From IMG/VR virus record IMGVR_UViG_3300002835_000013: DNA of 64,000 nucleotides; one strand, written 5' to 3'. This document shows positions 1 to 64,000 of the stretch, one piece after another. The notes beneath the pieces are model-generated. The model did not search any database, was not told the origin of the DNA, and was given only the letters and a program-made list of their open reading frames with translations. Both the position numbers and the translations under genes were made by a program. Within the stretch, counting starts at the first letter, position 1; each line of letters begins with the position of its first letter. The stretch is from a virus.

Positions 1-52
1 GACACTAAGTTGGGTTTGAATCAACTGCCTCTGCCAATTGGGCTACGAGGGC
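1..52 (-). tRNA. tRNA-Leu(CAA), 3' end outside window, short variable loop
   Basis: Reverse complement GCCCTCGTAGCCCAATTGGCAGAGGCA-GTTGA TT CAA AC CCAAC. Confidence 0.8.
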
Positions 53-234
53 ATAACACCTATCATCAACTCTGAATACTGATGATACTTTATCTTATGT
101 ATTGGATTATTGTTATAAGGATCAGTATCATACCAACGATGCTCACCAATAACAATACCTATACAATCATAACCGTTTTCTTTATCTTCTTTCTTCCACA
201 TCGGAAGATATGTGATTTTATAATATAACATCAT
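43..234 (-). CDS. hypothetical protein inside tRNA array
   Basis: AT-rich ORF filling the gap between two tRNAs; start probably at 234 or 231. Confidence 0.45.
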   Translation of the reverse strand: MMLYYKITYLPMWKKEDKENGYDCIGIVIGEHRWYDTDPYNNNPIHKIKYHQYSELMIGVMPS

Positions 235-309
235 GGTGCTTCCCCTTAGAATCAAACTAAGTCCTTCTGCTCTTCAGGCAGTCGTGCGGATCACCTACAC
301 CAGAGAAGC
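234..309 (-). tRNA. tRNA-Phe(GAA)
   Basis: Cloverleaf, CTGC CT GAA GA GCAG, encoded CCA, atypical T-loop TTTGATT. Confidence 0.85.
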
Positions 310-314
310 ATAAA

Positions 315-389
315 TGGTGCTTCGTATGGGTATCGATCCCATCTTTCCCGCTTGAGAGGCGAGTGTCCTAGCCAATAGACGAACGAAGC
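315..389 (-). tRNA. tRNA-Glu(CTC)
   Basis: CTCGC CT CTC AA GCGGG; CCA end. Confidence 0.9.
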
Positions 390-399
390 GTAAAACTTT

Positions 400-534
400 T
401 TTTGTGAGGAACGAGTATGCATCCTCTTTTCAGTATCCGGGTTCCCAAGGTTACGACAGCCTCGCACCGTCTCCCGACCTCGATGTGGCAATTCTGCTCA
501 TCCGGATTATTTGTATCGATACTGCCTCACAAAA
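400..534 (-). ncRNA. putative structured ncRNA (135 nt) between tRNAs
   Basis: Terminal 10-bp inverted repeat TTTTGTGAGG/CCTCACAAAA plus internal stems TCCGG/CCGGA and CGAGG/CCTTG. Confidence 0.55.
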
Positions 535-535
535 C

Positions 536-610
536 TGGTGGACCTGGACGGAATCGAACCGCCGACATTCTGCTTGCAAAGCAGACGTTCTCCCCCTGAA
601 CTACAGGCCC
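536..610 (-). tRNA. tRNA-Ala(TGC)
   Basis: Cloverleaf with G3:U70, TGC anticodon, CCA. Confidence 0.95.
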
Positions 611-615
611 GTGAA

Positions 616-691
616 TGGCGCACTTAACCGGTACTGACCCGGCCGATACTCGGTTGACAGCCGAGTGGGTTCACCTGCTCCCTCTAAGTGC
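616..691 (-). tRNA. tRNA-Asp(GTC), atypical D/T loops
   Basis: CTCGG CT GTC AA CCGAG; acceptor GCACTTA/TAAGTGC; G73; T-loop GTCAGTA. Confidence 0.8.
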
Positions 692-772
692 ATTAAATCT
701 ATGAAGGTTACAACCCAGTCATAACTCGTCGCAACGGTTTTCTTACAGGTCTACCTACAATCCCTCTACGTT

Positions 773-849
773 TGGTGCGCCTGGTAAGATTCGAACTTAC
801 AACATCTGGTTTCTAAGACCAGCGCCTCTACCAATTGGACTACAAGCGC
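773..849 (-). tRNA. tRNA-Leu(TAG), short variable loop
   Basis: CTGGT CT TAG AA ACCAG; 77 nt; CCA. Confidence 0.92.
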
Positions 850-919
850 ATTATAATAAGTTGTCTGGTGCGCTATTCTACCTTATTAAGCATAGACGAA
901 GCGTGACAACTCTGCTTTC

Positions 920-994
920 TGGTGCGGGTTGATGGAATCGAACCACCGACACTCGGTATGTAACACCGATGTTCTACCTCTGAACTAAACCCGC
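920..994 (-). tRNA. tRNA-Val(TAC)
   Basis: TCGGT GT TAC AT ACCGA; CCA. Confidence 0.92.
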
Positions 995-999
995 ATAAA

Positions 1000-1089
1000 T
1001 GGCGGAAGAGTGAGGTCTCGATCCCCAAACCATATTTCAGGCTCCTTTCGTTTTCGAAACGAAGGCCAGTCCCACTGGCTTACTCTTCC
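1000..1089 (-). tRNA. tRNA-Ser(CGA), probable 8/4 fold
   Basis: GGAAGAGT/ACTCTTCC acceptor, 5-bp D stem, long variable arm, 4-bp T stem, G73. Confidence 0.85.
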
Positions 1090-1096
1090 ATTAAAC

Positions 1097-1185
1097 TGGC
1101 GGAGTGGCAGGTATCCGACACCTATCCCCTTTCGGGGACCATCCGCTTTCCAAGCGGTGCAGACTCCTTGCCTGTTGCTCACTCC
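1097..1185 (-). tRNA. tRNA-Ser(GGA), probable 8/4 fold with bulge
   Basis: GGAGTG-A-GC/GCCACTCC acceptor, variable arm GTCCCC GAAA GGGGAT, T stem AGGT/ACCT, G73. Confidence 0.8.
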
Positions 1186-1189
1186 TAAT

Positions 1190-1280
1190 TGGCGGAGAGT
1201 ATAGGATTCGAACCTATGGAACCGGGTTAGGGCCCAACCATTTAGCAAACGGCCGCTTTCGACCACTCAGCCAACTCTCC
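1190..1280 (-). tRNA. tRNA-Ser(GCT)
   Basis: Canonical type II cloverleaf, GCT anticodon, CCA. Confidence 0.95.
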
Positions 1281-1571
1281 ATTATACATTAAAAACCAAA
1301 CTGCTTCTTTACAATAGCAACTGCCGCTTCAAATGCCTCTTCCAACTGATTGTCTGTAGGACCATCACCTAGAATTTTACGCATTTCCTCAATTGCCGCT
1401 GCCTTGGTTTCCTCTGAAATCTTGAACATTCTGATTATCTCCACTAATCTGACTATGGATATTTAAATCCGATAGAACGAACCCTATTACTATACTCAAT
1501 AAAAAGAACACTGTCAAGCGAAAAATCATTTGGCGCTTCAAATAGTTTTCATCCATATATATCTTCCTAAA

Positions 1572-1647
1572 TGGTCTAGGTGGCTGGACTTGAACCAACA
1601 GCCTTCCCGCCCCAAACGGGATGCTCTGCCAATTGAGCTACACCTAG
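1572..1647 (-). tRNA. tRNA-Pro(TGG)
   Basis: C1-G72, A73, TGG anticodon, CCA. Confidence 0.93.
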
Positions 1648-1654
1648 ATAAAAC

Positions 1655-1728
1655 TGGCACCGGAGCCAGGAGTCGAACCTGGGCTTGCAGTTTTGGAGAC
1701 TGCCGTGCTACCGTAACACTTCACCGAT
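1655..1728 (-). tRNA. tRNA-Trp(CCA)
   Basis: GCAGT CT CCA AA ACTGC; G73; CCA. Confidence 0.9.
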
Positions 1729-1730
1729 AT

Positions 1731-1805
1731 TGGATGCGGACCCATGAGTCGAACATGGCTCTCTTGCTTATGAGACAAGAATGGTCTCCGGACCACCTGA
1801 CCGCA
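1731..1805 (-). tRNA. tRNA with CAT anticodon (Met/fMet-like), U73
   Basis: CTTGT CTCATAA GCAAG; acceptor TGCGG/CCGCA; lacks the three anticodon-stem G-C pairs of initiators. Confidence 0.75.
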
Positions 1806-1887
1806 AAACTTGCTGTCCCTCACGTCTTGGAACGAATGTTGTCTAGCATTGCGACACTCCATAAAGGCTGTGTATCTAGATCAAACA

Positions 1888-1962
1888 TGGTGCTGATAGT
1901 TGGAATTAAACCAACCTATAACGCCTTATGAGAGCGCCTCGACATCTTGCCGACCTACCAGC
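1888..1962 (-). tRNA. tRNA with CAT anticodon (Met or lysidine-Ile), atypical loops
   Basis: GCGCT CTCATAA GGCGT; T-loop TTTAATT; CCA. Confidence 0.75.
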
Positions 1963-1968
1963 ATTAAA

Positions 1969-2049
1969 TGGCCTTCACGGCAGGAGTCGAACCTGCATTT
2001 TCATCCAGTTACCTTACTCTCGGTTCGTAGCCGAGGGGGATACGTGAAG
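1969..2049 (-). tRNA. tRNA-like RNA with ACG (Arg) anticodon arm and rearranged D arm
   Basis: Perfect acceptor CTTCACG/CGTGAAG-G-CCA, perfect T arm, anticodon hairpin directly after TATCCC. Confidence 0.7.
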
Positions 2050-2053
2050 ATAT

Positions 2054-2127
2054 TGGAGCGGGCGAAGGGAATCGAACCCTCGTCTTTAGTTTGGAAGACT
2101 ATGGCTCTACCATTGAGCTACACCCGC
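2054..2127 (-). tRNA. tRNA-Gly(TCC)
   Basis: Canonical, U73, CCA. Confidence 0.95.
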
Positions 2128-2130
2128 AAT

Positions 2131-2297
2131 TGGATGATCCGGTCAGACCATCAAAAAACTTAGTGGGAAGTTTGATCCTAGTGAAAGAGACTTCCCATCG
2201 ACCCAGTCTTTTCTTCACTGAAATGAAGAAAACTTAGTCTAACTCTCATTCATACTTATTTTGAGTCGTTATGAACTTAACCGCTTTCGCTCGACTA
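2131..2297 (-). ncRNA. putative structured ncRNA ending in TCCA
   Basis: Hairpins TTTTCTTCA/TGAAGAAAA and TGGGAAGT/ACTTCCCA; no convincing ORF. Confidence 0.4.
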
Positions 2298-2298
2298 T

Positions 2299-2374
2299 TG
2301 GAGGATCCGGTCGGGCTCGAACCGACAGCCTTGGGATTAAAAGTCCCTTGCACCACCTATTGTGCTACGGATCC
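2299..2374 (-). tRNA. tRNA-Lys(TTT)
   Basis: GGGA CT TTT AA TCCC; CCA. Confidence 0.92.
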
Positions 2375-2385
2375 AAAATAAAGTA

Positions 2386-2466
2386 GGAACATAACACTCT
2401 CCATACCTTCTCGGAGATCAACCCGATATCTTACTTCGCAGAGTCAGCGTCCTGTTGTTATGTTCC
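2386..2466 (-). ncRNA. putative structured ncRNA (about 81 nt)
   Basis: 11-bp closing stem GGAACATAACA/TGTTATGTTCC enclosing small hairpins. Confidence 0.5.
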
Positions 2467-2469
2467 AAA

Positions 2470-2545
2470 TGGTAGACCGAGAGGGATTCGAACCCACGAC
2501 AAAGGGATTAAGAGTCCCCTGCTCTACCAACTGAGCTATCGGTCC
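2470..2545 (-). tRNA. tRNA-Lys(CTT)
   Basis: Canonical cloverleaf, CCA. Confidence 0.95.
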
Positions 2546-2550
2546 ATAAT

Positions 2551-2625
2551 TGGTCACCCATAGGGGTTTCGATCCCCTTTTTCCTGCTTGAAAGGCAGGC
2601 GTCCTAGCCACTAGACGAATGGGCG
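2551..2625 (-). tRNA. tRNA-Glu(TTC)
   Basis: CCTGC CT TTC AA GCAGG; CCA. Confidence 0.92.
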
Positions 2626-2629
2626 GTAT

Positions 2630-2707
2630 TGGCTCGGCGAGTTGGACTCGAACCAACCTTCATCTCGGTTAACAGCCGAGTGCGATCACCAGGATTGCTA
2701 TCGCCGA
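2630..2707 (-). tRNA. tRNA-Asn(GTT)
   Basis: CTCGG CT GTT AA CCGAG; G73; CCA. Confidence 0.92.
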
Positions 2708-2710
2708 ATA

Positions 2711-2796
2711 TTACTCTATTGAGAGATGCACCCTAAGCGTATATGGTTCAAGGCCATATCTTTAGGCTTATAAGGATGCACCCATCAATAAAGTAA
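2711..2796 (-). ncRNA. putative long rod-like hairpin RNA
   Basis: TTACTTTATTGA/TCAATAGAGTAA, GGGTGCATCCT/AGGGTGCATCT, ATATGG/CCATAT. Confidence 0.5.
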
Positions 2797-2797
2797 T

Positions 2798-2874
2798 TGG
2801 AGGTGCCGATGGGACTCGAACCCACATAAAACGGTTTTGCAGACCGCCCCGTAACCAGTTCCGGGCACGGCACC
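2798..2874 (-). tRNA. tRNA-Cys(GCA)
   Basis: GCA anticodon, U73, CCA. Confidence 0.95.
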
Positions 2875-2912
2875 TCAGTTATAACCCTATTCACAATGTC
2901 AAACAGCGGTAG

Positions 2913-3098
2913 CTAGGCAATCTTATACTCCTTGAACTTACGCTGAATAGATACAGCGCCAGTTGCCTTCAAGCGAGCATAATCTCGGAATGCCGAGCCG
3001 TCTTTATTATGATACTCTTTGCGGTAGTTAATCCGACCGTTAGGATCGGATGCCTCTACCACCCAGTAGTAGTCACGCTTTACGGTTTCGTCTTTCAT
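2913..3098 (-). CDS. hypothetical early protein
   Basis: GAGG RBS; directly downstream of tandem sigma70-type promoters. Confidence 0.7.
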   Translation of the reverse strand: MKDETVKRDYYWVVEASDPNGRINYRKEYHNKDGSAFRDYARLKATGAVSIQRKFKEYKIA

Positions 3099-3127
3099 CC
3101 GTACCTCGTTTCTGTCATCGTTCGCAT

Positions 3128-3302
3128 ACTATATAGCACACAAAACGCATAGTCAAGAACTTTTTTCGAAAAAAAGTGCGTCAGGTTGTCGCACCGTGTC
3201 CTTGACTTCTACCCTCTCGTCTCACTGTTCGCATACCATACCACAAGGAATCGCTTGGGTCAAGAACTTTTTTCAAAAATCTGATGCGACAGTTTGACGC
3301 AC
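3128..3302 (-). promoter_or_regulatory. tandem early promoters, each with an upstream GCGRC-N5-GNCGC box
   Basis: CTTGAC at 3152-3157 and 3259-3264 with -10 elements TATAGT and TATGGT; boxes at 3176-3194 and 3284-3302. Confidence 0.75.
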
Positions 3303-3453
3303 CCTTAGTCTATTGATTTTGTAGAATGTTTACATACCACTCGACAAGACCTTCATCGTTTCGCAAATGATCTTGCCATTGCTTCTCGGACATCTGTCCA
3401 GACCTATAACACTGTAGAAGCAACTCAAACTTTTCCATCACATGCTCCAAAGT

Positions 3454-3544
3454 TGGTAGGGGTGCCAGGTAACGCTCCTGGTCGAGAACGGTAATCGGCC
3501 GCTAAAGGGTTTATAAGTCCCTCTTGTGTCTTACACCCACCCCC
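3454..3544 (-). tRNA. non-canonical tRNA-like RNA with TAT (Ile) anticodon
   Basis: Acceptor GGGGGTG/CACCCCT-A-CCA; tiny D arm; AGGG-A-CTTATAA-A-CCCT; long variable arm; T-loop AGCGTTA. Confidence 0.7.
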
Positions 3545-3550
3545 ATAAAA

Positions 3551-3627
3551 TGGCGGTCCCAGAAGGATTCGAACCTTCAACCTACCGCTTAGAAGGCGGT
3601 TGCTCTATCCTGTTGAGCTATGGAACC
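3551..3627 (-). tRNA. tRNA-Arg(TCT)
   Basis: Canonical cloverleaf, CCA. Confidence 0.95.
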
Positions 3628-3646
3628 AAATCTCTATTGTCTGAAT

Positions 3647-3676
3647 AGTATATAGCACACAAAACGGAAAGTCAAG
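3647..3676 (-). promoter_or_regulatory. early promoter heading the tRNA array
   Basis: CTTGAC...TGTGCTATATACT, near-identical to the promoter at 3128-3157; A-tract upstream. Confidence 0.7.
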
Positions 3677-3712
3677 AACTTTTTTTGATTTTTTTTTTCA
3701 CTTTTTTGGAAT

Positions 3713-3952
3713 CTATTCCGCAAACTCTGCCAAGAATGCCTCATTTATATCACCTTTGGAGACCTTTGTCAAGACAAATCTTGGAGTGAATCCAGCAAAG
3801 CCTCCGCCGTTCGACCAGAAGTTACTCCATTCCTTGGCATCGTCCTCAAAGAAAAACTCCGCAACAACCTGTGCGGTTGCCTTTTCAAAGACATACCAAA
3901 TCAGTTCTTCGTTTTCATTGAACTCATGGTAATATGTATAATGTCGGCTCAT
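3713..3952 (-). CDS. hypothetical protein
   Basis: ATGA overlap with gp41; GGGFAGFTP motif. Confidence 0.75.
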   Translation of the reverse strand: MSRHYTYYHEFNENEELIWYVFEKATAQVVAEFFFEDDAKEWSNFWSNGGGFAGFTPRFVLTKVSKGDINEAFLAEFAE

Positions 3953-5334
3953 ACCTTTAGTCCTCTAAACTTGCTGGTTTTGTCTGTCTTGCTTCTATCA
4001 AAAACTGGTCTCTCTGGTTCTTCCTGTCCAGAGTCCGCCAAGTCTTGTGCCGATGCTTCAACATCATATAGTTTCATTCTTGCTCTGTCAACCCCTATCA
4101 CAAATCTTTTGTTTATGCCTGGATCATTGTATCGGTTCTTTAGCTGCTTCACCATAATCTGATTTAGTTGTGACAGTTGTTCCGTTACGACAAGAGCAAA
4201 GAAGAAGTCGGCCGTAGCGGGAAGACCGAATGACTCGGAAGTATCTTCCATACCTGGATCAGAACTTGTGTATCCGCTTCTGGTCAACTGTGTGGCAGAC
4301 CAGATTGGAACATTGAACTCTACCGCTAGACCTCGAAGCTCTTCGGCAATCGCTTTAACGTAGGTATAACTATTAACACCATTACCAGGCTTGATACGGG
4401 ATGACGCACAAATATTGAGATAGTCGACCATGATAACATCTGGTACGAATCCTTTCTTGAGGTTTAGTTCGTTCAACAAGGAACGAAAGTGGATAGTTGA
4501 TGCCGTTGCCGTGGCATACTCTTTGATAATCAGTTTACCGTTTGTCTTTTGCTTTAGTGTATCAATTCTCTTATCATACAAATCTTTTGGTAATGCTTGT
4601 AAATCATCAAATGTAATGTTCATTAGATTGGCGTCGATACGCTTGGCAACTTCTTCTTCGGCCAACTCTAATGTGATATAAAGAACGTTCTTGCCCATAG
4701 CAAGATAACTAGCAGAAAAATGACAAAGAGTAAGAGATTTACCACCGCCGACACCACCCATAACAACATTGAGAGTTTTTCTCGGAACGCCATTCTTTGT
4801 AATCTTATTGAATAAATCCAAATCAAACCGCAAGCGTTCTTCCACACGGTGATAATGTTCATATCGTTCTACAGCATTTTCAAGATAATCGTGACCAACA
4901 TTCGGATCGAAAGATATAGCCAGAGCGTCAGACAACAAAGTAGGTATAGCGCCCTTAGATAGTTTTCCCTTCCCATTCATAATCTCCAGTGATTGTGTAA
5001 TGGCATTGTAGATTGCTTTCTCTTGACAAAACTTTTCGGTGTTGTCCAAAAGCCAATCTTCGTTTGTTTGATTTGTATCATCTTTGAGTTGTTTTAGTGT
5101 CTCTTGGATATTCTTTACAGTATCGTCAGTCGAACCACGAATATTGTCCACCTCAATGGACAATGCATCAAAAGTTGGTTGCTGATTATACTTGAGAATG
5201 AAGTCGGCCACTTCTTTGAAAAGTAGCCGATCTTCACCATTAGAGAAATAATCCTCTTTGAGGAAGGGTAGAACCTTCCTCGTAAAGGACTCATTCTTGA
5301 TTAGATTTTTCAGTATCGTTTGTTCGAGTCTCAA
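3949..5334 (-). CDS. gp41: DnaB-like replicative helicase
   Basis: Walker A GGVGGGKS, VDYLNIC, SATQLTR, TSESFGLPATAD, KQLKNRY. Confidence 0.97.
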   Translation of the reverse strand: MRLEQTILKNLIKNESFTRKVLPFLKEDYFSNGEDRLLFKEVADFILKYNQQPTFDALSIEVDNIRGSTDDTVKNIQETLKQLKDDTNQTNEDWLLDNTEKFCQEKAIYNAITQSLEIMNGKGKLSKGAIPTLLSDALAISFDPNVGHDYLENAVERYEHYHRVEERLRFDLDLFNKITKNGVPRKTLNVVMGGVGGGKSLTLCHFSASYLAMGKNVLYITLELAEEEVAKRIDANLMNITFDDLQALPKDLYDKRIDTLKQKTNGKLIIKEYATATASTIHFRSLLNELNLKKGFVPDVIMVDYLNICASSRIKPGNGVNSYTYVKAIAEELRGLAVEFNVPIWSATQLTRSGYTSSDPGMEDTSESFGLPATADFFFALVVTEQLSQLNQIMVKQLKNRYNDPGINKRFVIGVDRARMKLYDVEASAQDLADSGQEEPERPVFDRSKTDKTSKFRGLKV

Positions 5335-5635
5335 TGTTCATCCCATTCTCTGCTTCCGATGCATCCAATAACAGTGTATTGAGAATTAGACCTAATACAG
5401 TATTGAACTTCTCATTCTTTCGCAAGGTCATCATTGACAAATCGTTTGTCTTGATAATCTCATAATCATATTGGAGTTTCGGCGTGCCATCTTCTTCCAT
5501 CTTGAATTTGACAACTGTATAACGATAGCACACTCCAGCGAATGGGTCAAGCATTAATTCAATTGGGCATGTAGAACCTTCTTGTTTTTCGTCAAAAAGG
5601 TCATCTCTAAATCGAAAGTCAGTTCCCATTTCCAT
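5291..5635 (-). CDS. hypothetical protein, positional equivalent of T4 gp40
   Basis: Lies between uvsX and gp41 as gp40 does in T4. Confidence 0.55.
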   Translation of the reverse strand: MEMGTDFRFRDDLFDEKQEGSTCPIELMLDPFAGVCYRYTVVKFKMEEDGTPKLQYDYEIIKTNDLSMMTLRKNEKFNTVLGLILNTLLLDASEAENGMNIETRTNDTEKSNQE

Positions 5636-6677
5636 CTTCTGTCTCCACTTCTACATTATATTTGCCATACATGAAATCTGCCTGACAACCTTCATTGATA
5701 GCATCTAGTATTTCAGGTGTAAAGAACTTCTCTGGGTTCTTCTTGATCTGGCTTTCGAATGCCTTTGATCCATCAGGAAACTCATACTTGTTTGAAATCT
5801 TCTTGACGATGCCATAGCGTTCTGCCAAATCAAGCAGACCATAATACTTGTCTAGACCTGCCTGATAGTTTAGCCAAGTCTCAACTTTCTTATCTTCAAT
5901 AGTCATACGAGACTTCTTTAGATGTGCGGTAATAACTGCACCAGTTCTGCCATTGTCATCGTCTAGTGCCTTATCTTTCTTCTTTGATAGGAAGATAATT
6001 GTAGATGCGGCATACTCTAGACCAGAACCACCACCCATCTTCTTCATTGGCACATAAGATCCAACAACATCATAAACGTGATTGGTGACGATTAGTGGAA
6101 CCTTAGCCTTACCGAGTTTCAATGTAAGAACACGGAAGGCACCTCGAACCAATTGGGCTCTGGTCATGTCTCTTGTGTCTTTACCGTCAGCAATATCTGC
6201 CATTTCTTTATCTGTAGAAAGATTGCCAAGAGAATCCAGAACAAAAAGCATCGGTGGCTTTTCTTTGCCATCAAGATACTTGTCCAGAATCTTTACTGCC
6301 TGCGTTCTAAACTCCTGCACAGTAGCCACAGGAACAATGCCAACACGCCTTGCGTCAATGCCACGATCAACAATGAATTGTCTGGAGATAGCGGACTCGG
6401 ACTCAAAGTAAAATACAAAGCCATTTGCGTTGTCCTCTAGAAACTGCTTTACCACATTCAATGCGTAAAAGGTCTTACCAACAGAAGGCTCACCAGCAAA
6501 TGCTGTAACCTTGTTCTGTGGTAGACCTCCATAGATTGAACCAGATAGCAAGGCATTCATAGCATAGCTGCCTGTGCCAATGAATCCTGACACATCACCA
6601 GCGGCAACACCATCATCAACAATGCCTGCATACTCGTTATCGATTTCTGATAATAGATTACTAAAAATATCTGACAT
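5619..6677 (-). CDS. uvsX: RecA-like recombinase
   Basis: GEPSVGKT, LDSLGNL, DMTRAQ, MGGGSGLEYAAS. Confidence 0.97.
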   Translation of the reverse strand: MSDIFSNLLSEIDNEYAGIVDDGVAAGDVSGFIGTGSYAMNALLSGSIYGGLPQNKVTAFAGEPSVGKTFYALNVVKQFLEDNANGFVFYFESESAISRQFIVDRGIDARRVGIVPVATVQEFRTQAVKILDKYLDGKEKPPMLFVLDSLGNLSTDKEMADIADGKDTRDMTRAQLVRGAFRVLTLKLGKAKVPLIVTNHVYDVVGSYVPMKKMGGGSGLEYAASTIIFLSKKKDKALDDDNGRTGAVITAHLKKSRMTIEDKKVETWLNYQAGLDKYYGLLDLAERYGIVKKISNKYEFPDGSKAFESQIKKNPEKFFTPEILDAINEGCQADFMYGKYNVEVETEDGNGN

Positions 6678-6887
6678 ATAGAATCTCCTTTTTGTCAGTT
6701 AGTAGGCAACAATCTCGTTACGCTACTTCTTTGAAATAGTTTTGTAACTCCTCACTCATTTCCTTTAGAACATGACCACCTACGCCAATACGGATGACAT
6801 TACAAAGTTCCACCATATTTTCGGATGTGATCTTTTCGTCAGGCTTGAACTCATAAAGTTTACCCGGCGAATACCTATTGTCTTCTG

Positions 6888-9431
6888 TCATGAAAAGAAG
6901 TCCTCCAAACTTGATGTTCGTTCTGTTTTCCAATCAATAGCATCCAAAATGATCTTGAGTGGTTCGAGGAACGATTTCTCGAATTGCGTATTATAGTCGA
7001 TATACTTGTGTAAGTCAAACTCTTTAGGTATATCTCCTTGTGGAAATGCAATCACATTTGATTGCACTGTGTTTGGTTCTTTCAGAAACACAAACTTGAT
7101 CTTCTCACCACCTTTGATTAGTTGATACTTATTAGTAAGTTTATGAGTAGATAGAAAGTGATTGTATATGAGAGAACCACGAACATGGATAGGACAACCG
7201 GATCCATATATGCTTTTCTTGTCTGAATACTTATCCAGTCCATTGACGCCACGAGGAAATGCAATGTCCGCCAAAGGCAGAGTTTCAAATTCACTACGGA
7301 AAGTTTGAATGAAAGTTTGGATAGCTTCTTCATTTGCGTCAAAGATAACATCAATGGATTCTCTTAGTTTGTCTCTACATGCGGTCGGTGTCGATGACTT
7401 AATCATCTCTAGACCCATAACCTTCTTCTTGGGTTTGGCATACTGCACACCCTCGGAGTTATGGACATTTAGAATGTATCGCTTCTTGGCAGTCCAGATT
7501 GCTTTGTCTGCCAAGACCTCTCGCTTCATGACAATCTTTTGCTGAAAGACGTTAGTGTATTCGCCAAGCTCTCCGCAAGCCTTATCAATAACAGGTTGCA
7601 ATTTACTTTCGCATACTCTGTCCATGAAAGCGATGGCTTTTGCAGTATCCTTAACATCGCCACGCAACGTCTGGCATACCACATCCTTAAGTGCAAGGTA
7701 AACTGAATCAGTATCGACTGCAATAACATAATCGCTCTCCGTTTTCAGTAGTTTGTTGAGATAGTTATTAAGTGATCTTTCGATCCAGCGTATTGACAAT
7801 TGGCTCGTAGTCGTGATTGCAATCGCATTTCGTAAATCGAAAAACCGAAAATACTGTGAACCCATCGCACCGTATAGCGAGTTGAGCGATACTTTTTTGG
7901 AGAGTTGCAGGTTGTTGTATTTTGCAATGGTCTTTTTAAGTTCTTTCTTCTTTGCTTCGTCGATTTCATTTTCATATTGTGCTTGTGCATCCAACATTGC
8001 CTTCTTGTATATCTTACGATCAGCGAACATCTTTTCAACCATTTCAGCCATGAAGCCTTGCTTGTCACGGCGATAGAACTGACCGTTAGCAGCCAAACAA
8101 ACGTTCTCTTCCTTTAGACATGATGTATCAATAGACTTATTAAGAAGGCCATCAACAGTGACATTAGCGGATATAATAGACCGCATACAATCGCTATAAG
8201 CACTAGGTTCGATAATCGTCTCAGGAGAGATATTGGTCCCCATAATAACAGACGGATACTCTGAGTTAACATCAAAACTAGCCACCCAATCATGGAAACC
8301 AGTAATAGGGTCTTTAACATAAGCGCCAACATAGGCAGCCTCCTTTTCGTGTCTTTCAATAGGAGGGACGACCACGTTTTTCGCCTTCAAATGATTAAAG
8401 CAAATAACGTCCCACATACGGACTTGTGCGAACACGTCCTCGTAGTTACATTTGTTATCATATGAAAGAGTTAGAGCAAGTTCAATAAACTTGTGCTTTT
8501 CATCAAGTCGGTTCACAAGATCAACGTCTTTGATGTTATAGTCAATGAACTTCTGATAATCTTCCTTGTAGAGATTATGAAGTGAACCAAATTCTTCATA
8601 TGATAGTTTACGCTCACCTAGCTCAACATTCGCAATGTTGTCTAGACGATAGCTTTCTTGCGATTTGCCATCAGGAGCATATTTCTTATATAGTGCCATT
8701 AGGTCCAGAGTAGCCACACCAAGAATGGAATAACCCTGTCCCTTACGATTCATGCCAAGATCCAGTGTCTTGGCATTGATAACGTTCCATGGCGAAAGTT
8801 TCTTTACTTCATCACCATACAGTTTAGAAATACGATTTACAAGATAAGGAATATCGAACTGTTCTACGTTCCAACCTGTAATGATATCCGGATGATCCTG
8901 TTGCCACCAGCCAAGAAACATGCTAACAAGTTGAAACTCGTCGGCACATCTATAATACACCACATCATGGCGCTTGGTGTTATATGGACCTGTTCCAAAT
9001 GTATGGAAGACGCCATCAACCAATACCGTGATTGCTGTCAACGGTTCATTGGCGAGTTCTGGTTCTGGAAAGCCATTCTCGGAGCCAACTTCGATATCGA
9101 TATTGGCTATACGGATTTGCGAGGCGTCCCAGTCAATCGTACCAGGAAACTCGTCGGCGATGAAACAATAATGATATTTCTGATTGCCATAAACCTTGAA
9201 GTTATCCACACCTTCATACTGTTTTACGAAATCTCGGCACTCTCGGATGTTGCCTGGTTTTATAGGTGCGACATACTCACCGTAAATGGTGGTATACTTG
9301 ATAGGCTTATTCGCAGCGACGAACAAGGTGGGGTTGTAATCCACCTTGTGTCGCACACGACGACCGTTTTCGATTCCACGGTATAGGATTTTGCCACCCC
9401 ATACCTCAACGCTCGTATAAAGTTTTTTCAT
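6888..9431 (-). CDS. gp43: family B DNA polymerase
   Basis: DIEV exonuclease motif, SFDVNSEYPS, KVSLNSLYG, VDTDS, KKRY. Confidence 0.98.
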   Translation of the reverse strand: MKKLYTSVEVWGGKILYRGIENGRRVRHKVDYNPTLFVAANKPIKYTTIYGEYVAPIKPGNIRECRDFVKQYEGVDNFKVYGNQKYHYCFIADEFPGTIDWDASQIRIANIDIEVGSENGFPEPELANEPLTAITVLVDGVFHTFGTGPYNTKRHDVVYYRCADEFQLVSMFLGWWQQDHPDIITGWNVEQFDIPYLVNRISKLYGDEVKKLSPWNVINAKTLDLGMNRKGQGYSILGVATLDLMALYKKYAPDGKSQESYRLDNIANVELGERKLSYEEFGSLHNLYKEDYQKFIDYNIKDVDLVNRLDEKHKFIELALTLSYDNKCNYEDVFAQVRMWDVICFNHLKAKNVVVPPIERHEKEAAYVGAYVKDPITGFHDWVASFDVNSEYPSVIMGTNISPETIIEPSAYSDCMRSIISANVTVDGLLNKSIDTSCLKEENVCLAANGQFYRRDKQGFMAEMVEKMFADRKIYKKAMLDAQAQYENEIDEAKKKELKKTIAKYNNLQLSKKVSLNSLYGAMGSQYFRFFDLRNAIAITTTSQLSIRWIERSLNNYLNKLLKTESDYVIAVDTDSVYLALKDVVCQTLRGDVKDTAKAIAFMDRVCESKLQPVIDKACGELGEYTNVFQQKIVMKREVLADKAIWTAKKRYILNVHNSEGVQYAKPKKKVMGLEMIKSSTPTACRDKLRESIDVIFDANEEAIQTFIQTFRSEFETLPLADIAFPRGVNGLDKYSDKKSIYGSGCPIHVRGSLIYNHFLSTHKLTNKYQLIKGGEKIKFVFLKEPNTVQSNVIAFPQGDIPKEFDLHKYIDYNTQFEKSFLEPLKIILDAIDWKTERTSSLEDFFS

Positions 9432-9742
9432 TAAGGCTTAATAATCTCTGATCTTGGAAGGACTAGACCACCAAACATAGAGGTATACTGATTGACAAAC
9501 TCATTGATTGGTGCAGCGATATATGTAACATGATGACGATTGATTGTCAAGTGTTTATCGTCAGTCCACTGTGTATAAGGACCGAATGCCACCTTTGGAT
9601 TGTTCTGATCCGCAGTTGGAATAACAACGATGCGAACCGGATTCTTTACCGTGATAGTGGTCTCTGTCTCGCTGATAAGTTCTCCAATGAACTCCTCGCC
9701 AGTCATCATGTGAACAAGTTTTAGATTTTCTGTCTTAGCCAT
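9431..9742 (-). CDS. conserved T4-like hypothetical protein (Sm-like fold likely)
   Basis: LVHMMTGEEFIG...KNP...PY pattern typical of the gene upstream of gp43. Confidence 0.7.
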   Translation of the reverse strand: MAKTENLKLVHMMTGEEFIGELISETETTITVKNPVRIVVIPTADQNNPKVAFGPYTQWTDDKHLTINRHHVTYIAAPINEFVNQYTSMFGGLVLPRSEIIKP

Positions 9743-9951
9743 TAGTCAACAATCTCCATCAAAAGGTCGTAAACACCGACCGTTACCCACTTCTCTGGAA
9801 TTAGAGTAGTGCGATTACCATTCTCATTCACGAATGAATAAGAGTTATCAAGATCCATAATCTTGACAATTCGTTCCCACTTGCCATCAAAGGCACGCTG
9901 CTTGAATGCAGTCTCTAGGACGTGCATGTTGCTTTCACTTGAAGGTACCAT
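9742..9951 (-). CDS. hypothetical protein
   Basis: GGAG RBS; TAATG coupling. Confidence 0.6.
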   Translation of the reverse strand: MVPSSESNMHVLETAFKQRAFDGKWERIVKIMDLDNSYSFVNENGNRTTLIPEKWVTVGVYDLLMEIVD

Positions 9952-10158
9952 GTTATTCTCCTTTTACTGAACACCCATCAATGACAATTCAGCTAACAAC
10001 TCGTTGTTTCTAATTTTTAGCAATTCTTTATTTGCAGTATGATTCGTTTCTTCTCTCAACATAGCAATATCTGTCTGAACCTTACATTTCAATTCATGTT
10101 CGTTACCATTATCATCAACAAGATAATATCTTTCTAGAATGTGCATACCATATTCTCC

Positions 10159-10827
10159 TTAGTCCCACAGGTTCTGATAATACTTTCCGAATAGTCGGAA
10201 GCCGTTCTGAATGCGTTCATTATAACGCTTCATGCCTTCATAGTCAACCCAATAATCAGGATTAGTTTGTTCTAGTTTGAAACAATCCTTAGAGGCATCT
10301 ACGTGTCGATGTATTTTAAATCCATCTTCTTCACAAGGCACTGGAATTTCTACATAATTAGGAGTGCCATGATAGAACTGTTCCTGCCAGTTTTCATAAG
10401 GAATAAGTTCCTGCTCAAATGTCCAAATCATTTCATTGAGAACCCATTCCCACTTATAGTGAACCCAGTTGTCACCCATATCCCAACCATTTTCATCAAC
10501 CTTGGGATCACTATAACGCATATGTGGAGGAAGATCCTCGTCATCAACCATAGGAGAACCATGCTTGGTATCTCTTAGCTGCTTGAGCATAGGTAGAATG
10601 ATGTGGGCAAGAGTATTGTCCATATTCCAAGTATCATATGGATCAATACGAACCTTAATGGTGCGTTCACCACGAATTTTATAAATCCAGTCGCAGATAT
10701 TGGTAAGCCAAGTCTGGGCTAGCCAATCACCTAGTCTATCCTTCTGGTCGTCGTTTAGAAATGTAACCCATTCAGCAATCTGATATGGTCCATACCAATT
10801 CTTATACGGCCCGATTTTTACTCTCAT
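10159..10827 (-). CDS. conserved phage hypothetical protein
   Basis: IDPYDTWNMDNTLAHIILPML...GFRLFGKYYQNLWD motif common in T4-like phages. Confidence 0.85.
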   Translation of the reverse strand: MRVKIGPYKNWYGPYQIAEWVTFLNDDQKDRLGDWLAQTWLTNICDWIYKIRGERTIKVRIDPYDTWNMDNTLAHIILPMLKQLRDTKHGSPMVDDEDLPPHMRYSDPKVDENGWDMGDNWVHYKWEWVLNEMIWTFEQELIPYENWQEQFYHGTPNYVEIPVPCEEDGFKIHRHVDASKDCFKLEQTNPDYWVDYEGMKRYNERIQNGFRLFGKYYQNLWD

Positions 10828-11174
10828 TTGTAAATAGCCTTTCCTGCTTCAATAAGTTCATTGACAGACTTCAAAGCATCTTCTCTTGAATTATACGTTG
10901 CAATCCATCTCCAACTAGGAAAGATAAGAACCCATTCACGAACACAAACTTTCCAGTAAAGTTTTCCTGCTCTAAAAGAATCGGGTTCAGCACAAATTTT
11001 ATATTTTTTCATCATACTTTTTTCTCCCATGCTCCATGAGTTGTGATCCAATCTTGAATACAATTTTCGTGATTGATTCTCGGATCACCATCACCAAACT
11101 TTTGAACCATCTTACATTCCCAATAATTCCAATAGTCGTATAGAATTTGTTGATCGGTGATTGTTATAGGTTCA

Positions 11175-11375
11175 TCAACATTCTGTTCGTAGTATTGATA
11201 CGTTTTCATAATGTTTCCTTATCTCAACTTTGATGGTATGGGCACAAGTCGCACAAACTACGGAACAACCGTGTTTCTCCATAATCTGTTGGACAGAAGG
11301 AACATCTCCTTCGTGATTGGTTAGAATTTGTTTGATTGTGTTGGATGATAGAGCGTTACAGGAACATAGAATCAT
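11175..11375 (-). CDS. bfd: Bfd-like [2Fe-2S] ferredoxin
   Basis: MILCSCN...CATC four-Cys pattern; own early promoter at about 11399-11426. Confidence 0.75.
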   Translation of the reverse strand: MILCSCNALSSNTIKQILTNHEGDVPSVQQIMEKHGCSVVCATCAHTIKVEIRKHYENVSILRTEC

Positions 11376-11426
11376 TTCTTTCCTCGCATAGATATATAGT
11401 ATAGCAGGACGCTCGGAGGTGTCAAG

Positions 11427-11810
11427 ATGCCCACAATTCTTTTATCACTAATTACATCAGGTGCTTTGAAGTGGATTTCCATTTTGGTTCTTGTTTTTGG
11501 ACTTGTTGGCGGTATGTATTCCAAACACAGGCAGATTGTTGATCAGGAAAAACAAATAGCTCTCCAACAGTATAACATCAAACAGTTGGAACAAACCGTA
11601 AAGGATCGTGATAGATATATCGGTGAAGTGGAAGACCTGTATAGAACAAGGTCGGAACGAATCAATGAACTTCTTCTGGAGAACAAGGAACTAGAAAAGA
11701 AACTAGAGGCAATCAATACACAAATTGATAAGCATGTTGGTGCTGGTCGTGACAAAGAGTCCTCACAGATATTGAAAGACACTATCAAGTCTCTTGGAGA
11801 AATGAAATGA
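11427..11810 (+). CDS. putative inner-membrane spanin (Rz-like)
   Basis: N-terminal TM helix followed by coiled coil; overlaps a lipoprotein gene; GGAGG RBS. Confidence 0.7.
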   Translation: MPTILLSLITSGALKWISILVLVFGLVGGMYSKHRQIVDQEKQIALQQYNIKQLEQTVKDRDRYIGEVEDLYRTRSERINELLLENKELEKKLEAINTQIDKHVGAGRDKESSQILKDTIKSLGEMK

Positions 11811-12088
11811 AAAAGATTATTCTATTGGTAGCAGTAATACTACTGGCTTCTTGTAATGACACGAAGCAGGTTGTGAAATCATATCGTCATATGGTTGTGC
11901 ATCCTGACGAGGCAATGTATTACTGTCCTGTTGTGAAACATTTTCCGAACTGGAACACTCTGACGGACAGTCAGGTTGCCAAGTTGATTGTTCAATTACA
12001 TAAGAACAATTTGACATGTAAAAGCTCCATAGAAAGTATTCGTAAGTTTCTGAAAGACGCTGACGCTAGAGTGAAAAGGGCGGAGTAA
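11807..12088 (+). CDS. putative outer-membrane lipoprotein spanin (Rz1-like)
   Basis: Lipobox LLAS-C, two further Cys, ATGA overlap with the preceding gene. Confidence 0.7.
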   Translation: MKKIILLVAVILLASCNDTKQVVKSYRHMVVHPDEAMYYCPVVKHFPNWNTLTDSQVAKLIVQLHKNNLTCKSSIESIRKFLKDADARVKRAE

Positions 12089-12096
12089 ATCCGCCC
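12074..12096. terminator. hairpin terminator between convergent genes
   Basis: GGGCGGA-GTAAA-TCCGCCC. Confidence 0.6.
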
Positions 12097-12102
12097 AATT
12101 CT

Positions 12103-12339
12103 TTATTCTTTTGGTGGCTCTGTCAATAGAGCAGTATGAACGGTTGTTACCTGTGTAATGAAACGCATTACAATCATGATAACACCGCTAACTGCGGTTG
12201 CTGCTGGAACGACCATGTTTTCTGGCACGCCCCAACCTAGTAGCAATCCATTCCAATCGACCATGCCGAGTTTTTCGGTTACCCATGGTAGAACAGATAC
12301 AACTAGAGCCATTAGATATGTTTTATATGGAAACATCAT
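12103..12339 (-). CDS. small two-TM membrane protein, holin candidate
   Basis: Two hydrophobic segments; GGAG RBS; CTAAATA late-promoter motif at 12376-12382. Confidence 0.55.
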   Translation of the reverse strand: MMFPYKTYLMALVVSVLPWVTEKLGMVDWNGLLLGWGVPENMVVPAATAVSGVIMIVMRFITQVTTVHTALLTEPPKE

Positions 12340-12385
12340 ATTCTCCTTTCGAAAGTAGACCCGAGGGTCCACTTCTATTTAGAGT

Positions 12386-12835
12386 TTAGTCAAGTTTAGC
12401 CCACTCTTTTAGTTTATTCATAAACGCTTCAAGCTGTTCTTTATCGTAGCAATGAACTTTATGATTTGCACCTTTATATGGTTCCCTAAAACCTTTATAG
12501 ATTGTATTCTCCTTAGGACCATACTTGTTCACCATTTCAAACACTCTAGGCAGAATCCAATCATTGAATACTGATTCGTCCTTACGCTTATTCTCAACAG
12601 ACCGATAAGGTTTGCCGGCAAGATAAGCACGGGCAAGAAATGTGGCACGATTTTCGTTCCGAACATCCCATACACGGTGATTATGAATAGACTGATACTT
12701 ATACACAAGATTCAGCGGAAGAGCCTGACGACTGGACATCCAGCGAATTTGCTTTTTGAGTTTACGTTCCTCGTGCTTGATAACTTTTGCTTCTAGTCCG
12801 AGGTGCTTTGATTTAATCTTTAGTTCAATACTCAT
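12386..12835 (-). CDS. basic 149-aa conserved phage protein under leader control
   Basis: LKIKSKHL..EAKVIKHEE...HNHRVWDVRNENRATFLARAYLAGKPYRSVE; RBS in hairpin. Confidence 0.85.
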   Translation of the reverse strand: MSIELKIKSKHLGLEAKVIKHEERKLKKQIRWMSSRQALPLNLVYKYQSIHNHRVWDVRNENRATFLARAYLAGKPYRSVENKRKDESVFNDWILPRVFEMVNKYGPKENTIYKGFREPYKGANHKVHCYDKEQLEAFMNKLKEWAKLD

Positions 12836-12921
12836 TTTGTTTCCTTTCTAATAACTGGTTCATAATGTGAATTAGGAAACAAGGGTGGTGATCTAGCAAC
12901 CTACATAAAAACTTCTTTCAT
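12832..12921 (-). CDS. leader peptide with in-frame amber codon: MKEVFM*VARSPPLFPNSHYEPVIRKETK
   Basis: AAGGAG RBS; TAG at 12901-12903; final TGA overlaps the ATG of the next gene. Confidence 0.75.
12837..12882 (-). promoter_or_regulatory. RBS-sequestering attenuator hairpin
   Basis: TTGTTTCCT (12874-12882) pairs perfectly with AGGAAACAA (12837-12845). Confidence 0.75.
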
Positions 12922-12941
12922 ATTATTCTCCTTTTGTTGAA

Positions 12942-13016
12942 TGGTGCCCCTAGTAGGACTTGAACCCACGTAAAGTCGTTTTAGAGACGACCGCATAACC
13001 ACTCTGCCATAGGGGC
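12942..13016 (-). tRNA. amber suppressor tRNA (CTA anticodon)
   Basis: GCCCCTA/TAGGGGC acceptor, GTCGT CT CTA AA ACGAC, A73, CCA; CTAAATA at 13024-13030 just upstream. Confidence 0.93.
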
Positions 13017-13026
13017 ACTAAACTAT

Positions 13027-13266
13027 TTAGCCTGGAATCTGGTAGACTGCGGTGCCACAAGAGGGCTTGATAACGATAGAACCTTCCCAAGGACGAAGCC
13101 AACCACGATGCCAAGTTCCCTGGACACAATACATGCCACGATGAACAGGAACTGACCAGTCACCAGTGAACGGTGGATCCTGAACGGGATTGTAATAAGT
13201 GCCGTATGGATCGGCCATTGCAGCCGTGCTGAATAGTAGTGCAGTAACAACCAAAATCTTCTTCAT
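13027..13266 (-). CDS. small exported protein
   Basis: Signal peptide MKKILVVTALLFSTAAMA; two Cys. Confidence 0.7.
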   Translation of the reverse strand: MKKILVVTALLFSTAAMADPYGTYYNPVQDPPFTGDWSVPVHRGMYCVQGTWHRGWLRPWEGSIVIKPSCGTAVYQIPG

Positions 13267-13521
13267 AATAATCACCTTCTCTTACGCTAAGCCTGTACCG
13301 TCATGGTCAGGAATATCTTCATTGATAGAAATCTTATTTATACCAAACTCACCTTCTTTTATAATCTCGGCGAGAAACAATACTGCCTTCTGTAGTTTAT
13401 CGCTATCATAGGAGGAACGAACTTTACCTTCCTCACGAAGATAAGAAGTTAGTAGGCAATAAGCCTCTGTGATGGCGCCAATACTAACCGTTGTCTTTAC
13501 TTCTAGCATACATTTCTCCTT

Positions 13522-13686
13522 TTAGCATTTGAACTTTACTGTAGCATCCTTCCAGTCACCACCCATAGGAACTTGAGCCTTGACAGAATGCAACTGGCAA
13601 ACACGAGGTTCTACCTTCATTTGATGGGTTTCGCATTCACCAGTATTTAGACAAATGCTTATGATAGCAAAGACCAACTCTTTCAT
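13522..13686 (-). CDS. small Cys-rich protein (54 aa, below ORF-track cutoff)
   Basis: MKELVFAIISICLNTGEC...KFKC with GGAG RBS. Confidence 0.55.
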   Translation of the reverse strand: MKELVFAIISICLNTGECETHQMKVEPRVCQLHSVKAQVPMGGDWKDATVKFKC

Positions 13687-14797
13687 AGTAACTCCTTATA
13701 GAAAAAACAATATAGAAACATATGCCAAACCAATGACAATGCCTAACATTGTGGGCCAATAAATCTTATCATTCACCTTGCGACTTGGCAACGGCTCGGT
13801 GGTAGTATCGCTCAAATATTGACAAACGATCCTCCTCCGAGTAGTCTTTGGGAATGGGTATACCTTTGCATTTTTGCCATACATCTTCTGCCATCTCCAA
13901 CATAAACTTACGATCACGCTCCTTGCGTTCACTTTCCGCAAGCGTCTTTAGCGTTTCTTCGTGAATTTTATTTACAATTTTTAATGCGTCTTTAATCTTT
14001 GTTTGGGTCATAGAACTTATCCAATACTGCCATTACAATGAATGAAACAGAGGTGCCTAGAACAAACCAAAAGATCCAGTTTATTGCTAGTTCGCCAATT
14101 GATGAATACTCACCCATTTATTTAGACCTCTTCTTAGGACGCATTCTTTGATTGACCAGTCTGATATGAACCGACCATGTGCCGACAATCATTTCATTAT
14201 ATGGGCGGAGCCATGTCATATTAGAATGACGGCGATATACCAGAGGTCGACCCTCTCTATAAGGTTCATTGAAACAAATCATCTTACCACTCCGGTGCTG
14301 AGGATTTACCACGACTGAAAGTATATGTCACATCCGAACCATATGCTGGACAAATGAATATTCGTTCAGGAATACCATTTCTATCTTTCTCACCGCTTTC
14401 ACCGCAAATGAAAAAGACCCCCTCAAGTTTCATAGGAAGGACGTTATGTCGAAGAAACTTACTCATAAGTTCCATACGGTCAGCGGCGTCCTGTATCAAA
14501 CCCTGCAAAGGTTCTTCCACCGCAACATCACGCAACTTTTGGATTACTTCCTCATTAGATAGTTTTGTCATTATACCAATGGCTCCGGTGCTTTCCAAGT
14601 TTCGGTAATGGCATATTCATCAGGATAATAACCACTATCTTTCATAGCAAAGAGAATGGTTTCCGCCATAATCTTACTATAGGTAGAGGCCACGATATAT
14701 CCTTCACTTACATTATATACGTGCCATGTAAATTCGCTATACGGCGAACGTTCAACATATGGTTTGATAATTTTACACTTGATCACTGTTGTATAGG

Positions 14798-15208
14798 TCA
14801 TCTTACCACCTTGTTTAGTGCTTTGAGGTCATCGGATTCGGTCAGAACCTGAAGCCCGCCCTTGTTATAGAGCGGCATAACACGCTTGGCTTTATCAAGA
14901 ATAGCCTTGCGAGTTTCTTCGTTTTCTTTATGTAGATTAGCCATCACGGAACGATTGGCCGTGGCATTTGCAGGTGCGTTACACACCTCTTGTAAAGATT
15001 TTTCGTGGTGTTTGGTAGAACGATCTACCTGCAATGAATTAGAATAATCAGATTTCCAAGACTTGTTAGCAGTCTTCTTTGCTTTAATCTGCTTGGGCGA
15101 AACACCCATCTTTACCAACCACGCATCATGCTCGGAACGGTCATGTTTGGTCTGCTTGCGCTTGCGAAGATTGGTCGTGGTATAATAGACGGGAAGAAGC
15201 GGCATAGA
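14798..15208 (-). CDS. conserved phage hypothetical protein
   Basis: C-terminal PLYNKGGLQV motif; TTGACA-17-TATAAT promoter at about 15231-15259. Confidence 0.7.
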   Translation of the reverse strand, partial: SMPLLPVYYTTTNLRKRKQTKHDRSEHDAWLVKMGVSPKQIKAKKTANKSWKSDYSNSLQVDRSTKHHEKSLQEVCNAPANATANRSVMANLHKENEETRKAILDKAKRVMPLYNKGGLQVLTESDDLKALNKVVR

Positions 15209-15562
15209 AATCTCCATTACTATTTTAGGGATTATATCAGAAGGAGATGATTTTGTCAACGCTTGCACATATCAAAAACTTCGTCATAATAGACTTCTTG
15301 AACATAAAGGCAATATCGATTGGGATCGAAAAAATTAGAAGCAAGCAAGGCATTCATATAATGATGGGCATCTTCTTCGGTATCAAAAGAATGAAGATTT
15401 AAGTAGTTGTCTTTTTGTTCATCTTCAAGAAAAACATGGAAATTTTTATTGTTGTCATACTCGGATTTCGTCAATTCTACGGTGCATTCAAATATAGACA
15501 TTTAGGATCCTTTCATCGTTAGGATCAATATAGCATAAAGAAACCCTTATGTCAAGCAAAAA

Positions 15563-15585
15563 GGGTGCGACAAAACGTCGCACCC
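15563..15585 (-). terminator. pmoC terminator hairpin that is also a RegA-like box
   Basis: GGGTGCGAC-N5-GTCGCACCC followed by TTTTT on the minus strand, just upstream of a CTTGAC promoter. Confidence 0.7.
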
Positions 15586-15610
15586 CAGTTTACATTCGTT
15601 TACATTTACC

Positions 15611-16384
15611 TTACTCGGTTAGGAGAGCGACGCCTTCCTTACCAACTAGAGAATGAACACGTCCTAGGATCTGTAGCACAACACCAAAGACACCTAGTGC
15701 CATCCATCCAAAGAATACGAAGCCCCAATGTAGCGGTGCCACAAATAGCTCTTCCATAAACCAGAATGTATGACCCCACTCATTGAGTCCAACGTTTGGA
15801 ATAATCATGAATGGACCAATAGCAACAATCAGGAACGCAAGGCTATATCCCTGTGCGAAGTAAGGGATACGAGTGCGAGCATAGAAGAACGCACCAACTG
15901 CGATGATTGAATAGATTGGATAACTCATGTAGAACTCAATGATATGAGACGGAGTGAAGTCCGTATCACGAATGACTGTCATATGCCATGTACCATCCTG
16001 TTCGGTGAAGAAACTTGCTCCCCAATAGATAGCAACAGCATAAACAACCAACCACTGTACCAGAACAACTAGACGACGCATTTCCTCACGTGGAGTTACT
16101 GCGGCCCATGTGCGGGTTCTAGTCTTCCAAAGATAACCTGCAAGACCAAGACCTGAAACTAGTTCTAGTGGGATTTCTGTCCAGAGGATGGACATCCAGT
16201 ATGTCTGGAACTCTGGTGCGAATGAATCAAGTCCAGCTCTCCAGCCGAATACCTGTTCATAGATGCGGACAATTAGGTAGAAAACATTTAGAAGGGCTAA
16301 GCCGATCCACATGCCTCTTAGGTCAACGACCTGTCTATCAACGCCGGTAGCCACAGCCGAAGCTGATCGATTTACAACGCTCAT
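15611..16384 (-). CDS. pmoC: particulate methane monooxygenase subunit C (type II methanotroph type)
   Basis: GLDSFAPEFQTYW, WGASFFTEQDGTWH, RDTDFTPSHI, GLNEWGHTFWFMEELFVAPLHWGF. Confidence 0.98.
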   Translation of the reverse strand: MSVVNRSASAVATGVDRQVVDLRGMWIGLALLNVFYLIVRIYEQVFGWRAGLDSFAPEFQTYWMSILWTEIPLELVSGLGLAGYLWKTRTRTWAAVTPREEMRRLVVLVQWLVVYAVAIYWGASFFTEQDGTWHMTVIRDTDFTPSHIIEFYMSYPIYSIIAVGAFFYARTRIPYFAQGYSLAFLIVAIGPFMIIPNVGLNEWGHTFWFMEELFVAPLHWGFVFFGWMALGVFGVVLQILGRVHSLVGKEGVALLTE

Positions 16385-16408
16385 ATAATCACTCCTATTT
16401 TTGATTAC

Positions 16409-16449
16409 TGACCAGTATCCAGGATAGGATACCTGGTCAAGTATTTAGT
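16409..16449 (-). promoter_or_regulatory. late-promoter motif and 5' hairpin of pmoC
   Basis: ACTAAATA at 16442-16449, then a TGACCAG-GTATCC/GGATAC-TGGTCA stem. Confidence 0.65.
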
Positions 16450-16534
16450 GATCCTCATTGATCACTTGACAATAGTATGACACAGATTGCCGATGGAAAA
16501 CAGTCAATCCTAGACAATCTGCTATCAATTTTCG

Positions 16535-16801
16535 TCACTCTATAACTTCTTCTTGAAACATTCTTCCTGGCAGAGTGGGTCCAGGTGCAGCGGCGCTTCC
16601 TGCCGTGCTTCTAGCGATACCATATCCAGTATTGTATCCAGAAGTCGCTCCTTCACTCCAACCAGGATTGCTCCATGAATAGGCTGGAGTAGAAGAAGGA
16701 GAACCATCGCTCAAAGAATGATATGGCTGTGCGAAACTATTTGCCGCACTAGCAACCGTGGGGAATACCACCATTGAGATTATCATCAAAGATTTCATCA
16801 T
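16535..16801 (-). CDS. small exported low-complexity protein
   Basis: Signal peptide with ASA cleavage site. Confidence 0.65.
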   Translation of the reverse strand: MMKSLMIISMVVFPTVASAANSFAQPYHSLSDGSPSSTPAYSWSNPGWSEGATSGYNTGYGIARSTAGSAAAPGPTLPGRMFQEEVIE

Positions 16802-17314
16802 ACATCTTTAGTCCCTTTTGTCTCAATTATATTGTTGATAGCGTTGATAAGTTCTTCTTGAACTTTGCGTGGTGGAATATCATCTTTGTGTATAAAATTT
16901 ACATGTTCAGAATATGCTATACCAGATAACAAAGATTCAAGTTCTGGATACTTATCTTTATTGTTCAGAATCATAGAAATAAGAATTGCATATGTCCTTG
17001 GTCCTATGTGTTCCTTCCATCCACTTACTCTGGTGGATCGAAGGCACCATTCTCCGGGTCCAGCTTCATGGTCTCTCGTTACAAAGAATATTTTTTCACT
17101 CATTAGTCTCTTTCCATTCAAGGACGTTTTTCATTCTGTAAAATCGTCTTATGCTCCCCAATAGTAGTTCGGCGGCTTCCAGAAAGACCAGGGAACTTTG
17201 GTATCACGCAACACCGCTGGTGATGTTTTGCGTTCATTCTTTTCTCTAATCTCTCGCCAGTTATCCTTAAGATAAGCAACTCGCTTACCATTCTCTACAA
17301 CGATTTTGACTTCA

Positions 17315-17689
17315 TTAGGATAATAGTATTCTGTCATCAGTCTGTTTCTCTTCACATTCAACTAAATCACACAAATCACGAACACATTTTACAACCAGAT
17401 CCAGATTTTCTCCTTTCTCTATCCAATCAGCCATCGTTCTAGCGATACTCGCATCTATAGTAATACGTCCCCATCGTTTGTGGGCGGCATCAAGAAATCG
17501 TTCATAATTTTCTATAGATTCGTCACTATAATTCTCTCTTATGTTCCAGGCGGCACCATGATCGAACGTTTCACCAGTTTCTAATCTACAACCACAATAG
17601 GTACAAGAATATTTGGTAGATTGTCTGGTATTACCATATCGCTCTATCAATGCGTCATTTCCACAAAATGGACAAGGTTTCAGTTTCAT
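17315..17689 (-). CDS. Lar-like zinc-finger protein
   Basis: LKPCPFCG...CTYCG...AAWN. Confidence 0.7.
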   Translation of the reverse strand: MKLKPCPFCGNDALIERYGNTRQSTKYSCTYCGCRLETGETFDHGAAWNIRENYSDESIENYERFLDAAHKRWGRITIDASIARTMADWIEKGENLDLVVKCVRDLCDLVECEEKQTDDRILLS

Positions 17690-18215
17690 ATTTTATAATC
17701 CAATCTTTCGCTTCTTCTAAGGTTTGAAATCTAGCGGCGACAGTAGCAGCATCATATTTCGATGTTTGTTTTGCGACTATGATATAACCGCCTTCTAGTA
17801 TTCTAGCGGACAAATATTTTTCATCATCTGTAGCGTAAACATGTTCTGTTATCTTTTTCATAGTTCGTATGTTCCTGGTACCATCCAATATGATGTTGCT
17901 GGATTTATATCTCTTTGTCTTTTTACAAACTTACGCATAAAATATCCTGTACCTTCATTGTCTATGATGTAAAGAATATAAAACATTACAGATCAGCCTT
18001 CATCAGAATTTCCGTGATTTTTATCAAAGATTATTTTCCAACCTTTGTATTGCCGTTCAGGCACCCATTCTTCCATACCATCTTTGCGAACACCTAAACA
18101 AACATAACCTGTTAGGTCAGGTAAGGCAGATTTCTTATAGAATTGGAATCCCCAACCCGTTCCATCTTCGTCAATTACTTGTCTCACCATAGTAAAATCA
18201 CAAGATTTACTCATA

Positions 18216-19895
18216 TTATAACTCCGCCTTCATCATCGACTGTGAACCGCAACGAATACGATATAACAAAAAGTTTGTTTCACGAATAATACGGTTCATA
18301 AAGTATTCTGCGGTATTGTGTCTGTCCTTATCGTCAGTAGCAAGGCAGATACGAATATGCGCCATACCAAGTAACACAAGACCAAACATCTTCATATAGT
18401 CATAAGATGCAGAACCGGCATTGTTTGGGTTAATCAAACCATTAGCAACCAGCCATTCTGTGGCCTGTTTCAATTCATTTAGAGAAGTTGTAACTGGCTG
18501 AACTATTGAATTGATGTCCTTGTCATAAGAACTGGTCAAGAATGCTTCACTGTCATTGAAGAAAGTCATAATAGCACGACCCATATCCTTTGGCAACTTA
18601 CGACCAACCAAGTCTAGTGCCTGAATACCATTGGCACCTTCATAGATTTGGCAGATACGAGCGTCACGAACAATCTGTTCCATACCCCACTCTTTGATGT
18701 ATCCATGACCACCGAAGACCTGTTGCGCTTTTACAGCATTCTCAAAACCATAATCCGTTAGAACACCTTTGAGAACTGGAGTTAGTAGACCAAGACGATC
18801 CTGTGCTTCTTGTGATTTATCATCGCAAAGCATTGCCGCTTCTAGAACAAGAAGTCGTCCAGCCTCATTGATACATTTGATATCCATAAGCATACGGCGA
18901 ACGTCAGGATGTTCTATGATAGCAACAGACTTACCTTTGGGATCTGTAATCTTGGCACTCTGAATACGATCTTTGGCATAAGCAAGAGCATTTTGATAAG
19001 CCAACTCCGATTGTGATAGACCTTGAACAGCAACACCGAGACGTGCCTCATTCATCATAATGAACATGGCATTTAGACCTTTGCAGCGTTCGCCCACAAG
19101 AATACCGATAGCACCATCATAGTTCATAACGCAAGTAGGTGAACCATGAATGCCCATCTTTTCTTCAATAGAACCACAAGAGACATTGTTACGAATCTTC
19201 TCGTCACCGTCCATCCAAAACTTCGGCACAAGAAACATGCTAATGCCCTTGACGCCTTCTGGATCATCTTCAATACGTGCCAGAACAAGATGAACAATGT
19301 TATCTGCTAGATCATGCTCGCCACACGAAATGAAAATCTTTTGTCCTGTGATTCTATATCCACCGGCAGCATCGTCCTGGACAGCCTTAGTTCTAATCAA
19401 ACCAAGGTCAGTTCCACAATGTGGTTCTGTCAGGTTCATGGTGCCTGTCCATTTACCAGATACCATCTTAGGAATGAACTCTGCTTTCTGATATTCGGAA
19501 CCAACTTCTAGGAGTGCTTGAATATTTCCACGAGTAAGGCCAGGAAAAAGAGAGAAAGCCATGTTAGACGAGGATACAAACTCGTTGACCGCAGCCGCAA
19601 GTGTATAGGGTAGACCTTGGCCACCATATTGTTCAGGAACCGATAAACCAAGCCAACCACCTTCTTTGAATTTCTTCCAAGGTTCATGGAACTCTTCTGG
19701 AACAAGAACGAAGTATTTTTCTGCCACATATTGATGATGTTGACATCCATAATCTCCTGCTTGATTAGTAGGAGCAATAACTTCTTCGCATAGTTTTGCT
19801 GCTTCGGTTAGAATCGGCTCTGTAAGTTCATTGTCGAACTTTAGAACGTCACGAAGAAGAAACGTTGACGATTCTACTGGTGCTGTGTATTTCAT
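18216..19895 (-). CDS. acyl-CoA dehydrogenase (DmdC/FadE-like long family)
   Basis: GTMNLTEPHCGTDLG, ITGQKIFIS, EEKMGIHGSPTC, QIYEGANGIQALDL. Confidence 0.95.
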   Translation of the reverse strand: MKYTAPVESSTFLLRDVLKFDNELTEPILTEAAKLCEEVIAPTNQAGDYGCQHHQYVAEKYFVLVPEEFHEPWKKFKEGGWLGLSVPEQYGGQGLPYTLAAAVNEFVSSSNMAFSLFPGLTRGNIQALLEVGSEYQKAEFIPKMVSGKWTGTMNLTEPHCGTDLGLIRTKAVQDDAAGGYRITGQKIFISCGEHDLADNIVHLVLARIEDDPEGVKGISMFLVPKFWMDGDEKIRNNVSCGSIEEKMGIHGSPTCVMNYDGAIGILVGERCKGLNAMFIMMNEARLGVAVQGLSQSELAYQNALAYAKDRIQSAKITDPKGKSVAIIEHPDVRRMLMDIKCINEAGRLLVLEAAMLCDDKSQEAQDRLGLLTPVLKGVLTDYGFENAVKAQQVFGGHGYIKEWGMEQIVRDARICQIYEGANGIQALDLVGRKLPKDMGRAIMTFFNDSEAFLTSSYDKDINSIVQPVTTSLNELKQATEWLVANGLINPNNAGSASYDYMKMFGLVLLGMAHIRICLATDDKDRHNTAEYFMNRIIRETNFLLYRIRCGSQSMMKAEL

Positions 19896-20310
19896 TATGA
19901 TAATCCTTCCAAAAAATCTTTATGATCTTCGGATCCCACCCATTCTTTTATATTATCATGCTTATGCATAAGGTCATAGTAAAATTGATAAGTATCTTTA
20001 TGAACCCATTCCTCTACGCCATTAGCATGAGTTGTTAGATAAACTAAATCTGTCAAATCCGTTTTTTCATTATTTCTTTCGATACTAAACATAATAGTAT
20101 GTTCCGAAGTATTGAAATTTGGCTTTTCACGTCTTACAAAAATGAAATCACTTTCTGGTTTCGTCTTTGTCATTTTCATTTTCTTCCTGCTCCAAATTCC
20201 GCATCATGTTGAGATATCTCTCGGTCATCGTTCTATCAAACTTCTTGTCATGGGAGTAATGAACCATCCACGACAAGTCTGCCTCAATCAGTGATTTTAG
20301 TTTTTCCCAC

Positions 20311-21255
20311 TTATCCATTCTTCATACTTTCCAGTATATCATCCAACGTGTATTGTGGAGTAAAATCCAACTTGGTCTGAATGGAAGTCGTATCCGCTAC
20401 GAGATACGCCACATCTCCTTCCCGACGAGGTGCGATATTTACCTTCATTTCACCATTATGTAGTATTTTATTCGTCTTGTCAACAACTTCCTTGACAGTA
20501 TGTCCTTTCCCACTACCAACGTTAAATACCACACTTTCATTGTTCTGTTCCATATATCTGTAGGCTAGTGTATGGGCTCGGCAAATATCTTTCACATGGA
20601 CATAATCTCTGATACAAGTTCCATCTCTTGTCGGCCAATCGTCACCATAAATCGTTGCTTCTTTGTTTCGTGCTAGTAGAGGAATCAAATGAGTTTCTGG
20701 ATCATGTTCCTCATATAGATTGGCTTTTACATCCCTACCAGCGGCATTGAAGTACCGAAGTCGGGCTGTATTCATATCAGGAATTTCGGATAGTATCTGT
20801 TCGACCATTGCTTTTGTTTTAGCATAGACCGAATGAGGCTGCATAGGCATTTCTTCTGTTAGATGACCGAAGGCAGCATCCTTTCTTTCACCATAGACAG
20901 CCGCAGTTGATGAAAAGATGAAGTTCTTTACACCTAGTGATCTAGCTTTATCAATCAACCTCATGGAACCCACTACATTATTGTAATAGTATTTCCACGG
21001 CTCTCTTTCACTTTCCTCTACTGATATGTCAGCGGCAAAATGAAACACTGCATCTATTGATTTATCTTTGAGAAACATGAATGAATCCAAAGCAAGATCA
21101 ATGTTCAAAAAAGTATCATAAAGATGCCTTAGATGTTTCTTTTCAACTCTATCAATACCGATGATGTGGCAGTCGTTATACATAGCGCCAAGTTCATGGC
21201 ACATATGACTGCCAATATATCCATTACAACCTGTTACTACAAACACTTTGCTCAT
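20311..21255 (-). CDS. galE: UDP-glucose 4-epimerase
   Basis: GYIGSH, FSSTAAVYG, YAKTK, LRYFNAAG, DGTCIRDYVHV. Confidence 0.92.
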   Translation of the reverse strand: MSKVFVVTGCNGYIGSHMCHELGAMYNDCHIIGIDRVEKKHLRHLYDTFLNIDLALDSFMFLKDKSIDAVFHFAADISVEESEREPWKYYYNNVVGSMRLIDKARSLGVKNFIFSSTAAVYGERKDAAFGHLTEEMPMQPHSVYAKTKAMVEQILSEIPDMNTARLRYFNAAGRDVKANLYEEHDPETHLIPLLARNKEATIYGDDWPTRDGTCIRDYVHVKDICRAHTLAYRYMEQNNESVVFNVGSGKGHTVKEVVDKTNKILHNGEMKVNIAPRREGDVAYLVADTTSIQTKLDFTPQYTLDDILESMKNG

Positions 21256-22418
21256 ATAGATTCTCTTATGACTTTATCTAATAGATTTAGTTCTTTTGTA
21301 CCAATAAAGTGATTGTTGCCGACATAAATTCCATTCTTATGGATCAAATCAATAAAATCTTTTCCATTAGGCTGTATCTTATAGTTTCGTAAAAAAGGCT
21401 GCTTTAATAAGTTTCCGCTCACTATAGGACGTGTTTCGATACCCGCAGCAACTAGATTAGACTTTAATCTATCAGCTACATCATCATCTTTGGCCAACAA
21501 AGGAAAGCAAAATGATGAATTAGTATCAGAGTTTGAAGGAATATAAAAATGATCCGAATATTTACTCAGTATATCATTGAACAATGCAGCATTCTTACGA
21601 CGAATCGCAATCATGTTATCTAGACGTTTTAATTGACTTAGTCCAAGGACTGCACAAATTTCATGATTACGAACATTGTAACCTTCTGTGATAAACAAAA
21701 ATTGAGGATGAAGATATGGATAATTCTTCTTTGCCTTTTCAAAATCTTGAGGAGGTAACTCACGGGCTAGTCCATGACTTCTCTTTGCTTTCATAATGGA
21801 ATACAATTCATAATCATTGGTACAAACAAAACCACCTTCAATGGTTGTCATGTGATGACCAAAATAAAAACTAAAAGTCGCACCTATACTGTTCGAACCA
21901 ACTTTTGATCCATCTGGATTCAAACAACCATGACTCTCACAAACGTCATCTAGGAAAATTGCGTTCGGAAGTATCTTTTTGTAGAAAGCCAAGTCAGCGG
22001 AATAACCGAGAAGATGTGATGTGAAAACAACCTTGATATTGTGTTTACGTGCAATATCCATAAGATGATCTGGATCAAAAGAGTAATTTGTAGAATTAAC
22101 GTCACAAAAGATCGGTTCAAAACCACACTGAATAACTGGTGATATATTAGTTACCCAGGTACAAGAAGGAACGAGAACTTTGTCTCCATCTTTTAAATTG
22201 TATCGTTCCTTTACGCTAGCCATTAGAAGAAGATTTGCTGTGCTTCCGCTGCTAACATAAAGAGAATACTTACATCCTAACCACTTGCTCCATTCATTTT
22301 CAAAATCACGAACACGAGGACCATTTGTGAACTGTTTTGTTGTAAGGATGAACTTTATCATCGCCAACTTATCGTTCCACGTAATAGTATCTTTCATTAG
22401 AGGCCACACATAACTCAT
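21252..22418 (-). CDS. DegT-family PLP enzyme, ColD-like GDP-4-keto-6-deoxymannose 3-dehydratase
   Basis: SSGSTANLL, DVCESHG, SFYFGHHMTTIEGG (His in place of the Schiff-base Lys). Confidence 0.85.
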   Translation of the reverse strand: MSYVWPLMKDTITWNDKLAMIKFILTTKQFTNGPRVRDFENEWSKWLGCKYSLYVSSGSTANLLLMASVKERYNLKDGDKVLVPSCTWVTNISPVIQCGFEPIFCDVNSTNYSFDPDHLMDIARKHNIKVVFTSHLLGYSADLAFYKKILPNAIFLDDVCESHGCLNPDGSKVGSNSIGATFSFYFGHHMTTIEGGFVCTNDYELYSIMKAKRSHGLARELPPQDFEKAKKNYPYLHPQFLFITEGYNVRNHEICAVLGLSQLKRLDNMIAIRRKNAALFNDILSKYSDHFYIPSNSDTNSSFCFPLLAKDDDVADRLKSNLVAAGIETRPIVSGNLLKQPFLRNYKIQPNGKDFIDLIHKNGIYVGNNHFIGTKELNLLDKVIRESI

Positions 22419-22428
22419 TTTATTCTCC

Positions 22429-23415
22429 TTATGATACAACATGCTTTAGACACATACGAATAGAGTCGTCAACTTTCATTCGTGCTTCCCAACCAAGTTC
22501 ATTTTTCGCCTTTTCACAATCTGGAATACGAACACGAACATCATTTGTATAATCACCAATCGTTTCATAAAGCAAGAAATAATCATCAAGAAGCATAAAC
22601 TCCTTAGCAGCAATGTCTTTGATCTTCTCTGCCAGAACACGCATAGAGATTGGCTCTGGATTACCTAGATTGTAAGTCTTGTTATCAGTCTTTTCGGAGA
22701 AAGAATAGTCAGCAATAGCAGCGGCAACTTCATCAATCCATGTGAAGCACCGAATCTGATAACCATCACCTAGGATAGGTAGCGGCTTCTTCTTTTCAAT
22801 CACAATGTTTTTGATGTAATCAGCAAAGACATGTGAGATACCAACTTCTTCGGATTCACTCTTTTCATATGGTGTAATGATGTTGAATGGGCGCCAGATG
22901 GTATACTTTAGACCATGCTGTCTATGATAAGCATGGGATACTCTTTCACCAACAAACTTTGAGAGTCCGTAATCTGTATAAGGCGCAGGATAGTTTCCAA
23001 CAATATCTTCTTTTACAGGATATGCGATATCTTGTGGACAGTTCTCATAGACCATAGAAGATGAAATATAGATAACCTTCAATACACTATATGCGGCGGC
23101 GGCACGAAGGACGTTATCATGTAAAGAAATGTCCTTATACATCTCACCACAATACTTATTGAAACCGCCGACTCCGTAGATCGTAGCAGCCGCCTGAATA
23201 ACATAATCAGGCTTCACCTGTTCAAATAGTTTTAAAACACTAATACCATCAGTCAAGTCACACTTGATGAACTGATAATCATTACCAGCAATACCTAGGC
23301 GCTCGCCGTATCGGGCTAGATTGTCCACACCATAAACAACATGACCCTTCTTTAGTAGTAGCGGAATGACCGCCTGCATTAGTGAACCTTCACTGCCTGT
23401 AACCAGAACTCGCAT
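22429..23415 (-). CDS. NAD-dependent epimerase/decarboxylase (extended SDR)
   Basis: YGLSK, WRPFN, GDGYQIRCFTWI. Confidence 0.88.
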   Translation of the reverse strand: MRVLVTGSEGSLMQAVIPLLLKKGHVVYGVDNLARYGERLGIAGNDYQFIKCDLTDGISVLKLFEQVKPDYVIQAAATIYGVGGFNKYCGEMYKDISLHDNVLRAAAAYSVLKVIYISSSMVYENCPQDIAYPVKEDIVGNYPAPYTDYGLSKFVGERVSHAYHRQHGLKYTIWRPFNIITPYEKSESEEVGISHVFADYIKNIVIEKKKPLPILGDGYQIRCFTWIDEVAAAIADYSFSEKTDNKTYNLGNPEPISMRVLAEKIKDIAAKEFMLLDDYFLLYETIGDYTNDVRVRIPDCEKAKNELGWEARMKVDDSIRMCLKHVVS

Positions 23416-23544
23416 TTTATAATCCTTTCTTATATTTTTTCTTTTTACTACCGACGAAAAAGGAAGTCTTTTTGAACTGTTCTAATCCAATTTCACGAAG
23501 GGTTTTCATAACAGCAAACTCTATTGCCTTTTTGATTTCATCGC

Positions 23545-24783
23545 TCATAGCACATCTCCAACTTTATAAATGCCCGTATTACTTAGTTTGCTTTCTGGAT
23601 ACATCTTCCAGATATCAGCAATGATACAATCTTTTCTAAACTGGTCTAATGGCCAATCAACTTCCGTTCCTGTATGAGGTGTCATAACAATAACAGCATC
23701 AAACTTGATAGCATCTGGAAACTTTGCTAGACTATCGATGTAAAACTTATCATCCATATATGCTTCTACACCGTGCTTCTTACATACCTTACGCATCTTG
23801 AATGATAGACTGTTTCTTGTATCGTCGCAATCTTTCTTGAATGTCGCACCTAGAATAAGAACCTTATCTACCTTTGGATTGATTTCTCTGATCCGATTGA
23901 AGATATAATCCGGCATGCCTTCGTTGATAAGGAACGAAGTATTGATAAGATCGCCAAAAGGAATGTCAGAAAGAAGAAACTTACCATCTTTGAAAAGACA
24001 AGGACCACCCACATTAGGACCAGGGTGTGGTACAGACATACGAGGATAATCGTGGTTACATGCGTCAATAACTTTGTCAATGTTGATTCCATGTTTCTCT
24101 CCGATCATCCAAAACTCGTTAGCGAAAGCAAAGGTAACATAACGATACATGTTCGTCATGAGTTTACCAACTTCTGCTTCTCTTGGCGTTAGATAAAATA
24201 TTTCATTCTTGATGAATGTGCTAAAAAAGTCCTTAGCAACATCAAATGAATGATGATTGAATGCGCCAATCAACTGTGGCAGTTTAGATGTTTCGACCAT
24301 AGACTTACCTTGAACAACTCTTTCAGGACAGAATACAAGATGATAATCGCCTCCTTCTGCCCATCCATGCTTATATGAAATGTGTTTGCGAAGAACCTCT
24401 GTTGTTCCTGGTGATACAGTAGACCGTAGAACAATCAACTGACCTGTCTTCATGCGAGGAATAAGAGTAGCATCAACAAAGTTGAATAAGTCATCTAGTC
24501 TGGCGTTACCTTCGCCATCAACTGGCGTGCCAATCATAATAGCAACCACGTCAGCATCTTTGATGAAATCAAAATCTGTTGTAAATAGTAGGCGCTCTTT
24601 TCGTAGATTCTCATTTAGAATATCTGCGGCGCCTTCCTCTATGTAAGGAACAATGCCTCTGTTTAGTAAGTCTACAGCGTCCTGATTGATATCAATACCA
24701 TAAACTGTGTGACCAGCATTAGCGATAACACAAGAGAATGGAAAGCCAACATGACCACCTGCACCAATAACTGCTACCTTCAT
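23545..24783 (-). CDS. nucleotide-sugar 6-dehydrogenase
   Basis: GHVGFP, RSTVSPGTT, CPER, VGGPCLFKD, FKKDCDDTRNS. Confidence 0.92.
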   Translation of the reverse strand: MKVAVIGAGGHVGFPFSCVIANAGHTVYGIDINQDAVDLLNRGIVPYIEEGAADILNENLRKERLLFTTDFDFIKDADVVAIMIGTPVDGEGNARLDDLFNFVDATLIPRMKTGQLIVLRSTVSPGTTEVLRKHISYKHGWAEGGDYHLVFCPERVVQGKSMVETSKLPQLIGAFNHHSFDVAKDFFSTFIKNEIFYLTPREAEVGKLMTNMYRYVTFAFANEFWMIGEKHGINIDKVIDACNHDYPRMSVPHPGPNVGGPCLFKDGKFLLSDIPFGDLINTSFLINEGMPDYIFNRIREINPKVDKVLILGATFKKDCDDTRNSLSFKMRKVCKKHGVEAYMDDKFYIDSLAKFPDAIKFDAVIVMTPHTGTEVDWPLDQFRKDCIIADIWKMYPESKLSNTGIYKVGDVL

Positions 24784-25730
24784 CGTAAAGTCTCCAACAA
24801 AACGTCTTCTATATCATTACAGGTATCCTGAACGGTATGATTTGCCATCACATAATCGTAGGCATCTTCAATCTTCTTATCATCACGTTCGAAGTTGCGA
24901 AGATTATTCATTAGCTCATGTTCGGTGCTATGCAGGGTTCCCCAACGAGCCATATCATGGGCGCCCGAAATATCTCTAGCGAACCAAGGTGTCTTATTCA
25001 TCATCGCTTCTAATAAAACCAGTCCAAATCCATCATCATAAGAGTTCATAATATATGCATCGGCATTTGCCATCGCCTGATATACTTCGTCTTTTGTTAA
25101 TCCGAAAAAGACTTTGACTTTATCCGTCTGTTTAGGCATTAGTTCTTGATTACAATAACCGTATAGATGTAATTCTGCATTGTGTATATCAGAAGATTCA
25201 AAAGCGGCAGCCAATGGTTTCATACCTTTGTGAGTAGAAAACCCTCCTGCGGAAACAAAAATCTTCTTATCGCTTGAAAGAGATTTAGTCTTAATGATTC
25301 CTTCATGTCTTATGCCGTATCTTATTCGTCGTGCTTTCTTAATCACATTATGTTTTTTAATGTGATTGATTTCATCCGTCATTCCGTATCCTATAAAACG
25401 ATGCGAATGAAGTCCTAGCATACATATATCCGTTTCGCTAGGCTTTATGATAAGATAAAGAACAGGAGATGAAATTCTACGACCGTTTAGATGAACAATG
25501 TTTTGATAATAAACATCTCCTCCATGAACGACTATTAAATCCCAGGGATCAGCAAGTCTTTGATAATCGCTTGTAACTTTGACATTATTATAATCACCTT
25601 TATGCGTTTCTGCTAATACAGTAACATCGTGACCACGAGCAAGAAGACCTTCGGCCATATTCTGGACATTAATCTCACTGCCTCCTGGATAAGGAGCATA
25701 TCTATGAACCACAAATAATATATTAGACAT
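24780..25730 (-). CDS. GT4-family glycosyltransferase
   Basis: GGSE, HKG, DGFGLVLLEAM. Confidence 0.85.
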   Translation of the reverse strand: MSNILFVVHRYAPYPGGSEINVQNMAEGLLARGHDVTVLAETHKGDYNNVKVTSDYQRLADPWDLIVVHGGDVYYQNIVHLNGRRISSPVLYLIIKPSETDICMLGLHSHRFIGYGMTDEINHIKKHNVIKKARRIRYGIRHEGIIKTKSLSSDKKIFVSAGGFSTHKGMKPLAAAFESSDIHNAELHLYGYCNQELMPKQTDKVKVFFGLTKDEVYQAMANADAYIMNSYDDGFGLVLLEAMMNKTPWFARDISGAHDMARWGTLHSTEHELMNNLRNFERDDKKIEDAYDYVMANHTVQDTCNDIEDVLLETLR

Positions 25731-26746
25731 TACTCACCTTTTTCATTAGCACACATATCTTCAATTAGAGATTCAAAATCATATTCTGGTCTCCAACTCA
25801 GGTTATTACGAATCTTAGACGAGTCTCCTAAGAGGATCTGAACTTCGGCGGGACGATAAAAATAAGGATCAACGTTGATAACAGGAACATTCTTTTTACG
25901 ATCAATTCCTATTTCATATATTCCTTTATTCTGCCACACAATATCCATATCATAATGTTTACCTGTAATCTCAATAAACTCTCTAACTGTATGTAGTTCT
26001 CCTGTAGAGACAACATAATCATCAGGATTATCATGCTGTAACATCATATACATGGCTTTCACATAATCTTTAGCGTGTCCCCAATCTCTCTGTGAATCCA
26101 AATTACCCATAGATACAATAGACTGTTTTCCAAGTGCTACTCTTTTTAAGCCATGTGTAATCTTACGAGTAACAAAATTAATACCTCTACGAGGACTCTC
26201 ATGGTTGAAAAGTATTCCACTACAGTTAAACATGTCATATGATTCACGATAATTAACTGTCATCCAGTGCGCCGCTAGTTTAGCACAACCATATGGCGAA
26301 CGAGGATAAAAAGGAGTCGTTTCTTTCTGAGGTGTCTCCTGAACCAAACCAAAAAGTTCGGATGTAGATGCTTGATAAAATTTAGGATTTCCACCTTTTA
26401 TCTTTATCTTACGTAACGCTTCAAGAATACCAGTTGTTCCTACTGCAATACATTCCATAGTATATTCAGGAATGTCAAATGAAACTCTAACATCCGACTG
26501 TGCTGCTATATTATATGTTTCATCTGGATTTATATCCAGAATATTATCAATAACAGAAGAAGGTGATGTCAGATCGTTATATACGAGTGTTAGATTTCGA
26601 TTGTCTCTGATACTTTCAATATTCTTTAAGTTAGGCACAGATGATCTACGGACAAAACCGTAGACCTCATATCCTTTCTCTAGTAGTAGCTCTGCAAGAT
26701 ATGATCCATCTTGACCAGTAATTCCTGTTATAATAGCTTTCTTCAT
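25730..26746 (-). CDS. gmd: GDP-mannose 4,6-dehydratase
   Basis: TGITGQDGSYLAELLL, YQASTSELFG, PRSPYGCAK, ILFNHESPRRG. Confidence 0.96.
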   Translation of the reverse strand: MKKAIITGITGQDGSYLAELLLEKGYEVYGFVRRSSVPNLKNIESIRDNRNLTLVYNDLTSPSSVIDNILDINPDETYNIAAQSDVRVSFDIPEYTMECIAVGTTGILEALRKIKIKGGNPKFYQASTSELFGLVQETPQKETTPFYPRSPYGCAKLAAHWMTVNYRESYDMFNCSGILFNHESPRRGINFVTRKITHGLKRVALGKQSIVSMGNLDSQRDWGHAKDYVKAMYMMLQHDNPDDYVVSTGELHTVREFIEITGKHYDMDIVWQNKGIYEIGIDRKKNVPVINVDPYFYRPAEVQILLGDSSKIRNNLSWRPEYDFESLIEDMCANEKGE

Positions 26747-26747
26747 A

Positions 26748-27626
26748 TCAATCTCCACATACGAACGCTTCCCACCAGGCGCTAAGATTATTCATACTGG
26801 TATAACAGTTAGGAACATCATTCTTAAAGGCGGGCTGACTAATAATATCTAGATACTCTTTTTTGCCGGCGGTCGAGTCTAGATGTCTGATATAGTCTAC
26901 TAGTTTGTTGAAATCACCATGATCCGATGCATTGATAAAGGCACGTGTATTGAAATCTCTTTCAACTGTTGGTGATCCCCAATAGATTGGCATAGTCTTT
27001 ACCTGTAGAGCATTCAATATCTTTTCGGTTACATAGCCAGGATATGAACTATTCTCGAAACAAATGTTGAACCGATATCTATCCAAAAACATCAACTTGT
27101 GAACTAGTTTATCTCTTGGTAAAACATAGCCAACGTTATTATAATGAGGACCTGCGGAGTTGACCTGCTTATAATCATTGATGAAATGAAATGCTTTGTT
27201 TCTCATTTCTTGATTAGGATTAGATACAACGAAAGAACAAAATCCTCTGGTATCATATTCTATTTCATAATCATGATTCAGATGAACCAACTGATAATAG
27301 TCTTTGGTCCATCCTTCGGTGACCGCACCCCACATATCAATCGCATAAAGAGGTAGACGATAATGGCGAGAACTATTCTCATGGTCAAAGGTCATAGCAA
27401 ACTGACACTCACCCCATGGTGGTCTAACATTCTCGCCAGTATAAAAGACCTTAGTGACTTCTGGTCCGAATCTACGGTGATTATGTCCATAGACTCCTTC
27501 ACCATAGATTAGATACTCTGGATTTTCATCGTCACGAACAATCTGAAATCTACGACCCAGTGCCTCGGTAAAGAAGTTTATAGCCGTAGAGAATGTATCA
27601 GAAAATCCTAGTCGTAAAATCTTCAT
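26748..27626 (-). CDS. GT10 alpha-1,3-fucosyltransferase-like protein
   Basis: YTGEN, FCSFVVSN, YRFNICFENS..GYVTEKI, PIYWG. Confidence 0.9.
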   Translation of the reverse strand: MKILRLGFSDTFSTAINFFTEALGRRFQIVRDDENPEYLIYGEGVYGHNHRRFGPEVTKVFYTGENVRPPWGECQFAMTFDHENSSRHYRLPLYAIDMWGAVTEGWTKDYYQLVHLNHDYEIEYDTRGFCSFVVSNPNQEMRNKAFHFINDYKQVNSAGPHYNNVGYVLPRDKLVHKLMFLDRYRFNICFENSSYPGYVTEKILNALQVKTMPIYWGSPTVERDFNTRAFINASDHGDFNKLVDYIRHLDSTAGKKEYLDIISQPAFKNDVPNCYTSMNNLSAWWEAFVCGD

Positions 27627-28210
27627 TACTTGTACCAGAAGAAAGTGGAGTTGGTAGATAGATTGATAGGTGAAGTAATCTTGTGCTTGTCTCTGAAATC
27701 ATTCACAGCACGATAAACAGCATCGATAGAACTATAATCGTGTCCACAAAAGAAACCACCTGGCTTTAGAAATGGATAGTATGCCTCACAGTCAGCTAGT
27801 GTCGCTTCGTATGAATGATCGCCATCAACAAAGATAAAGTCAACTAGTGTATCAGTGAAGTTACTTGCTGCCTCTGTGGATGTTTCTCTAATCATCCTAA
27901 CCCGATCACCATATGGCTCTAGGTTCTTCTTGGCAGCATCCATAAATCTATCAACATCATTCTGTGTAATCTCACCATTCCAATCCTGATACGCCTTGTA
28001 AGGATCAATAGTAAAGATACGCTGAATGTTTGGACACTTCTCTAGCAGATAAGCGGTAGACTCGGCACGACAGGTACCAATCTCAATACCGGTAACATTC
28101 TCGCCAAGTCGTTTGATATAGGGAGCAAGTCCTTTTGTAGAAACCCAATCATAGGGCCACTTGCTACCCAGTTCCTCAATAGTCATAAAGTCTTCGTCAG
28201 TTAGCGCCAT
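27626..28210 (-). CDS. class I SAM methyltransferase
   Basis: EIGT, DFIFVDGDHSYE, LKPGG..GHDY. Confidence 0.88.
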   Translation of the reverse strand: MALTDEDFMTIEELGSKWPYDWVSTKGLAPYIKRLGENVTGIEIGTCRAESTAYLLEKCPNIQRIFTIDPYKAYQDWNGEITQNDVDRFMDAAKKNLEPYGDRVRMIRETSTEAASNFTDTLVDFIFVDGDHSYEATLADCEAYYPFLKPGGFFCGHDYSSIDAVYRAVNDFRDKHKITSPINLSTNSTFFWYK

Positions 28211-29108
28211 AGTTTTCCTCAATCATCTTTTTCCATTCGGGAACACGATCCCATTGGTGTAGAACTGTAATCGGTTTATCCGTCCAACATACTTTATTAT
28301 CTATGACAGTATATTCTAAGTCATTTATAAAGTCAATCTTCATATTAGGATTTCTAATATATTCTTCTCCGATACCACCAGAACCAGCCTTGATGGCATT
28401 CATAGATGTTCCTGCGTGAAGCACCCATGCACAAGCGGGACTGGAAAAGTATGTAGAAAAACTATATACTTCCAAATTTAGAATGATGTTTAGTGCCGCC
28501 TGATCAGGACCACCACCACCTTCGACATGAGGATTTAGACCACGACAGATAAGCCAAATGTTCTGACACAAATCACTTATAGCATTCAACTCACCAGCAA
28601 TAACACCAGCACAGTAAATAGGAAGATCCTTATGCTTTTCGTAGAAGTATTCACCAAAGGCTGTCTTGATATTGTTCTTTCCCCATGGTTCATTTTCATA
28701 TGTTAGATTTTCAGAACCAACGAGAATGTTTGCGTCATGGATAAAGTATTCATCTAACCATGTTGTTGGATTAGTCTGAAACACAACATCTCTAACATCG
28801 GTGATGATAACTCTATTCACGTCATCTGGAGTTTGAAGCATAGAAAGAAAATGATGGATATACATGAACCTATCCACCATGATGTTGCTTTTGTTCTCAA
28901 ACACAAAACCTTTAGTTTCATCATACTCGCTACAACCGATCAACATAAACTGTTTCTCGGTAAGTTTCTTTGCTGTAGCAGCATCCATATTATAAACGAT
29001 TAGTGCCTTGTATCCGTCGAAACCAGATTGCTCAATGGAGTTTGACCAATACTTTATCTTGTCCCAGTCGTAGTTATCTACTACGCCAACTATCAAATCT
29101 TTTGCCAC
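28197..29108 (-). CDS. putative GT-A glycosyltransferase
   Basis: TDVRDVVFQ, DQAALN, HQWDR. Confidence 0.7.
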   Translation of the reverse strand: MAKDLIVGVVDNYDWDKIKYWSNSIEQSGFDGYKALIVYNMDAATAKKLTEKQFMLIGCSEYDETKGFVFENKSNIMVDRFMYIHHFLSMLQTPDDVNRVIITDVRDVVFQTNPTTWLDEYFIHDANILVGSENLTYENEPWGKNNIKTAFGEYFYEKHKDLPIYCAGVIAGELNAISDLCQNIWLICRGLNPHVEGGGGPDQAALNIILNLEVYSFSTYFSSPACAWVLHAGTSMNAIKAGSGGIGEEYIRNPNMKIDFINDLEYTVIDNKVCWTDKPITVLHQWDRVPEWKKMIEENYGAN

Positions 29109-29839
29109 GGATATCTTCCTCCATAATATTGCTCTTGTGTTTTGTTACCTTCGATGAAAAACTGTTCTGTCACCGAGTTAGGATTGCCATCTAAACGATA
29201 GCAAAGACTATGCTTGCCATTCGTATCATACTTAGCATGGTCTTTTACCGCATAGAGGAAGTGTCTATCACCACCCCATCCTGTATGCCAGAAGTGACAT
29301 GTTTTCTGGATAAACTCTCGCTTGAAACAGAACGAAGATGTATCTATTAGAAACTGCGGACCATGTGGTGAACTCCGAGACATAAAGATTGGCCACTTGC
29401 CTAGACTTTCACAGTTGTCATTACAACGGAAGCGGCGATCAGGAGAATAGATTTGACGGAGTGAATAAGCGAAGTCAAGGTCCTTTTCTTCAATAGTCTT
29501 GACTAGCGTTTCAACATGGTCTCGTTCATACCAGTTGTCTTCGTCTAGAAATAGAATGTAATCTGAATTGATTAGATGTGGATAGGCAGCATAGATGCGA
29601 TGACCGTAGAAGTTGCCACCTGTCTTGCCTGTGTTCTCTGGCGAGACAACCATTTTTGTGTTATCATCAAGAGTGGGAATATGTTTAGATGCTTCTTTCC
29701 AATATCCAGGACCATCAATTACAATTAGATGCTGACAATTATATGTCTGATTTCTTACAGACTCAATAGCATCTTTTAGTTTTGGAGAACCAATAGTAGG
29801 CGTGATTACAGTTACAGGCTTTTCGATCACTAGCTTCAT
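29093..29839 (-). CDS. GT2 glycosyltransferase
   Basis: VITPT, SVRNQTY, FLDEDNW. Confidence 0.88.
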   Translation of the reverse strand: MKLVIEKPVTVITPTIGSPKLKDAIESVRNQTYNCQHLIVIDGPGYWKEASKHIPTLDDNTKMVVSPENTGKTGGNFYGHRIYAAYPHLINSDYILFLDEDNWYERDHVETLVKTIEEKDLDFAYSLRQIYSPDRRFRCNDNCESLGKWPIFMSRSSPHGPQFLIDTSSFCFKREFIQKTCHFWHTGWGGDRHFLYAVKDHAKYDTNGKHSLCYRLDGNPNSVTEQFFIEGNKTQEQYYGGRYPWQKI

Positions 29840-29901
29840 AATATAACCTCATAAAGAGAAGACAGGGACTTGCGTAAGCAGAGGCCCCTGCCGTGTTATT
29901 C

Positions 29902-30441
29902 TTATTTAGTCTTTGGTGTTAGAGCATCTGTCCAACTTTTTACGCCTTCGGTCAGAAATTGCTTCGTTGCTTCCTGAACACCAAACGGATCAAGAATGTC
30001 AATCTTCTTGGCCTTATTCTCTTCTGGAACAAAACGCTCCAAGAAAATCTTTAGCATACCATTGGCAAGTTCCGCATTCTTGACTTCGACCTTATCAGCA
30101 ATGGTGAACTTCCGAGTGAAAGCACGATTAGCAATTCCTTTGTGAAGGTAGTCGCCTTCCTCTGCCTCAGTGCTTCCTGTAATAGACAGGACATCATTCT
30201 TTAGTTCGATATCAAGGTTATGCTTACCAAAACCAGCAACAGCCATTTCGATCACATAATGTTCCTCATCAATCTTCTTTACATTGTATGGAGGATAAGA
30301 TGGAATCTTTGGAACATATTCATTTGCCTCGGCGATTTGCTGGAGCACCCGATCAAAGCCGATAGCGCCCTTTGAAATGTCGTTAGCAAATGTGAAAGGA
30401 TCAAACCAGAAACGGTCTGTGGAACGATTATTATTACCCAT
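29902..30441 (-). CDS. hsp20: small heat-shock protein (IbpA-like)
   Basis: YPPYN, IEMAVAGF, YLHKGIANRAFTRKF, NGMLKI. Confidence 0.95.
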   Translation of the reverse strand: MGNNNRSTDRFWFDPFTFANDISKGAIGFDRVLQQIAEANEYVPKIPSYPPYNVKKIDEEHYVIEMAVAGFGKHNLDIELKNDVLSITGSTEAEEGDYLHKGIANRAFTRKFTIADKVEVKNAELANGMLKIFLERFVPEENKAKKIDILDPFGVQEATKQFLTEGVKSWTDALTPKTK

Positions 30442-30445
30442 GTGT

Positions 30446-30495
30446 TTCTCCTATAGTTAGCGAGAAGTAAGGAACGATACCTCTTGGTATCATTC
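30446..30495 (-). promoter_or_regulatory. ROSE-like RNA thermometer in the hsp20 5' UTR
   Basis: TTCTC-G-CT pairs with AGGAGAA (SD) with a bulged G; second hairpin upstream. Confidence 0.65.
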
Positions 30496-30525
30496 TAGTA
30501 TTATATAGTAAACTTTATGCGGTTG

Positions 30526-31071
30526 TCAAGATGTATAATACTCGGAAAAGGTAAATGTTCTTCCTGTATTGGCGCTTGTGACAGTTGATCCTGGTCCAAT
30601 ACCTGTTTGCGAAGTCATGTTATTCATAACCAAAACACCTTGACCACCACCTTGATTTGCTACTCTGGATACTTGACCCATGACTTGCGAACCAATCTGC
30701 ATAATCTCACCGACACCTGGTATACCAGACATACCAAAAGAACCTAGTCCACCACCGAAGGAACCTAATCCACCATATGCAGTAACTTTATTAGAACCTC
30801 CAGCAGGCGTAGGCAATCCCTCAACATGTGTTAGTAAAGGATTGACCATATCAGGAGCGCCTTGATCCATCAAAGAAACAATCATCGGTATACCTTGTAC
30901 CAAAATTTTTTGTGGTGATAAAGATATCAATGCTCCAAGATTCATATGACTGTTTAGTGTTCCCTGAACAGCTACTAGCAAGTTATCAGCGAGAACTTTT
31001 GTATTTAATCCTGTGTCAACCGTTACGGCTCCACACAATCTAGGATCTGTTACTCTATGAACTTTTGGCAT
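30526..31071 (-). CDS. PAAR-like spike-tip protein with C-terminal extension
   Basis: HRVTDPRLCGA...H...GSNKV pattern. Confidence 0.6.
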   Translation of the reverse strand: MPKVHRVTDPRLCGAVTVDTGLNTKVLADNLLVAVQGTLNSHMNLGALISLSPQKILVQGIPMIVSLMDQGAPDMVNPLLTHVEGLPTPAGGSNKVTAYGGLGSFGGGLGSFGMSGIPGVGEIMQIGSQVMGQVSRVANQGGGQGVLVMNNMTSQTGIGPGSTVTSANTGRTFTFSEYYTS

Positions 31072-31675
31072 TAGTTTTAGGTCGTCCTCTTCCCCTCTTT
31101 GGGGCTTCGTTTATTTTTCTCATTTCTACAACTTGTAACTGTGGAATATTTATCACAACTGTATCACCTTCGTCTTGAATACCTGTTGATCCCATACCAC
31201 CGACACGACTTGTCTTTACCCCAGGTCGTGCTGCGGTTTCTACAATAGAATAAGTTTCGTCTTTGATTAGTTCGGCCTGTGCGATACGATCACCTGTATG
31301 AATGTTGATGGCATTGTCGGAGATATTCCAAATAAGAACCATCAATTCTTCTACATAGTCTGAATCAATAACGCCTTCGGCATTAGCCAGAACAAGACCT
31401 TGCTTTAGTGATAGACCTGACCGGGCGTGAACACGGACAGAATAACCTTCGGGAATGTCCAGAATGAGACCTGTGGGAACCATAATCCTATCACCAGGCT
31501 GAATGCTAATCATACCACTCATAGGGCGAGTAAAGGCTTTATTGCTTCGTGAAAAGCCTTTATACTCTACCTTACCGGCACTCTGAAACTGTAAATCAAA
31601 GCAGGCAGAACCTTCGGTCTGCTTCTTTGGAATCTGATTATAAGGATGCGTTTTCCAAATTTTCAACTGTGTCAT
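31055..31675 (-). CDS. dut: trimeric dUTPase with AT-hook tail
   Basis: SACFDL, RSGL, GVIDSDY, RIAQ, GGMGSTG; KRGRGRPK. Confidence 0.93.
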   Translation of the reverse strand: MTQLKIWKTHPYNQIPKKQTEGSACFDLQFQSAGKVEYKGFSRSNKAFTRPMSGMISIQPGDRIMVPTGLILDIPEGYSVRVHARSGLSLKQGLVLANAEGVIDSDYVEELMVLIWNISDNAINIHTGDRIAQAELIKDETYSIVETAARPGVKTSRVGGMGSTGIQDEGDTVVINIPQLQVVEMRKINEAPKRGRGRPKTNAKSS

Positions 31676-31690
31676 AATAAACTCACTTTC

Positions 31691-32101
31691 TTATTCTGTT
31701 TCGTGTCTCTTTTTACCTAGAGAATACTTGGCAACCAGATTCCACTCTGGCTTCTCCATGTATGAAATGATTTTGATTCTATTGAGAGGTGTTAGAGGTT
31801 CTTTACTCTTGTCTGGGTCGACCAGAGTTACTAGTTCCCACTCTGCTAGTAGATTGGCAATCGTATTACGACGACCACGATCCTCTTCCGAGAAGTCTGT
31901 TGGTTTGCCATCTAGCATAAACATTTCTTTGAAATGTACCAAGTAGTAACGACCCTGCTTATGTAGAATATGACAAGACTGGTATAGAGTCTTATCTTTC
32001 TTTGATGCCACGCCAATTCTGGTTAGCGTCTCCTTCACCTTCAAAAAGGCTTGTGGGTCAGGAAGCCTTACTTCCACGAAGTCTTCTAGATTTGCTGTCA
32101 T
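31691..32101 (-). CDS. regA: translational repressor RegA
   Basis: FLKVKETLTRIG, LYQSCHILHKQGRYY. Confidence 0.96.
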   Translation of the reverse strand: MTANLEDFVEVRLPDPQAFLKVKETLTRIGVASKKDKTLYQSCHILHKQGRYYLVHFKEMFMLDGKPTDFSEEDRGRRNTIANLLAEWELVTLVDPDKSKEPLTPLNRIKIISYMEKPEWNLVAKYSLGKKRHETE

Positions 32102-32474
32102 TTAAGCCACCTTTATTGAGTTTCTTCTTTATAGTTTCAATCTGGGTAGCGTCTAGCAGAACCAAAGCCTCTTTTGCCTTTTCGTTGGAGTAGTTATAAT
32201 ACTCCTTCACAGCTTCCAGGTTTTCAATGGTTTCACGCTTCTCCCATTTACGAAAAGGGCGCTTATACCCTCTAATGCTATTTAGCAAAAACTGATATTG
32301 CATGTTAGCAGGAAGACTTGGATACTGGTTCATTTCGTTGGCTTGTAAAACGCAATCGTAGTGAAACGAGATTGCCCGGTTCACTACGAAAGCAGAATAG
32401 TCCTTGTCATTCTCAAGGACATGATTTTTGGTATAGAGAATAGATGGTATAATGTCCTTGAATAGATCGCTCAT
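32058..32474 (-). CDS. gp62: clamp loader small subunit
   Basis: ANEMN, VKEYYNYSNEKA; gene order gp45-gp44-gp62-regA. Confidence 0.92.
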   Translation of the reverse strand: MSDLFKDIIPSILYTKNHVLENDKDYSAFVVNRAISFHYDCVLQANEMNQYPSLPANMQYQFLLNSIRGYKRPFRKWEKRETIENLEAVKEYYNYSNEKAKEALVLLDATQIETIKKKLNKGGLNDSKSRRLRGSKAS

Positions 32475-33409
32475 TTTACCTCACACTCAATCATGATTTC
32501 AGTTAGACAAGCAACCAGATTTAGTTCTTGGTCAGCAACAAACGCTGCCTGATACTGATACTTTGCCAGTGTAACAACAGCGGCAGGTATTGTTTCTGGC
32601 TTTAGATACTCATACAGGTTATCATACACGGAACGATAAATGCGTGATGGATCAATGTCAGAGTTTAGCACAACCCACTTACGCATAGCGGTAAAGTCTT
32701 TACCCTTTAGTGCTTTGATTAGATCGTCAAGGCTGCGAACGCTGTCAAGTTGAGCAGCAAGACCAGCATCAATGCTTCCAGAAACAGAATACCGTTGTAG
32801 TTCATTGAGAGTCCTACGATAGTCTGGAAAATACTTTTCAACAACCTTGACAAGGACTTGCTTATCATATTCAACACCTTCATCATTTAGGATTTGCTGT
32901 AGCCGCTTGAACATCTTCGAGGCCATGGAAGGTCTCTCGGTATTCTTCAAGGTAAAGTCAACGACGGAACATCTAGAATGAATAGCGTCTTTGATCTTTG
33001 CCTTGAAGTTACATGTGAAAATGAAAGAACAGTTGGACGAAAACTTTTCAATAACGCCTCTAAGAGCATCTTGCGTATCTGGTGTAAGACCGTCGGCTTC
33101 GTCTAGAATGATAACCTTACGACCACCAGTTAGCGATACGGTTGACGCATAACCCACAACCTTAGTTCTTAGAACATCGATACCTCTTTCTTCTGAGGAG
33201 TTGATGAAAAGATAGTTACAACCGATTTCATCACACATTGCCATAGCGGCTGTAGTTTTACCACAGCCAGCAGGACCTGATAGGAGAAGATTTGGAATCT
33301 CTCCGTCTTTTACATACTGTAGAAACGTTTTCTTGATGCGGTCAGGAAGAACGCAATCCTCAACTTTGTGAGGACGATACTTCTCAACCCATAGAAATTC
33401 TTCACTCAT
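32471..33409 (-). CDS. gp44: clamp loader large subunit
   Basis: LWVEKYRP, GPAGCGKT, DEAD, SRC. Confidence 0.96.
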   Translation of the reverse strand: MSEEFLWVEKYRPHKVEDCVLPDRIKKTFLQYVKDGEIPNLLLSGPAGCGKTTAAMAMCDEIGCNYLFINSSEERGIDVLRTKVVGYASTVSLTGGRKVIILDEADGLTPDTQDALRGVIEKFSSNCSFIFTCNFKAKIKDAIHSRCSVVDFTLKNTERPSMASKMFKRLQQILNDEGVEYDKQVLVKVVEKYFPDYRRTLNELQRYSVSGSIDAGLAAQLDSVRSLDDLIKALKGKDFTAMRKWVVLNSDIDPSRIYRSVYDNLYEYLKPETIPAAVVTLAKYQYQAAFVADQELNLVACLTEIMIECEVK

Positions 33410-33560
33410 TCATTGTCCTCATATCGCATAGCATTCATATACATTATAATAGAGATTAGAAGGAAAGGCAACCAATGATTGATATCGTTGTGATCAACAA
33501 TCCAAAAATACATTGCCAAGATAAAGTCTATTGCTCCCATAATCTCAAAGATTAGTGCCA

Positions 33561-33857
33561 TCATGGTCCTGTCTTCCTCAAAACTTCATCATAGAAGGAT
33601 TCAAACTGATTGTTCTCTTCCACTTCATCATTGAAGTTGGCCTTGAAATATACCTTGGCGAGACGACGGATCATCTTCTTATCAACACCGAGTTTATCAA
33701 ATGTCTCGTTGATAATCTCCTTCTGGAGATCACGCTCGGCACCAACACGGGTCATGGAGTCATTCATCTCCATGATTGCCTTGCGAAGCACCTTCTTGTC
33801 TTCTGGAGAAAGAGCCTCAACAGAAGTAGTCGCACTATTATGACCGATCATACCCAT
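33561..33857 (-). CDS. DsbA/GapR-like dsDNA-binding protein
   Basis: IGHNS start, coiled coil, LGVDKKMIRRLAK. Confidence 0.65.
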   Translation of the reverse strand: MGMIGHNSATTSVEALSPEDKKVLRKAIMEMNDSMTRVGAERDLQKEIINETFDKLGVDKKMIRRLAKVYFKANFNDEVEENNQFESFYDEVLRKTGP

Positions 33858-34015
33858 TAGTCCACCTCAATGATTGCCGAAGGATTTACACAATTGTTGG
33901 CGACAGGAACACCGCCAGCATCAAGACATTTCTTATTCCACTTTGTATCCATGATGATTAGATAGACCATCAAAATCGTCACTAGAGCCATAGGAACAAA
34001 AAAGAAACACTTCAT
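33857..34015 (-). CDS. small membrane protein, paralog B
   Basis: TM helix plus CLDAGGVPVANNCVNPSAI. Confidence 0.65.
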   Translation of the reverse strand: MKCFFFVPMALVTILMVYLIIMDTKWNKKCLDAGGVPVANNCVNPSAIIEVD

Positions 34016-34173
34016 TACTTTGTCTCCACGATTGCCGAAGGATTGATACAAGTGGTTCCTACTAGAACGCCACCAGCATCTTTACATTCCTCTTCCACAA
34101 CGCCAGCTCCATAAAACAAAACGAATATGAATGTGACAACGACACCTGCCAAGAAGTATAGAAATGATTTCAT
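34015..34173 (-). CDS. small membrane protein, paralog A (52 aa, not in ORF track)
   Basis: TM helix plus CKDAGGVLVGTTCINPSAI; TAATG coupling at both ends. Confidence 0.65.
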   Translation of the reverse strand: MKSFLYFLAGVVVTFIFVLFYGAGVVEEECKDAGGVLVGTTCINPSAIVETK

Positions 34174-34826
34174 TACTTTGTCTCCAGTGCGATGAAATAC
34201 TTTAGATTACCATTAGCATTCACAAACTTAGCAAAAGCACCTGCCTGAATCTCAACATTGTAATCATCAGGAAGCAACTTTAGATTTTCGGTCTTGAATG
34301 TGGCTGTGAAGTCTGAACCAGCATAGTCGCCAATCTTCATAACACCATCGTTAGATGTGTCGTTTGCCTTCTCATGAATCTTGAGAAGCAAAGTGCCTTC
34401 CTTGCCGACAACAGAAAGATTAGGTAGATTGATCATGGTTGCTACCTTTAGAAGTTTCTGTGAAGTAGCACTTGGTAGAGAGAACTTTGTGGTGATATCC
34501 TTGAGAACAAGTTCCTTATCTGGAGGAGTGATAACAAGATTGGTAGAACAACCACGATAGAAAACTGATAGTTCACCATCATTTAGAACAACCAGATTAT
34601 CACCAAATGAGATATCAGGATTCTTTAGAGTGGTAACGATACCTAGAAACTGATTTAGATCATAGATGCCAAACTCCTGCGGAATGTTATCTTCTAGAAT
34701 CGCTTCCACAAGAATAGACTTTTCAGGTGAGATTGTTTTCTGAACTGTTCCTGCCTTTAGAACGACTCCGCTATTGATGGATGCGAAGTTCTTTAGAACG
34801 GAAAGGGTATTTTCACTTAGCTTCAT
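34173..34826 (-). CDS. gp45: sliding clamp
   Basis: MKLSENTLSVLKNFASIN, FGIYDLNQFL, YFIALE. Confidence 0.96.
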   Translation of the reverse strand: MKLSENTLSVLKNFASINSGVVLKAGTVQKTISPEKSILVEAILEDNIPQEFGIYDLNQFLGIVTTLKNPDISFGDNLVVLNDGELSVFYRGCSTNLVITPPDKELVLKDITTKFSLPSATSQKLLKVATMINLPNLSVVGKEGTLLLKIHEKANDTSNDGVMKIGDYAGSDFTATFKTENLKLLPDDYNVEIQAGAFAKFVNANGNLKYFIALETK

Positions 34827-34838
34827 TATATGCTCCTG

Positions 34839-35432
34839 TTAGAGTGTATGCATCATTTTATATTCTTTTTCGAGACCTGTCAAGAGGTCTGAAACGCACA
34901 TTTTCAGTTCATCAATGTTCTTATCATTATGAATAGTCCTGTCCGGTTCATATGAGTTCCATGCTGTCTCTGAAATATGCATCGTGGAAAGTTGTTCAGG
35001 CGTAGGATCTTCTCCACGTTTGACACGAACAAGGACACCACCGGCACTCCGAACGAAATCAATTTCATTAGGAAAACGAACGTCGGATATAACCACGTCT
35101 TGATATCCAGCAATGCGTTTCTCTAATGCGGCAATCCAAATGTTATCCGCAATACCATGACGACATGCTTCGGTACCCATCTTCTGGAGAATGAGACGAG
35201 GAGTCACCTCATATCCAAACTTATGTGACCACCAAGGGTCAACCCTTTCACGAAATGCTCTTGATGCGTTTGAGTCTCCTTCTAGTAGACCACGAGGCCA
35301 TAGAAAGATAGATGCAACTGCATCCTTCAATGCGTCAGCAAAAGCAAACTGGTGATATCCATGGTGTCTCACAAGAATATCACCAACCGTGCCCTTGCCG
35401 GATCCAATGTACCCAACAAGACCTATGATCAT
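34839..35432 (-). CDS. gp1: deoxynucleoside monophosphate kinase
   Basis: GYIGSGKGT, FADALKD, LQKMGTE, ISDVRFPNE, HISE. Confidence 0.92.
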   Translation of the reverse strand: MIIGLVGYIGSGKGTVGDILVRHHGYHQFAFADALKDAVASIFLWPRGLLEGDSNASRAFRERVDPWWSHKFGYEVTPRLILQKMGTEACRHGIADNIWIAALEKRIAGYQDVVISDVRFPNEIDFVRSAGGVLVRVKRGEDPTPEQLSTMHISETAWNSYEPDRTIHNDKNIDELKMCVSDLLTGLEKEYKMMHTL

Positions 35433-36235
35433 CGTAGATTACCACTCAATGCTGCGACCGCTGGTAGATCACCTTGGAAGCCATATGTACCGACGTGGGT
35501 TGTCTTCATCCATGGACATAGCCAAACATGAAAGCCAATCTCACGGGCATACTGACAGAACATATAATCTTCCGAAAGATAACGATGTGACTTTGGATCA
35601 ATAACAGTATCAAAGAAAGCATGAATGTATCTTGAACCATCAAAGTTAGCCTGACCAACGTGATCTGGCTTATAATGAAGGTGTGGATATTCTTCCTGAA
35701 ACTTATCAAAAACTTCACGCTTGACCATCATGAAGCCTGTTCCAATCTCCATAACCTCAACAGGTTCCGTTACTCTAAAAGATGTTGTACCAGGAACCGG
35801 ATTGAAAACGAAATCGCCAGTAATCTGATCTAGATCACCTGGATTGAACTTCTCGTTATCAACATTACGCTTTACAGCATTCACAATGTTTGACCAGTTG
35901 ATTGACTTCTTTGGATATGGACCACCGATAATGTCACGGTCTAATGCCAATAGAGCAAGAATGTCCTGTGGATTATACTGAATATCGGAGTCGATGAATA
36001 GTAGGTGAGTGCAGCCTGATCTTAGAAACTCGTCAACCAGATAGTTTCTAGCACGGGTGATTAGCGACTCATTAAAGATAAAAGAAAAGCGGCACTCGAT
36101 GCCATACTGAATACATGTGGCTTGAAGGTCTAAACAAGCCTTAGCATAAAGTCCAAAACACTGACCGCCGTAACATGGGGTGGCAACGAATATTCTTTTC
36201 TTTCTTAGGTCTTCACTTGAAATTTTGATTTCCAT
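35429..36235 (-). CDS. glycosyltransferase-like conserved phage protein
   Basis: ATPCYGG, ESLITRARN, FIDSDI, LSEDYMFC. Confidence 0.8.
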   Translation of the reverse strand: MEIKISSEDLRKKRIFVATPCYGGQCFGLYAKACLDLQATCIQYGIECRFSFIFNESLITRARNYLVDEFLRSGCTHLLFIDSDIQYNPQDILALLALDRDIIGGPYPKKSINWSNIVNAVKRNVDNEKFNPGDLDQITGDFVFNPVPGTTSFRVTEPVEVMEIGTGFMMVKREVFDKFQEEYPHLHYKPDHVGQANFDGSRYIHAFFDTVIDPKSHRYLSEDYMFCQYAREIGFHVWLCPWMKTTHVGTYGFQGDLPAVAALSGNLR

Positions 36236-36306
36236 ATTGTTCTCCATACACGAATAGCGCAGGAGCAACTAAGCCCCTACGCTATTATATAGTTTAGTTT
36301 TTCGTA

Positions 36307-36528
36307 TTAGCCAGCAAAGCGATAGAAAGCAGTGCGGCGACCGTCTACGTCACGATAGTTTGTATAGATTGTGTAATACTCACGAAGATCATAAACACGC
36401 TTGGAAACATTCTCACGAGGAACACGGGCTAGTGAAGCAACCTTATCGGCAGTAACACCAGCACCAGTGTTATACTTGCGAAGAACGTTCTCAATCTTCT
36501 CAATCTGAGACTTACGATTAGTAGCCAT
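36307..36528 (-). CDS. small winged-helix DNA-binding protein
   Basis: GVTADKVASLARVPRENVSKRVYDLR helix-turn-helix pattern. Confidence 0.65.
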   Translation of the reverse strand: MATNRKSQIEKIENVLRKYNTGAGVTADKVASLARVPRENVSKRVYDLREYYTIYTNYRDVDGRRTAFYRFAG

Positions 36529-36553
36529 TATATATTTCTCCATTCAAAGTTTT

Positions 36554-36620
36554 TGATGCTGGTGGTCGTGAAAGGAAAGGACCCGTGTATAACCACCAGC
36601 ATCATTTTATTATACACGGG
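36554..36620 (-). ncRNA. hairpin/pseudoknot RNA with loop antisense to the cobS and cobT RBS
   Basis: 13-bp and 11-bp interleaved stems; CTTTCCTTTCACGA complementary to the mRNAs at 37917-37930 and 40221-40232. Confidence 0.65.
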
Positions 36621-36685
36621 CATTCATTATAGAGTCACAGCCATGCGACTCCGTTTTTGTCTATCTGTAAACCGTATTCATCTAT

Positions 36686-37909
36686 TCAGAAAGCAACTTC
36701 CTCACCAGTGATGGTTGCTTCCGGTTGCGGAACAGGTTGCGGATCAACGGTTTCATCGACTTTCTTATAGAGTTCCATAAACGCATTCTTAGTATCCACA
36801 TCAAAGCGGTTGAGACAAAGTTCTATAGCCTTCATACGGTTCTGATTAAAGATGGCAAATGCCTCGCAGATATGAACCAGACGGCGAGTGGAGATGATTT
36901 CAGACAAGGCACCTTCATAGAAGGACTTGCGAATAACATCTGCCCAAGTCACCAACTTCTCAACAAATTCGGCACTCTCGATACCAGAAGCACCAAGAAC
37001 ATTGTTGAGGATTTTGGTTTCAATCTTAGTCGAAGGATATTCCTGTTCCATCGTGATAGAGAAACGCTCAAGGAACGCTTCGTTCATAACGTTGGTGCCG
37101 ATAAAGCGACCATCGTCGGAACCCTTACCCTTGGTATTCGCCGTAGCAATAACGTTGAAACCATTTTCAGGATGGACAAGACGGTTAATCTTTTTGAGAT
37201 AAACAGACTTGCCTTCGAGAACAGGCTGGAGACACATTAGCTTATTGGAGCCAAGGTCAACTTCGTCCAGAAGAAGAATAGCACCACGCTGCATGGCAAC
37301 AATAACAGGACCATCCTGCCAGACAGTAGCACCATCGACAAGGCGGAAACCACCAATAAGATCATCTTCGTCGGTTTCAATAGTAATATTGACACGGACG
37401 CACTCACGCTTTTCAACGGCACAAACCTGTTCGACCATCATCGTCTTACCGTTACCAGAAAGACCAGTAACGTAAGCAGGATAAAACTTCTTAGACTTGA
37501 TGATAGAACGAACATCGCTAAAGTTACCGAACGGCACATAGCCATTCGCCTTTTCAGGCACTAGCGAAACCTCGGCAGAAGCAGAAGTGGAAGCCGCAGC
37601 CATAGCAATCGTAGAGGAAGGAGCCATAGCAACAACGGACTCAACAACAGGAATATCAGACTGGATCTTAGCAGTCTTACGAGGAGCAACCGTCTTTTCA
37701 GCAACGGGAGCAAGATTTACACCGTGATCGGTCAAAGCATAAACACCACGACCAACACGGAGAGAGGGATCTTTCACAAGCCAAGCAGGATAAATACCAT
37801 ACTTTTCGTGAATGGTCAAAATTTGCTGACGGGTGATTTCACGAATGGCACCAAACTCAAAGCGGACCTTGTCCAGAAACACAGAACGGTTATCGGTAGA
37901 TTTAGCCAT
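36686..37909 (-). CDS. cobS: CobS/MoxR-like AAA+ ATPase
   Basis: GLSGNGKT, ETDEDDLIGG, LLDEVD, ATANTKGKG, EAFLERF, ISTRRL. Confidence 0.93.
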   Translation of the reverse strand: MAKSTDNRSVFLDKVRFEFGAIREITRQQILTIHEKYGIYPAWLVKDPSLRVGRGVYALTDHGVNLAPVAEKTVAPRKTAKIQSDIPVVESVVAMAPSSTIAMAAASTSASAEVSLVPEKANGYVPFGNFSDVRSIIKSKKFYPAYVTGLSGNGKTMMVEQVCAVEKRECVRVNITIETDEDDLIGGFRLVDGATVWQDGPVIVAMQRGAILLLDEVDLGSNKLMCLQPVLEGKSVYLKKINRLVHPENGFNVIATANTKGKGSDDGRFIGTNVMNEAFLERFSITMEQEYPSTKIETKILNNVLGASGIESAEFVEKLVTWADVIRKSFYEGALSEIISTRRLVHICEAFAIFNQNRMKAIELCLNRFDVDTKNAFMELYKKVDETVDPQPVPQPEATITGEEVAF

Positions 37910-37946
37910 ATCGAAACTTTCCTTTCACGATTTTCGATTATGATGT

Positions 37947-37998
37947 ATTATACCACAAGGAAGGGATCTTGTCAACCCCTTCCTAAGTCTTTGATTTT
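37947..37998 (-). promoter_or_regulatory. sigma70 early promoter with upstream IHF-like site
   Basis: TTGACA-17-TATAAT; AATCAA-AGAC-TTA matches WATCAA-N4-TTR. Confidence 0.7.
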
Positions 37999-40216
37999 AC
38001 GCAATCTTCTTGGACTGTTGCGTAACGTTATTGATGAACTGACGCAGAAGGACACGATTGATGGACTTTTTAGCGGCAAACTTGGAGAATGCCTTGGCCA
38101 TGGATTTCGTGGACTTTGTATTGTCGATTTCCAATTCGTTCTCCGTTTCACGAAGAACATTGGAATTGATCACATAATATTCATCATAACCTTCATTCTT
38201 GACTGGATAGAACTTGTTTTCTTTCCAGAACTTGACAACCTTTTCGACGTAGTGATAGTTGGTACCATCATTCATACCAAAGCGAGACAAGAACCGTTTG
38301 ATGTTGGAATCAGACAGAAAGAAACCAATCAGATTACAATCAGTCTGATCCTTTAGCATCTTTAGAAACTTGTTAGTGGTGTTTGCACCATCACCCCAAC
38401 CGTAAAGGCTGATATCGTAAGTCTTACCAGAAGACTTATCAACATACTTATACATAACCTTACGACCAGGTTGAACACCGGTACAATTTTTGATACCACC
38501 AAGACCGTTTGACTCACCATCGGTAAGGAAAATAGTGTTGACGATTTCCAACTTATGTTTGGCACGGAAGTCGTTGATAATCTTAGGAGCAAGAATAACT
38601 GCCTCATTGAGAGGCGTGCCACCGAGACCATCAGTATAAAGACGACTATGACCACCAACCATAGAAAGAAACGTCATAGCCTCGTTTAGTTCCGCAAGAG
38701 TCATCTTGGAAGATAGAAACTGGCGAAGCACCACGTTACCAAGACCAATAACATTCTCTTTACCAAGATAAGAGAATGGATTTTCAGCACCAGAATCCTT
38801 GAAGGCATACACCTCGAACGGCACTTGGATCTGCTTACAAAACAGAACCAGAGTAAACAACTGCCGAAGAGTATACTTCAGGTTTCTATCCATAGAACCA
38901 GACCAATCAAGAAACATGATAAAGCCATGGTTCTTGCCTTCCGGCACTGTAGTCAACCGACGGAAGATATCATCATTGAACTTGTAAGAGTGGAGTTTAT
39001 TAGTGTCAATAACACCAGTCTTAGCCACAGAAATGCGAGAATACATTTCCGCAGCCTTGCGCTGCTCAAACTCTTTTACAAGAAACGAAATGCTATCTTT
39101 TTCTTTTTGACGCCACTGGTTGAAAGCGGCACGACCTTCTTCAAAGGTCTTCTTAGAAAAGTGTCCGTAGTAACCAGCGCCAACCAGACGACGCCAATCA
39201 CTAAGAACTCGCTTATAATCGTGAATAGCCTTGTCCCAGTTTACATCAGGAAGGGTGACATAGACATAATCGGTATTATCGTCTTTGACTAGTTCCTGAA
39301 CTTTTTCTTCCCAAACACGGTCAGTATAAGACTCGGGAGCCTTGATTTCATCGGAACTGGCACCAGCACCATCAGAGGTATTACCAGAACCATTATCACC
39401 GATATCACCTTCGCCCTTTACAGCGTCGGATTTACCTTCACCTTCGTCACCTTCACCGTCTTCGGCATCTTCTTCGGAATCATCACCATCAAGGTCACCA
39501 TCCCAATCGTCAGCATCATCGGAAAAATCGTCAATGTCATAGGAGTCTCCTTTGTCTCCATCTTCGCTTTCGCCAAGACCGAGGTCGTTATGAATATCGT
39601 TTTCAATCTTATCTTTACAAAAACGATACACCTTCTCGGCAACTTCCACAACCTCTGCGAAAGTTTCAATATTTTCAATCTGCTTTAGAAGCACTCGCTC
39701 TTCGGGAGTAAACTCAATATTGAGATTGATGTTACCACCCTTGAAGTAGACATTGACACGGTCGATAAAGTTCATAGAATTGATATCACGACCCTTCGTG
39801 CCGAAGAAGTCACGGTCAATAAGTTCTTTATAACCAGCGAGATAGTTACGACGAAGACCAGGATAACGGCGCTTCTGGCGCTTGTCAATACGGACATCTT
39901 CGATAACATTAACGAAGCCCTGGACGGTGCGCTTTAGCTGATCGCTAACTTCGGAACCGAATACACGATTAGCAATATCCTCATATGCCTTTTTATACTC
40001 TTCGCCTGAAGGCGTATCAATAGCATGAGCCGTTTCGTGACCGATAAGCAAATGCTCAAGATCCTGCGAAATATCATGCCACATAGGCAGCATAAGAACA
40101 CGGTTCTTGAGGTCGAACATAGCGGTTTTGATACCGCTCTTATGCTGAACAGTAATGTTCTCGGTCGCCAACAGCTTGGCAAGAAGCGAGTTGGAATTTA
40201 CGGTCATTGCGGTCAT
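37997..40216 (-). CDS. CobT-like HExxH peptidase / VWA-domain protein
   Basis: LAKLLATENI, GHETAH, NVIEDVRI, MIDAS DWSGSM, GGTPL, LTDGE. Confidence 0.9.
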   Translation of the reverse strand: MTAMTVNSNSLLAKLLATENITVQHKSGIKTAMFDLKNRVLMLPMWHDISQDLEHLLIGHETAHAIDTPSGEEYKKAYEDIANRVFGSEVSDQLKRTVQGFVNVIEDVRIDKRQKRRYPGLRRNYLAGYKELIDRDFFGTKGRDINSMNFIDRVNVYFKGGNINLNIEFTPEERVLLKQIENIETFAEVVEVAEKVYRFCKDKIENDIHNDLGLGESEDGDKGDSYDIDDFSDDADDWDGDLDGDDSEEDAEDGEGDEGEGKSDAVKGEGDIGDNGSGNTSDGAGASSDEIKAPESYTDRVWEEKVQELVKDDNTDYVYVTLPDVNWDKAIHDYKRVLSDWRRLVGAGYYGHFSKKTFEEGRAAFNQWRQKEKDSISFLVKEFEQRKAAEMYSRISVAKTGVIDTNKLHSYKFNDDIFRRLTTVPEGKNHGFIMFLDWSGSMDRNLKYTLRQLFTLVLFCKQIQVPFEVYAFKDSGAENPFSYLGKENVIGLGNVVLRQFLSSKMTLAELNEAMTFLSMVGGHSRLYTDGLGGTPLNEAVILAPKIINDFRAKHKLEIVNTIFLTDGESNGLGGIKNCTGVQPGRKVMYKYVDKSSGKTYDISLYGWGDGANTTNKFLKMLKDQTDCNLIGFFLSDSNIKRFLSRFGMNDGTNYHYVEKVVKFWKENKFYPVKNEGYDEYYVINSNVLRETENELEIDNTKSTKSMAKAFSKFAAKKSINRVLLRQFINNVTQQSKKIA

Positions 40217-40428
40217 AGTGTTCCTTTCACGATTTTCACAAGTATAGCAAAACCGGTCGCATTTGTCAAGTCATAACAAAAACAACGACTTATGAGGTCA
40301 TTGTCTTGATGAGTTTGTAAACAACGTATGCCAGAAATGGAAATAATGCCAAGTGGATGATATGTTCCCATTGTGATTGTAAACTGTAGAAATCAAAATA
40401 ATGTGCGGTAGGCGTAAATGTCACGATG

Positions 40429-41331
40429 TTATCCTCTAAAGTTAGTTTCCAGTCTCATACCGTAGTTATTGATTCCTTTCGGTATCACAACATCTTTCTT
40501 GTAAATGAGTTGGTTCTTTTTGAACGGTGAATAATCCACATAATGATGCCAGCGTCCATACTTGAACACCATTCTAGCAACATCTGGGTGTAAGTCAACC
40601 AACATTTTTGATTTGTTCCAAGTGCCTTCTGGATTCAGTTGTCCGTCACGCCACTTTTCCTTATCAAGATCGCCTTCGACATGATAAAACTCTTGTGTAT
40701 TACCACCTTTGACAGTTTGTGTGGCACATTTACCTTGCATGAAGGCATTGAACTGAATGGTGCAATCACCATCTTTCAATACACGAAGGCAAATATCTGT
40801 ATCTTCGTTATAACGACCACGCCAACGATGCTCACAATCGTTGCGGATCAATAGAGTTGAATAGATACGGGTGTTAGCAACGAAAGGAGGATACTTGCTA
40901 TTAGGCGCAATAAAGAACCGATATTGAAAGCCAGAGATAGGAACATTCTCATAACGATCAACAAACTCTTCCGCAGCACGAAAGATGGCACCAGACTCCA
41001 CACGAATACGCTTGTTTCTATGAAGACGATAAAAGTCTGAAATGTTATCGTCTAGAACCCAATGTGCCTTGGCACCAATAGAGATAGAATGATCCCATGC
41101 CCAGTTTCTGGCACGACCAGGACCATCACCATGATTAGAGAAAGGAGCCACAAGGAGAGTAACGTAAGGACGAATGCCAAAATGATCTAAGGCATATTCG
41201 TAGTTTTCTTCGTCTTGTGGCTCAATCACAATAGAATGTGGCACCTTCATTCTCGCCAGAGACTTGGAGGTGATCATACTTTCATGTCTGCCTTTAGAAA
41301 CAATATAAACAGGATAAATTGGATTAGTCAT
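40429..41331 (-). CDS. TET-associated/GREB1-like glycosyltransferase (possible DNA-base modifier)
   Basis: YIVSKGR, ARNWAWDHS, WVLDDNI, RYNEDTD, KGGNT. Confidence 0.75.
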   Translation of the reverse strand: MTNPIYPVYIVSKGRHESMITSKSLARMKVPHSIVIEPQDEENYEYALDHFGIRPYVTLLVAPFSNHGDGPGRARNWAWDHSISIGAKAHWVLDDNISDFYRLHRNKRIRVESGAIFRAAEEFVDRYENVPISGFQYRFFIAPNSKYPPFVANTRIYSTLLIRNDCEHRWRGRYNEDTDICLRVLKDGDCTIQFNAFMQGKCATQTVKGGNTQEFYHVEGDLDKEKWRDGQLNPEGTWNKSKMLVDLHPDVARMVFKYGRWHHYVDYSPFKKNQLIYKKDVVIPKGINNYGMRLETNFRG

Positions 41332-41332
41332 T

Positions 41333-42022
41333 TTACTTCACACAATAAACAATGTTCACCCAGGCAGCCTTAGTGTCGGCTCTAGCAGTCACAGAACTAA
41401 AGTGTCCTCGGAGCAAATCTAAAATCTCATTATACTTTTCATGTGTATCAATATCATTCAAATGAGCATGATGAAATTCCATAATGAACTCTCTTACACC
41501 ATCAAAGGTCTTTAGTGCCTTCAAGCATTCATACTCACCACCTTCAATATCCATCTTGATAATGGTTGGACGGTAATCTTCTATCACTTTGTTGATGTTG
41601 ATACAAGGTACCTGTGTCACATCTCTACCTCGCTTATGAATTAGAGAATGAGCGCCCTTGTTCTTTTTGACATTGATAGAAAACTCTCTTGTAGGATCAT
41701 CATTACCAATAACAGCTAGATTATACAACTCATAACGAGATTTGTCAAATTCATTCAGTTCCATGTTGCGACAAGCTAGTTCATAGTTCTCCGCATCGGC
41801 TTCATATGAATAAACTTTCTTAGCACCTTTCTTGAGAGCAAAGGCAGTGAACATACCAATATTCAAACCAAAATCTAGAATAACATCGTCACTGGTAATC
41901 TTCAATTTGTTGTATTCGCCAGAGAAAACTTCCTTGACAACAAAAGCATCGGACGTGCCTTTTCTAACAAATGCTTTTACATCTTTAAAGGTAACTTCTT
42001 CAATAATATCTTCACTACTCAT
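41333..42022 (-). CDS. FkbM-family methyltransferase
   Basis: LDFGLNIGMF, YEAD, KMDIEGGEY, MEFH. Confidence 0.88.
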   Translation of the reverse strand: MSSEDIIEEVTFKDVKAFVRKGTSDAFVVKEVFSGEYNKLKITSDDVILDFGLNIGMFTAFALKKGAKKVYSYEADAENYELACRNMELNEFDKSRYELYNLAVIGNDDPTREFSINVKKNKGAHSLIHKRGRDVTQVPCININKVIEDYRPTIIKMDIEGGEYECLKALKTFDGVREFIMEFHHAHLNDIDTHEKYNEILDLLRGHFSSVTARADTKAAWVNIVYCVK

Positions 42023-42360
42023 TACTCGTCCTCCACCCATCTCAATAGACTGTTAGCTTCTCTATCTAGCTTAGGATGCCAAATGCTCTTTGTCTTCTCA
42101 GATAGGTTCTGACCGATTAGAGTGGCAAACTCCTCATAATCTTCTTTGGTGCGAAAAGATACAATAATTCTTTTGTATGGAGGATTATCTTCCTGAACAA
42201 ACTCAGGCATGCCTACCCAATGTTTCTTCCATAACTTTTCTTCAATATCTCTAACAGCTTCTTCACCAAGAAAGGCGCTTAGAGTGCCGTCTTCAAACTC
42301 TTTTACATCCAAACAGTTTTCATATTGTGTAGTTTCATCAATCTTTGGTTTCTTCGCCAT
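42022..42360 (-). CDS. conserved hypothetical protein
   Basis: WVGMPEF...TKSIWHP motif; coupled to the methyltransferase gene. Confidence 0.7.
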   Translation of the reverse strand: MAKKPKIDETTQYENCLDVKEFEDGTLSAFLGEEAVRDIEEKLWKKHWVGMPEFVQEDNPPYKRIIVSFRTKEDYEEFATLIGQNLSEKTKSIWHPKLDREANSLLRWVEDE

Positions 42361-42831
42361 TCTCTACTCCATAAAGCAATTCAAATGCTCCTTCCGGAAA
42401 TGTCTTACCAGGTTCCTGACCAACCAATGTTACAACTCCTGCCACACTTAGCATCTTATCTATAACATATGTCTCACCAAAAAGCAAGTCACGATTTACA
42501 TATAGAAAATCCTTTTTCACTCTTACAACATCGCCAGACTTGAACGGCGAAAAGTTCTCTCTCACTTCCATCTTTCCTTAATCTCTTTTACTCTTTCTTC
42601 CAGATATCCACGGATGATCGTCATTTCATTTGTTTGTTCGCAATTCACTTTAATGTGATTGCGTAATTCAAAATCAAAGGCAGTCATCAACATCCAATCG
42701 TGTGAATATGAATGTGTTTTGTGTGGATCAGTTTTTTCCATACTGTTTACTCCAGAGATAGTTGTTTAGATATACAACGAATGTTGCCACTCGATCCATA
42801 AACCAACTATTCCAGAACCAATGATTGTATC

Positions 42832-43065
42832 TCATAGAATGATTCCTTTTGATACCAGGCCAGTAACATAAATGACACTAATGACTGCCTGAATAACCAT
42901 TAGTGACTTTTTCTTCCACATATATCCTACAGCAAACCATCCGATGTTACCTACAAACTGAACAGCAAGGTTTAGAGGATACACATTCCAAGCAGTTAAA
43001 ACGGCGCCAATGATAACCAGTGCCGTTGAAGTCCATTCTAGAAAGAACTCATAGTCAAATTTCAT
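42832..43065 (-). CDS. small three-TM membrane protein
   Basis: YPLN motif and hydrophobic helices. Confidence 0.7.
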   Translation of the reverse strand: MKFDYEFFLEWTSTALVIIGAVLTAWNVYPLNLAVQFVGNIGWFAVGYMWKKKSLMVIQAVISVIYVTGLVSKGIIL

Positions 43066-43660
43066 CTAATCTTTTTCCTTCCACAGCGTCAACAAGTTCC
43101 AATCCAATAACATACTTATCACTAGCACTCTTGTTTGATGTGGTCCAATGATCTAAAGTTGATTGGAAAATAATAACGTCGCCTTGCTGCATGAATACAT
43201 TATACTCACCATATTCAGGAATGTCAATGACTAGATCACCTGCGTTGTCTTCCCTCTTGATATAGTAAAGCATATCGATTATTATCTTTTTATCATCATT
43301 TAGATATCTGTGATTATGTATGCCAACAAACGTATCAGGAGGATATCTATTAGCCCACATTCCAGCAATACGAACATCCGATTCCATCACAGACACGCTT
43401 GTAAGATACTCTCTCATATTTTGTTTGATGAATGAAAGGAAATCTATAAACTCTGTCCATTCATACAATCTTTTACCACTATCATCTTTGTTATGGAACG
43501 AACAGCAACCATTCTCGATGAACTGTGGAAGATTGTTAGGTTGTCTTGTTATATATTCAAGTCTATTAGAAACATCTGCAAAGAGTTTATCTGTATTCGG
43601 ATAAACAGTTCTCAATATTTTTGTTGTTCCTATTTCATGTATCATCGTAAAACTAGCCAA
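43055..43660 (-). CDS. putative 2OG-Fe(II) oxygenase
   Basis: MWAN...HNH...YY...GDVIIFQSTLDH. Confidence 0.7.
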   Translation of the reverse strand: MASFTMIHEIGTTKILRTVYPNTDKLFADVSNRLEYITRQPNNLPQFIENGCCSFHNKDDSGKRLYEWTEFIDFLSFIKQNMREYLTSVSVMESDVRIAGMWANRYPPDTFVGIHNHRYLNDDKKIIIDMLYYIKREDNAGDLVIDIPEYGEYNVFMQQGDVIIFQSTLDHWTTSNKSASDKYVIGLELVDAVEGKRLDEI

Positions 43661-44298
43661 TATCGTCTATAATGATTGACTTCACCATAATGCTGTGAGT
43701 TGTTCACGTTGTTTTGATTCCAACTGTAATGATGATTATCTCTAACATCGGTTGTTAGCCAATGTCCTATAGAATCTAACTCAAGAATATCAAAACGAAG
43801 AAACTTGCATCCTAGATTAGTTAAATGTTCTTCTATACCTTCTTCCGTCAGTGAAGGATTATCACATTCATAAGGTCCATATATCGGATGTTTCAAACTA
43901 GGCGAAGGATGAACAGCGGATTCTAATATCATTGTATTAGAATGTTTTAAAGCGCATTCTAAGTCTTGCTGCCAATTTTCTACATGATACAGAACACCGA
44001 TATGTAGAATCAAATCAAATGTTGCTAGTAAATCATAAGATTCATTTTGATTGATTCTACAAACTTTGGGAGAAAAGTTCATATCTCTTAATCTATTAAC
44101 TATGCTTTCGAGGTGTTCGTTTCTAACATCTGTGAACGTAACATCAGCACCAAGTTTCAATAGCTCAATACCGATGTCACCGTGTGCTGAACCAAGTTCT
44201 AATACTGTCTTGCCTTTGAACCAACTTTTACCAAAAATGTCAATGAGTCTTTTGACTCTCTTGTTAGTCCAATCTTCATAGAACAGATGTTTCATCAA
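43642..44298 (-). CDS. class I SAM methyltransferase
   Basis: VLELGSAHG, FDLILHIGVLYH. Confidence 0.85.
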   Translation of the reverse strand: MMKHLFYEDWTNKRVKRLIDIFGKSWFKGKTVLELGSAHGDIGIELLKLGADVTFTDVRNEHLESIVNRLRDMNFSPKVCRINQNESYDLLATFDLILHIGVLYHVENWQQDLECALKHSNTMILESAVHPSPSLKHPIYGPYECDNPSLTEEGIEEHLTNLGCKFLRFDILELDSIGHWLTTDVRDNHHYSWNQNNVNNSQHYGEVNHYRRYWLVLR

Positions 44299-44366
44299 CC
44301 CATCCCATTTGAGAGAGACCTGTCCATAGGTTATCTAGATTGTAAGTCTGATAACCGTATTTGATA

Positions 44367-44687
44367 TCATTCAGGATCATTAGCATTGTCGTCTCCCATC
44401 ATGCCACGGAAATCAAAGTTTTCGTTCAACTGTGAGTCTTCCATCTTTTGTGCTAACTTTTGTAATCTTTCACCTAGCTTTTCTAGATTGATAATCATAA
44501 TAGCATCACGGATCATGCTATTCACATTCTGTCCTGTCTCAAGATCAAGGTCTTTCATAACTTCTTCCGAAACAGCAAGGCGCTCAGGTGTACCTTCAGG
44601 ACCTGGAGCCCACACCCATGGAATTTCTCCGCTATCCATCATTCGTTCGGCTTTCGCCATGGCACGGAGGATTTCTTTGTCTAACAT
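44367..44687 (-). CDS. hypothetical protein
   Basis: AAGGA RBS; early promoter upstream. Confidence 0.7.
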   Translation of the reverse strand: MLDKEILRAMAKAERMMDSGEIPWVWAPGPEGTPERLAVSEEVMKDLDLETGQNVNSMIRDAIMIINLEKLGERLQKLAQKMEDSQLNENFDFRGMMGDDNANDPE

Positions 44688-44723
44688 ATCTATTCCTTTC
44701 AGCTAGACATACATCATATAACA

Positions 44724-46445
44724 TTATGGTTCTTTTGTCAAGACCGAAAAATTCTTTATCTTTTCAAACCTGATAGTTCTCTGGAATCTATCGGTCATTG
44801 TATCCTTATGTGAGATAACAAAGATGTTGGTACCTTTGTCACCCATCTCCCACATGATTTTGATAAACTCGTCAATGCCTGTGGCGTCCATAGCACGATC
44901 AAGGATTTCATCAAACACCAGAATGTTCACGTTCACAGAGTTTTTGAGTTTTGCTATTTGACGCCATGTTAGCAGAATAGCAAGATCGATTCTTAGTTTC
45001 TCTCCTTCGGAGAAGTTTTGATAGGAGAACTCGTCTCGGTATCTTGACTTGATAGACTCCTCAAAAGATTCGTTGATGTGAAAGTTGACAAAGAAACCCA
45101 GTTTTGCCAAGTATTTGTTGATATGCTTATTGATGATTGGTAGATACTGTTTAATGATCTTAGTCTTGATTCCACCATCCTTAAGTAGAGTTGTTGCCAA
45201 GTCAATATATTGTCTATCATCTAAAAGGGCCTTCTTTTCTTCTTCGAGGGTGGAAATATCATGTTGGACTGCGGTGAGTTGTCGTTCCGACTCTTGGGTA
45301 GTCTTGTCAGATATGGCAAACTCCTCAATCTGTTTAGTGACTTGACTAAGATTATTAGCCATATGGTTATAGGAAGTTTTAGCAGATGAAAGATCCATTT
45401 TAATCTGATTGATGTTACGGAGAACTTCATCTATCTTCTCGATTTCTGCCAATACGCCATCGATTTGGTCAGCAATCTTATTTAGTCCTCTTGATAGTTC
45501 ACTTGCTTTGGAATCCATCTCCTCAAGTCTATTTTCTTTGAATGAAGCATCAATGGATTGATGACAAGTCGGACAAGTATCATTCTCGTTTAGAAACTCT
45601 ACCTCCTTCGTCAGTCTCTCCATGTTACCTTCCATCTTGGCCTTGAGACCAATCATTTTAGAATGCTTAGACTTTAGTGGTGTTAGGTCTAGATCATTTT
45701 CGGTGGCCTTTTCATAATCGATTTTTAGATTTTCGACCACACATTCTTGCTTGATGTATTCTTGTTCAAGATCATTCTTCTTTGATTCTAGTTCTCTTAA
45801 CTTTTCTTCATTATTAGCCTTCAATGAAGCCAAAGTCTGTTCAATATAAGACTTGTTCTCTTCCTTGCTTGTTAGAAGCAAACGATTCTTCTCCAAGCCT
45901 TCTTTGTTCACCTGTAGTCTATTCTTGATGACAGTGGACATAGCAGAGAAGATTTGAATATCCAGTAGGTCCTCAATAACCGAGCGGCGATCATTGGCAG
46001 ACAACTGCATAAACGGAACGAACGATGCCGAGCCAAGAATAACAACCTGTGTAAAGGACTTATAGTTCATCCGTAGAATGTTCTTCTCAAGATGCTCCTG
46101 ATAATCTTTAGCAGCGGCATCTTGATTGACCATCTTATCTTCGCAATAAATCTGAAAGACATTCGGCTTGGCGCCACGAATGACCTTATAAAGTTTATTG
46201 TTGATGGTAAATTCAATTTCCACAACGCAGTTTTTGTTATTGATGGAGTTTACGACATTACCTTTGTTCACCTTACGGAATGGCTTACCGAAAAGAACAA
46301 AGCACAGGGCATCAAGCAATGTTGATTTCCCTGCGCCGTTGTGACCCATGATAAGGGTGTTCTTATGAGAGTCTAACTCAATCTCGGTAAACACATTTCC
46401 AGATGATAGAAAGTTCTTATATCTAATCACATGGAATGTTATCAT
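44724..46445 (-). CDS. gp46: SbcC/Rad50-like recombination nuclease ATPase subunit
   Basis: KNFLSSGN, GHNGAGKS, CPTC hook, FSEGEK, DEILD, SH. Confidence 0.96.
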   Translation of the reverse strand: MITFHVIRYKNFLSSGNVFTEIELDSHKNTLIMGHNGAGKSTLLDALCFVLFGKPFRKVNKGNVVNSINNKNCVVEIEFTINNKLYKVIRGAKPNVFQIYCEDKMVNQDAAAKDYQEHLEKNILRMNYKSFTQVVILGSASFVPFMQLSANDRRSVIEDLLDIQIFSAMSTVIKNRLQVNKEGLEKNRLLLTSKEENKSYIEQTLASLKANNEEKLRELESKKNDLEQEYIKQECVVENLKIDYEKATENDLDLTPLKSKHSKMIGLKAKMEGNMERLTKEVEFLNENDTCPTCHQSIDASFKENRLEEMDSKASELSRGLNKIADQIDGVLAEIEKIDEVLRNINQIKMDLSSAKTSYNHMANNLSQVTKQIEEFAISDKTTQESERQLTAVQHDISTLEEEKKALLDDRQYIDLATTLLKDGGIKTKIIKQYLPIINKHINKYLAKLGFFVNFHINESFEESIKSRYRDEFSYQNFSEGEKLRIDLAILLTWRQIAKLKNSVNVNILVFDEILDRAMDATGIDEFIKIMWEMGDKGTNIFVISHKDTMTDRFQRTIRFEKIKNFSVLTKEP

Positions 46446-46461
46446 ACTAAAATTCCTATTC

Positions 46462-46950
46462 TCAATACCACAAATATGTTTTTTCCGCAAACTTTCTTGC
46501 TTCTATAGCATCTTCAAGAAAGATAAACTTTCCTAAGTATATTCTTACACCATCAACACATATATCTGCTTTCCATCTATTAGATTGTGTATTGAAGGAA
46601 ACACCAGGATAACCTGAAGTATTATCGTTTCTTATACCTCTATTCTGGCAGTTTTTCGTATGGGTTGTTATGCGAAGATTAGACCATTTATCATTGCTTC
46701 TATTTCTGTCGATGTGATCTACTTCACCATTTGGAAACTCTCCTGTCATATATAAGAAAACCAAATGTGATGAATAGTAACTTTTACCATCTACACAGAT
46801 TCTACGATACCCTGCGGAACGACCTTGATTTGATATATTTCCTGCTTGCGGTCTTTTGGTTCCGTTTCTTCGTAACCAGGTCCATTCTCCAGTATCAGAG
46901 TCGTAATGAAGCAGTTTCTTGAGATGTTCTTGGGTTAGATAAATAGACAT
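46462..46950 (-). mobile_element. free-standing HNH homing endonuclease with AP2 domain
   Basis: VDHIDRNRSNDKWSNLR, NTSGYPGV, YLGKF; late motif and hairpins at 46955-47019. Confidence 0.9.
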
Positions 46951-47022
46951 AGGCTGGCGCTCCTGTTTAGCGTTAGAGTAGGCAGGTGCTGGTAACACCG
47001 TGGCCTACATCTATTTAGCATT

Positions 47023-48813
47023 TTAGAACTCTCTAGTAGGTTGTTTTCCTTTTAGTAAGTCCTTGATTTCGTCTCCGGTCAATGTCTCGTATGTTAGCAG
47101 ACCCTGTGCTAATGTGTCAAGTTCTTTTTTCTTTTCTTCTAGAATACGGCGAGCAGTATGATATCCATCTTCAACAAAACGCTTGATTTCCTCATCGACC
47201 ACTCGCTGTGTTTTTTCAGCAATCTTAGGAGTATGGAACATATCCGCATTAGGTGTTGTGTATGCCATTCTACCTAATGACGGAGAAAAACCATACTCGG
47301 TAACCATAGCACGGGCGAGTTGCGTTGCTTGCTGAATATCACCAGAGGCTCCAGAAGAAACCCTATCCTGACCAAAGATCATTTCTTCTGCTACACGACC
47401 ACCCATTGCCATTGCTAGTTGGGCAATCATTTCATCATAGTGTAGTGAGATGCGGTCACGATCTGGAAGAGACTGAACCATGCCTAGCGCACGACCACGT
47501 GGAATGATTGTTGCCTTGTGAATAGGAGTTGAACCTGGCATATTGAGAGAAACAAGAGCATGACCAGCCTCATGATAGGCAGTCATCTTCTTTTCTTCGT
47601 CAGATAGCAATAGCGTTCTATGCTCGGCGCCCATTAAAATCTTATCACGGGCATCCTCGAACTCTTGTCCAGTAACAATACGCTTTGACCGACGAGCAGC
47701 CAGAAGTGCCGCTTCATTGACAAGATTAGCTAGGTCAGCACCAGAGAAACCTGGTGTTCCCTTGGCAACTGTCTTTAGATCAACGTCAGGACCGATTGGA
47801 ACTTTGCGAGTGTGAACTTTCAAAATCTTTTCACGACCAACAAAGTCTGGATTAGGTACCTGAACCTGTCTATCAAAACGACCAGGACGAGTTAGTGCCT
47901 TGTCTAGAACGTCTACACGATTGGTAGCAGCAATGACGATAACACCAGCATTATCATTGAAGCCATCCATCTCAACTAACATGGCGTTTAGTGTCTGGTC
48001 TCTTTCATCGTTACCAGAGATGCCGTTTGCTCTTGAACGACCGACGGCATCGATTTCGTCAATGAAGATAATACAAGGAGCATTCTTCTTGGCTTGCTCA
48101 AACATGTCTCGGACACGACTAGCACCAACACCAACGAACATTTCAACGAAGTCAGAACCAGAAATGCTAAAGAAAGGCACGCCTGCCTCACCAGCGACCG
48201 CTCTTGCTAGTAGAGTTTTACCAGTGCCTGGAGGACCAACAAGCAAAACGCCTCTTGGAATCTTACCACCAAGACGCTCGAACTTTTGCGGATCCTGTAG
48301 AAACTCTACAACTTCCTGTAAGTCTTCTTTTGCCTGATCAACACCAGCAACATCTTCGAAGGTCTTGGTACCTGATGTTTCTGTTAGCAACTTGGCCTTA
48401 GACTTACCAAAACTCATAGGACCACCCATACCACCACCTTGACGGCGTGATAGGAAAATCCATAGACCGAAGAAGAATACAACAGGCAATAGATTTAGAA
48501 ATAGCGTGGTCCAGAAAGAAGCCTCAGGGCTATCCGACTTGACCGTAATGACTACGTTATGTTCTTCTAACTTAGGCATTAGATTAGATAGAGAGGCGAC
48601 ATAGGTAGTAAATGCTCTATTGTCAATCTTGTAATGTCCTGTGATTTCATTACTATTGATCGTAACGTCATGGACATTGTTGCGAGTAACTTGACTCATA
48701 AAATCTGAATATGTGATTTCGTTCGCAGCGTTGCGGCCTCTTGATTCCATAGAGAAAGCAAAAAGCACCAGACCAACGATTATGAACGCAATCCATGGAA
48801 TGTGTTTCTTCAT
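47023..48813 (-). CDS. ftsH: ATP-dependent membrane zinc metalloprotease
   Basis: Two TM helices, [26 protein letters not shown]. Confidence 0.97.
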
Positions 48814-48824
48814 ATCATAGTTTC

Positions 48825-49901
48825 CTATACTGTTTCAACCTGTAAGGCTTCGTTATATACATCAATCATAAAGTTTTTCATCTTACCACTATCCAGAGGC
48901 AATGTCAACCCATCAATATATTTTCTGAGGATCGTTACTGTATCTTCTGCCTCATCGATTTCTTCCGCATCTTCACTATCTAGTAAAACGCTAGGATCTT
49001 CCACAATCTGAATATCCAGCGGGCCTGCTTTATAGATAGAATCAAAAAGCAAGTCAAAAGCATATGGATTGCTTTTGTTTACGACAACCAACTTTACATA
49101 GGTGTCTTTATACTTGCTAAAGTCTGTGTTCTGAATCTTCTCAATGATTTCGGGATTAGCCACATCATCATATTTGGCAATGCGGAACATCTTATGTGGA
49201 TTCTGAATGAACTCTAGTTTCTTGTTCCTACTATCCAGCGTAGAAAATCCTCTAGGGTCTCCGTAATCGTGCCAAGTATACTCACCAAAGGCCCCAATAT
49301 AAGTAATATTACCAACAGTGCTACGGTGGTGATAGTGACCTGAGTATACAGCGTCAAAGTTCTCAAATAGTTTGCGATCCAGTCCATGGTCCGATATAAG
49401 TCCTCTATGCATAGTAAAGCCGTTCAACTCAAGGTGACCCATGAGAATAGATGCTTTGGGATGTTTGATTGCTTCTAATGCTTCCTCACGGTTAGAGTCC
49501 GTGATCCATGGCATTATTTGAATATCAAGGCCGTCAATGTTAATAACCCGAGGTACAGAATGAGTATGAATATACCTATACTTTCCTGCGACCAGTTCAT
49601 CTAACGCATTAACCTCGTGCGTATCCTTGTAATAAGAGTCATGATTGCCTTGTATAATGTGAGTTTCAATTCCTCTCTCCTCTAGTGGCTCAAAGAAATC
49701 TTCCCGCAATCTCTTGGCGGACATAAAGTTCACATACTTGCGACGATCATAGATATCACCAAGATGGATGACATGCTTGATGTTATTAGCATCGATGTAA
49801 TCAAAGAACCACTTCCAACACTTCTTTTGATAAGCCTGAAAGGCAGGATTATCGTTTCTGATACCAGCGTGAGTATCAGTAGGCATCGCAATCTTTACCA
49901 T
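48825..49901 (-). CDS. gp47: SbcD/Mre11-like nuclease subunit
   Basis: TDTH, HLGD, GNHD, SGHYH. Confidence 0.96.
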   Translation of the reverse strand: MVKIAMPTDTHAGIRNDNPAFQAYQKKCWKWFFDYIDANNIKHVIHLGDIYDRRKYVNFMSAKRLREDFFEPLEERGIETHIIQGNHDSYYKDTHEVNALDELVAGKYRYIHTHSVPRVINIDGLDIQIMPWITDSNREEALEAIKHPKASILMGHLELNGFTMHRGLISDHGLDRKLFENFDAVYSGHYHHRSTVGNITYIGAFGEYTWHDYGDPRGFSTLDSRNKKLEFIQNPHKMFRIAKYDDVANPEIIEKIQNTDFSKYKDTYVKLVVVNKSNPYAFDLLFDSIYKAGPLDIQIVEDPSVLLDSEDAEEIDEAEDTVTILRKYIDGLTLPLDSGKMKNFMIDVYNEALQVETV

Positions 49902-50294
49902 CGTCTAAACCATTCCCAAAAGTCTAAAAGTATATTCTTGGATACAGTATACACCAGAAAAATGATTTCGTCAATCCTCTCGGGTAGCCATTTTATACGT
50001 TTCAATCTCTGATTCCCTTAGCCATCCCAAAGTTGCCATCCGCTTCATGATCTTTTCTTTGTCTTGTGGATTGATAGGAACAGGTTCTACTATCTTATCG
50101 CAAAACCATTCTATGTTCTGGTCAATCTCCTTGACGAAATCATCTATATCCATTACCGCTGCCCCTTCTTATATCGAGGTGGTCGAACGGTACCCATCTC
50201 AACATCATATTCCATGATAGCTTTCTCACAGGCACGTTTGATGGATTCTAATCTCATACGATAGTTACCACGAACATGCACCCGTTCTTTCTTG

Positions 50295-50912
50295 TCATTT
50301 AGATTCGTTATTAGTGTCTGCACCTGGAACGGCACATCGAACTTCGTCTCTTCCTTCATCTTCATCTCCTACGAACTTCTCTAGTCCTTCTTTAGTCAGT
50401 TTTCTCTTTTCCTTCTTGGCAAGTTCTCTTGCCTCAAAGTTTTTGATGAACTCGTTTAGATTATCATACATCGTTGTGGAAATCAAGTGGTTGTCATCGC
50501 CGTCAACCATCAAATCCGCATCGTTGGTATATAACACGCTTTCTTGGAACTTCTTATACATTATATATCTATTCTTTTCCTCTTTAGAGATGCGTCTATG
50601 GAAAGCATAGTAAATAATTTGTGTGAAGTATGCGAAAGGATTTTGACTGATATCAGGATTGAAGTTGTCGAAGTATAGGAAGCAGTTCTCTAATGCGTCC
50701 GACTTCATTTCATCAATAAAGGAATAGTTCATGAACCTTGGCTTGCGTGCTAGATTCTCGGTAATCAACCATATACATTTGCCGCAGTATTCAGTGACAC
50801 GTGGCTTTTCGAGCCCTGCCTCCTTAGCATCGGCGCATCTCTTTTTATAATCCAGAATGTCTTCCAGAAACTTTTGGTTATCTACATAATGATTTGTTTT
50901 CTTTTTTGTCAA
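50295..50912 (-). CDS. gp55: late-transcription sigma factor
   Basis: HYVDN, FMNYSF, NPFAYFTQIIYYAF. Confidence 0.94.
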   Translation of the reverse strand: MTKKKTNHYVDNQKFLEDILDYKKRCADAKEAGLEKPRVTEYCGKCIWLITENLARKPRFMNYSFIDEMKSDALENCFLYFDNFNPDISQNPFAYFTQIIYYAFHRRISKEEKNRYIMYKKFQESVLYTNDADLMVDGDDNHLISTTMYDNLNEFIKNFEARELAKKEKRKLTKEGLEKFVGDEDEGRDEVRCAVPGADTNNESK

Positions 50913-51673
50913 TTTTGATCTCCAAATCCGAAAGGACATCCAGACTTTCTTTTATCATTTCTGTGTAATAGCTTGTTTACTGCTTTCCAACCAGAATAGT
51001 AAGATGTCGAATGTCTAAACATATTATCATACTCAAATCTAGAAATCAAGTGATTTTTTACTTTCAGCCTTTTATCCGATAGAGGAATGATATGAACTAG
51101 AGGCTGACCAACAGGAACAGTGTATTCTGCGACCTCATTTGGAATCATTATATTGACATTAGTATATCCATTGAGTCTATAGTCCACGACTCCAGGAACA
51201 ACTCTAAAGTTATAGTCTTCCATGGACCACATAGCACCATTGAAATGGAACTTGATGCCTTGTTTCTCACGGAAGATCCAAGGACTTGTTAGTTTTAGAT
51301 GATAGAAGTTTCTGAAACCTTCGCCTAACTGAAAACGAGGATGCTCGGAAGGTTTATCTCCACTGGAATGCATATACTTGAAACCATTATCGACAGATAT
51401 CTGAAGTCTTAGATCGCACCAGTTTTCGAGAATGGCGCCTCGCTTATATAACTCAATAAAGCCATAGCAGCTTTTCATTGTTAGTGATTTGCGAGGAGGT
51501 GAGAAGTATTTCCAATCGTATGACAATCGACCTGAATCTAGATTTTTCCACCAATCGGGCGCTGCCTTTGCCGCTGAAACAATAGGAGTCAACTCATAGA
51601 TATGACCCATATAGGTAAAGCAGTCAAGATGTATCACCGGTGTTCGATGAAAAAAACTAAACATTTTTATCAC
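50909..51673 (-). CDS. conserved phage hypothetical protein
   Basis: PDWWK, TMKSC.G, KLTSPW, GQPLVHIIP. Confidence 0.75.
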   Translation of the reverse strand: MIKMFSFFHRTPVIHLDCFTYMGHIYELTPIVSAAKAAPDWWKNLDSGRLSYDWKYFSPPRKSLTMKSCYGFIELYKRGAILENWCDLRLQISVDNGFKYMHSSGDKPSEHPRFQLGEGFRNFYHLKLTSPWIFREKQGIKFHFNGAMWSMEDYNFRVVPGVVDYRLNGYTNVNIMIPNEVAEYTVPVGQPLVHIIPLSDKRLKVKNHLISRFEYDNMFRHSTSYYSGWKAVNKLLHRNDKRKSGCPFGFGDQN

Positions 51674-51691
51674 TTTCTGTCATTTTAGGGG

Positions 51692-51720
51692 TTGACAAGG
51701 TTTTGAAACATGGGTATAAT
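51692..51720 (+). promoter_or_regulatory. perfect-consensus sigma70 promoter facing against the gene flow
   Basis: TTGACA-17 bp-TATAAT. Confidence 0.8.
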
Positions 51721-51766
51721 ATGCTTTGCATTAACACCACTGCTATAGAAATTCAAACAAAATGCA

Positions 51767-51803
51767 GTAGTCGAGCGAAGCGAGACAGTTGCGAAGCAAC
51801 TAC
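51767..51803 (+). repeat. twin GCGAAGC mini-hairpin element
   Basis: GTC-GA-GCGAAGC-GA-GAC and AGTT-GCGAAGC-AACT. Confidence 0.65.
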
Positions 51804-52099
51804 TTAGCAGTAACACCTGGTTCCGTTAGCATTAGCAATTTGTCTATCTGCTTTTTAAGCACAGGTCCGCGGTCAGGCCACTTGATGATAGGCTGATCGG
51901 AATTCTTAGCAAGGTTCTGTAGAAGTGGAAGATAAATCTTGCGGACCGCTTCCAGTCTTTTCTTGAGGTCTGCTATTTCATCCGAAACAGGTGCTATCGC
52001 TTCCGCTACTATATCATCTTCATTTCCAAATGTAAAGCCGAAATCATCCACTAGGTCTGCGTCATCTAGTGTAAGATACTCGTTTGTATTAGCAGGCAT
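51800..52099 (-). CDS. conserved T4-like hypothetical protein
   Basis: DDFGF...PLLQNLAKN..IKWPDR. Confidence 0.8.
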   Translation of the reverse strand: MPANTNEYLTLDDADLVDDFGFTFGNEDDIVAEAIAPVSDEIADLKKRLEAVRKIYLPLLQNLAKNSDQPIIKWPDRGPVLKKQIDKLLMLTEPGVTAK

Positions 52100-52491
52100 T
52101 AGTGAAGTGTCCTCTTAGTTAAAATGTCTTGCAGATTTTCCACAAAAGATTCCTCTTCTGGTTCAGGAGCAGGTTCTTTCTTTACTGAAACTAAATCTGT
52201 TACATTCTCCCAATAGTATTTATTCATCGTCTCAGAGACGTTGCTAACGAGCAATACGTCCTCGGCATGAATGGTGAACTCTTGATGTTCACATATTCTA
52301 GGAAAGACCCATGGTAGAAACGATACCGAAAGATATCCTACATGGGTTGTATGTGAGTAATAGACTTTCAGAGGATTGTATAGCATATAAAGAATACCAT
52401 CTTCATCCTCCATTTCTATCACATCGGCTATAATATCATCACCGTTGGTTAGTCTAACTAACTTAGCAATAGGGTAATCATCTTCCATCAT
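52099..52491 (-). CDS. conserved T4-like hypothetical protein (Sm-like)
   Basis: VRLTNGDDIIA...NP...PW; follows uvsW. Confidence 0.75.
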   Translation of the reverse strand: MMEDDYPIAKLVRLTNGDDIIADVIEMEDEDGILYMLYNPLKVYYSHTTHVGYLSVSFLPWVFPRICEHQEFTIHAEDVLLVSNVSETMNKYYWENVTDLVSVKKEPAPEPEEESFVENLQDILTKRTLH

Positions 52492-53960
52492 CTCACCATG
52501 CTTATTTTATATATTTTGAATTTGAATTGTTCTTCGTTGTATGTCTTGATTCTTTCGAAGAAGTGTTTGAGAGTAAAGTTCTCTCTGGACTTCCAGCTAA
52601 AGTCGTCGGCAATATCATAGAGGGTGGCGGATTTCTTTGTGTCACTAACCCGAAGGCCTCTACCGATTGATTGTAGGTTACGAATCTTGGACTTGGAAGG
52701 AGATGCAAATATGACGTTATCGAGGGCCACGATATTAGTGCCAGTGCTAAGAACACCAACGGAGCCAACAATAATGGCAGATTGCTCGCTTTCAACGATT
52801 CTACGAATTTGTTCTCTGTCTTCGACATCTGTTCCTCCATGTATAAAGAAGACCTTTCGTCCTTCTTTGGCTTTTTCTTTTAGCATGTCATACAAAACCT
52901 TACCATGCTTATCAACATAGTTGAATAGCAAAAGCGTATTGCCTTCCAATGACAATGCTAGATTACAAACAAACTTGTTCCTATCCTTATTAGATACAAT
53001 ATAATCAATCTCGGATTTGTAGTCCGCAGATTTCATATACTTACATTCTTCCTCACTATACTTTAGCAACAGGCATTTGATTGTCAGTTCCGCCAGTTGC
53101 TTCTTCTTCATTAGTTCGGCAGAGGTTGTTGCTTTGTAAATCTGACCGAACAAACCAATCAACTGCCATTCATGCGTCTTGGAACCTGATAGTGTTCCTG
53201 TAACACCAACTCTGTATTGTGCTTTAGTGCATTTGCTAACAATCTCTGTTAGAGACTTTGCTTGCGCCTGATGAACTTCGTCACAGATAACATAATCAAA
53301 CTGTTCGAAATATTCTTTAGGCATTCTTTGAAGTGATTGCCATGTGGATATGACAATAGGCTTTTTAGAAACTTTGTCCTTGCCTGAATAGACACGATGA
53401 CAATACTTCTCCATGTCTTTACCATTCTTTACAGAATAGTCGTCAAAGTCAGAATACATCTGTTCTACAAGAGCCGATCTAGGAACGATTAGTAGTCCTC
53501 GCTTACCTTGCTTAAGGAGATAATTACATAGAAGATATAGCAAGAGAGACTTGCCGCTACCAGTAGGAGAAAGAACAATTCTACGTTTGGATCGTATGAC
53601 ATGAACGAATGATAAAATTTGATAATCTCTGGGATAATGCTTAGGATTGAGTCCATCAATATATTCCTTTGCCTCTTCTACTGAAAAGGAGTTGTCTAGG
53701 TCTTCGTCTTTATACTCATAGGTATAACCACGGTCTGTTGCCCACTTGATTACCTGTGGTGCTAGACCACGATAGATTTGTCTGGATTGTGGATTGAACA
53801 TTCTTAGATATCCATCCCATAGTCTTTGTCTATAAGATGGAATAAACTGAAAGCCAGGTGGACGAAACGAAAAAGCGTCTCTAAGTTCCCATGCGACCGA
53901 TTCGTCACATTGGATCTTGATATAAGATTCGTCGTGGTTGTAGATTATCAAATGAGTCAT
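52488..53960 (-). CDS. uvsW: SF2 DNA helicase
   Basis: WDGY, RDYQ, SPTGSGKS, DEVH, LQSIGRGLR. Confidence 0.96.
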   Translation of the reverse strand: MTHLIIYNHDESYIKIQCDESVAWELRDAFSFRPPGFQFIPSYRQRLWDGYLRMFNPQSRQIYRGLAPQVIKWATDRGYTYEYKDEDLDNSFSVEEAKEYIDGLNPKHYPRDYQILSFVHVIRSKRRIVLSPTGSGKSLLLYLLCNYLLKQGKRGLLIVPRSALVEQMYSDFDDYSVKNGKDMEKYCHRVYSGKDKVSKKPIVISTWQSLQRMPKEYFEQFDYVICDEVHQAQAKSLTEIVSKCTKAQYRVGVTGTLSGSKTHEWQLIGLFGQIYKATTSAELMKKKQLAELTIKCLLLKYSEEECKYMKSADYKSEIDYIVSNKDRNKFVCNLALSLEGNTLLLFNYVDKHGKVLYDMLKEKAKEGRKVFFIHGGTDVEDREQIRRIVESEQSAIIVGSVGVLSTGTNIVALDNVIFASPSKSKIRNLQSIGRGLRVSDTKKSATLYDIADDFSWKSRENFTLKHFFERIKTYNEEQFKFKIYKISMVR

Positions 53961-54406
53961 TATTTACCGGATGTGAGTTGTAGATACTTTACATAGTTTC
54001 CGAGATCCCACGTTCTGGAGTGTAGCGACTTTAGAACATTCTCGCAGTATGCCACAATTTCTTCGTGTGCGATCTTCTTGAGCAACAGTTTATTTAGTTC
54101 TCTGTCAGTCTCAAGTTTTCTGGCAACCTGTGGGTTAGTGAGAACATGCTGACACGGCTCCCAACCATATTCATCAAGGTCTTCTTTAGCCATATGGCCC
54201 TGATAGTATTCCTCACGAAGGCCTTTCATGATCTTGTAGTCGGCTTCCATCTTTCTTGCCAAATGTCTATGGTGAGACATAACATTTAGATATTTACCGT
54301 GTAGGTGAGAAATCTTTAGAAGTTCTTTTTCCATAGATGTGGAATCGATGACGGAATCATTCGACCATTCCTTCATCAGGATATCAATAGTTACCGGTGC
54401 TTTCAT
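53960..54406 (-). CDS. uvsY: recombination mediator
   Basis: Position, size, DSVID..LHGKY..YY.G motif. Confidence 0.88.
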   Translation of the reverse strand: MKAPVTIDILMKEWSNDSVIDSTSMEKELLKISHLHGKYLNVMSHHRHLARKMEADYKIMKGLREEYYQGHMAKEDLDEYGWEPCQHVLTNPQVARKLETDRELNKLLLKKIAHEEIVAYCENVLKSLHSRTWDLGNYVKYLQLTSGK

Positions 54407-54454
54407 AATAAACTCCTATTCACAATCACATTATAACACATCATCTATGGAAAG

Positions 54455-54979
54455 TCAAAGTCTTTCTATTTCAAATCTATCGTAACGGAATGTGATATCA
54501 CAGGTAGGAATGGTATCAGCGTCCACTTTGGTGTCGAAGTTGATTCCACTTAGAGCGGTAGGATGACAATTGAGAAACTTGATACGCATATTAGGATTAT
54601 TTGCGTTCGTATTGATAGTTAGATAGCCGTCAAAGTATAGATTTGTAGCAGGTCTTTTAATGGTTTGACGAAGATACTCCTCATACTCTTTTGGACGAGT
54701 TAGTCCTTTGAGCCACTTATATGTTTCTTCCCAAAGACGTAAGTCCTCGTCAATTAATGCTGTAAGAGTTAGACCTTCATATACGAGTTTATCACCATGT
54801 CTATATGTAGCGGCAAAAGGAGTTGGAACCATAACTTCTGTAGTGCTAATGCCAGGTAGAGTTACTGTCTGGCAGAAATACTTTAGAAATGGCATATCTG
54901 GAATAATGAAAGTATACTTCGTCGTTTGCAGCAACGATGTATTTTCAGGTGTGTTCTTTGTATATTCTTCGAATGCCAT
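54455..54979 (-). CDS. gp3: tail tube terminator/completion protein
   Basis: FCQTVTLPGI, IDEDL, gp19-like fold; late promoter at 54996-55003. Confidence 0.8.
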   Translation of the reverse strand: MAFEEYTKNTPENTSLLQTTKYTFIIPDMPFLKYFCQTVTLPGISTTEVMVPTPFAATYRHGDKLVYEGLTLTALIDEDLRLWEETYKWLKGLTRPKEYEEYLRQTIKRPATNLYFDGYLTINTNANNPNMRIKFLNCHPTALSGINFDTKVDADTIPTCDITFRYDRFEIERL

Positions 54980-55009
54980 GGCAGTCCTCCACTATTATTT
55001 AGTAGACAT

Positions 55010-55035
55010 AAAAAAAGCGGGGCCGAAGCCCCGCT
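55010..55035 (-). terminator. intrinsic terminator after gp23
   Basis: GCGGGGC-TTCG-GCCCCGC-TTTTTTT. Confidence 0.9.
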
Positions 55036-55058
55036 CTTAGTTTAATCGCATCTAACTC

Positions 55059-56423
55059 TTAGGAAAGATTGCGAACACGGAAGATGCGGTAATAGATGTT
55101 AGCCTGGTTAGCTGTGTTTCTATCGCCGACAACACCGTCACCAGCTGCGGTAGCAAATGGGTTTGCAACCATGCCGTAACGGGTCTTGAAGCCAATCTTT
55201 GGCTGGAAGCTATCCTGACCGACAGCACGAACCATCTGTAGTGGAACGTATGGGCAGTAGAATAGACCAGCGTCATAAGGAGATGTTCCCTTATAACCAA
55301 CGGTTACAAGTTCGTCACCGTTAGCAGAACCACCGAAGTAAGGATCGATGTAAACCTTGATGCGGCCGCCGTGTAGAGTACCAGCAAAGGTATTGCCAGT
55401 ATCGTCAACGGTTAGGTCGGCAGATAGAGCAGGTGTATAAGAAAGAACACCAGCCATAGCCATAGCAGAAGCAATGTCAGAAGAAACGATTAGGACGTTA
55501 CCCTTACCACGACGGGTTGCCTTAGCAAGAGCATTACACTCACGCTCGATGTGGAAAATTAGACCCTTGAACTTCTCAACTGACCAACGGCCGTTTGAGT
55601 CTGTGTCAAGATCGAATGTACCAGCGGTTGTAACACCATACTGGGCACCGATTGTAGCAGAACGATAAATTGTGCGGATAACCTCACGATTGATTTCAGC
55701 AAGAATCTCTGTGGAGAGAATGTTTGCTAGTTCTGTTTCAGCATCAAGGCCGTGAACTGCCTTAAGATCCTGAGCAAGCTCGGTGGTGTATTCTGCCTTT
55801 AGCGCACGGCTGCGAGCAGTAACAGTGACCTTATCAATGTTGAATGCCATTTCAGCAAATGCGTTACCAGCTGTACCGTCACCGAGTGCTTCTGCCTGTG
55901 ATGTGGACATACCACGACCAACGCCGAATACGTCTGAATCAAGTAGATCCAATACTGGATTGGTGTTACCTGTTGCACCACTTGTTGTGTTGGCAAGACC
56001 ACCAGCGGCATTCTGACCAGAGAACGCTGTGTTTGCCTCGAAGAATAGTGCTTCACCAGTTGAACCTGCACCCTGTGCCTGCTGCTGCTTATAACGTGAA
56101 CGCATAGCAAAGATAAGGCCTGTTGGACCAGACATTGGCTGAACGCCGCAGATGTCATAAGCGATTAGGTTAGGAAGCGCACGACGAACTAGGGAGATAA
56201 GAATTGGGTCGTATGAACCAATTGCAGTACCAGAACCTAGGCCACCACCAGAGTTGGTAGGAGCAGCTTCGTTTAGAGTGCGAGCCTCTTCTGCCATTGC
56301 CTTTTCCTGGTTCTCAAGAATAATGGCAGTAACAGCACGACGATAAGAATCCTTAATTGGATTGAGACCATTGTGGTCTAGAACTGGGGACCACTTGTTC
56401 TCAAGATTTTCTGATAGATACAT
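55059..56423 (-). CDS. gp23: major capsid protein
   Basis: KWSPVL, GVQPMSGPTGLIFAMR, ELAQDLKAVHGLDAE, FQPKIGFKTRYG. Confidence 0.99.
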   Translation of the reverse strand: MYLSENLENKWSPVLDHNGLNPIKDSYRRAVTAIILENQEKAMAEEARTLNEAAPTNSGGGLGSGTAIGSYDPILISLVRRALPNLIAYDICGVQPMSGPTGLIFAMRSRYKQQQAQGAGSTGEALFFEANTAFSGQNAAGGLANTTSGATGNTNPVLDLLDSDVFGVGRGMSTSQAEALGDGTAGNAFAEMAFNIDKVTVTARSRALKAEYTTELAQDLKAVHGLDAETELANILSTEILAEINREVIRTIYRSATIGAQYGVTTAGTFDLDTDSNGRWSVEKFKGLIFHIERECNALAKATRRGKGNVLIVSSDIASAMAMAGVLSYTPALSADLTVDDTGNTFAGTLHGGRIKVYIDPYFGGSANGDELVTVGYKGTSPYDAGLFYCPYVPLQMVRAVGQDSFQPKIGFKTRYGMVANPFATAAGDGVVGDRNTANQANIYYRIFRVRNLS

Positions 56424-56457
56424 TTTAGTTTCCTTCTTTCTATTTTAACTAGTTAAA

Positions 56458-58014
56458 TTATCTTGGAAGAGTTCTTCCGAGTGCTTTTACATAGTTGGCC
56501 ATTGGACCATTTAGGGTGCCTTCAGTTAGGGCCTGTGGGTCGTTTGATGACTCAACCTTGTCTAGAACGTTGTCGCTCTTGACTGCAACTGGGAAGTAAT
56601 TCTCCCTAAGTGTCTCGATTTTATCGATAAACTCTTCATCGGAAGTATAAGCAACGTTTTCTAGTAGAGAAGATAGCTTCTCTGCCTGAACGTCTGTTAG
56701 ACCTTCACAAACAGAACCGATTAGCTCTGCCTTGCGGGCCTCAGCTAGAACGCCGGTTAGTTCGACATTGCGCTGAATTTCTTCATTTAGTTTAGCTTCT
56801 AGTTCCTCAACTGTTGCTGATAGTTCTTCAACTACATCAACTGAATCTTCTGGAACGTCGATATAATGTTCTGCGAATAGGGCACGAAGACCAGAAATGA
56901 AATCTTCTGTTAGCTCGCTACGGAGAGCGGACTCAACAGCAACTTCATTTTCTTCAATCCACTGTTCAACAACATAGTTTAGATAGTCGTCAACATTGGA
57001 AGCAAGTTCTTCCATGATTTCGTTGACTCTCTCCTCTAGAGTTTCGGTATAAGCCTGTTCTAGTAGAGCAACTTCTTCTTCTAGCTTTGCTTTTACAGCG
57101 GCTTCGAAAATTGTTGTAGCCTTAGCATGGAACTCCTCGGATAGGTTCTCACCTTCTAGAAGTGCATTGACATGCTCCTGCATATCAACTTCATAAGACT
57201 CCATAGCCTCGTCTAGTTCGATATCTTCTTTGGCCATGACCTTGGCACCACCTCTGAGTTTCTTTCCAGAAACCTGCATACCCTTGCCTCTTTTGGCCAT
57301 AGTTTTATCTTCATAATCGGAATCACCGCCGTAGTAACCTATTTCGCCGGCCATTTGTCTTGCTTTGTTTCTATATCTGTTTGCAAGTCCCTTGGAGATT
57401 TCGTCAATCTGTTCCTCTTCCTCGGAAATGAACTCAAAGTTTTCGTCGATAGCAGCAAGAATTTCTTCTTCTGATAGACCAGCCTCGATGCCTTCGTTGA
57501 TGAAGTCTTCTAGCTCTTCGGAAAGCTCTAGCTCCTCTTCTTCCTCAAGCTCCTCTTCTTCCATACAAGAAGAAGCCTTGCGTGCCTCCTTAAGGGCCTT
57601 TAGACGCTCGGCTAGAGAAACTTTATCCTCTTCGGAGAATACTTCTCCGTCAACTTCTTCGTCCTCTGCTAGTTTCTTTGTTGGCTCTGCGTTTGTGCCA
57701 GAACCCTTTACAGAGGTGTCTCTTTTCTTACCACCAGCTGCCTTAGCACCTAGATTATCTGTTGCAACGGATGTTGGTGTAGCTCCACCTAGATCCTCTG
57801 CGCTGCCTGTTGGATCAGGTGCGCCTGGATTTGGGTGACGGCCTTCAACGGCCTTAGAGCCTGGACGTAGTGTCTTAGCGTTTGCTGTGGATGCTGTAGA
57901 AGGGTCAACTGGATTTGGGTTAGAAATCTTACCTGGGGAAACCTCAGGATAAAGACCCTCATTCAGTGTCTTACCTTCTAGAACAGCCTTAGCTGCTTCT
58001 GTTAGTGATGCCAT
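56458..58014 (-). CDS. gp22: prohead core scaffold protein
   Basis: LSEEF..KATTIFEAAV, VDDYLNYVVEQW, LRENYF; late promoter at 58036-58043. Confidence 0.95.
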   Translation of the reverse strand: MASLTEAAKAVLEGKTLNEGLYPEVSPGKISNPNPVDPSTASTANAKTLRPGSKAVEGRHPNPGAPDPTGSAEDLGGATPTSVATDNLGAKAAGGKKRDTSVKGSGTNAEPTKKLAEDEEVDGEVFSEEDKVSLAERLKALKEARKASSCMEEEELEEEEELELSEELEDFINEGIEAGLSEEEILAAIDENFEFISEEEEQIDEISKGLANRYRNKARQMAGEIGYYGGDSDYEDKTMAKRGKGMQVSGKKLRGGAKVMAKEDIELDEAMESYEVDMQEHVNALLEGENLSEEFHAKATTIFEAAVKAKLEEEVALLEQAYTETLEERVNEIMEELASNVDDYLNYVVEQWIEENEVAVESALRSELTEDFISGLRALFAEHYIDVPEDSVDVVEELSATVEELEAKLNEEIQRNVELTGVLAEARKAELIGSVCEGLTDVQAEKLSSLLENVAYTSDEEFIDKIETLRENYFPVAVKSDNVLDKVESSNDPQALTEGTLNGPMANYVKALGRTLPR

Positions 58015-58047
58015 AATTAGATTACTCCTTTTCCTTATTTAGTAATT

Positions 58048-58695
58048 TCAAAGTTTTGAAATATAGTTTTCAAAAATCTTCAAGGCAACTTCTTCAACAT
58101 CATGTCTAGATGCTTCACGAATTAGTTTCTTTGCTCTTTCGTTATGCACTTCTTTCCACTGATCATTCTCAAATACCCACTCTTTACCTTCCATGATGCC
58201 TTGCACAAAAGCGTCTGGTGCGCTAGGGTCTGCCACAATGTCTGCCGCTGTAGCTAACTTAAAGTCGTCTTGAACTTGCTGAAAACCGTTCATTGCCCTT
58301 AGAGACCCTACGCCTCGTGTGGACACGCCAAGACTTGCACCGCCGTCTAGTAGACTCTTAACTATCTTTCCGTTAGGAGTATCTAATATCTTTGCTTTAC
58401 CAATAAAGTTGGTTCCATCTGGATACAACTTCGTAATCATATGTGAAACTCTATCTAGGTTGATTTGAGGATTCTCTGGATGACCTAGCTCACCAAATGC
58501 TCTGTTCTTTGAAACATATTCACGGTTATATCTATCCGCTTCCTTTGAAAGGATGTTCATAGGATAGACACGACCATTTCTGTTCTGCTTTTCAGCCTGC
58601 ATAAAGATACCAGTGATAAAGTGGTTCTTGCCGCCTTTACCATCTGATTCTACCAGATACCGAATGTCTTGAACTTCTTCTCTAATAAGTTTCAT
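58048..58695 (-). CDS. gp21: prohead protease
   Basis: NRNGRVYP, GELGHP, GVSTRGVGS, DIVADPSAPDAFV; TATAAATA at 58715-58722. Confidence 0.97.
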   Translation of the reverse strand: MKLIREEVQDIRYLVESDGKGGKNHFITGIFMQAEKQNRNGRVYPMNILSKEADRYNREYVSKNRAFGELGHPENPQINLDRVSHMITKLYPDGTNFIGKAKILDTPNGKIVKSLLDGGASLGVSTRGVGSLRAMNGFQQVQDDFKLATAADIVADPSAPDAFVQGIMEGKEWVFENDQWKEVHNERAKKLIREASRHDVEEVALKIFENYISKL

Positions 58696-58722
58696 TTATA
58701 TTACCTTTTGTATATATTTATA

Positions 58723-59412
58723 TTATTTTGTTTCTTCACCAATTGATTGAGCAATAGCACCGCCTATAGTTCGACCTAACCATTTAGTCGCTTTTAGTGT
58801 GCCTGAACCAGGTGCAGATGGACTTTTACTCATTACATGTTGTGCTAATCTACCTGCCATCGCTGTAGGTGTATTACCTGCTCCTGTATAATCTTTCTTT
58901 AGAAATGAATCTGTATTTTCTTTCTTCTTCACTTCTTTTGGTTGACTAGGCTCGGCACCAGCAGACTTTTTCCAAATACTATCATCGCTCTGTTGAGGTG
59001 TATATGCTTTTTTCTTTTTTTCAATTGCTCTAATTGCACTTAGACCTATTCTAGCCACACGGCGCTGCGCCCTAGAAAGTCCTGATCTAATTTTACCACC
59101 TCTTACTTTACCCTCAGGATCAGGTTGAACTTCAACTGCTTCACTTACTTTTTTTTTAATCTTGACGAGCGGCTTTATTTTAATGTCTCTTGGATCTGGA
59201 AGAACGTCCGCCGCTTTTTTAAATCCTCTTTTTTTACGGTCTTCAATTTCTTGTCTTGTCAAACCACCAAGTGCTTCGTTCATATCGGCAGCAACCATAC
59301 GCTTCTTTTCGTATAGTTTCTTTTCCATAATGGAGTTTAGTTTTTCTTGGAGAAGGCTTTCTGCTAGAACAAAGTTTTTGTCTAGAATGGATTCTACTAG
59401 ATTCTCTGACAT
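58723..59412 (-). CDS. putative prohead core/internal protein
   Basis: Located in head cluster; basic; MNE and VSE possible cleavage sites. Confidence 0.7.
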   Translation of the reverse strand: MSENLVESILDKNFVLAESLLQEKLNSIMEKKLYEKKRMVAADMNEALGGLTRQEIEDRKKRGFKKAADVLPDPRDIKIKPLVKIKKKVSEAVEVQPDPEGKVRGGKIRSGLSRAQRRVARIGLSAIRAIEKKKKAYTPQQSDDSIWKKSAGAEPSQPKEVKKKENTDSFLKKDYTGAGNTPTAMAGRLAQHVMSKSPSAPGSGTLKATKWLGRTIGGAIAQSIGEETK

Positions 59413-59927
59413 TAGATAATTCCTGGAATGTTGAAGTCGGATGGTCTTGCTGTCTGACCTGCGTCGAAATCTCTATTATCTTTCTTGAGGTCGATATATA
59501 AAGTAACACGATCATTTGTTGCAAAAAGTGAATCGATGATTATATCACCATTAACATTTGCTGATGGTGTAGTAATAGCATCTCCATGACCTAGTCCTGT
59601 GAAATTATAATCAAAGAAACCTTCACCAAATGAAGCAAACGTAGACACTCCATTTGAACCATTTGTTGTTTCCCATTTTAATTCTACATGTCCCGGACTC
59701 TTAGCTGCATAAGAACCAAAAACTCTAACGATGGATGTTCTATAAACACCTTTGGCATTGGTATTACCAGACATAATCTTGCCGCTTGTGTTTAGTGAAA
59801 AGGCAAGGCCAGACACATCCAGAATTTTGGTGTTTGCTTCATCTGTACCATCCGATACAATATGGTATCTAATCAACGCTCTTTTAGTGCTATCAATTAG
59901 CTTTGTTTCTGTTATTATATTTGCCAT
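59412..59927 (-). CDS. hypothetical virion protein
   Basis: Beta-rich ORF coupled within the head operon. Confidence 0.7.
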   Translation of the reverse strand: MANIITETKLIDSTKRALIRYHIVSDGTDEANTKILDVSGLAFSLNTSGKIMSGNTNAKGVYRTSIVRVFGSYAAKSPGHVELKWETTNGSNGVSTFASFGEGFFDYNFTGLGHGDAITTPSANVNGDIIIDSLFATNDRVTLYIDLKKDNRDFDAGQTARPSDFNIPGII

Positions 59928-59929
59928 CG

Positions 59930-61405
59930 TTAGTTCCTAATTGAAAATGTTAATAGTCTTTTGAAGGACTCTAAGTCTTCATTTAGCATGTTCTCAACAA
60001 TCTTCTTGTTTTTGCTATTGACCGAGTCATATACTTCAAGTATTCTTTTAGCCATACCAGTATTTAGTGTAACCGATCTTCCATTAATACCGATATTCAT
60101 TGTGTCTCTGCCTTCTTCAATCATTTGTCTAAGGTCAGACATTTTGTTTTCCTGAACTGTCTTTTTCATAGCACGGACTTCAGGAGTGTGTGTTCTTACA
60201 TTTGATTTTGATACAGTGTCGAATGTATGTGTTTTAGTTTCCACATCATCGGATGATCCCGTTGCAACGTCTTTCGCCATATCGGCAGCAGCACCCAATG
60301 CGCCTAATTTAGATGGCTTGGCAGATGGTTTTGGTGTTGGTTTAACTTTTGGTGCAGGCTTTGCTTTTGATGCGCCTCTACCAAATCTGCTTGCTAGTCT
60401 ACCAAGACCTTTACTTGCTAGTTTTGCTCCACCAACCAATGCTTTGCCAGCTACTGCGCCTGTTGCTAACAAAGCTGTATCAACAGCGGCATCGGTTGCT
60501 GCGCCTTTATAATCGCCTTTGTATAGCTTTTTACCTGCGCTGTAGTATGGAACAATTGCTTCTGCACCAGCATCTAGAACGTCAGCGACGCCTTCGTTCT
60601 GTTGCATACGAAGTTCATACAACTTCATCTTGAAATCTTCTTCGCAATTCCAACGACGAAGTGCCTTATTGATGCGTGAGTCTGGATCTCTCGCTGTCTT
60701 AGCAGAGGTCAATCTCTTTTTCATTCCACCCATGCGTGAACAAAACGACTTACGGCGTGCCGCTCTCTTACCCTTTGGATTCTTTTCTGTTACGGCTGTC
60801 TGTAATTTAGAGCCTGGATTTTCACGACGATAAGCATTGACGGCAGCCTGTGATAGACCGTCTGTTTTATCTTTACGATTTACATCTTGCCAATCTTCTT
60901 TCATACTCTCTTTTGTCTTTGCTCTATTGTATGCTTTCTTAGCGCCCTTATAAGCACCAATGGCAGCGCCGACTGGTGTTCCGATCATAGAACCAGGAAT
61001 ATGTCCTACGGATCCAGCTATGAATCCTGCGGCTCCGCCACCAATAGCGCCTCTAACACCACCTTTTACAGCGTCCCACTTTGCGCCTTCTGCTAAGTCG
61101 AGTTCCTCTAAAGTATCATAAACAGTTGCTTCGCTTAGATTTAGATTGCCAGTAGGACCAAATGGTATAGAAAGATACTTGTCTACTGTCTTAGAGTAAT
61201 ACAAAGCAACAACCTGTTTGTCAGGATATAGTCTGTAAGTAACCCTTCTAAACATTAGAAGATTTGGCATTGTGGAAGGAGATGGGACATCATATGCTTT
61301 TTTGATGCCAGCAACTTTCTTTTCCTCAAGCACTAATTCCTCAGGTGATGCCTGAGTTAGAAATTCATTATCGTATTCTTCTCTTAGTTGCTTGAGTGTT
61401 TTCAT
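59930..61405 (-). CDS. modular internal head protein with capsid-targeting-like N-terminus
   Basis: MKTLKQLREE; glycine zipper; RRKSFCSRM..RWNC module. Confidence 0.75.
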   Translation of the reverse strand: MKTLKQLREEYDNEFLTQASPEELVLEEKKVAGIKKAYDVPSPSTMPNLLMFRRVTYRLYPDKQVVALYYSKTVDKYLSIPFGPTGNLNLSEATVYDTLEELDLAEGAKWDAVKGGVRGAIGGGAAGFIAGSVGHIPGSMIGTPVGAAIGAYKGAKKAYNRAKTKESMKEDWQDVNRKDKTDGLSQAAVNAYRRENPGSKLQTAVTEKNPKGKRAARRKSFCSRMGGMKKRLTSAKTARDPDSRINKALRRWNCEEDFKMKLYELRMQQNEGVADVLDAGAEAIVPYYSAGKKLYKGDYKGAATDAAVDTALLATGAVAGKALVGGAKLASKGLGRLASRFGRGASKAKPAPKVKPTPKPSAKPSKLGALGAAADMAKDVATGSSDDVETKTHTFDTVSKSNVRTHTPEVRAMKKTVQENKMSDLRQMIEEGRDTMNIGINGRSVTLNTGMAKRILEVYDSVNSKNKKIVENMLNEDLESFKRLLTFSIRN

Positions 61406-61415
61406 AATCTAATCC

Positions 61416-63182
61416 TTACTGGGCAAAGTAGTTAGAAGCGATTTCTTTCTTCTTTTCTTCAAGGCGTTCCATTGCCTTTTCTTGAAGAGCAGCAAGAAAG
61501 TTCTCTTTCATATTTACTAGATTGTTGTCTAGAATGTCATCAAGTGCTTCGTTGATAAGTTCTTTGGTATCCATTTTAGTTTCCTCTTTCATGTCTGTGA
61601 CGCTTGTTTGTTTTGGTTTAGCTGCATAAGGCTCACCCTTGACATTTGTTTGATACTCGCTACCACCATAAGAGAACTTACCACCAGCTCCGCCTGTTTC
61701 AGAACGGGCTGCCTGGAATGCTTGTCCTCTTGTAAAGTAATCTGGACGACTTGGTGGAGTCGGTGCGTCAACCTTAGGAGAACGATCAGGATTGATAGAT
61801 GCTCCCTTTACAGGTTCAACATTCTTTGTGCTTCCTTGTGCAGATGTTGTATTTGTCTTTTCTTTTGATGGAGAAAGAACCTGCTTTTCATAATCAGCAA
61901 TAGAACGACCTTGAGCCTTGTAAGGATTATAACTCTTTAGTGTATCTTGTCTTTTCTTTTCGTCCTCACCTGCGCCTGCTGGTGTTGGTGACATAACTGC
62001 GGCAGCGGCTGTAGCTGCTGGACCACCAGCTACTCTTAGTGCGGTTCCTGCGATGCGAGATGCGGCTGGTGCTGCCTTAGCAACCATAGAAGCTGCGTCT
62101 CTACCAGCGGTTGTCATGCCTTTTACAACTGGACTTGTCTGTCTTGAGGCGCCCATTGCCTTACCGACATTGACACCACCTTGTGAAAAAGATGTTCCTA
62201 CTTTTGTTGGTGAAGCTGACATGCTACCACCACCTGTGCCCATTCTACTTGTTCCTGATCTTGACCAGGATCTCTCAATAGAAGGCTGAACACCAGAACT
62301 TACCTTGACATTAGGTCTAGCAGACATTGAACCACTTTGACCTGCCATTCTTCCACCTGTTCTACCAGATGTTTCTGTTGGTCTAGGTGCCTGTCTTTTT
62401 ACACCAGGAACTTGCTGACCAACAACGGCAGGTGGCTGAACTGCTGGTGGCATTGCCATAGCAACTTCTTTGATTTCTTTTTTATCTTCTTTTTTCTTGC
62501 CGCTTTCAATAAACTTCTTATTGATAGCATGGGATAGTGTCTTGCTTGGCGCTTTGCCTTGTCTGAACCGAGCGTTAGAAACCTTGCCGACTAGTTCTGC
62601 GGAGATTTCGTCAATCTGTTCTTCCTTCATCTGCTTTACCTTTGCCCTTAGATGCTCTCTAGCCTTATCATAACCTTTGATAGTATAGTTTAGACCTGTA
62701 GCACCCCAACCAACTGGGCCAGGTAATGTAGATGTTGCTGCTACTAATCCTCTCTTTGGATCGGATCCCTTACGTCCTTCGGCAGCATCACCAGCAACTT
62801 GACCTAATGTTGCTAAGTTGGCAAAAGTCATTCCTGTAGCGACTGCTTTTTTAACTTTAGGCGGAATCTTTACTTCATCCACCTTCATAACTTTTCTGGA
62901 TGAACCTGTATAATCTCCGATAGTCTCACTATCTCTTTCAGGTTCGGTAGACATACCTTCTTTTGTAATCTTTGTCTTTTCTAGCTTTGCTAGTTTCTTA
63001 TAATAATCTGGTCTCTCTGAAAGATGGTCTCTAGCAATCTCTAAGGCATCTTTACGACTATCTGTATGCTCTTTCTCAACGGCAGCACCTTGAGCAATAA
63101 GTCTCTTTACTTCATCAAGAGACATATTCCACTTCTTTGCCAGTTGAGCCGCAGTTAGTGTTTTGACGCTTTTGAGAGACAA
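61416..63182 (-). CDS. modular internal head protein
   Basis: VEKEHT..IARDHL.E.PDYYKKL module; EEQIDEIS; gp67-like C-terminus; late promoter at 63201-63208. Confidence 0.75.
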   Translation of the reverse strand: MSLKSVKTLTAAQLAKKWNMSLDEVKRLIAQGAAVEKEHTDSRKDALEIARDHLSERPDYYKKLAKLEKTKITKEGMSTEPERDSETIGDYTGSSRKVMKVDEVKIPPKVKKAVATGMTFANLATLGQVAGDAAEGRKGSDPKRGLVAATSTLPGPVGWGATGLNYTIKGYDKAREHLRAKVKQMKEEQIDEISAELVGKVSNARFRQGKAPSKTLSHAINKKFIESGKKKEDKKEIKEVAMAMPPAVQPPAVVGQQVPGVKRQAPRPTETSGRTGGRMAGQSGSMSARPNVKVSSGVQPSIERSWSRSGTSRMGTGGGSMSASPTKVGTSFSQGGVNVGKAMGASRQTSPVVKGMTTAGRDAASMVAKAAPAASRIAGTALRVAGGPAATAAAAVMSPTPAGAGEDEKKRQDTLKSYNPYKAQGRSIADYEKQVLSPSKEKTNTTSAQGSTKNVEPVKGASINPDRSPKVDAPTPPSRPDYFTRGQAFQAARSETGGAGGKFSYGGSEYQTNVKGEPYAAKPKQTSVTDMKEETKMDTKELINEALDDILDNNLVNMKENFLAALQEKAMERLEEKKKEIASNYFAQ

Positions 63183-63203
63183 ATGGAAATCCTTTTTTAT
63201 TAT

Positions 63204-64000
63204 TTAGTTGATAGGAACAAGTTCGCCATTTTCATTGAGATGTGTTACTTCACCATCGGTATTGGCATATCTGTTAGAACCAACATATGTTAGTCCCATT
63301 TCTCTTGCTTCCTTGACAACAGACTTTTTAGCTGGTGCTGATTTCTTTGACTGAATCTGTGCCAACTTGATCTTCTTATCCATCATCTTGGACTCATGAT
63401 CACGACCCGAAACTTCTGCTTTACCTGGACCTTCATCTGGTCCAGTAATCTTCTCGACTTCCTTATCAACTTGTGCTTGTGCAATTTGTTGTTGTGCGCC
63501 AAATGCAATTTGATTCTGCATATCTTGTTGTTGTTGTGCTTGCTGCGCCTCCTGATCCGCAATAGCCTGTTGCTGTTGCTGTTGCGCCAGAATAGCATTC
63601 TCTTGTTCCATCTGTGCGTTGATTTCTTCAATATCATCTTCGGACTGTTGAAGAATGTTCTTACGAACCCACATCATAGAATAATATCTACCAACAAATG
63701 GATCAACTTTGATTAGTGTGTCCAGACGAAGATTTAGGAGTTCTGCTTCCTTTAGTTCGTCAAAGTTATTGTCTTTCTTATAGTCGTACCAGATATCTTC
63801 TTTGATTTCTTTCCATTCTTCGTCGGTACAAACCTTTTTCAATACCAACTGAATACGAAGGAGTTCATCGAATAGTGTGGAGAATTTATTACGAAGTCTG
63901 GTAACGAACTTATTGAACTTTAGTTCGTCTCTTGTAATCTCTGTGGTGCGGCCTAGTGTAAAGCCTGGACTCTGTTCCATACGTGATACAGGAACACCAA
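63204..64000 (-). CDS. gp20: portal protein, 5' part outside window
   Basis: GRTTEITRDELKFNKFVTRLRNKF, DNNFDELKEAE; long Q-rich C-terminal extension. Confidence 0.95.
   Translation of the reverse strand, partial: GVPVSRMEQSPGFTLGRTTEITRDELKFNKFVTRLRNKFSTLFDELLRIQLVLKKVCTDEEWKEIKEDIWYDYKKDNNFDELKEAELLNLRLDTLIKVDPFVGRYYSMMWVRKNILQQSEDDIEEINAQMEQENAILAQQQQQQAIADQEAQQAQQQQDMQNQIAFGAQQQIAQAQVDKEVEKITGPDEGPGKAEVSGRDHESKMMDKKIKLAQIQSKKSAPAKKSVVKEAREMGLTYVGSNRYANTDGEVTHLNENGELVPIN

Follow-up and report, generated by a model that had tools for sequence, protein, structure and literature searches.

A conserved phage module couples a suppressor tRNA to an amber-interrupted leader that may gate translation of the neighboring gene

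On the minus strand of the 64,000-nucleotide stretch of lake-phage DNA analyzed here (the window), a suppressor tRNA with a CUA anticodon is followed by a short leader ORF, interrupted by an in-frame TAG, and by a gene whose Shine-Dalgarno (SD) sequence is predicted to be paired in a hairpin. We consider that these elements probably constitute a readthrough-gated, arrest-type translational ON switch, in which the tRNA is the key and the leader stop codon the lock. The design is retained in about 90 distant phages and also occurs in phages available in culture, namely Stenotrophomonas phage DLP3 (MT110073), Ruegeria phage DSS3_MAL1 (MN602268) and, for Synechococcus elongatus, phage BUCT-ZZ01 (ON615601). 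The notion of a readthrough-gated switch, put forward in a preliminary description of the window, draws support from the conservation of the module and from the covariation of anticodon and gating codon.

All the elements of that description were recovered in the window, at the positions it had given and on the minus strand. A candidate phage promoter motif, CTAAATA (13024..13030), is located 7 nt 5' of the tRNA (12942..13016), which has an encoded CCA end and is recognized both by ARAGORN and by the Rfam tRNA model. The leader ATG (12921-12919) lies 20 nt past the tRNA CCA, a spacing previously counted as 21 nt, and 6 nt downstream of an AAGGAG SD sequence (12928..12933). The leader itself (12832..12921) stands as described and encodes MKEVFM, the gating TAG at codon 7 (12901..12903), VARSPP, LFPNSHYEPVIRKETK and a terminal TGA, the part up to Pro-Pro being conserved. 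Its AGA TCA CCA CCC codons (12883..12894) specify Arg-Ser-Pro-Pro, a putative pause or arrest site, and right after the second Pro codon begins the 5' (anti-SD) arm of the hairpin, TTGTTTCCT (12874..12882); the proposed gap of 18 nt between TAG (12903-12901) and this arm (from 12882) was confirmed. The 3' arm, AGGAAACAA (12837..12845), includes the SD sequence of the putatively controlled gene (12386..12835), an ORF coding for a basic, helical protein of 149 aa (P0001). The leader TGA (12834-12832) overlaps the ATG of this gene (12835-12833); the ATGA overlap, however, is not a conserved feature, since the leader of one relative (L004) ends 21 nt before the gene and that of another (L005) runs in frame into it. 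A near-identity DNA search against the INPHARED phage collection yielded no match to the window.

To assess conservation, some 150 loci harboring relatives of the 149-aa protein (98% to about 45% identity) were fetched and reduced to 88 distinct upstream regions, 85 of which present a short ORF that an in-frame TAG interrupts early, with Pro-Pro behind it and, usually, an immediate stop. Automatic detection, based on a start, a stop and Pro-Pro and accepting any stop codon, retrieved 73 leaders, all 73 with TAG as their first stop. This TAG lies 2-6 codons (usually 3) ahead of the first Pro and is followed by A or G in 68 of the 73 leaders, which are preceded by GGAG/AGGA elements equivalent to the AAGGAG of the window. 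Within 30 nt 5' of Pro-Pro, in-frame stops amount to 76 TAG, 3 TAA and no TGA, against 61 TAA and 55 TGA in the other two frames of the same zone, a count for which no frame condition was imposed beforehand. Judged by sequence comparison, the leader pattern is far beyond chance. The second stop of the auto-detected leaders is TAA in 54 cases, TAG in 9 and TGA in 7, and the TAG found after Pro-Pro in those nine leaders is readable by the same tRNA. Two further loci carry a TAG 13 codons 5' of R-[GA]-P-P, and ten more contain a conserved ORF of 81-83 aa that starts with M-x(1-4)-TAG and ends in Pro-Pro-stop at the hairpin; the product of this amber-gated ORF is all-beta, and no match to it was found in our searches. 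In one locus (L138), tRNA-CUA is located 23 nt from the gene and the leader is missing.

Among relatives, conservation of the leader peptide extends only up to Pro-Pro. A basic residue occupies position -1 or -2 of Pro-Pro in 64 of the 73 leaders and directly precedes it in 48, and the family-wide core, present in 60 of 73, consists of a basic residue, Pro-Pro and an immediate stop. The Arg-x-Pro-Pro motif on which the preliminary description had focused is hence valid for the window but not as the core of the family, the RSPP of the window and its long tail being a clade variant. In all six closest viral contigs, tRNA-CUA precedes a leader in which V-x-R-x-P-P comes after TAG. Homologs had been expected to retain a ribosome-binding site and a short ORF with TAG and R-x-P-P, together with an anti-SD stem that covaries and a nearby tRNA-CUA; with this proviso on the motif, the expectation was borne out.

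The tRNA of the window is labelled 'Pyl(cta)' by ARAGORN, which assigns 'tRNA-Pyl' to any CUA anticodon, and fits the Rfam tRNA model end to end (61.8 bits, E 2e-12). Of the 75 relatives with a leader, 60 have a tRNA-CUA within the locus as fetched, and in most loci it is next to the leader; in many relatives the module is embedded in phage tRNA arrays. ARAGORN calls of '(ct)' and '(ccta)' correspond to CUA anticodons in unusual loops, and the leaders associated with them carry an in-frame TAG. Under code 11, coding density reaches 0.92 in the window, which contains no genuine in-frame TAG genes, and 0.90 and 0.93 in two large relatives (G001, 136 kb, and G003, 218 kb and complete), with the same values when TAG is read as sense; moreover, TAG terminates roughly 5-13% of predicted genes in the examined genomes, whose code-11 density is 0.90-0.93. 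These data agree with the earlier view that the phage otherwise uses code 11 and lead us to reject genome-wide recoding (code 15), given that code-11 density collapses in none of the three sequences. In the absence of recoding, no UAG target other than the leader is evident. Other candidates for UAG decoding were discarded: the long frames with TAG at 36671-40009 (+) lie antisense to real minus-strand genes and are mere shadows of them, the window ORFs with an apparent TAG at codon 4 lack an SD sequence and are chance-like, and a 443-codon frame with one TAG in G001 resolves into two adjacent ORFs, one of them coding for a NUMOD3 endonuclease.

The relationship between tRNA and leader is brought out by those loci in which the key differs. 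In L074, a tRNA-UCA accompanies a leader with TGA before I-R-G-P-P, and the protein is 98% identical to those of L071 and L075. In three distant lineages (G006, G007 and G008), the gene adjoins a tRNA whose anticodon loop has 8 nt, N-U-UUCA-A-N, and the leader begins ATG-NNN-TGA-A, such that only a four-base reading of UGAA, shifting into the +1 frame, reaches RSPP, KPP-stop or RGPP. The anticodon covaries with the gating codon, CUA with TAG, UCA with TGA, and the UUCA of the 8-nt loop with UGAA in +1. It is possible, and we suggest it tentatively, that the module belongs to a natural family of 'decoding-state' switches with exchangeable key and lock, in which the conserved helical product of 120-150 aa would feed back on decoding or termination and so set the stop-codon reading of the infected cell.

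The window stem comprises 9 bp (-9.1 kcal/mol), with a z-score of -2.9 when computed on a 56-nt segment but of -0.07 on a 146-nt segment; on its own this hairpin is weak, and the case for the switch rests on comparison. At least half of the gene SD is paired in all 73 relatives (mean z -3.4; z < -2 in 89%), while z < -2 together with a paired SD occurs in 7% of 41 other window genes used as a control. In all of the 73 relatives the 5' arm starts between -5 and +4 nt relative to the point where the Pro-Pro codons end, and in L071 and L075 it lies 3-11 nt upstream of Pro-Pro. A within-clade alignment revealed compensatory changes in 3 of 10 pairs, and stem sequences are wholly different between clades with SD pairing kept. 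When 50 diverse hairpin regions were aligned with MAFFT, RNAalifold produced no consensus structure, since the sequences of the stems do not lend themselves to alignment. The covarying anti-SD stem that had been anticipated is represented by compensatory pairs in one clade and by unrelated stems between clades. In many relatives base pairs form between the CC of a Pro codon and the SD GG, and hence part of the Pro-Pro conservation could operate at the RNA level.

Taken as a switch, the 149-aa gene would form one module with the leader and the tRNA-CUA, probably borne on a single transcript from CTAAATA, with the SD sequence of the gene locked in the hairpin. A ribosome translating the leader would reach UAG at codon 7 and, where RF1 wins, leave 18 nt short of the hairpin, keeping the gene off. 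If tRNA-CUA decodes UAG instead, the ribosome would proceed four or five codons to Arg-Ser-Pro-Pro or, in most relatives, to Lys/Arg-Pro-Pro and a stop. There it would pause at Pro-Pro with the 5' arm of the hairpin inside its mRNA channel, and the freed SD would allow other ribosomes to initiate on the 149-aa gene. The size of the ribosome footprint is well established, and the putative stall site is placed for the ribosome to cover the 5' arm, from its start at -5 to +4 nt of Pro-Pro. Since leaders can be as short as M-X-I-K-K-P-P and reach little into the exit tunnel, any pause would have to arise from Pro-Pro or termination chemistry alone. With the gene turned on only after UAG readthrough, its output would report on the making and charging of the suppressor tRNA and on its competition with release factor. 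That the module acts as a sensor or feedback loop on termination, with a product directed at the ribosome, release factors or the tRNA, is speculation.

A rather unlikely alternative dispenses with the arrest: coupling would still depend on readthrough, with mere passage or termination of the ribosome at the 5' arm opening the hairpin and CCN-CCN being kept as anti-SD RNA. It accommodates the largest clade, where the hairpin begins within the second Pro codon and the GG of the SD has CC as its partner, as well as the extension of leaders in the window clade to the ATGA overlap and the in-frame reading into the gene in L005. Nevertheless, Pro-Pro is retained where the stem starts 3-4 nt later and also in L071 and L075, with the arm upstream; both Pro codons vary synonymously among relatives, at their third positions; and the sequence 3' of Pro-Pro is unconserved. 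The basic residue at -1/-2 in 64 of 73 leaders and the recurrence of RSPP, RGPP, RAPP and RDPP, which coincide with published arrest cores, also speak for the arrest-type switch. RAPP and RGPP have been reported to bring about an EF-P-resistant arrest that depends little on the sequence upstream, and RSPP and RDPP to be partly arrest-permissive RAPP-like motifs that are depleted in proteomes (PMC12992588).

It is improbable, in our estimation, that the same structure instead reads the termination or rescue state of the host (RF1, ribosome rescue, EF-P or tRNA-cleaving defences), with the tRNA as a constant part and P0001 answering host interference with translation. The output of the module would by construction be set by competition between RF1 and the tRNA, the module resides within phage tRNA arrays in many relatives, and a phage tmRNA is encoded less than 0.8 kb away in two of them; the tmRNA neighborhood, however, is confined to these two lineages, and at the sequence level a host-state reading does not separate from the arrest-type switch that we favor. 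Finally, short upstream ORFs are common and the standard code ends this one at TAG, but to regard it as a plain six-codon mini-ORF followed by untranslated spacer and hairpin, with an unrelated tRNA-CUA, is highly improbable when the frame past TAG stays clear of TAA and TGA with Pro-Pro-stop in frame, a conserved 81-83-aa protein is encoded behind TAG in ten loci and the gating codon follows the anticodon.

The putative switch shares traits with several known systems. With the RAPP-like arrest peptides (ApdA, ApdP, ApcA and the RAGP of SecM), found upstream of sec/yidC genes, it shares a small upstream ORF, an Arg-x-Pro-Pro core at or near its end (RSPP in the window; RGPP, RAPP, RDPP and REPP in relatives) and a stalled ribosome that would open the structure hiding the next ribosome-binding site (PMC12992588, PMC10951233). 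Those peptides, in contrast, depend on secretion or membrane insertion for their release and show no sequence homology to the leader, which has 7-13 residues, lacks a signal sequence, mostly ends in Lys/Arg-Pro-Pro and a stop, and reaches its motif only through stop readthrough by a phage tRNA. A signal or membrane segment that could serve as a monitoring substrate is absent, the window leader counting 12 residues to Pro-Pro and containing no hydrophobic segment, and the gene downstream codes for the helical P0001, not for a sec/yidC-type product. As in ErmCL/ermC, a leader with its own SD lies upstream and a stalled ribosome would melt the hairpin sequestering the next SD; ErmCL responds to a drug in the exit tunnel, whereas the signal here would be the decoding of a stop codon within the leader. 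Sequence analysis points to three features of ErmCL/SecM-type control in the module, namely the upstream leader with its SD, a covariation-backed SD hairpin and a candidate stall site over the 5' arm. Hayes et al. are said to have found in 2002 that C-terminal Pro-Pro leads to SsrA tagging in E. coli, and such a context reportedly slows termination. The basic-Pro-Pro-stop ending of 60 of the 73 leaders also recalls the termination pausing of TnaC at R-P-stop (PMC8450073), save that no ligand is involved here and a ribosome arriving at the site would pause constitutively. Recoded phages (code 15 or code 4) likewise possess suppressor tRNAs proposed to time expression (Borges et al., bioRxiv 10.1101/2021.08.26.457843), but in the genomes studied here, which are not recoded, a single regulatory leader is the only evident target. 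Synthetic translational switches based on UAG and unnatural amino acids also make output conditional on amber suppression (PMC6412442); they are engineered and have UAG inside the reporter, whereas the present design is natural and would operate through a leader and an SD hairpin.

None of the searches carried out assigned the 149-aa product to a known family or fold. P0001 has more than 1000 metagenomic homologs, and its family returned nothing in Pfam, PHROGs, NCBIfam, PADLOC or a PDB profile search. Its AlphaFold model (pLDDT 90.7) retrieved only generic helical hairpins with Foldseek against the PDB, in the ESM Atlas and in a wide VIA-align search, and an Atlas feature search gave no usable match. 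Resemblance to a seryl-tRNA synthetase arm or a FemA arm (Z about 8) falls within the background of helical proteins and was rejected. A link to Pth2 was likewise rejected, as no PF01981 domain turned up in the vicinity of P0001 in five relatives. The search for longer fused forms produced one protein of 333 aa, probably a gene-calling artefact, and a complex prediction with E. coli RF1 scored 0.01, which is evidence neither way.

We know of no purpose for the lone suppressor tRNAs of many standard-code phages. The module described here would provide such 'orphan' tRNAs with a concrete, conserved target, a leader stop to be overridden before the neighboring gene is translated. Our literature search for a switch of such design found no description of one. 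If confirmed, it would rank as the first gene switch in nature with stop-codon readthrough as its input, as a likely stepping stone by which phages arrive at full recoding of a stop codon and as a part that synthetic biology could take over ready-made, and the 8-nt anticodon loop with its matching UGAA would represent natural programmed four-base decoding. The presence of the design in cultured phages makes it directly testable.

Regarding expression of the module, runs labelled as RNA yielded short contigs only, possibly derived from DNA, with patchy cover of the region. The CTAAATA motif occurs 14 times in the window, versus 11.5 expected, with all 14 copies on the coding strand and mostly immediately 5' of genes, and it is found again 5' of the tRNA in L005, a relative with 63% identity.

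All the elements listed in the preliminary description are found in the window on the minus strand. The module opens with the motif CTAAATA (13030-13024), followed by a 75-nt tRNA gene with anticodon CUA and an encoded CCA (13016-12942; 'Pyl(cta)' in ARAGORN, 61.8 bits with the Rfam tRNA model) and by AAGGAG (12933-12928), which lies between the tRNA and the ATG (12921-12919) of a short leader ORF; this ATG follows the tRNA as described, at 20 nt from the CCA and not 21. The leader encodes M K E V F M up to a TAG (12903-12901) and V A R S P P after it, and its frame stays open past the TAG until a TGA that overlaps the ATG of the 149-aa ORF, here termed P0001 (12835-12386). Directly 3' of the RSPP codons (12894-12883) lies the 5' arm of a hairpin, TTGTTTCCT (12882-12874), the perfect complement of the 3' arm AGGAAACAA (12845-12837) in the Shine-Dalgarno (SD) region of P0001. 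Since this hairpin is modest alone (-9.1 kcal/mol; z-score -2.9 on a 56-nt segment and -0.07 in a 146-nt context), the case depends on the comparison with relatives.

According to the proposed mechanism, termination by RF1 at the UAG would keep the gene off, its SD still paired in the hairpin; reading of the UAG by the phage tRNA would instead allow the ribosome to advance to a pause site on the 5' arm, where its presence would expose the SD and turn the gene on. The preliminary description had offered conservation of leader, TAG, stem and tRNA among homologs as a test of this reading, and the conservation reported below supports it; the module is a putative variant of leader-peptide translational control whose kind of input is new. 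In the literature searched, including the preprint on phage recoding, no natural switch was found whose gate is the reading through of a stop codon.

P0001 has more than 1000 homologs in metagenomes, and the approximately 150 loci fetched from viral and metagenome contigs (L-numbers) yielded 88 upstream regions that differ from one another; the associated proteins range from 98% to about 45% identity. When these regions were scanned automatically for a leader composed of a start codon, 0-25 codons, a stop of any kind, 2-9 further codons and Pro-Pro, 73 of the 88 had one, and the first stop is TAG in all 73 even though any stop was allowed; the second is TAA in 54, TAG in 9 and TGA in 7. Typical leaders read MKRYHL-stop-ITRPP-stop, MKEFNS-stop-ITKPP-stop, MSDNS-stop-ITKPP-stop, M-stop-IKKPP-stop and MTF-stop-VKLPRPP-stop, and the window's clade follows the pattern M..F[MR]-stop-V[AS]R[SG]PP. 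The TAG precedes the first Pro by 2-6 codons (3 codons in 49/73), and in two further loci it lies 13 codons ahead of R-[GA]-P-P-stop. Exceptions among the 88 regions are L070 (..RDGPS-stop), L074 (a TGA leader) and L138 (leader absent). In L045, tRNA-CUA and leader are separated by a skipping-rope RNA (1266-1383; RF02924, 43.7 bits, above the gathering score), and at the corresponding position several other loci (L014, L043, L047 and L146) have about 135 nt of conserved sequence in common.

In 73/73 leaders the minimum-energy hairpin begins at -5 to +4 nt relative to the 3' end of Pro-Pro, and its 3' arm pairs with at least half of the gene's SD in every one of them. Hairpin z-scores over the relatives average -3.4, with 89% of regions below -2; for 41 other window genes used as a control the mean is -0.55, and just 7% combine z < -2 with a paired SD. 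Between clades the stems differ wholly in sequence (for example TTGTTTCCT/AGGAAACAA, TTCCTTTTG/CAAAAGGAA, CCCTAAATTGG/CCAATTTAGG, CCTTGATTA/TAATCAAGG and TAATTAACATT/AATGTTAATTA). In one clade, compensatory changes affect 3 of the 10 base pairs of the stem.

At the Pro-Pro site, the first codon is CCA in 51 leaders, CCG in 13, CCT in 8 and CCC in 1, and the second CCC in 35, CCT in 28, CCA in 8 and CCG in 2. In the largest clade, the GG of the SD is paired with CC from the Pro codon, so constraint at the RNA level may explain part of the Pro-Pro conservation. A basic residue occupies position -1 or -2 in 64/73 leaders, and a stop follows immediately in 60/73, Pro-Pro-stop being a slow-termination context. 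With established ribosome footprint sizes, a ribosome whose P site contains the first Pro codon has the 9-nt arm at about +7 to +15, within the mRNA channel, and for one with TAG in its A site the arm begins at about +25, out of reach, a geometry that fits the switch model. The window's RSPP and the RGPP, RAPP and RDPP of relatives all belong to the RAPP-like set of arrest motifs. The arrest caused by RAPP and RGPP resists EF-P and depends little on the sequence upstream; RSPP and RDPP are permissive in part, and proteomes are strongly depleted of them (PMC12992588; PMC10951233). From these sequence features we infer that the ribosome would pause at Pro-Pro. Pro-Pro and the ATG of the gene are 47-69 nt apart, L121 (88 nt) being the one exception among the leaders, and the sequence past Pro-Pro is not conserved: the leader of L004 stops 21 nt before the gene, that of L005 continues in frame into it, and the window has the ATGA overlap. 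Coupling of leader and gene without arrest, a reading that such an overlap would suit, seems unlikely.

A tRNA-CUA is present in the fetched locus for 60 of 75 leader-bearing regions, and some of the other 15 have tRNAs that ARAGORN missed. L074, whose protein shares 98% identity with the L071 and L075 proteins, carries an opal tRNA with anticodon UCA replacing CUA (L074:1272-1347) and an opal leader, MIMIIFS, TGA, ..IRGPP (about 1375-1470), against the amber form MGDNT, TAG, ..IR[GA]PP of the other two. In three distant lineages (G006, G007 and G008; 37-42% identity), a tRNA-like gene missed by ARAGORN adjoins the P0001 homolog; its acceptor stem and T arm are good, and its anticodon loop, N-U-UUCA-A-N, has 8 nt (L203:1470-1545, leader about 1590-1640; L201 about 745-820, minus strand; L202:6296-6366, leader 5814-5851). 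Their leaders begin ATG-NNN-TGA-A, and their Pro-Pro motif, being in the +1 frame, is reached only when UGAA is read as a single four-base codon, which yields M N X Y P I R S P P, M F X C L I Q K P P-stop and M N X Y N N R G P P, each motif at an SD-pairing hairpin. Unless the leader is decoded by the tRNA beside it, it is difficult to account for three anticodons that each have a matching gating element; if true, a natural tRNA decoding four bases (UGAA) and a matching programmed site would exist in three distant lineages. A sensor of the host's termination or rescue state, which like the proposed switch would respond to events at the stop, appears quite improbable. In two lineages a phage-encoded permuted tmRNA of the alphaproteobacterial type lies 0.5-0.8 kb upstream of the module (L202:5104-5466 and L201:1805-2155, minus strand; Rfam 130 and 88 bits).

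When stops up to 30 nt upstream of Pro-Pro were counted without any frame condition, those in frame were 76 TAG, 3 TAA and 0 TGA, against 61 TAA and 55 TGA in the other two frames; the frame behind the TAG is thus kept open, like translated sequence, and a plain mini-ORF is highly improbable. Ten further loci contain a conserved ORF of 81-83 aa (L055:1189-1437, L130:1190-1438 and eight similar loci; alignment A5) which, since it starts M-x(1-4)-TAG and ends in Pro-Pro-stop at the same hairpin, is on sequence grounds a real protein requiring amber readthrough. Its all-beta product, which takes the leader's place in one clade, has no family or fold match.

The design also occurs in cultured phages. 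Ruegeria phage DSS3_MAL1 has a tRNA 'Pyl', the leader MKS-stop-IRPPP-stop and a 10-bp stem (TCTCCTTGAT/ATCAAGGAGA); Synechococcus phage BUCT-ZZ01 has the leader MGGDAS-stop-INLKPP-stop and a tRNA-CUA without annotation (L180:463-538; ON615601); and Stenotrophomonas phage DLP3 has the leader MK-stop-VYKPP-stop, with tRNA-CUA directly 3' of the gene. DLP3_153, a 'tRNA-Glu' in GenBank, has anticodon CUA according to ARAGORN (L182:998-1071; MT110073 49181-49254); this label and the missing BUCT-ZZ01 tRNA are annotation slips.

P0001 is basic, and its confident AlphaFold model (pLDDT 90.7) predicts a long helical hairpin (residues 3-72), another helix, a small beta hairpin and a C-terminal helix. 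No family annotation was found among its database matches, structural and profile searches gave no specific match, and no real case of a fused form was found. The gene frequently lies within phage tRNA arrays, no Pth2 gene was found in its vicinity in five relatives, and we would guess at a role in translation or in control of the tRNA itself.

The window derives from lake metagenomes and represents a tailed phage with the standard code, its genes all on the minus strand (91-92% coding under code 11), encoding DNA polymerase, DnaB, CobS/CobT-like proteins, SbcC and a scaffold protein, with an 18-tRNA array (234-3627, ARAGORN). Long TAG-containing frames were rejected as recoded genes, being antisense shadows of real genes. 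Just a handful of real genes end in TAG (48825-49901, 31055-31675, 51800-52099 and 3713-3952, all minus), and under suppression these would gain C-terminal extensions. In the genomes of two large relatives, G001 (136 kb) and G003 (218 kb, rated complete), coding density is equal with TAG as stop or sense and TAG makes up 12-13% of stops. Phages of this group have a suppressor tRNA without recoding.

Downstream of the switch lie a small two-TM protein (12103-12372, minus) and a plus-strand pair (11427-11810 and 11807-12088), one a coiled-coil membrane protein and the other a lipoprotein whose LysC/Rz1-like match is weak (E 2e-5, below cut-off); this layout, not kept beside P0001 in other phages, looks like a lysis cassette. 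CTAAATA is a candidate phage promoter motif: all 14 window copies are on the coding strand, mostly 10-25 nt 5' of start codons (among them 12376-12382, 13024-13030, 16442-16448, 29903-29909, 47012-47018, 54996-55002, 58036-58042 and 63201-63207), and one is in the gap that separates the 149-aa gene from the gene after it.

Follow-up and report, generated by a model that had tools for sequence, protein, structure and literature searches.

To our knowledge, regulators that act by base-pairing of RNA are barely known in T4-like phages, in which post-transcriptional control has been attributed to proteins, among them RegA, RegB and gp32. The mRNA of T4 gene 32 carries at its 5' end a pseudoknot that serves as an autoregulatory operator and is followed by an A/U-rich unstructured stretch extending up to the ribosome-binding site (RBS). 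The C4 RNA of phages P1 and P7 exposes a few unpaired nucleotides that are complementary to an RBS and is proposed to block translation; it is cut from the leader of the operon to which its targets belong, upstream of them, and pairs through two short elements. In the icaR mRNA of S. aureus, the 3' UTR reportedly pairs with the 5' UTR through an anti-Shine-Dalgarno (anti-SD) motif. In B. subtilis, pyrimidine-rich anti-SD-like 8-mers have been found to repress an RBS from hundreds of nucleotides away (Gill et al. 2025, PMC12697547). A different type of element is the PeSL (promoter-early stem-loop) cassette, which comprises a sigma-70 promoter with a stem-loop that either overlaps the -10 box or lies between the -35 and -10 boxes, followed by an SD sequence and a start codon (PMC2839356). 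According to the portions of Arbiol et al. 2010 (PMC2839356) and Comeau et al. 2014 (PMC4122927) drawn on here, PeSL stem-loops function as terminators in T4-type phages, and in RB49 termination was demonstrated by a reporter assay (PMC2839356).

The locus described here (Table 1) lies in T4-like surroundings, with genes for the gp45 clamp, a dNMP kinase and TAGT identified by Pfam in the window, i.e. the whole 64-kb stretch of viral DNA that was analyzed. It was compared with a sample of ~150 related IMG/VR loci, of which 25 distinct close relatives form alignment A1, and genome-wide motif comparisons were made with four full relatives. As in the PeSL cassettes, so far as the sources cited above describe them, the genes of this T4-type phage are preceded by predicted sigma-70-like early promoters (two strong ones with 12/12 and 11/12 matches and a weaker one with 10/12), a stem-loop is placed over the -10 box (small gene) or round the -35 box (cobS-like gene), an SD sequence and a start codon follow at the 3' end, and similar cassettes are repeated within one T4-like genome. 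The shared promoters and leaders of this locus fit known PeSL cassettes. On the other hand, the locus contains a second, interleaved helix (b/b', giving a pseudoknot topology) and a conserved anti-SD-like linker, neither of which is mentioned in the portions of the PeSL descriptions used here (PMC2839356, PMC4122927), and its cassettes flank conserved genes rather than the ORFans in hyperplastic regions of which those descriptions speak. The locus as a whole is best explained, with a probability of roughly 0.6, as a conserved structured RNA element with PeSL-like cassettes.

Table 1. Positions of the features discussed in the text, in plus-strand coordinates of the window
Feature	Position	Strand	Remarks
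Two-helix element (setting)	between cobS-like gene and small winged-helix gene	-	uncultivated T4-like phage clade
Gene for 73-aa (predicted) winged-helix protein	36307..36528	-	SD GGAG 9 nt upstream of ATG at 36528
Helix b', 3' arm of stem	36554..36566	-	ends ~11 nt before small-gene SD
CU-rich anti-SD-like tract (X)	36566..36581	-	linker between a' and b'; position of terminator tail or pseudoknot loop 3
Helix a', 3' arm	36582..36592	-	pairs with 36610-36620; 11 bp
Helix b, 5' arm of stem in RNA	36592..36604	-	pairs with 36554-36566
Sigma-70-like promoter of small gene	36609..36638	-	10/12; weaker than those of cobS-like and cobT-like genes (promoter scan)
Helix a, 5' arm	36610..36620	-	contains small-gene -10 box (36609-36614)
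cobS-like AAA+ gene (MoxR/CbbQ type)	36686..37909	-	Pfam AAA_5, CbbQ_C; phrog_249
cobS-like leader	37910..37938	-	7-bp hairpin (37932-37938 with 37910-37916); SD motif in 15-nt loop; ATG adjoins stem
cobS-like early promoter	37947..37975	-	12/12 with TG; conserved in relatives
PeSL-like hairpin after cobT-like gene	37958..37984	-	loop holds -35 box of cobS-like promoter
cobT-like large partner gene, 739 aa	37997..40216	-	phrog_459, E 5e-190; weak phrog_5298
cobT-like leader, common 17-mer including SD	40221..40237	-	identical to 37919-37935
cobT-like early promoter	40241..40269	-	11/12 with TG; conserved

The first-pass annotation of this locus had noticed a 13-bp stem downstream of the cobS-like gene, and this stem, b/b' (12 bp plus one T-A pair in common with the other helix, with a loop of 25 nt), is indeed present in the sequence and is returned by folding of the minus-strand RNA with z = -3.5 against shuffles. 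It is a genuine helix of the gene-sense RNA and one of two conserved interleaved helices. Among the 25 distinct relatives, five pairs of b/b' show double compensatory changes, 99% of its cells are paired and its U.G pairs suit the minus strand alone; a/a' shows one double change from C-G to U-A in six relatives plus G.U pairs, and further changes in the L035-type and distant clades. Over both helices, six pairs have changed on both sides and 99.5% of the cells are paired, versus 28-45% in slid controls; 15 G.U cells are compatible solely with RNA of the minus strand. A reading of the plus strand, on which the stem and the adjacent T's resemble a terminator and are accompanied by an RBS-like motif and a 15-codon GTG frame, was rejected because no promoter was called there, the T-run is unconserved and the G.U pairs become A.C mismatches.

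The order a-b-a'-linker-b'-SD recurs, with unrelated sequences, in more than 20 subgroups, and in all groups the -10 box lies inside helix a or directly 5' of it; in distant relatives a hairpin is located between the -35 and -10 boxes. The argument rests on this recurrence across subgroups, since the automatic helix finder gives weak p-values for individual sequences and mislabels the close clade, in which b/b' is stronger than a/a'. A search of positions 33000-43000 on both strands against Rfam with cmscan (E up to 1) returned a single match, a chance snoRNA elsewhere in that region. Recurrence in so many sequence-unrelated versions indicates a real, uncatalogued RNA element, and that the structured cassette is real we consider highly likely. 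A widely conserved intergenic RNA element outside Rfam, with more than 20 covarying versions, is thus added to what is known of these phages, and it offers a testable structure in a large uncultivated clade of freshwater or environmental myoviruses. Two interleaved helices, each with covariation support, are what is expected of an H-type pseudoknot, and the loop lengths read from the sequence (5-7, 0-1 and 14-16 nt) look sterically possible for such a fold. In one nested clade the linker contains a tRNA-like insert, which speaks against a tight pseudoknot.

We propose that a/a', positioned after the stop codon of the cobS-like gene and over the -10 box of the small gene, acts as a PeSL-type stem-loop, and would be a terminator or attenuator for transcripts arriving from the cobS-like gene, while b/b' connects the loop of a/a' to the segment just 5' of the small-gene SD. 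In read-through RNA the two helices could form the H-type pseudoknot, and in RNA started at the internal promoter, from which arm a is missing, b/b' would become a 5'-terminal hairpin. In both cases the winged-helix mRNA would most likely depend on the element for its termination, its stability or its translation. The two leaders, which are identical and each have a promoter of their own, may be regarded as PeSL-like early promoter-leader cassettes with the strong SD GAAAGGA, and the tract as a single-stranded linker, any pairing with the leaders being treated as an add-on function in this clade. Compared with an intrinsic terminator, a/a' has a stem of 11 bp, a loop of 17 nt, owing to which it is not called by a simple terminator scan, and a tail with 7 U in 12 nt. 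In distant relatives the linker immediately follows a hairpin of 12-15 bp and has the form of a typical U-rich tail; in some of them its sequence is CTTTTCACAC, which can be aligned to the 3' half of the tract. The conservation of the tract itself goes well beyond what a terminator tail requires, and the tract is rich in C instead of U. The promoter of the small gene is a perfect TTGACA-17-TATAAT in several relatives and missing in others; its -35 box is missing in half of the close relatives, in which strong termination at a/a' would be incompatible with expression of the small gene.

The first-pass annotation had further noted that the loop of the stem is complementary to the leaders of both the cobS-like and the cobT-like gene, and had proposed a candidate trans-acting antisense RNA, either a phage sRNA or the leader of the small gene, that shuts off both genes together. 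The complementarity was confirmed: the loop includes TCGTGAAAGGAAAG at 36566-36579 (plus-strand coordinates), of which the minus-strand RNA carries the complement, and the same 14-mer occurs on the minus strand in the cobS-like leader (37917-37930), with its first 12 nt in the cobT-like leader (40221-40232), in both cases over the SD and without mismatch. The two leaders are, as it had also stated, identical over 17 nt, and each has its own near-consensus sigma-70 promoter. The 12-mer has exactly three copies in the 64 kb, the tract and the two leaders; with up to one mismatch 0.46 are expected, and three were reached in 2 of 100 shuffles. In a duplex scan of the whole window the leaders were the best RBS-located targets (-22.3 to -22.6 kcal/mol for the cobS-like and -21.8 kcal/mol for the cobT-like one, against a background of -6.6 +/- 3.0 kcal/mol). 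Pairing of the tract in cis with the SD of the small gene itself was considered and dismissed as weak (-8.8 kcal/mol). Co-folding is unable to model loop-loop contacts, and its small ddG was set aside.

Two explanations of this complementarity have to be weighed. According to one, the tract is a working anti-SD regulator, in trans or in long-range cis, which would pair over ~10-14 nt with the SD of both leaders and lower the translation and stability of the cobS-like and cobT-like mRNAs together; its carrier would be the leader of the winged-helix mRNA (trans) or a read-through RNA, either cobS-like or polycistronic (cis). We regard this extension of the first-pass proposal to action in cis as well as in trans as a tentative possibility, to which the long-range repression measured in B. 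subtilis lends some plausibility. According to the other, which appears unlikely, the complementarity is an accident of composition between a pyrimidine-rich terminator tail and a purine-rich SD, extended by chance to 12-14 nt in the ancestor of the clade and persisting since the intergenic region evolves slowly. The tract is complementary to GAAAGGA SDs because it is itself an anti-SD-like sequence, and any CCTTTC-type tail gives a 7-nt match with GAAAGGA; moreover, the tail of some distant relatives ends in TTTCAC, and the finding is a post hoc selection. Against an accident stands the low chance probability of a 14-nt match adjoining the gene concerned. For complementarity over 12-14 nt between any RBS and the loop of any intergenic hairpin within 64 kb, the probability by chance is roughly estimated at 0.003-0.05; the two leader matches are not independent, as the motif is common to both leaders.

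Conservation within alignment A1 bears on both explanations. The tract core CTTTCCTTTCAC is invariant or nearly so, and it matches GTGAAAGGAA of the leaders, which is likewise invariant in the 25 distinct close relatives, while the neighboring stem varies. The arms of a/a' are conserved as much as the tract in the close clade, as an accident in a slowly evolving region would have it, yet variation is free in loop 1 and in the spacer that follows b', but not in the tract, unpaired though it is. Most of the tract stands single-stranded in its large loop, and the cobS-like SD is displayed in the loop of a hairpin whose stem changes in sequence among relatives and retains its pairing, as do the varying arms of the hairpin at 37958-37984. 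Every tract-bearing close relative keeps complementarity to both leaders (7-15 nt; 9-15 nt except in L005, where a C-to-T change in the tract preserves the pairing as a G.U wobble).

The GTG beside the SD shows no variation in the presence of the tract, but drifts in relatives that have lost the tract. The tract is missing in distant relatives and in one clade, which is monophyletic and nested on the cobS-like tree and in which GTG changed at least three times in the cobS-like leader and once in the cobT-like leader; over ~2.7 substitutions per site of tract-bearing tree, no GTG change is found in the cobS-like leaders. The probability that all three cobS-like changes fall in the tract-less part is estimated at ~0.02, and the drift after tract loss hints at a pairing constraint, contrary to what an accident predicts. 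In a distant subgroup (L047, L053, L060, L075), 9-11 nt of the hairpin loop are complementary to the region of the cobS-like RBS, with a different sequence. Other comparisons oppose a regulatory pairing. A clean compensatory change of tract and leader was sought among the relatives and not found, the sole matching change being that in L015; where the tract varies in L023, L026 and L071, the leaders show no corresponding change, nor do they in L005; in L059 b and b' changed together and the leader did not, and the TC that flanks the motif in the cobS-like leader varies freely. In most relatives, among them ~20 other subgroups, the element is kept and the leaders are not complementary to it. Furthermore, there is no obvious timing logic for such a control, because all three promoters are of the early type.

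The leader motif is not specific to these two genes. GAAAGGA occurs at 7-16 RBS-like sites per genome, many of them behind TTGACA promoters, stereotyped early leaders (promoter, CATAAT, GAAAGGA, ATG) precede many genes in relatives, and the motif is also present in the tract-less L052 and L035 type; GAAAGGA is a common early-gene SD in this clade, which again weakens the case for a dedicated anti-SD regulator. The idea of a wider regulon was set aside: of the RBS-like sites with GAAAGGA, 11 of 40 in tract-bearing genomes have GT directly before it, as against 0 of 10 in one tract-less genome, which is suggestive, but Fisher p is estimated at ~0.09, and the two leaders are counted in every genome. 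Of the antisense proposal, then, the RNA helix, the kept complementarity, the looped cobS-like SD and the GTG pattern stand, whereas convincing covariation of seed and target does not emerge, the motif is a common SD and the element often occurs without complementarity.

The alternative that the three motif copies are DNA operators, through which the winged-helix protein represses the cobT-like, the cobS-like and its own promoter, had also been raised. The small protein is a winged helix of a DNA-binding type, and all three copies lie downstream of -10 boxes. However, it is the SD-like spacing to the start codon that is kept, not that to the promoter (at this locus the motif is 3, 11 and 33 nt from the -10 box, and at other genes 4-10 nt); in the four full relatives every additional GTGAAAGGA copy is at an RBS position, including copies in L081 and L083 at RBS sites without a promoter. 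The motif lacks palindromic symmetry, its third copy stands in the opposite orientation, and the variant of L005 breaks motif identity while RNA pairing survives. A better candidate for an operator would be the inverted repeat a/a' across the -10 box, yet its G.U variants indicate pairing in RNA. Operators of this kind are therefore very improbable.

The likeness to C4 of phage P1 that had been suggested is limited to a single-stranded complementarity that covers the RBS of the targets, over 14 and 12 nt. Here there is a single tract, situated downstream of the two genes proposed as targets, no signal for processing is apparent and Rfam returns no such family; the element is not a C4-family RNA. 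It is closer to icaR and the B. subtilis motifs in that a pyrimidine-rich anti-SD-like motif downstream of an ORF is complementary to the SD of that ORF; in those cases motif and SD are on one mRNA, while here the tract and the leader are known from DNA alone, and the tract also matches the leader of a neighboring gene and is set in a conserved structured element. That the tract, on its pseudoknot or hairpin scaffold, is an anti-SD riboregulator pairing with the hairpin-displayed cobS-like SD and the cobT-like leader we hold to be rather unlikely. If it were so, the output of the AAA+/VWA pair would be tied to transcription of the downstream regulator, and the scaffold would represent a new class of cis-regulatory RNA, perhaps bound by the winged-helix protein. 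A working tract would show a PeSL-type cassette gaining a riboregulatory function and would be a naturally occurring example of the repression by distant anti-SD motifs that was recently measured in bacteria; an idle one would be a warning that pyrimidine-rich terminator tails often look antisense to strong purine-rich SDs. The locus resembles T4 gene 32 in that the leader of a T4-like phage gene, whose product is of a nucleic-acid-binding type, contains an element of pseudoknot type and then an unstructured A/U-rich stretch as far as the RBS. There is, however, no sequence relation, and in place of an ssDNA-binding protein the gene encodes a winged helix of 73 aa; autoregulation by it is pure conjecture.

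As to the proteins encoded at the locus, a Pfam search with the cobT-like protein gave no match; in phages it is annotated as 'peptidase'. The 73-aa protein had no matches among GenBank phages and PDB sequences, and its identification is a prediction from the modeled fold only: its AlphaFold model (pLDDT 86.5) has the fold H-H-H-beta hairpin and is matched in Foldseek by winged helices of MarR, ArsR and TFE, and members of its family match HTH_11, MarR_2 and TrmB. Synteny of the small gene is retained in 74 of 80 loci.

All genes of this stretch lie on the minus strand, where a cobT-like gene is followed by a cobS-like gene and by a small gene for a 73-aa protein, and this order is conserved in nearly all of the loci collected from IMG/VR. 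We compared 160 such loci out of roughly 600 or more, 80 of them gathered via the cobS-like protein (63-93% identity) and 80 around one distant member. Nearby genes encode a gp45 sliding clamp, a dNMP kinase and a TAGT glycosyltransferase, and therefore the virus is a T4-like phage. No GenBank phage was found to be close to this locus, and cyanomyoviruses match the cobS-like part only, with 68-73% identity. Directly upstream of the cobT-like gene, TAGT (a TET-associated glycosyltransferase match, E 9e-46), an FkbM-type methyltransferase and a small ORF stand in a consecutive row, which may form a putative DNA hypermodification cassette. The 73-aa protein is a plain winged helix, whose predicted structure (pLDDT 86.5) matches the folds of MarR, ArsR and TFE with TM 0.6-0.7; members of its family match HTH_11, MarR_2 and TrmB, and no homologue was found among GenBank phages.

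Features of the cobT-like/cobS-like/small gene locus (window positions unless a related locus is named)
Feature	Position	Strand	Remarks
cobT-like partner, 739 aa	40216..37997	-	phrog_459
cobS-like AAA+ protein, 407 aa	37909..36686	-	AAA_5 and CbbQ_C
Small protein gene, 73 aa	36528..36310	-	
Helix a/a'	36610-36620 with 36582-36592	-	11 bp
Helix b/b'	36592-36604 with 36554-36566	-	13 bp
CU-rich tract	36566..36581	-	linker between a' and b'
Conserved ATGGAGAAA	36529-36545		contains GGAG, SD of the small gene
Hairpin after the cobT-like gene	37958-37984	-	
Stereotyped early leader	37910-37946		
Stereotyped early leader	L003:1260-1312		
TAGT, methyltransferase, small ORF	40429-42360	-	
Second-best predicted tract duplex	35226-35255	-	inside dNMP kinase gene
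Hairpin with loop complementary to the cobS-like SD-ATG stretch	L053:5170-5290		
tRNA-like insert	L042:5284-5355		
tRNA-like insert	L044:2347-2418		

Between the cobS-like and the small gene, the stem described in the first-pass annotation is indeed present (b/b'), and it is interleaved with a second helix, a/a', in the order a, b, a', linker, b'. In an alignment of 25 distinct close relatives b/b' is paired in 99% of the cells, with changes on both sides at five pairs, and a/a' is also conserved, six relatives having U-A in place of a C-G pair, while controls with slid partners give only 28-45% pairing; the fifteen G.U cells are compatible with RNA of the minus strand only. Judged from the aligned sequences, the b/b' hairpin is a functional RNA, and the structure with both helices is very probably real. 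Distant relatives exhibit the same plan in unrelated sequences, namely a 12-15-bp hairpin directly after the cobS-like stop codon, beside or overlapping a promoter, a mostly U-rich tail, a segment of 5-9 nt that pairs with the hairpin loop and, 7-14 nt beyond it, the SD of the small gene; b/b' occurs in over 20 distinct pairs of sequences. The promoter of the small gene has its -10 box inside arm a, and is weak in the window, perfect in several relatives and devoid of a -35 box in others. The SD in question is GGAG, in comparison to the GAAAGGA type of the neighbouring genes. GGAG is also the sequence that RegB of T4 targets in early SDs.

This promoter-hairpin-SD arrangement matches the PeSL cassettes of T4-type phages, which comprise a strong sigma-70 promoter, a stem-loop over the -10 box or between the promoter boxes, for which terminator activity is described, and an SD with a start codon at the end (PMC2839356; PMC4122927). 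The best-supported reading is that the element is a PeSL-like terminator-promoter cassette with a second, interleaved helix, which would control the winged-helix gene (probability of about 0.6 for these roles).

The 17 nt shared by the cobS-like and cobT-like leaders, and a near-consensus promoter in front of each, were confirmed. Among four full-length relatives, GAAAGGA occurs at 7-16 RBS-like sites per genome, many of them preceded by TTGACA promoters and a CATAAT box, and all extra copies of the 9-mer GTGAAAGGA are located at an RBS. The loop of the hairpin that follows the cobT-like gene contains the -35 box of the cobS-like promoter, and the arms of this hairpin vary among relatives with the pairing preserved, again a likeness to PeSL. 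Because of this arrangement and of the repeated copies at RBS sites, the 17-nt identity reflects a stereotyped early promoter-leader cassette rather than a dedicated operator. The alternative proposed earlier, a DNA operator shared by both genes and bound by the adjacent HTH protein, is unlikely, since the motif stays at SD-like spacing from the ATG but stands at widely differing distances from the -10 box. The stereotyped leader consists of a -10 box, ~5 nt, CATAAT, a few nt, GAAAGGA and ATG, and it was also located in the relatives L082, L084 and L085. Within the leader of the cobS-like gene, pairing between the CATAAT side and the start-codon region leaves the SD in the loop and the ATG at the base of a small stem, whose sequence differs among relatives with the pairing preserved.

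The first-pass annotation had interpreted the CU-rich, anti-SD-like tract as part of a candidate antisense RNA similar to P1 C4, and the complementarity it described, 14 nt to the cobS-like and 12 nt to the cobT-like leader, was confirmed. The tract occupies the position of a terminator tail, or of loop 3 if a pseudoknot forms, and some distant relatives have a comparable TTTCAC at the end of the tail. Among the 25 close relatives its core of 12 nt shows little or no variation, in contrast to loop 1 and to the spacer that follows b'; by this measure, the tract is conserved beyond the needs of a terminator tail. The core complements the invariant GTGAAAGGAA of the leaders, with perfect matches of 7-15 nt (cobS-like) and 8-14 nt (cobT-like) per genome; L005 is the only genome in which both fall below 9 nt, and there the tract carries a C-to-T change that still pairs, as G.U. 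Predicted duplexes reach -22.6 and -21.8 kcal/mol with the two leaders, better than any other RBS-located match in the window, and -8.8 with the RBS of the small gene itself. The second-best predicted duplex overall is a two-part match (-25.2 kcal/mol) in coding sequence, probably due to chance.

Pairing of the tract with the leaders, in trans or, just as likely, in long-range cis, is a plausible clade-specific addition to the cassette, to which we give rather less than even odds. In the tree of cobS-like proteins, the tract-less close relatives group in a single, well-supported clade that lies within the tract-bearing ones, hence there was one event of tract loss or replacement. This clade exhibits at least three GTG changes in the cobS-like leader and one in the cobT-like leader, against none in the cobS-like leaders of the tract-bearing tree over about 2.7 substitutions per site; we estimate at about 0.02 the probability that all three fell in the tract-less part by chance. 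In one distant subgroup (L053, L060, L075 and L047) the b'-pairing loop segment complements 9-11 nt of the SD-ATG stretch of the cobS-like gene (AAGTGACCGAA type) with a different sequence, a complementarity absent from L059, L055 and L051. Repression in cis also has experimental precedent in B. subtilis, where pyrimidine anti-SD-like 8-mers act on an RBS across hundreds of nucleotides (PMC12697547). However, variants of the 3' end of the tract (L023 type, L022, L011) are unmatched by the leaders, with L015 alone co-changing, the leader motif is retained without the tract (L052, L035 type), b and b' are altered together in L059 with the leader unchanged, and in about 20 other subgroups the element is conserved and leader complementarity is absent. 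The likeness to C4 did not hold: the candidate lies outside that family, and a search of Rfam returned nothing resembling the element.

A ~72-nt tRNA-like insert ending in CCA lies in the a'-b' linker of one nested clade, and was found in L042 and L044 and at the same intergenic position in L037, L038 and L039. In two loci ARAGORN recognises the insert as a tRNA, with an unusual anticodon loop, whereas the inserts of three loci escape it; in the insert-bearing loci b/b' encloses a' together with the tRNA-like unit.
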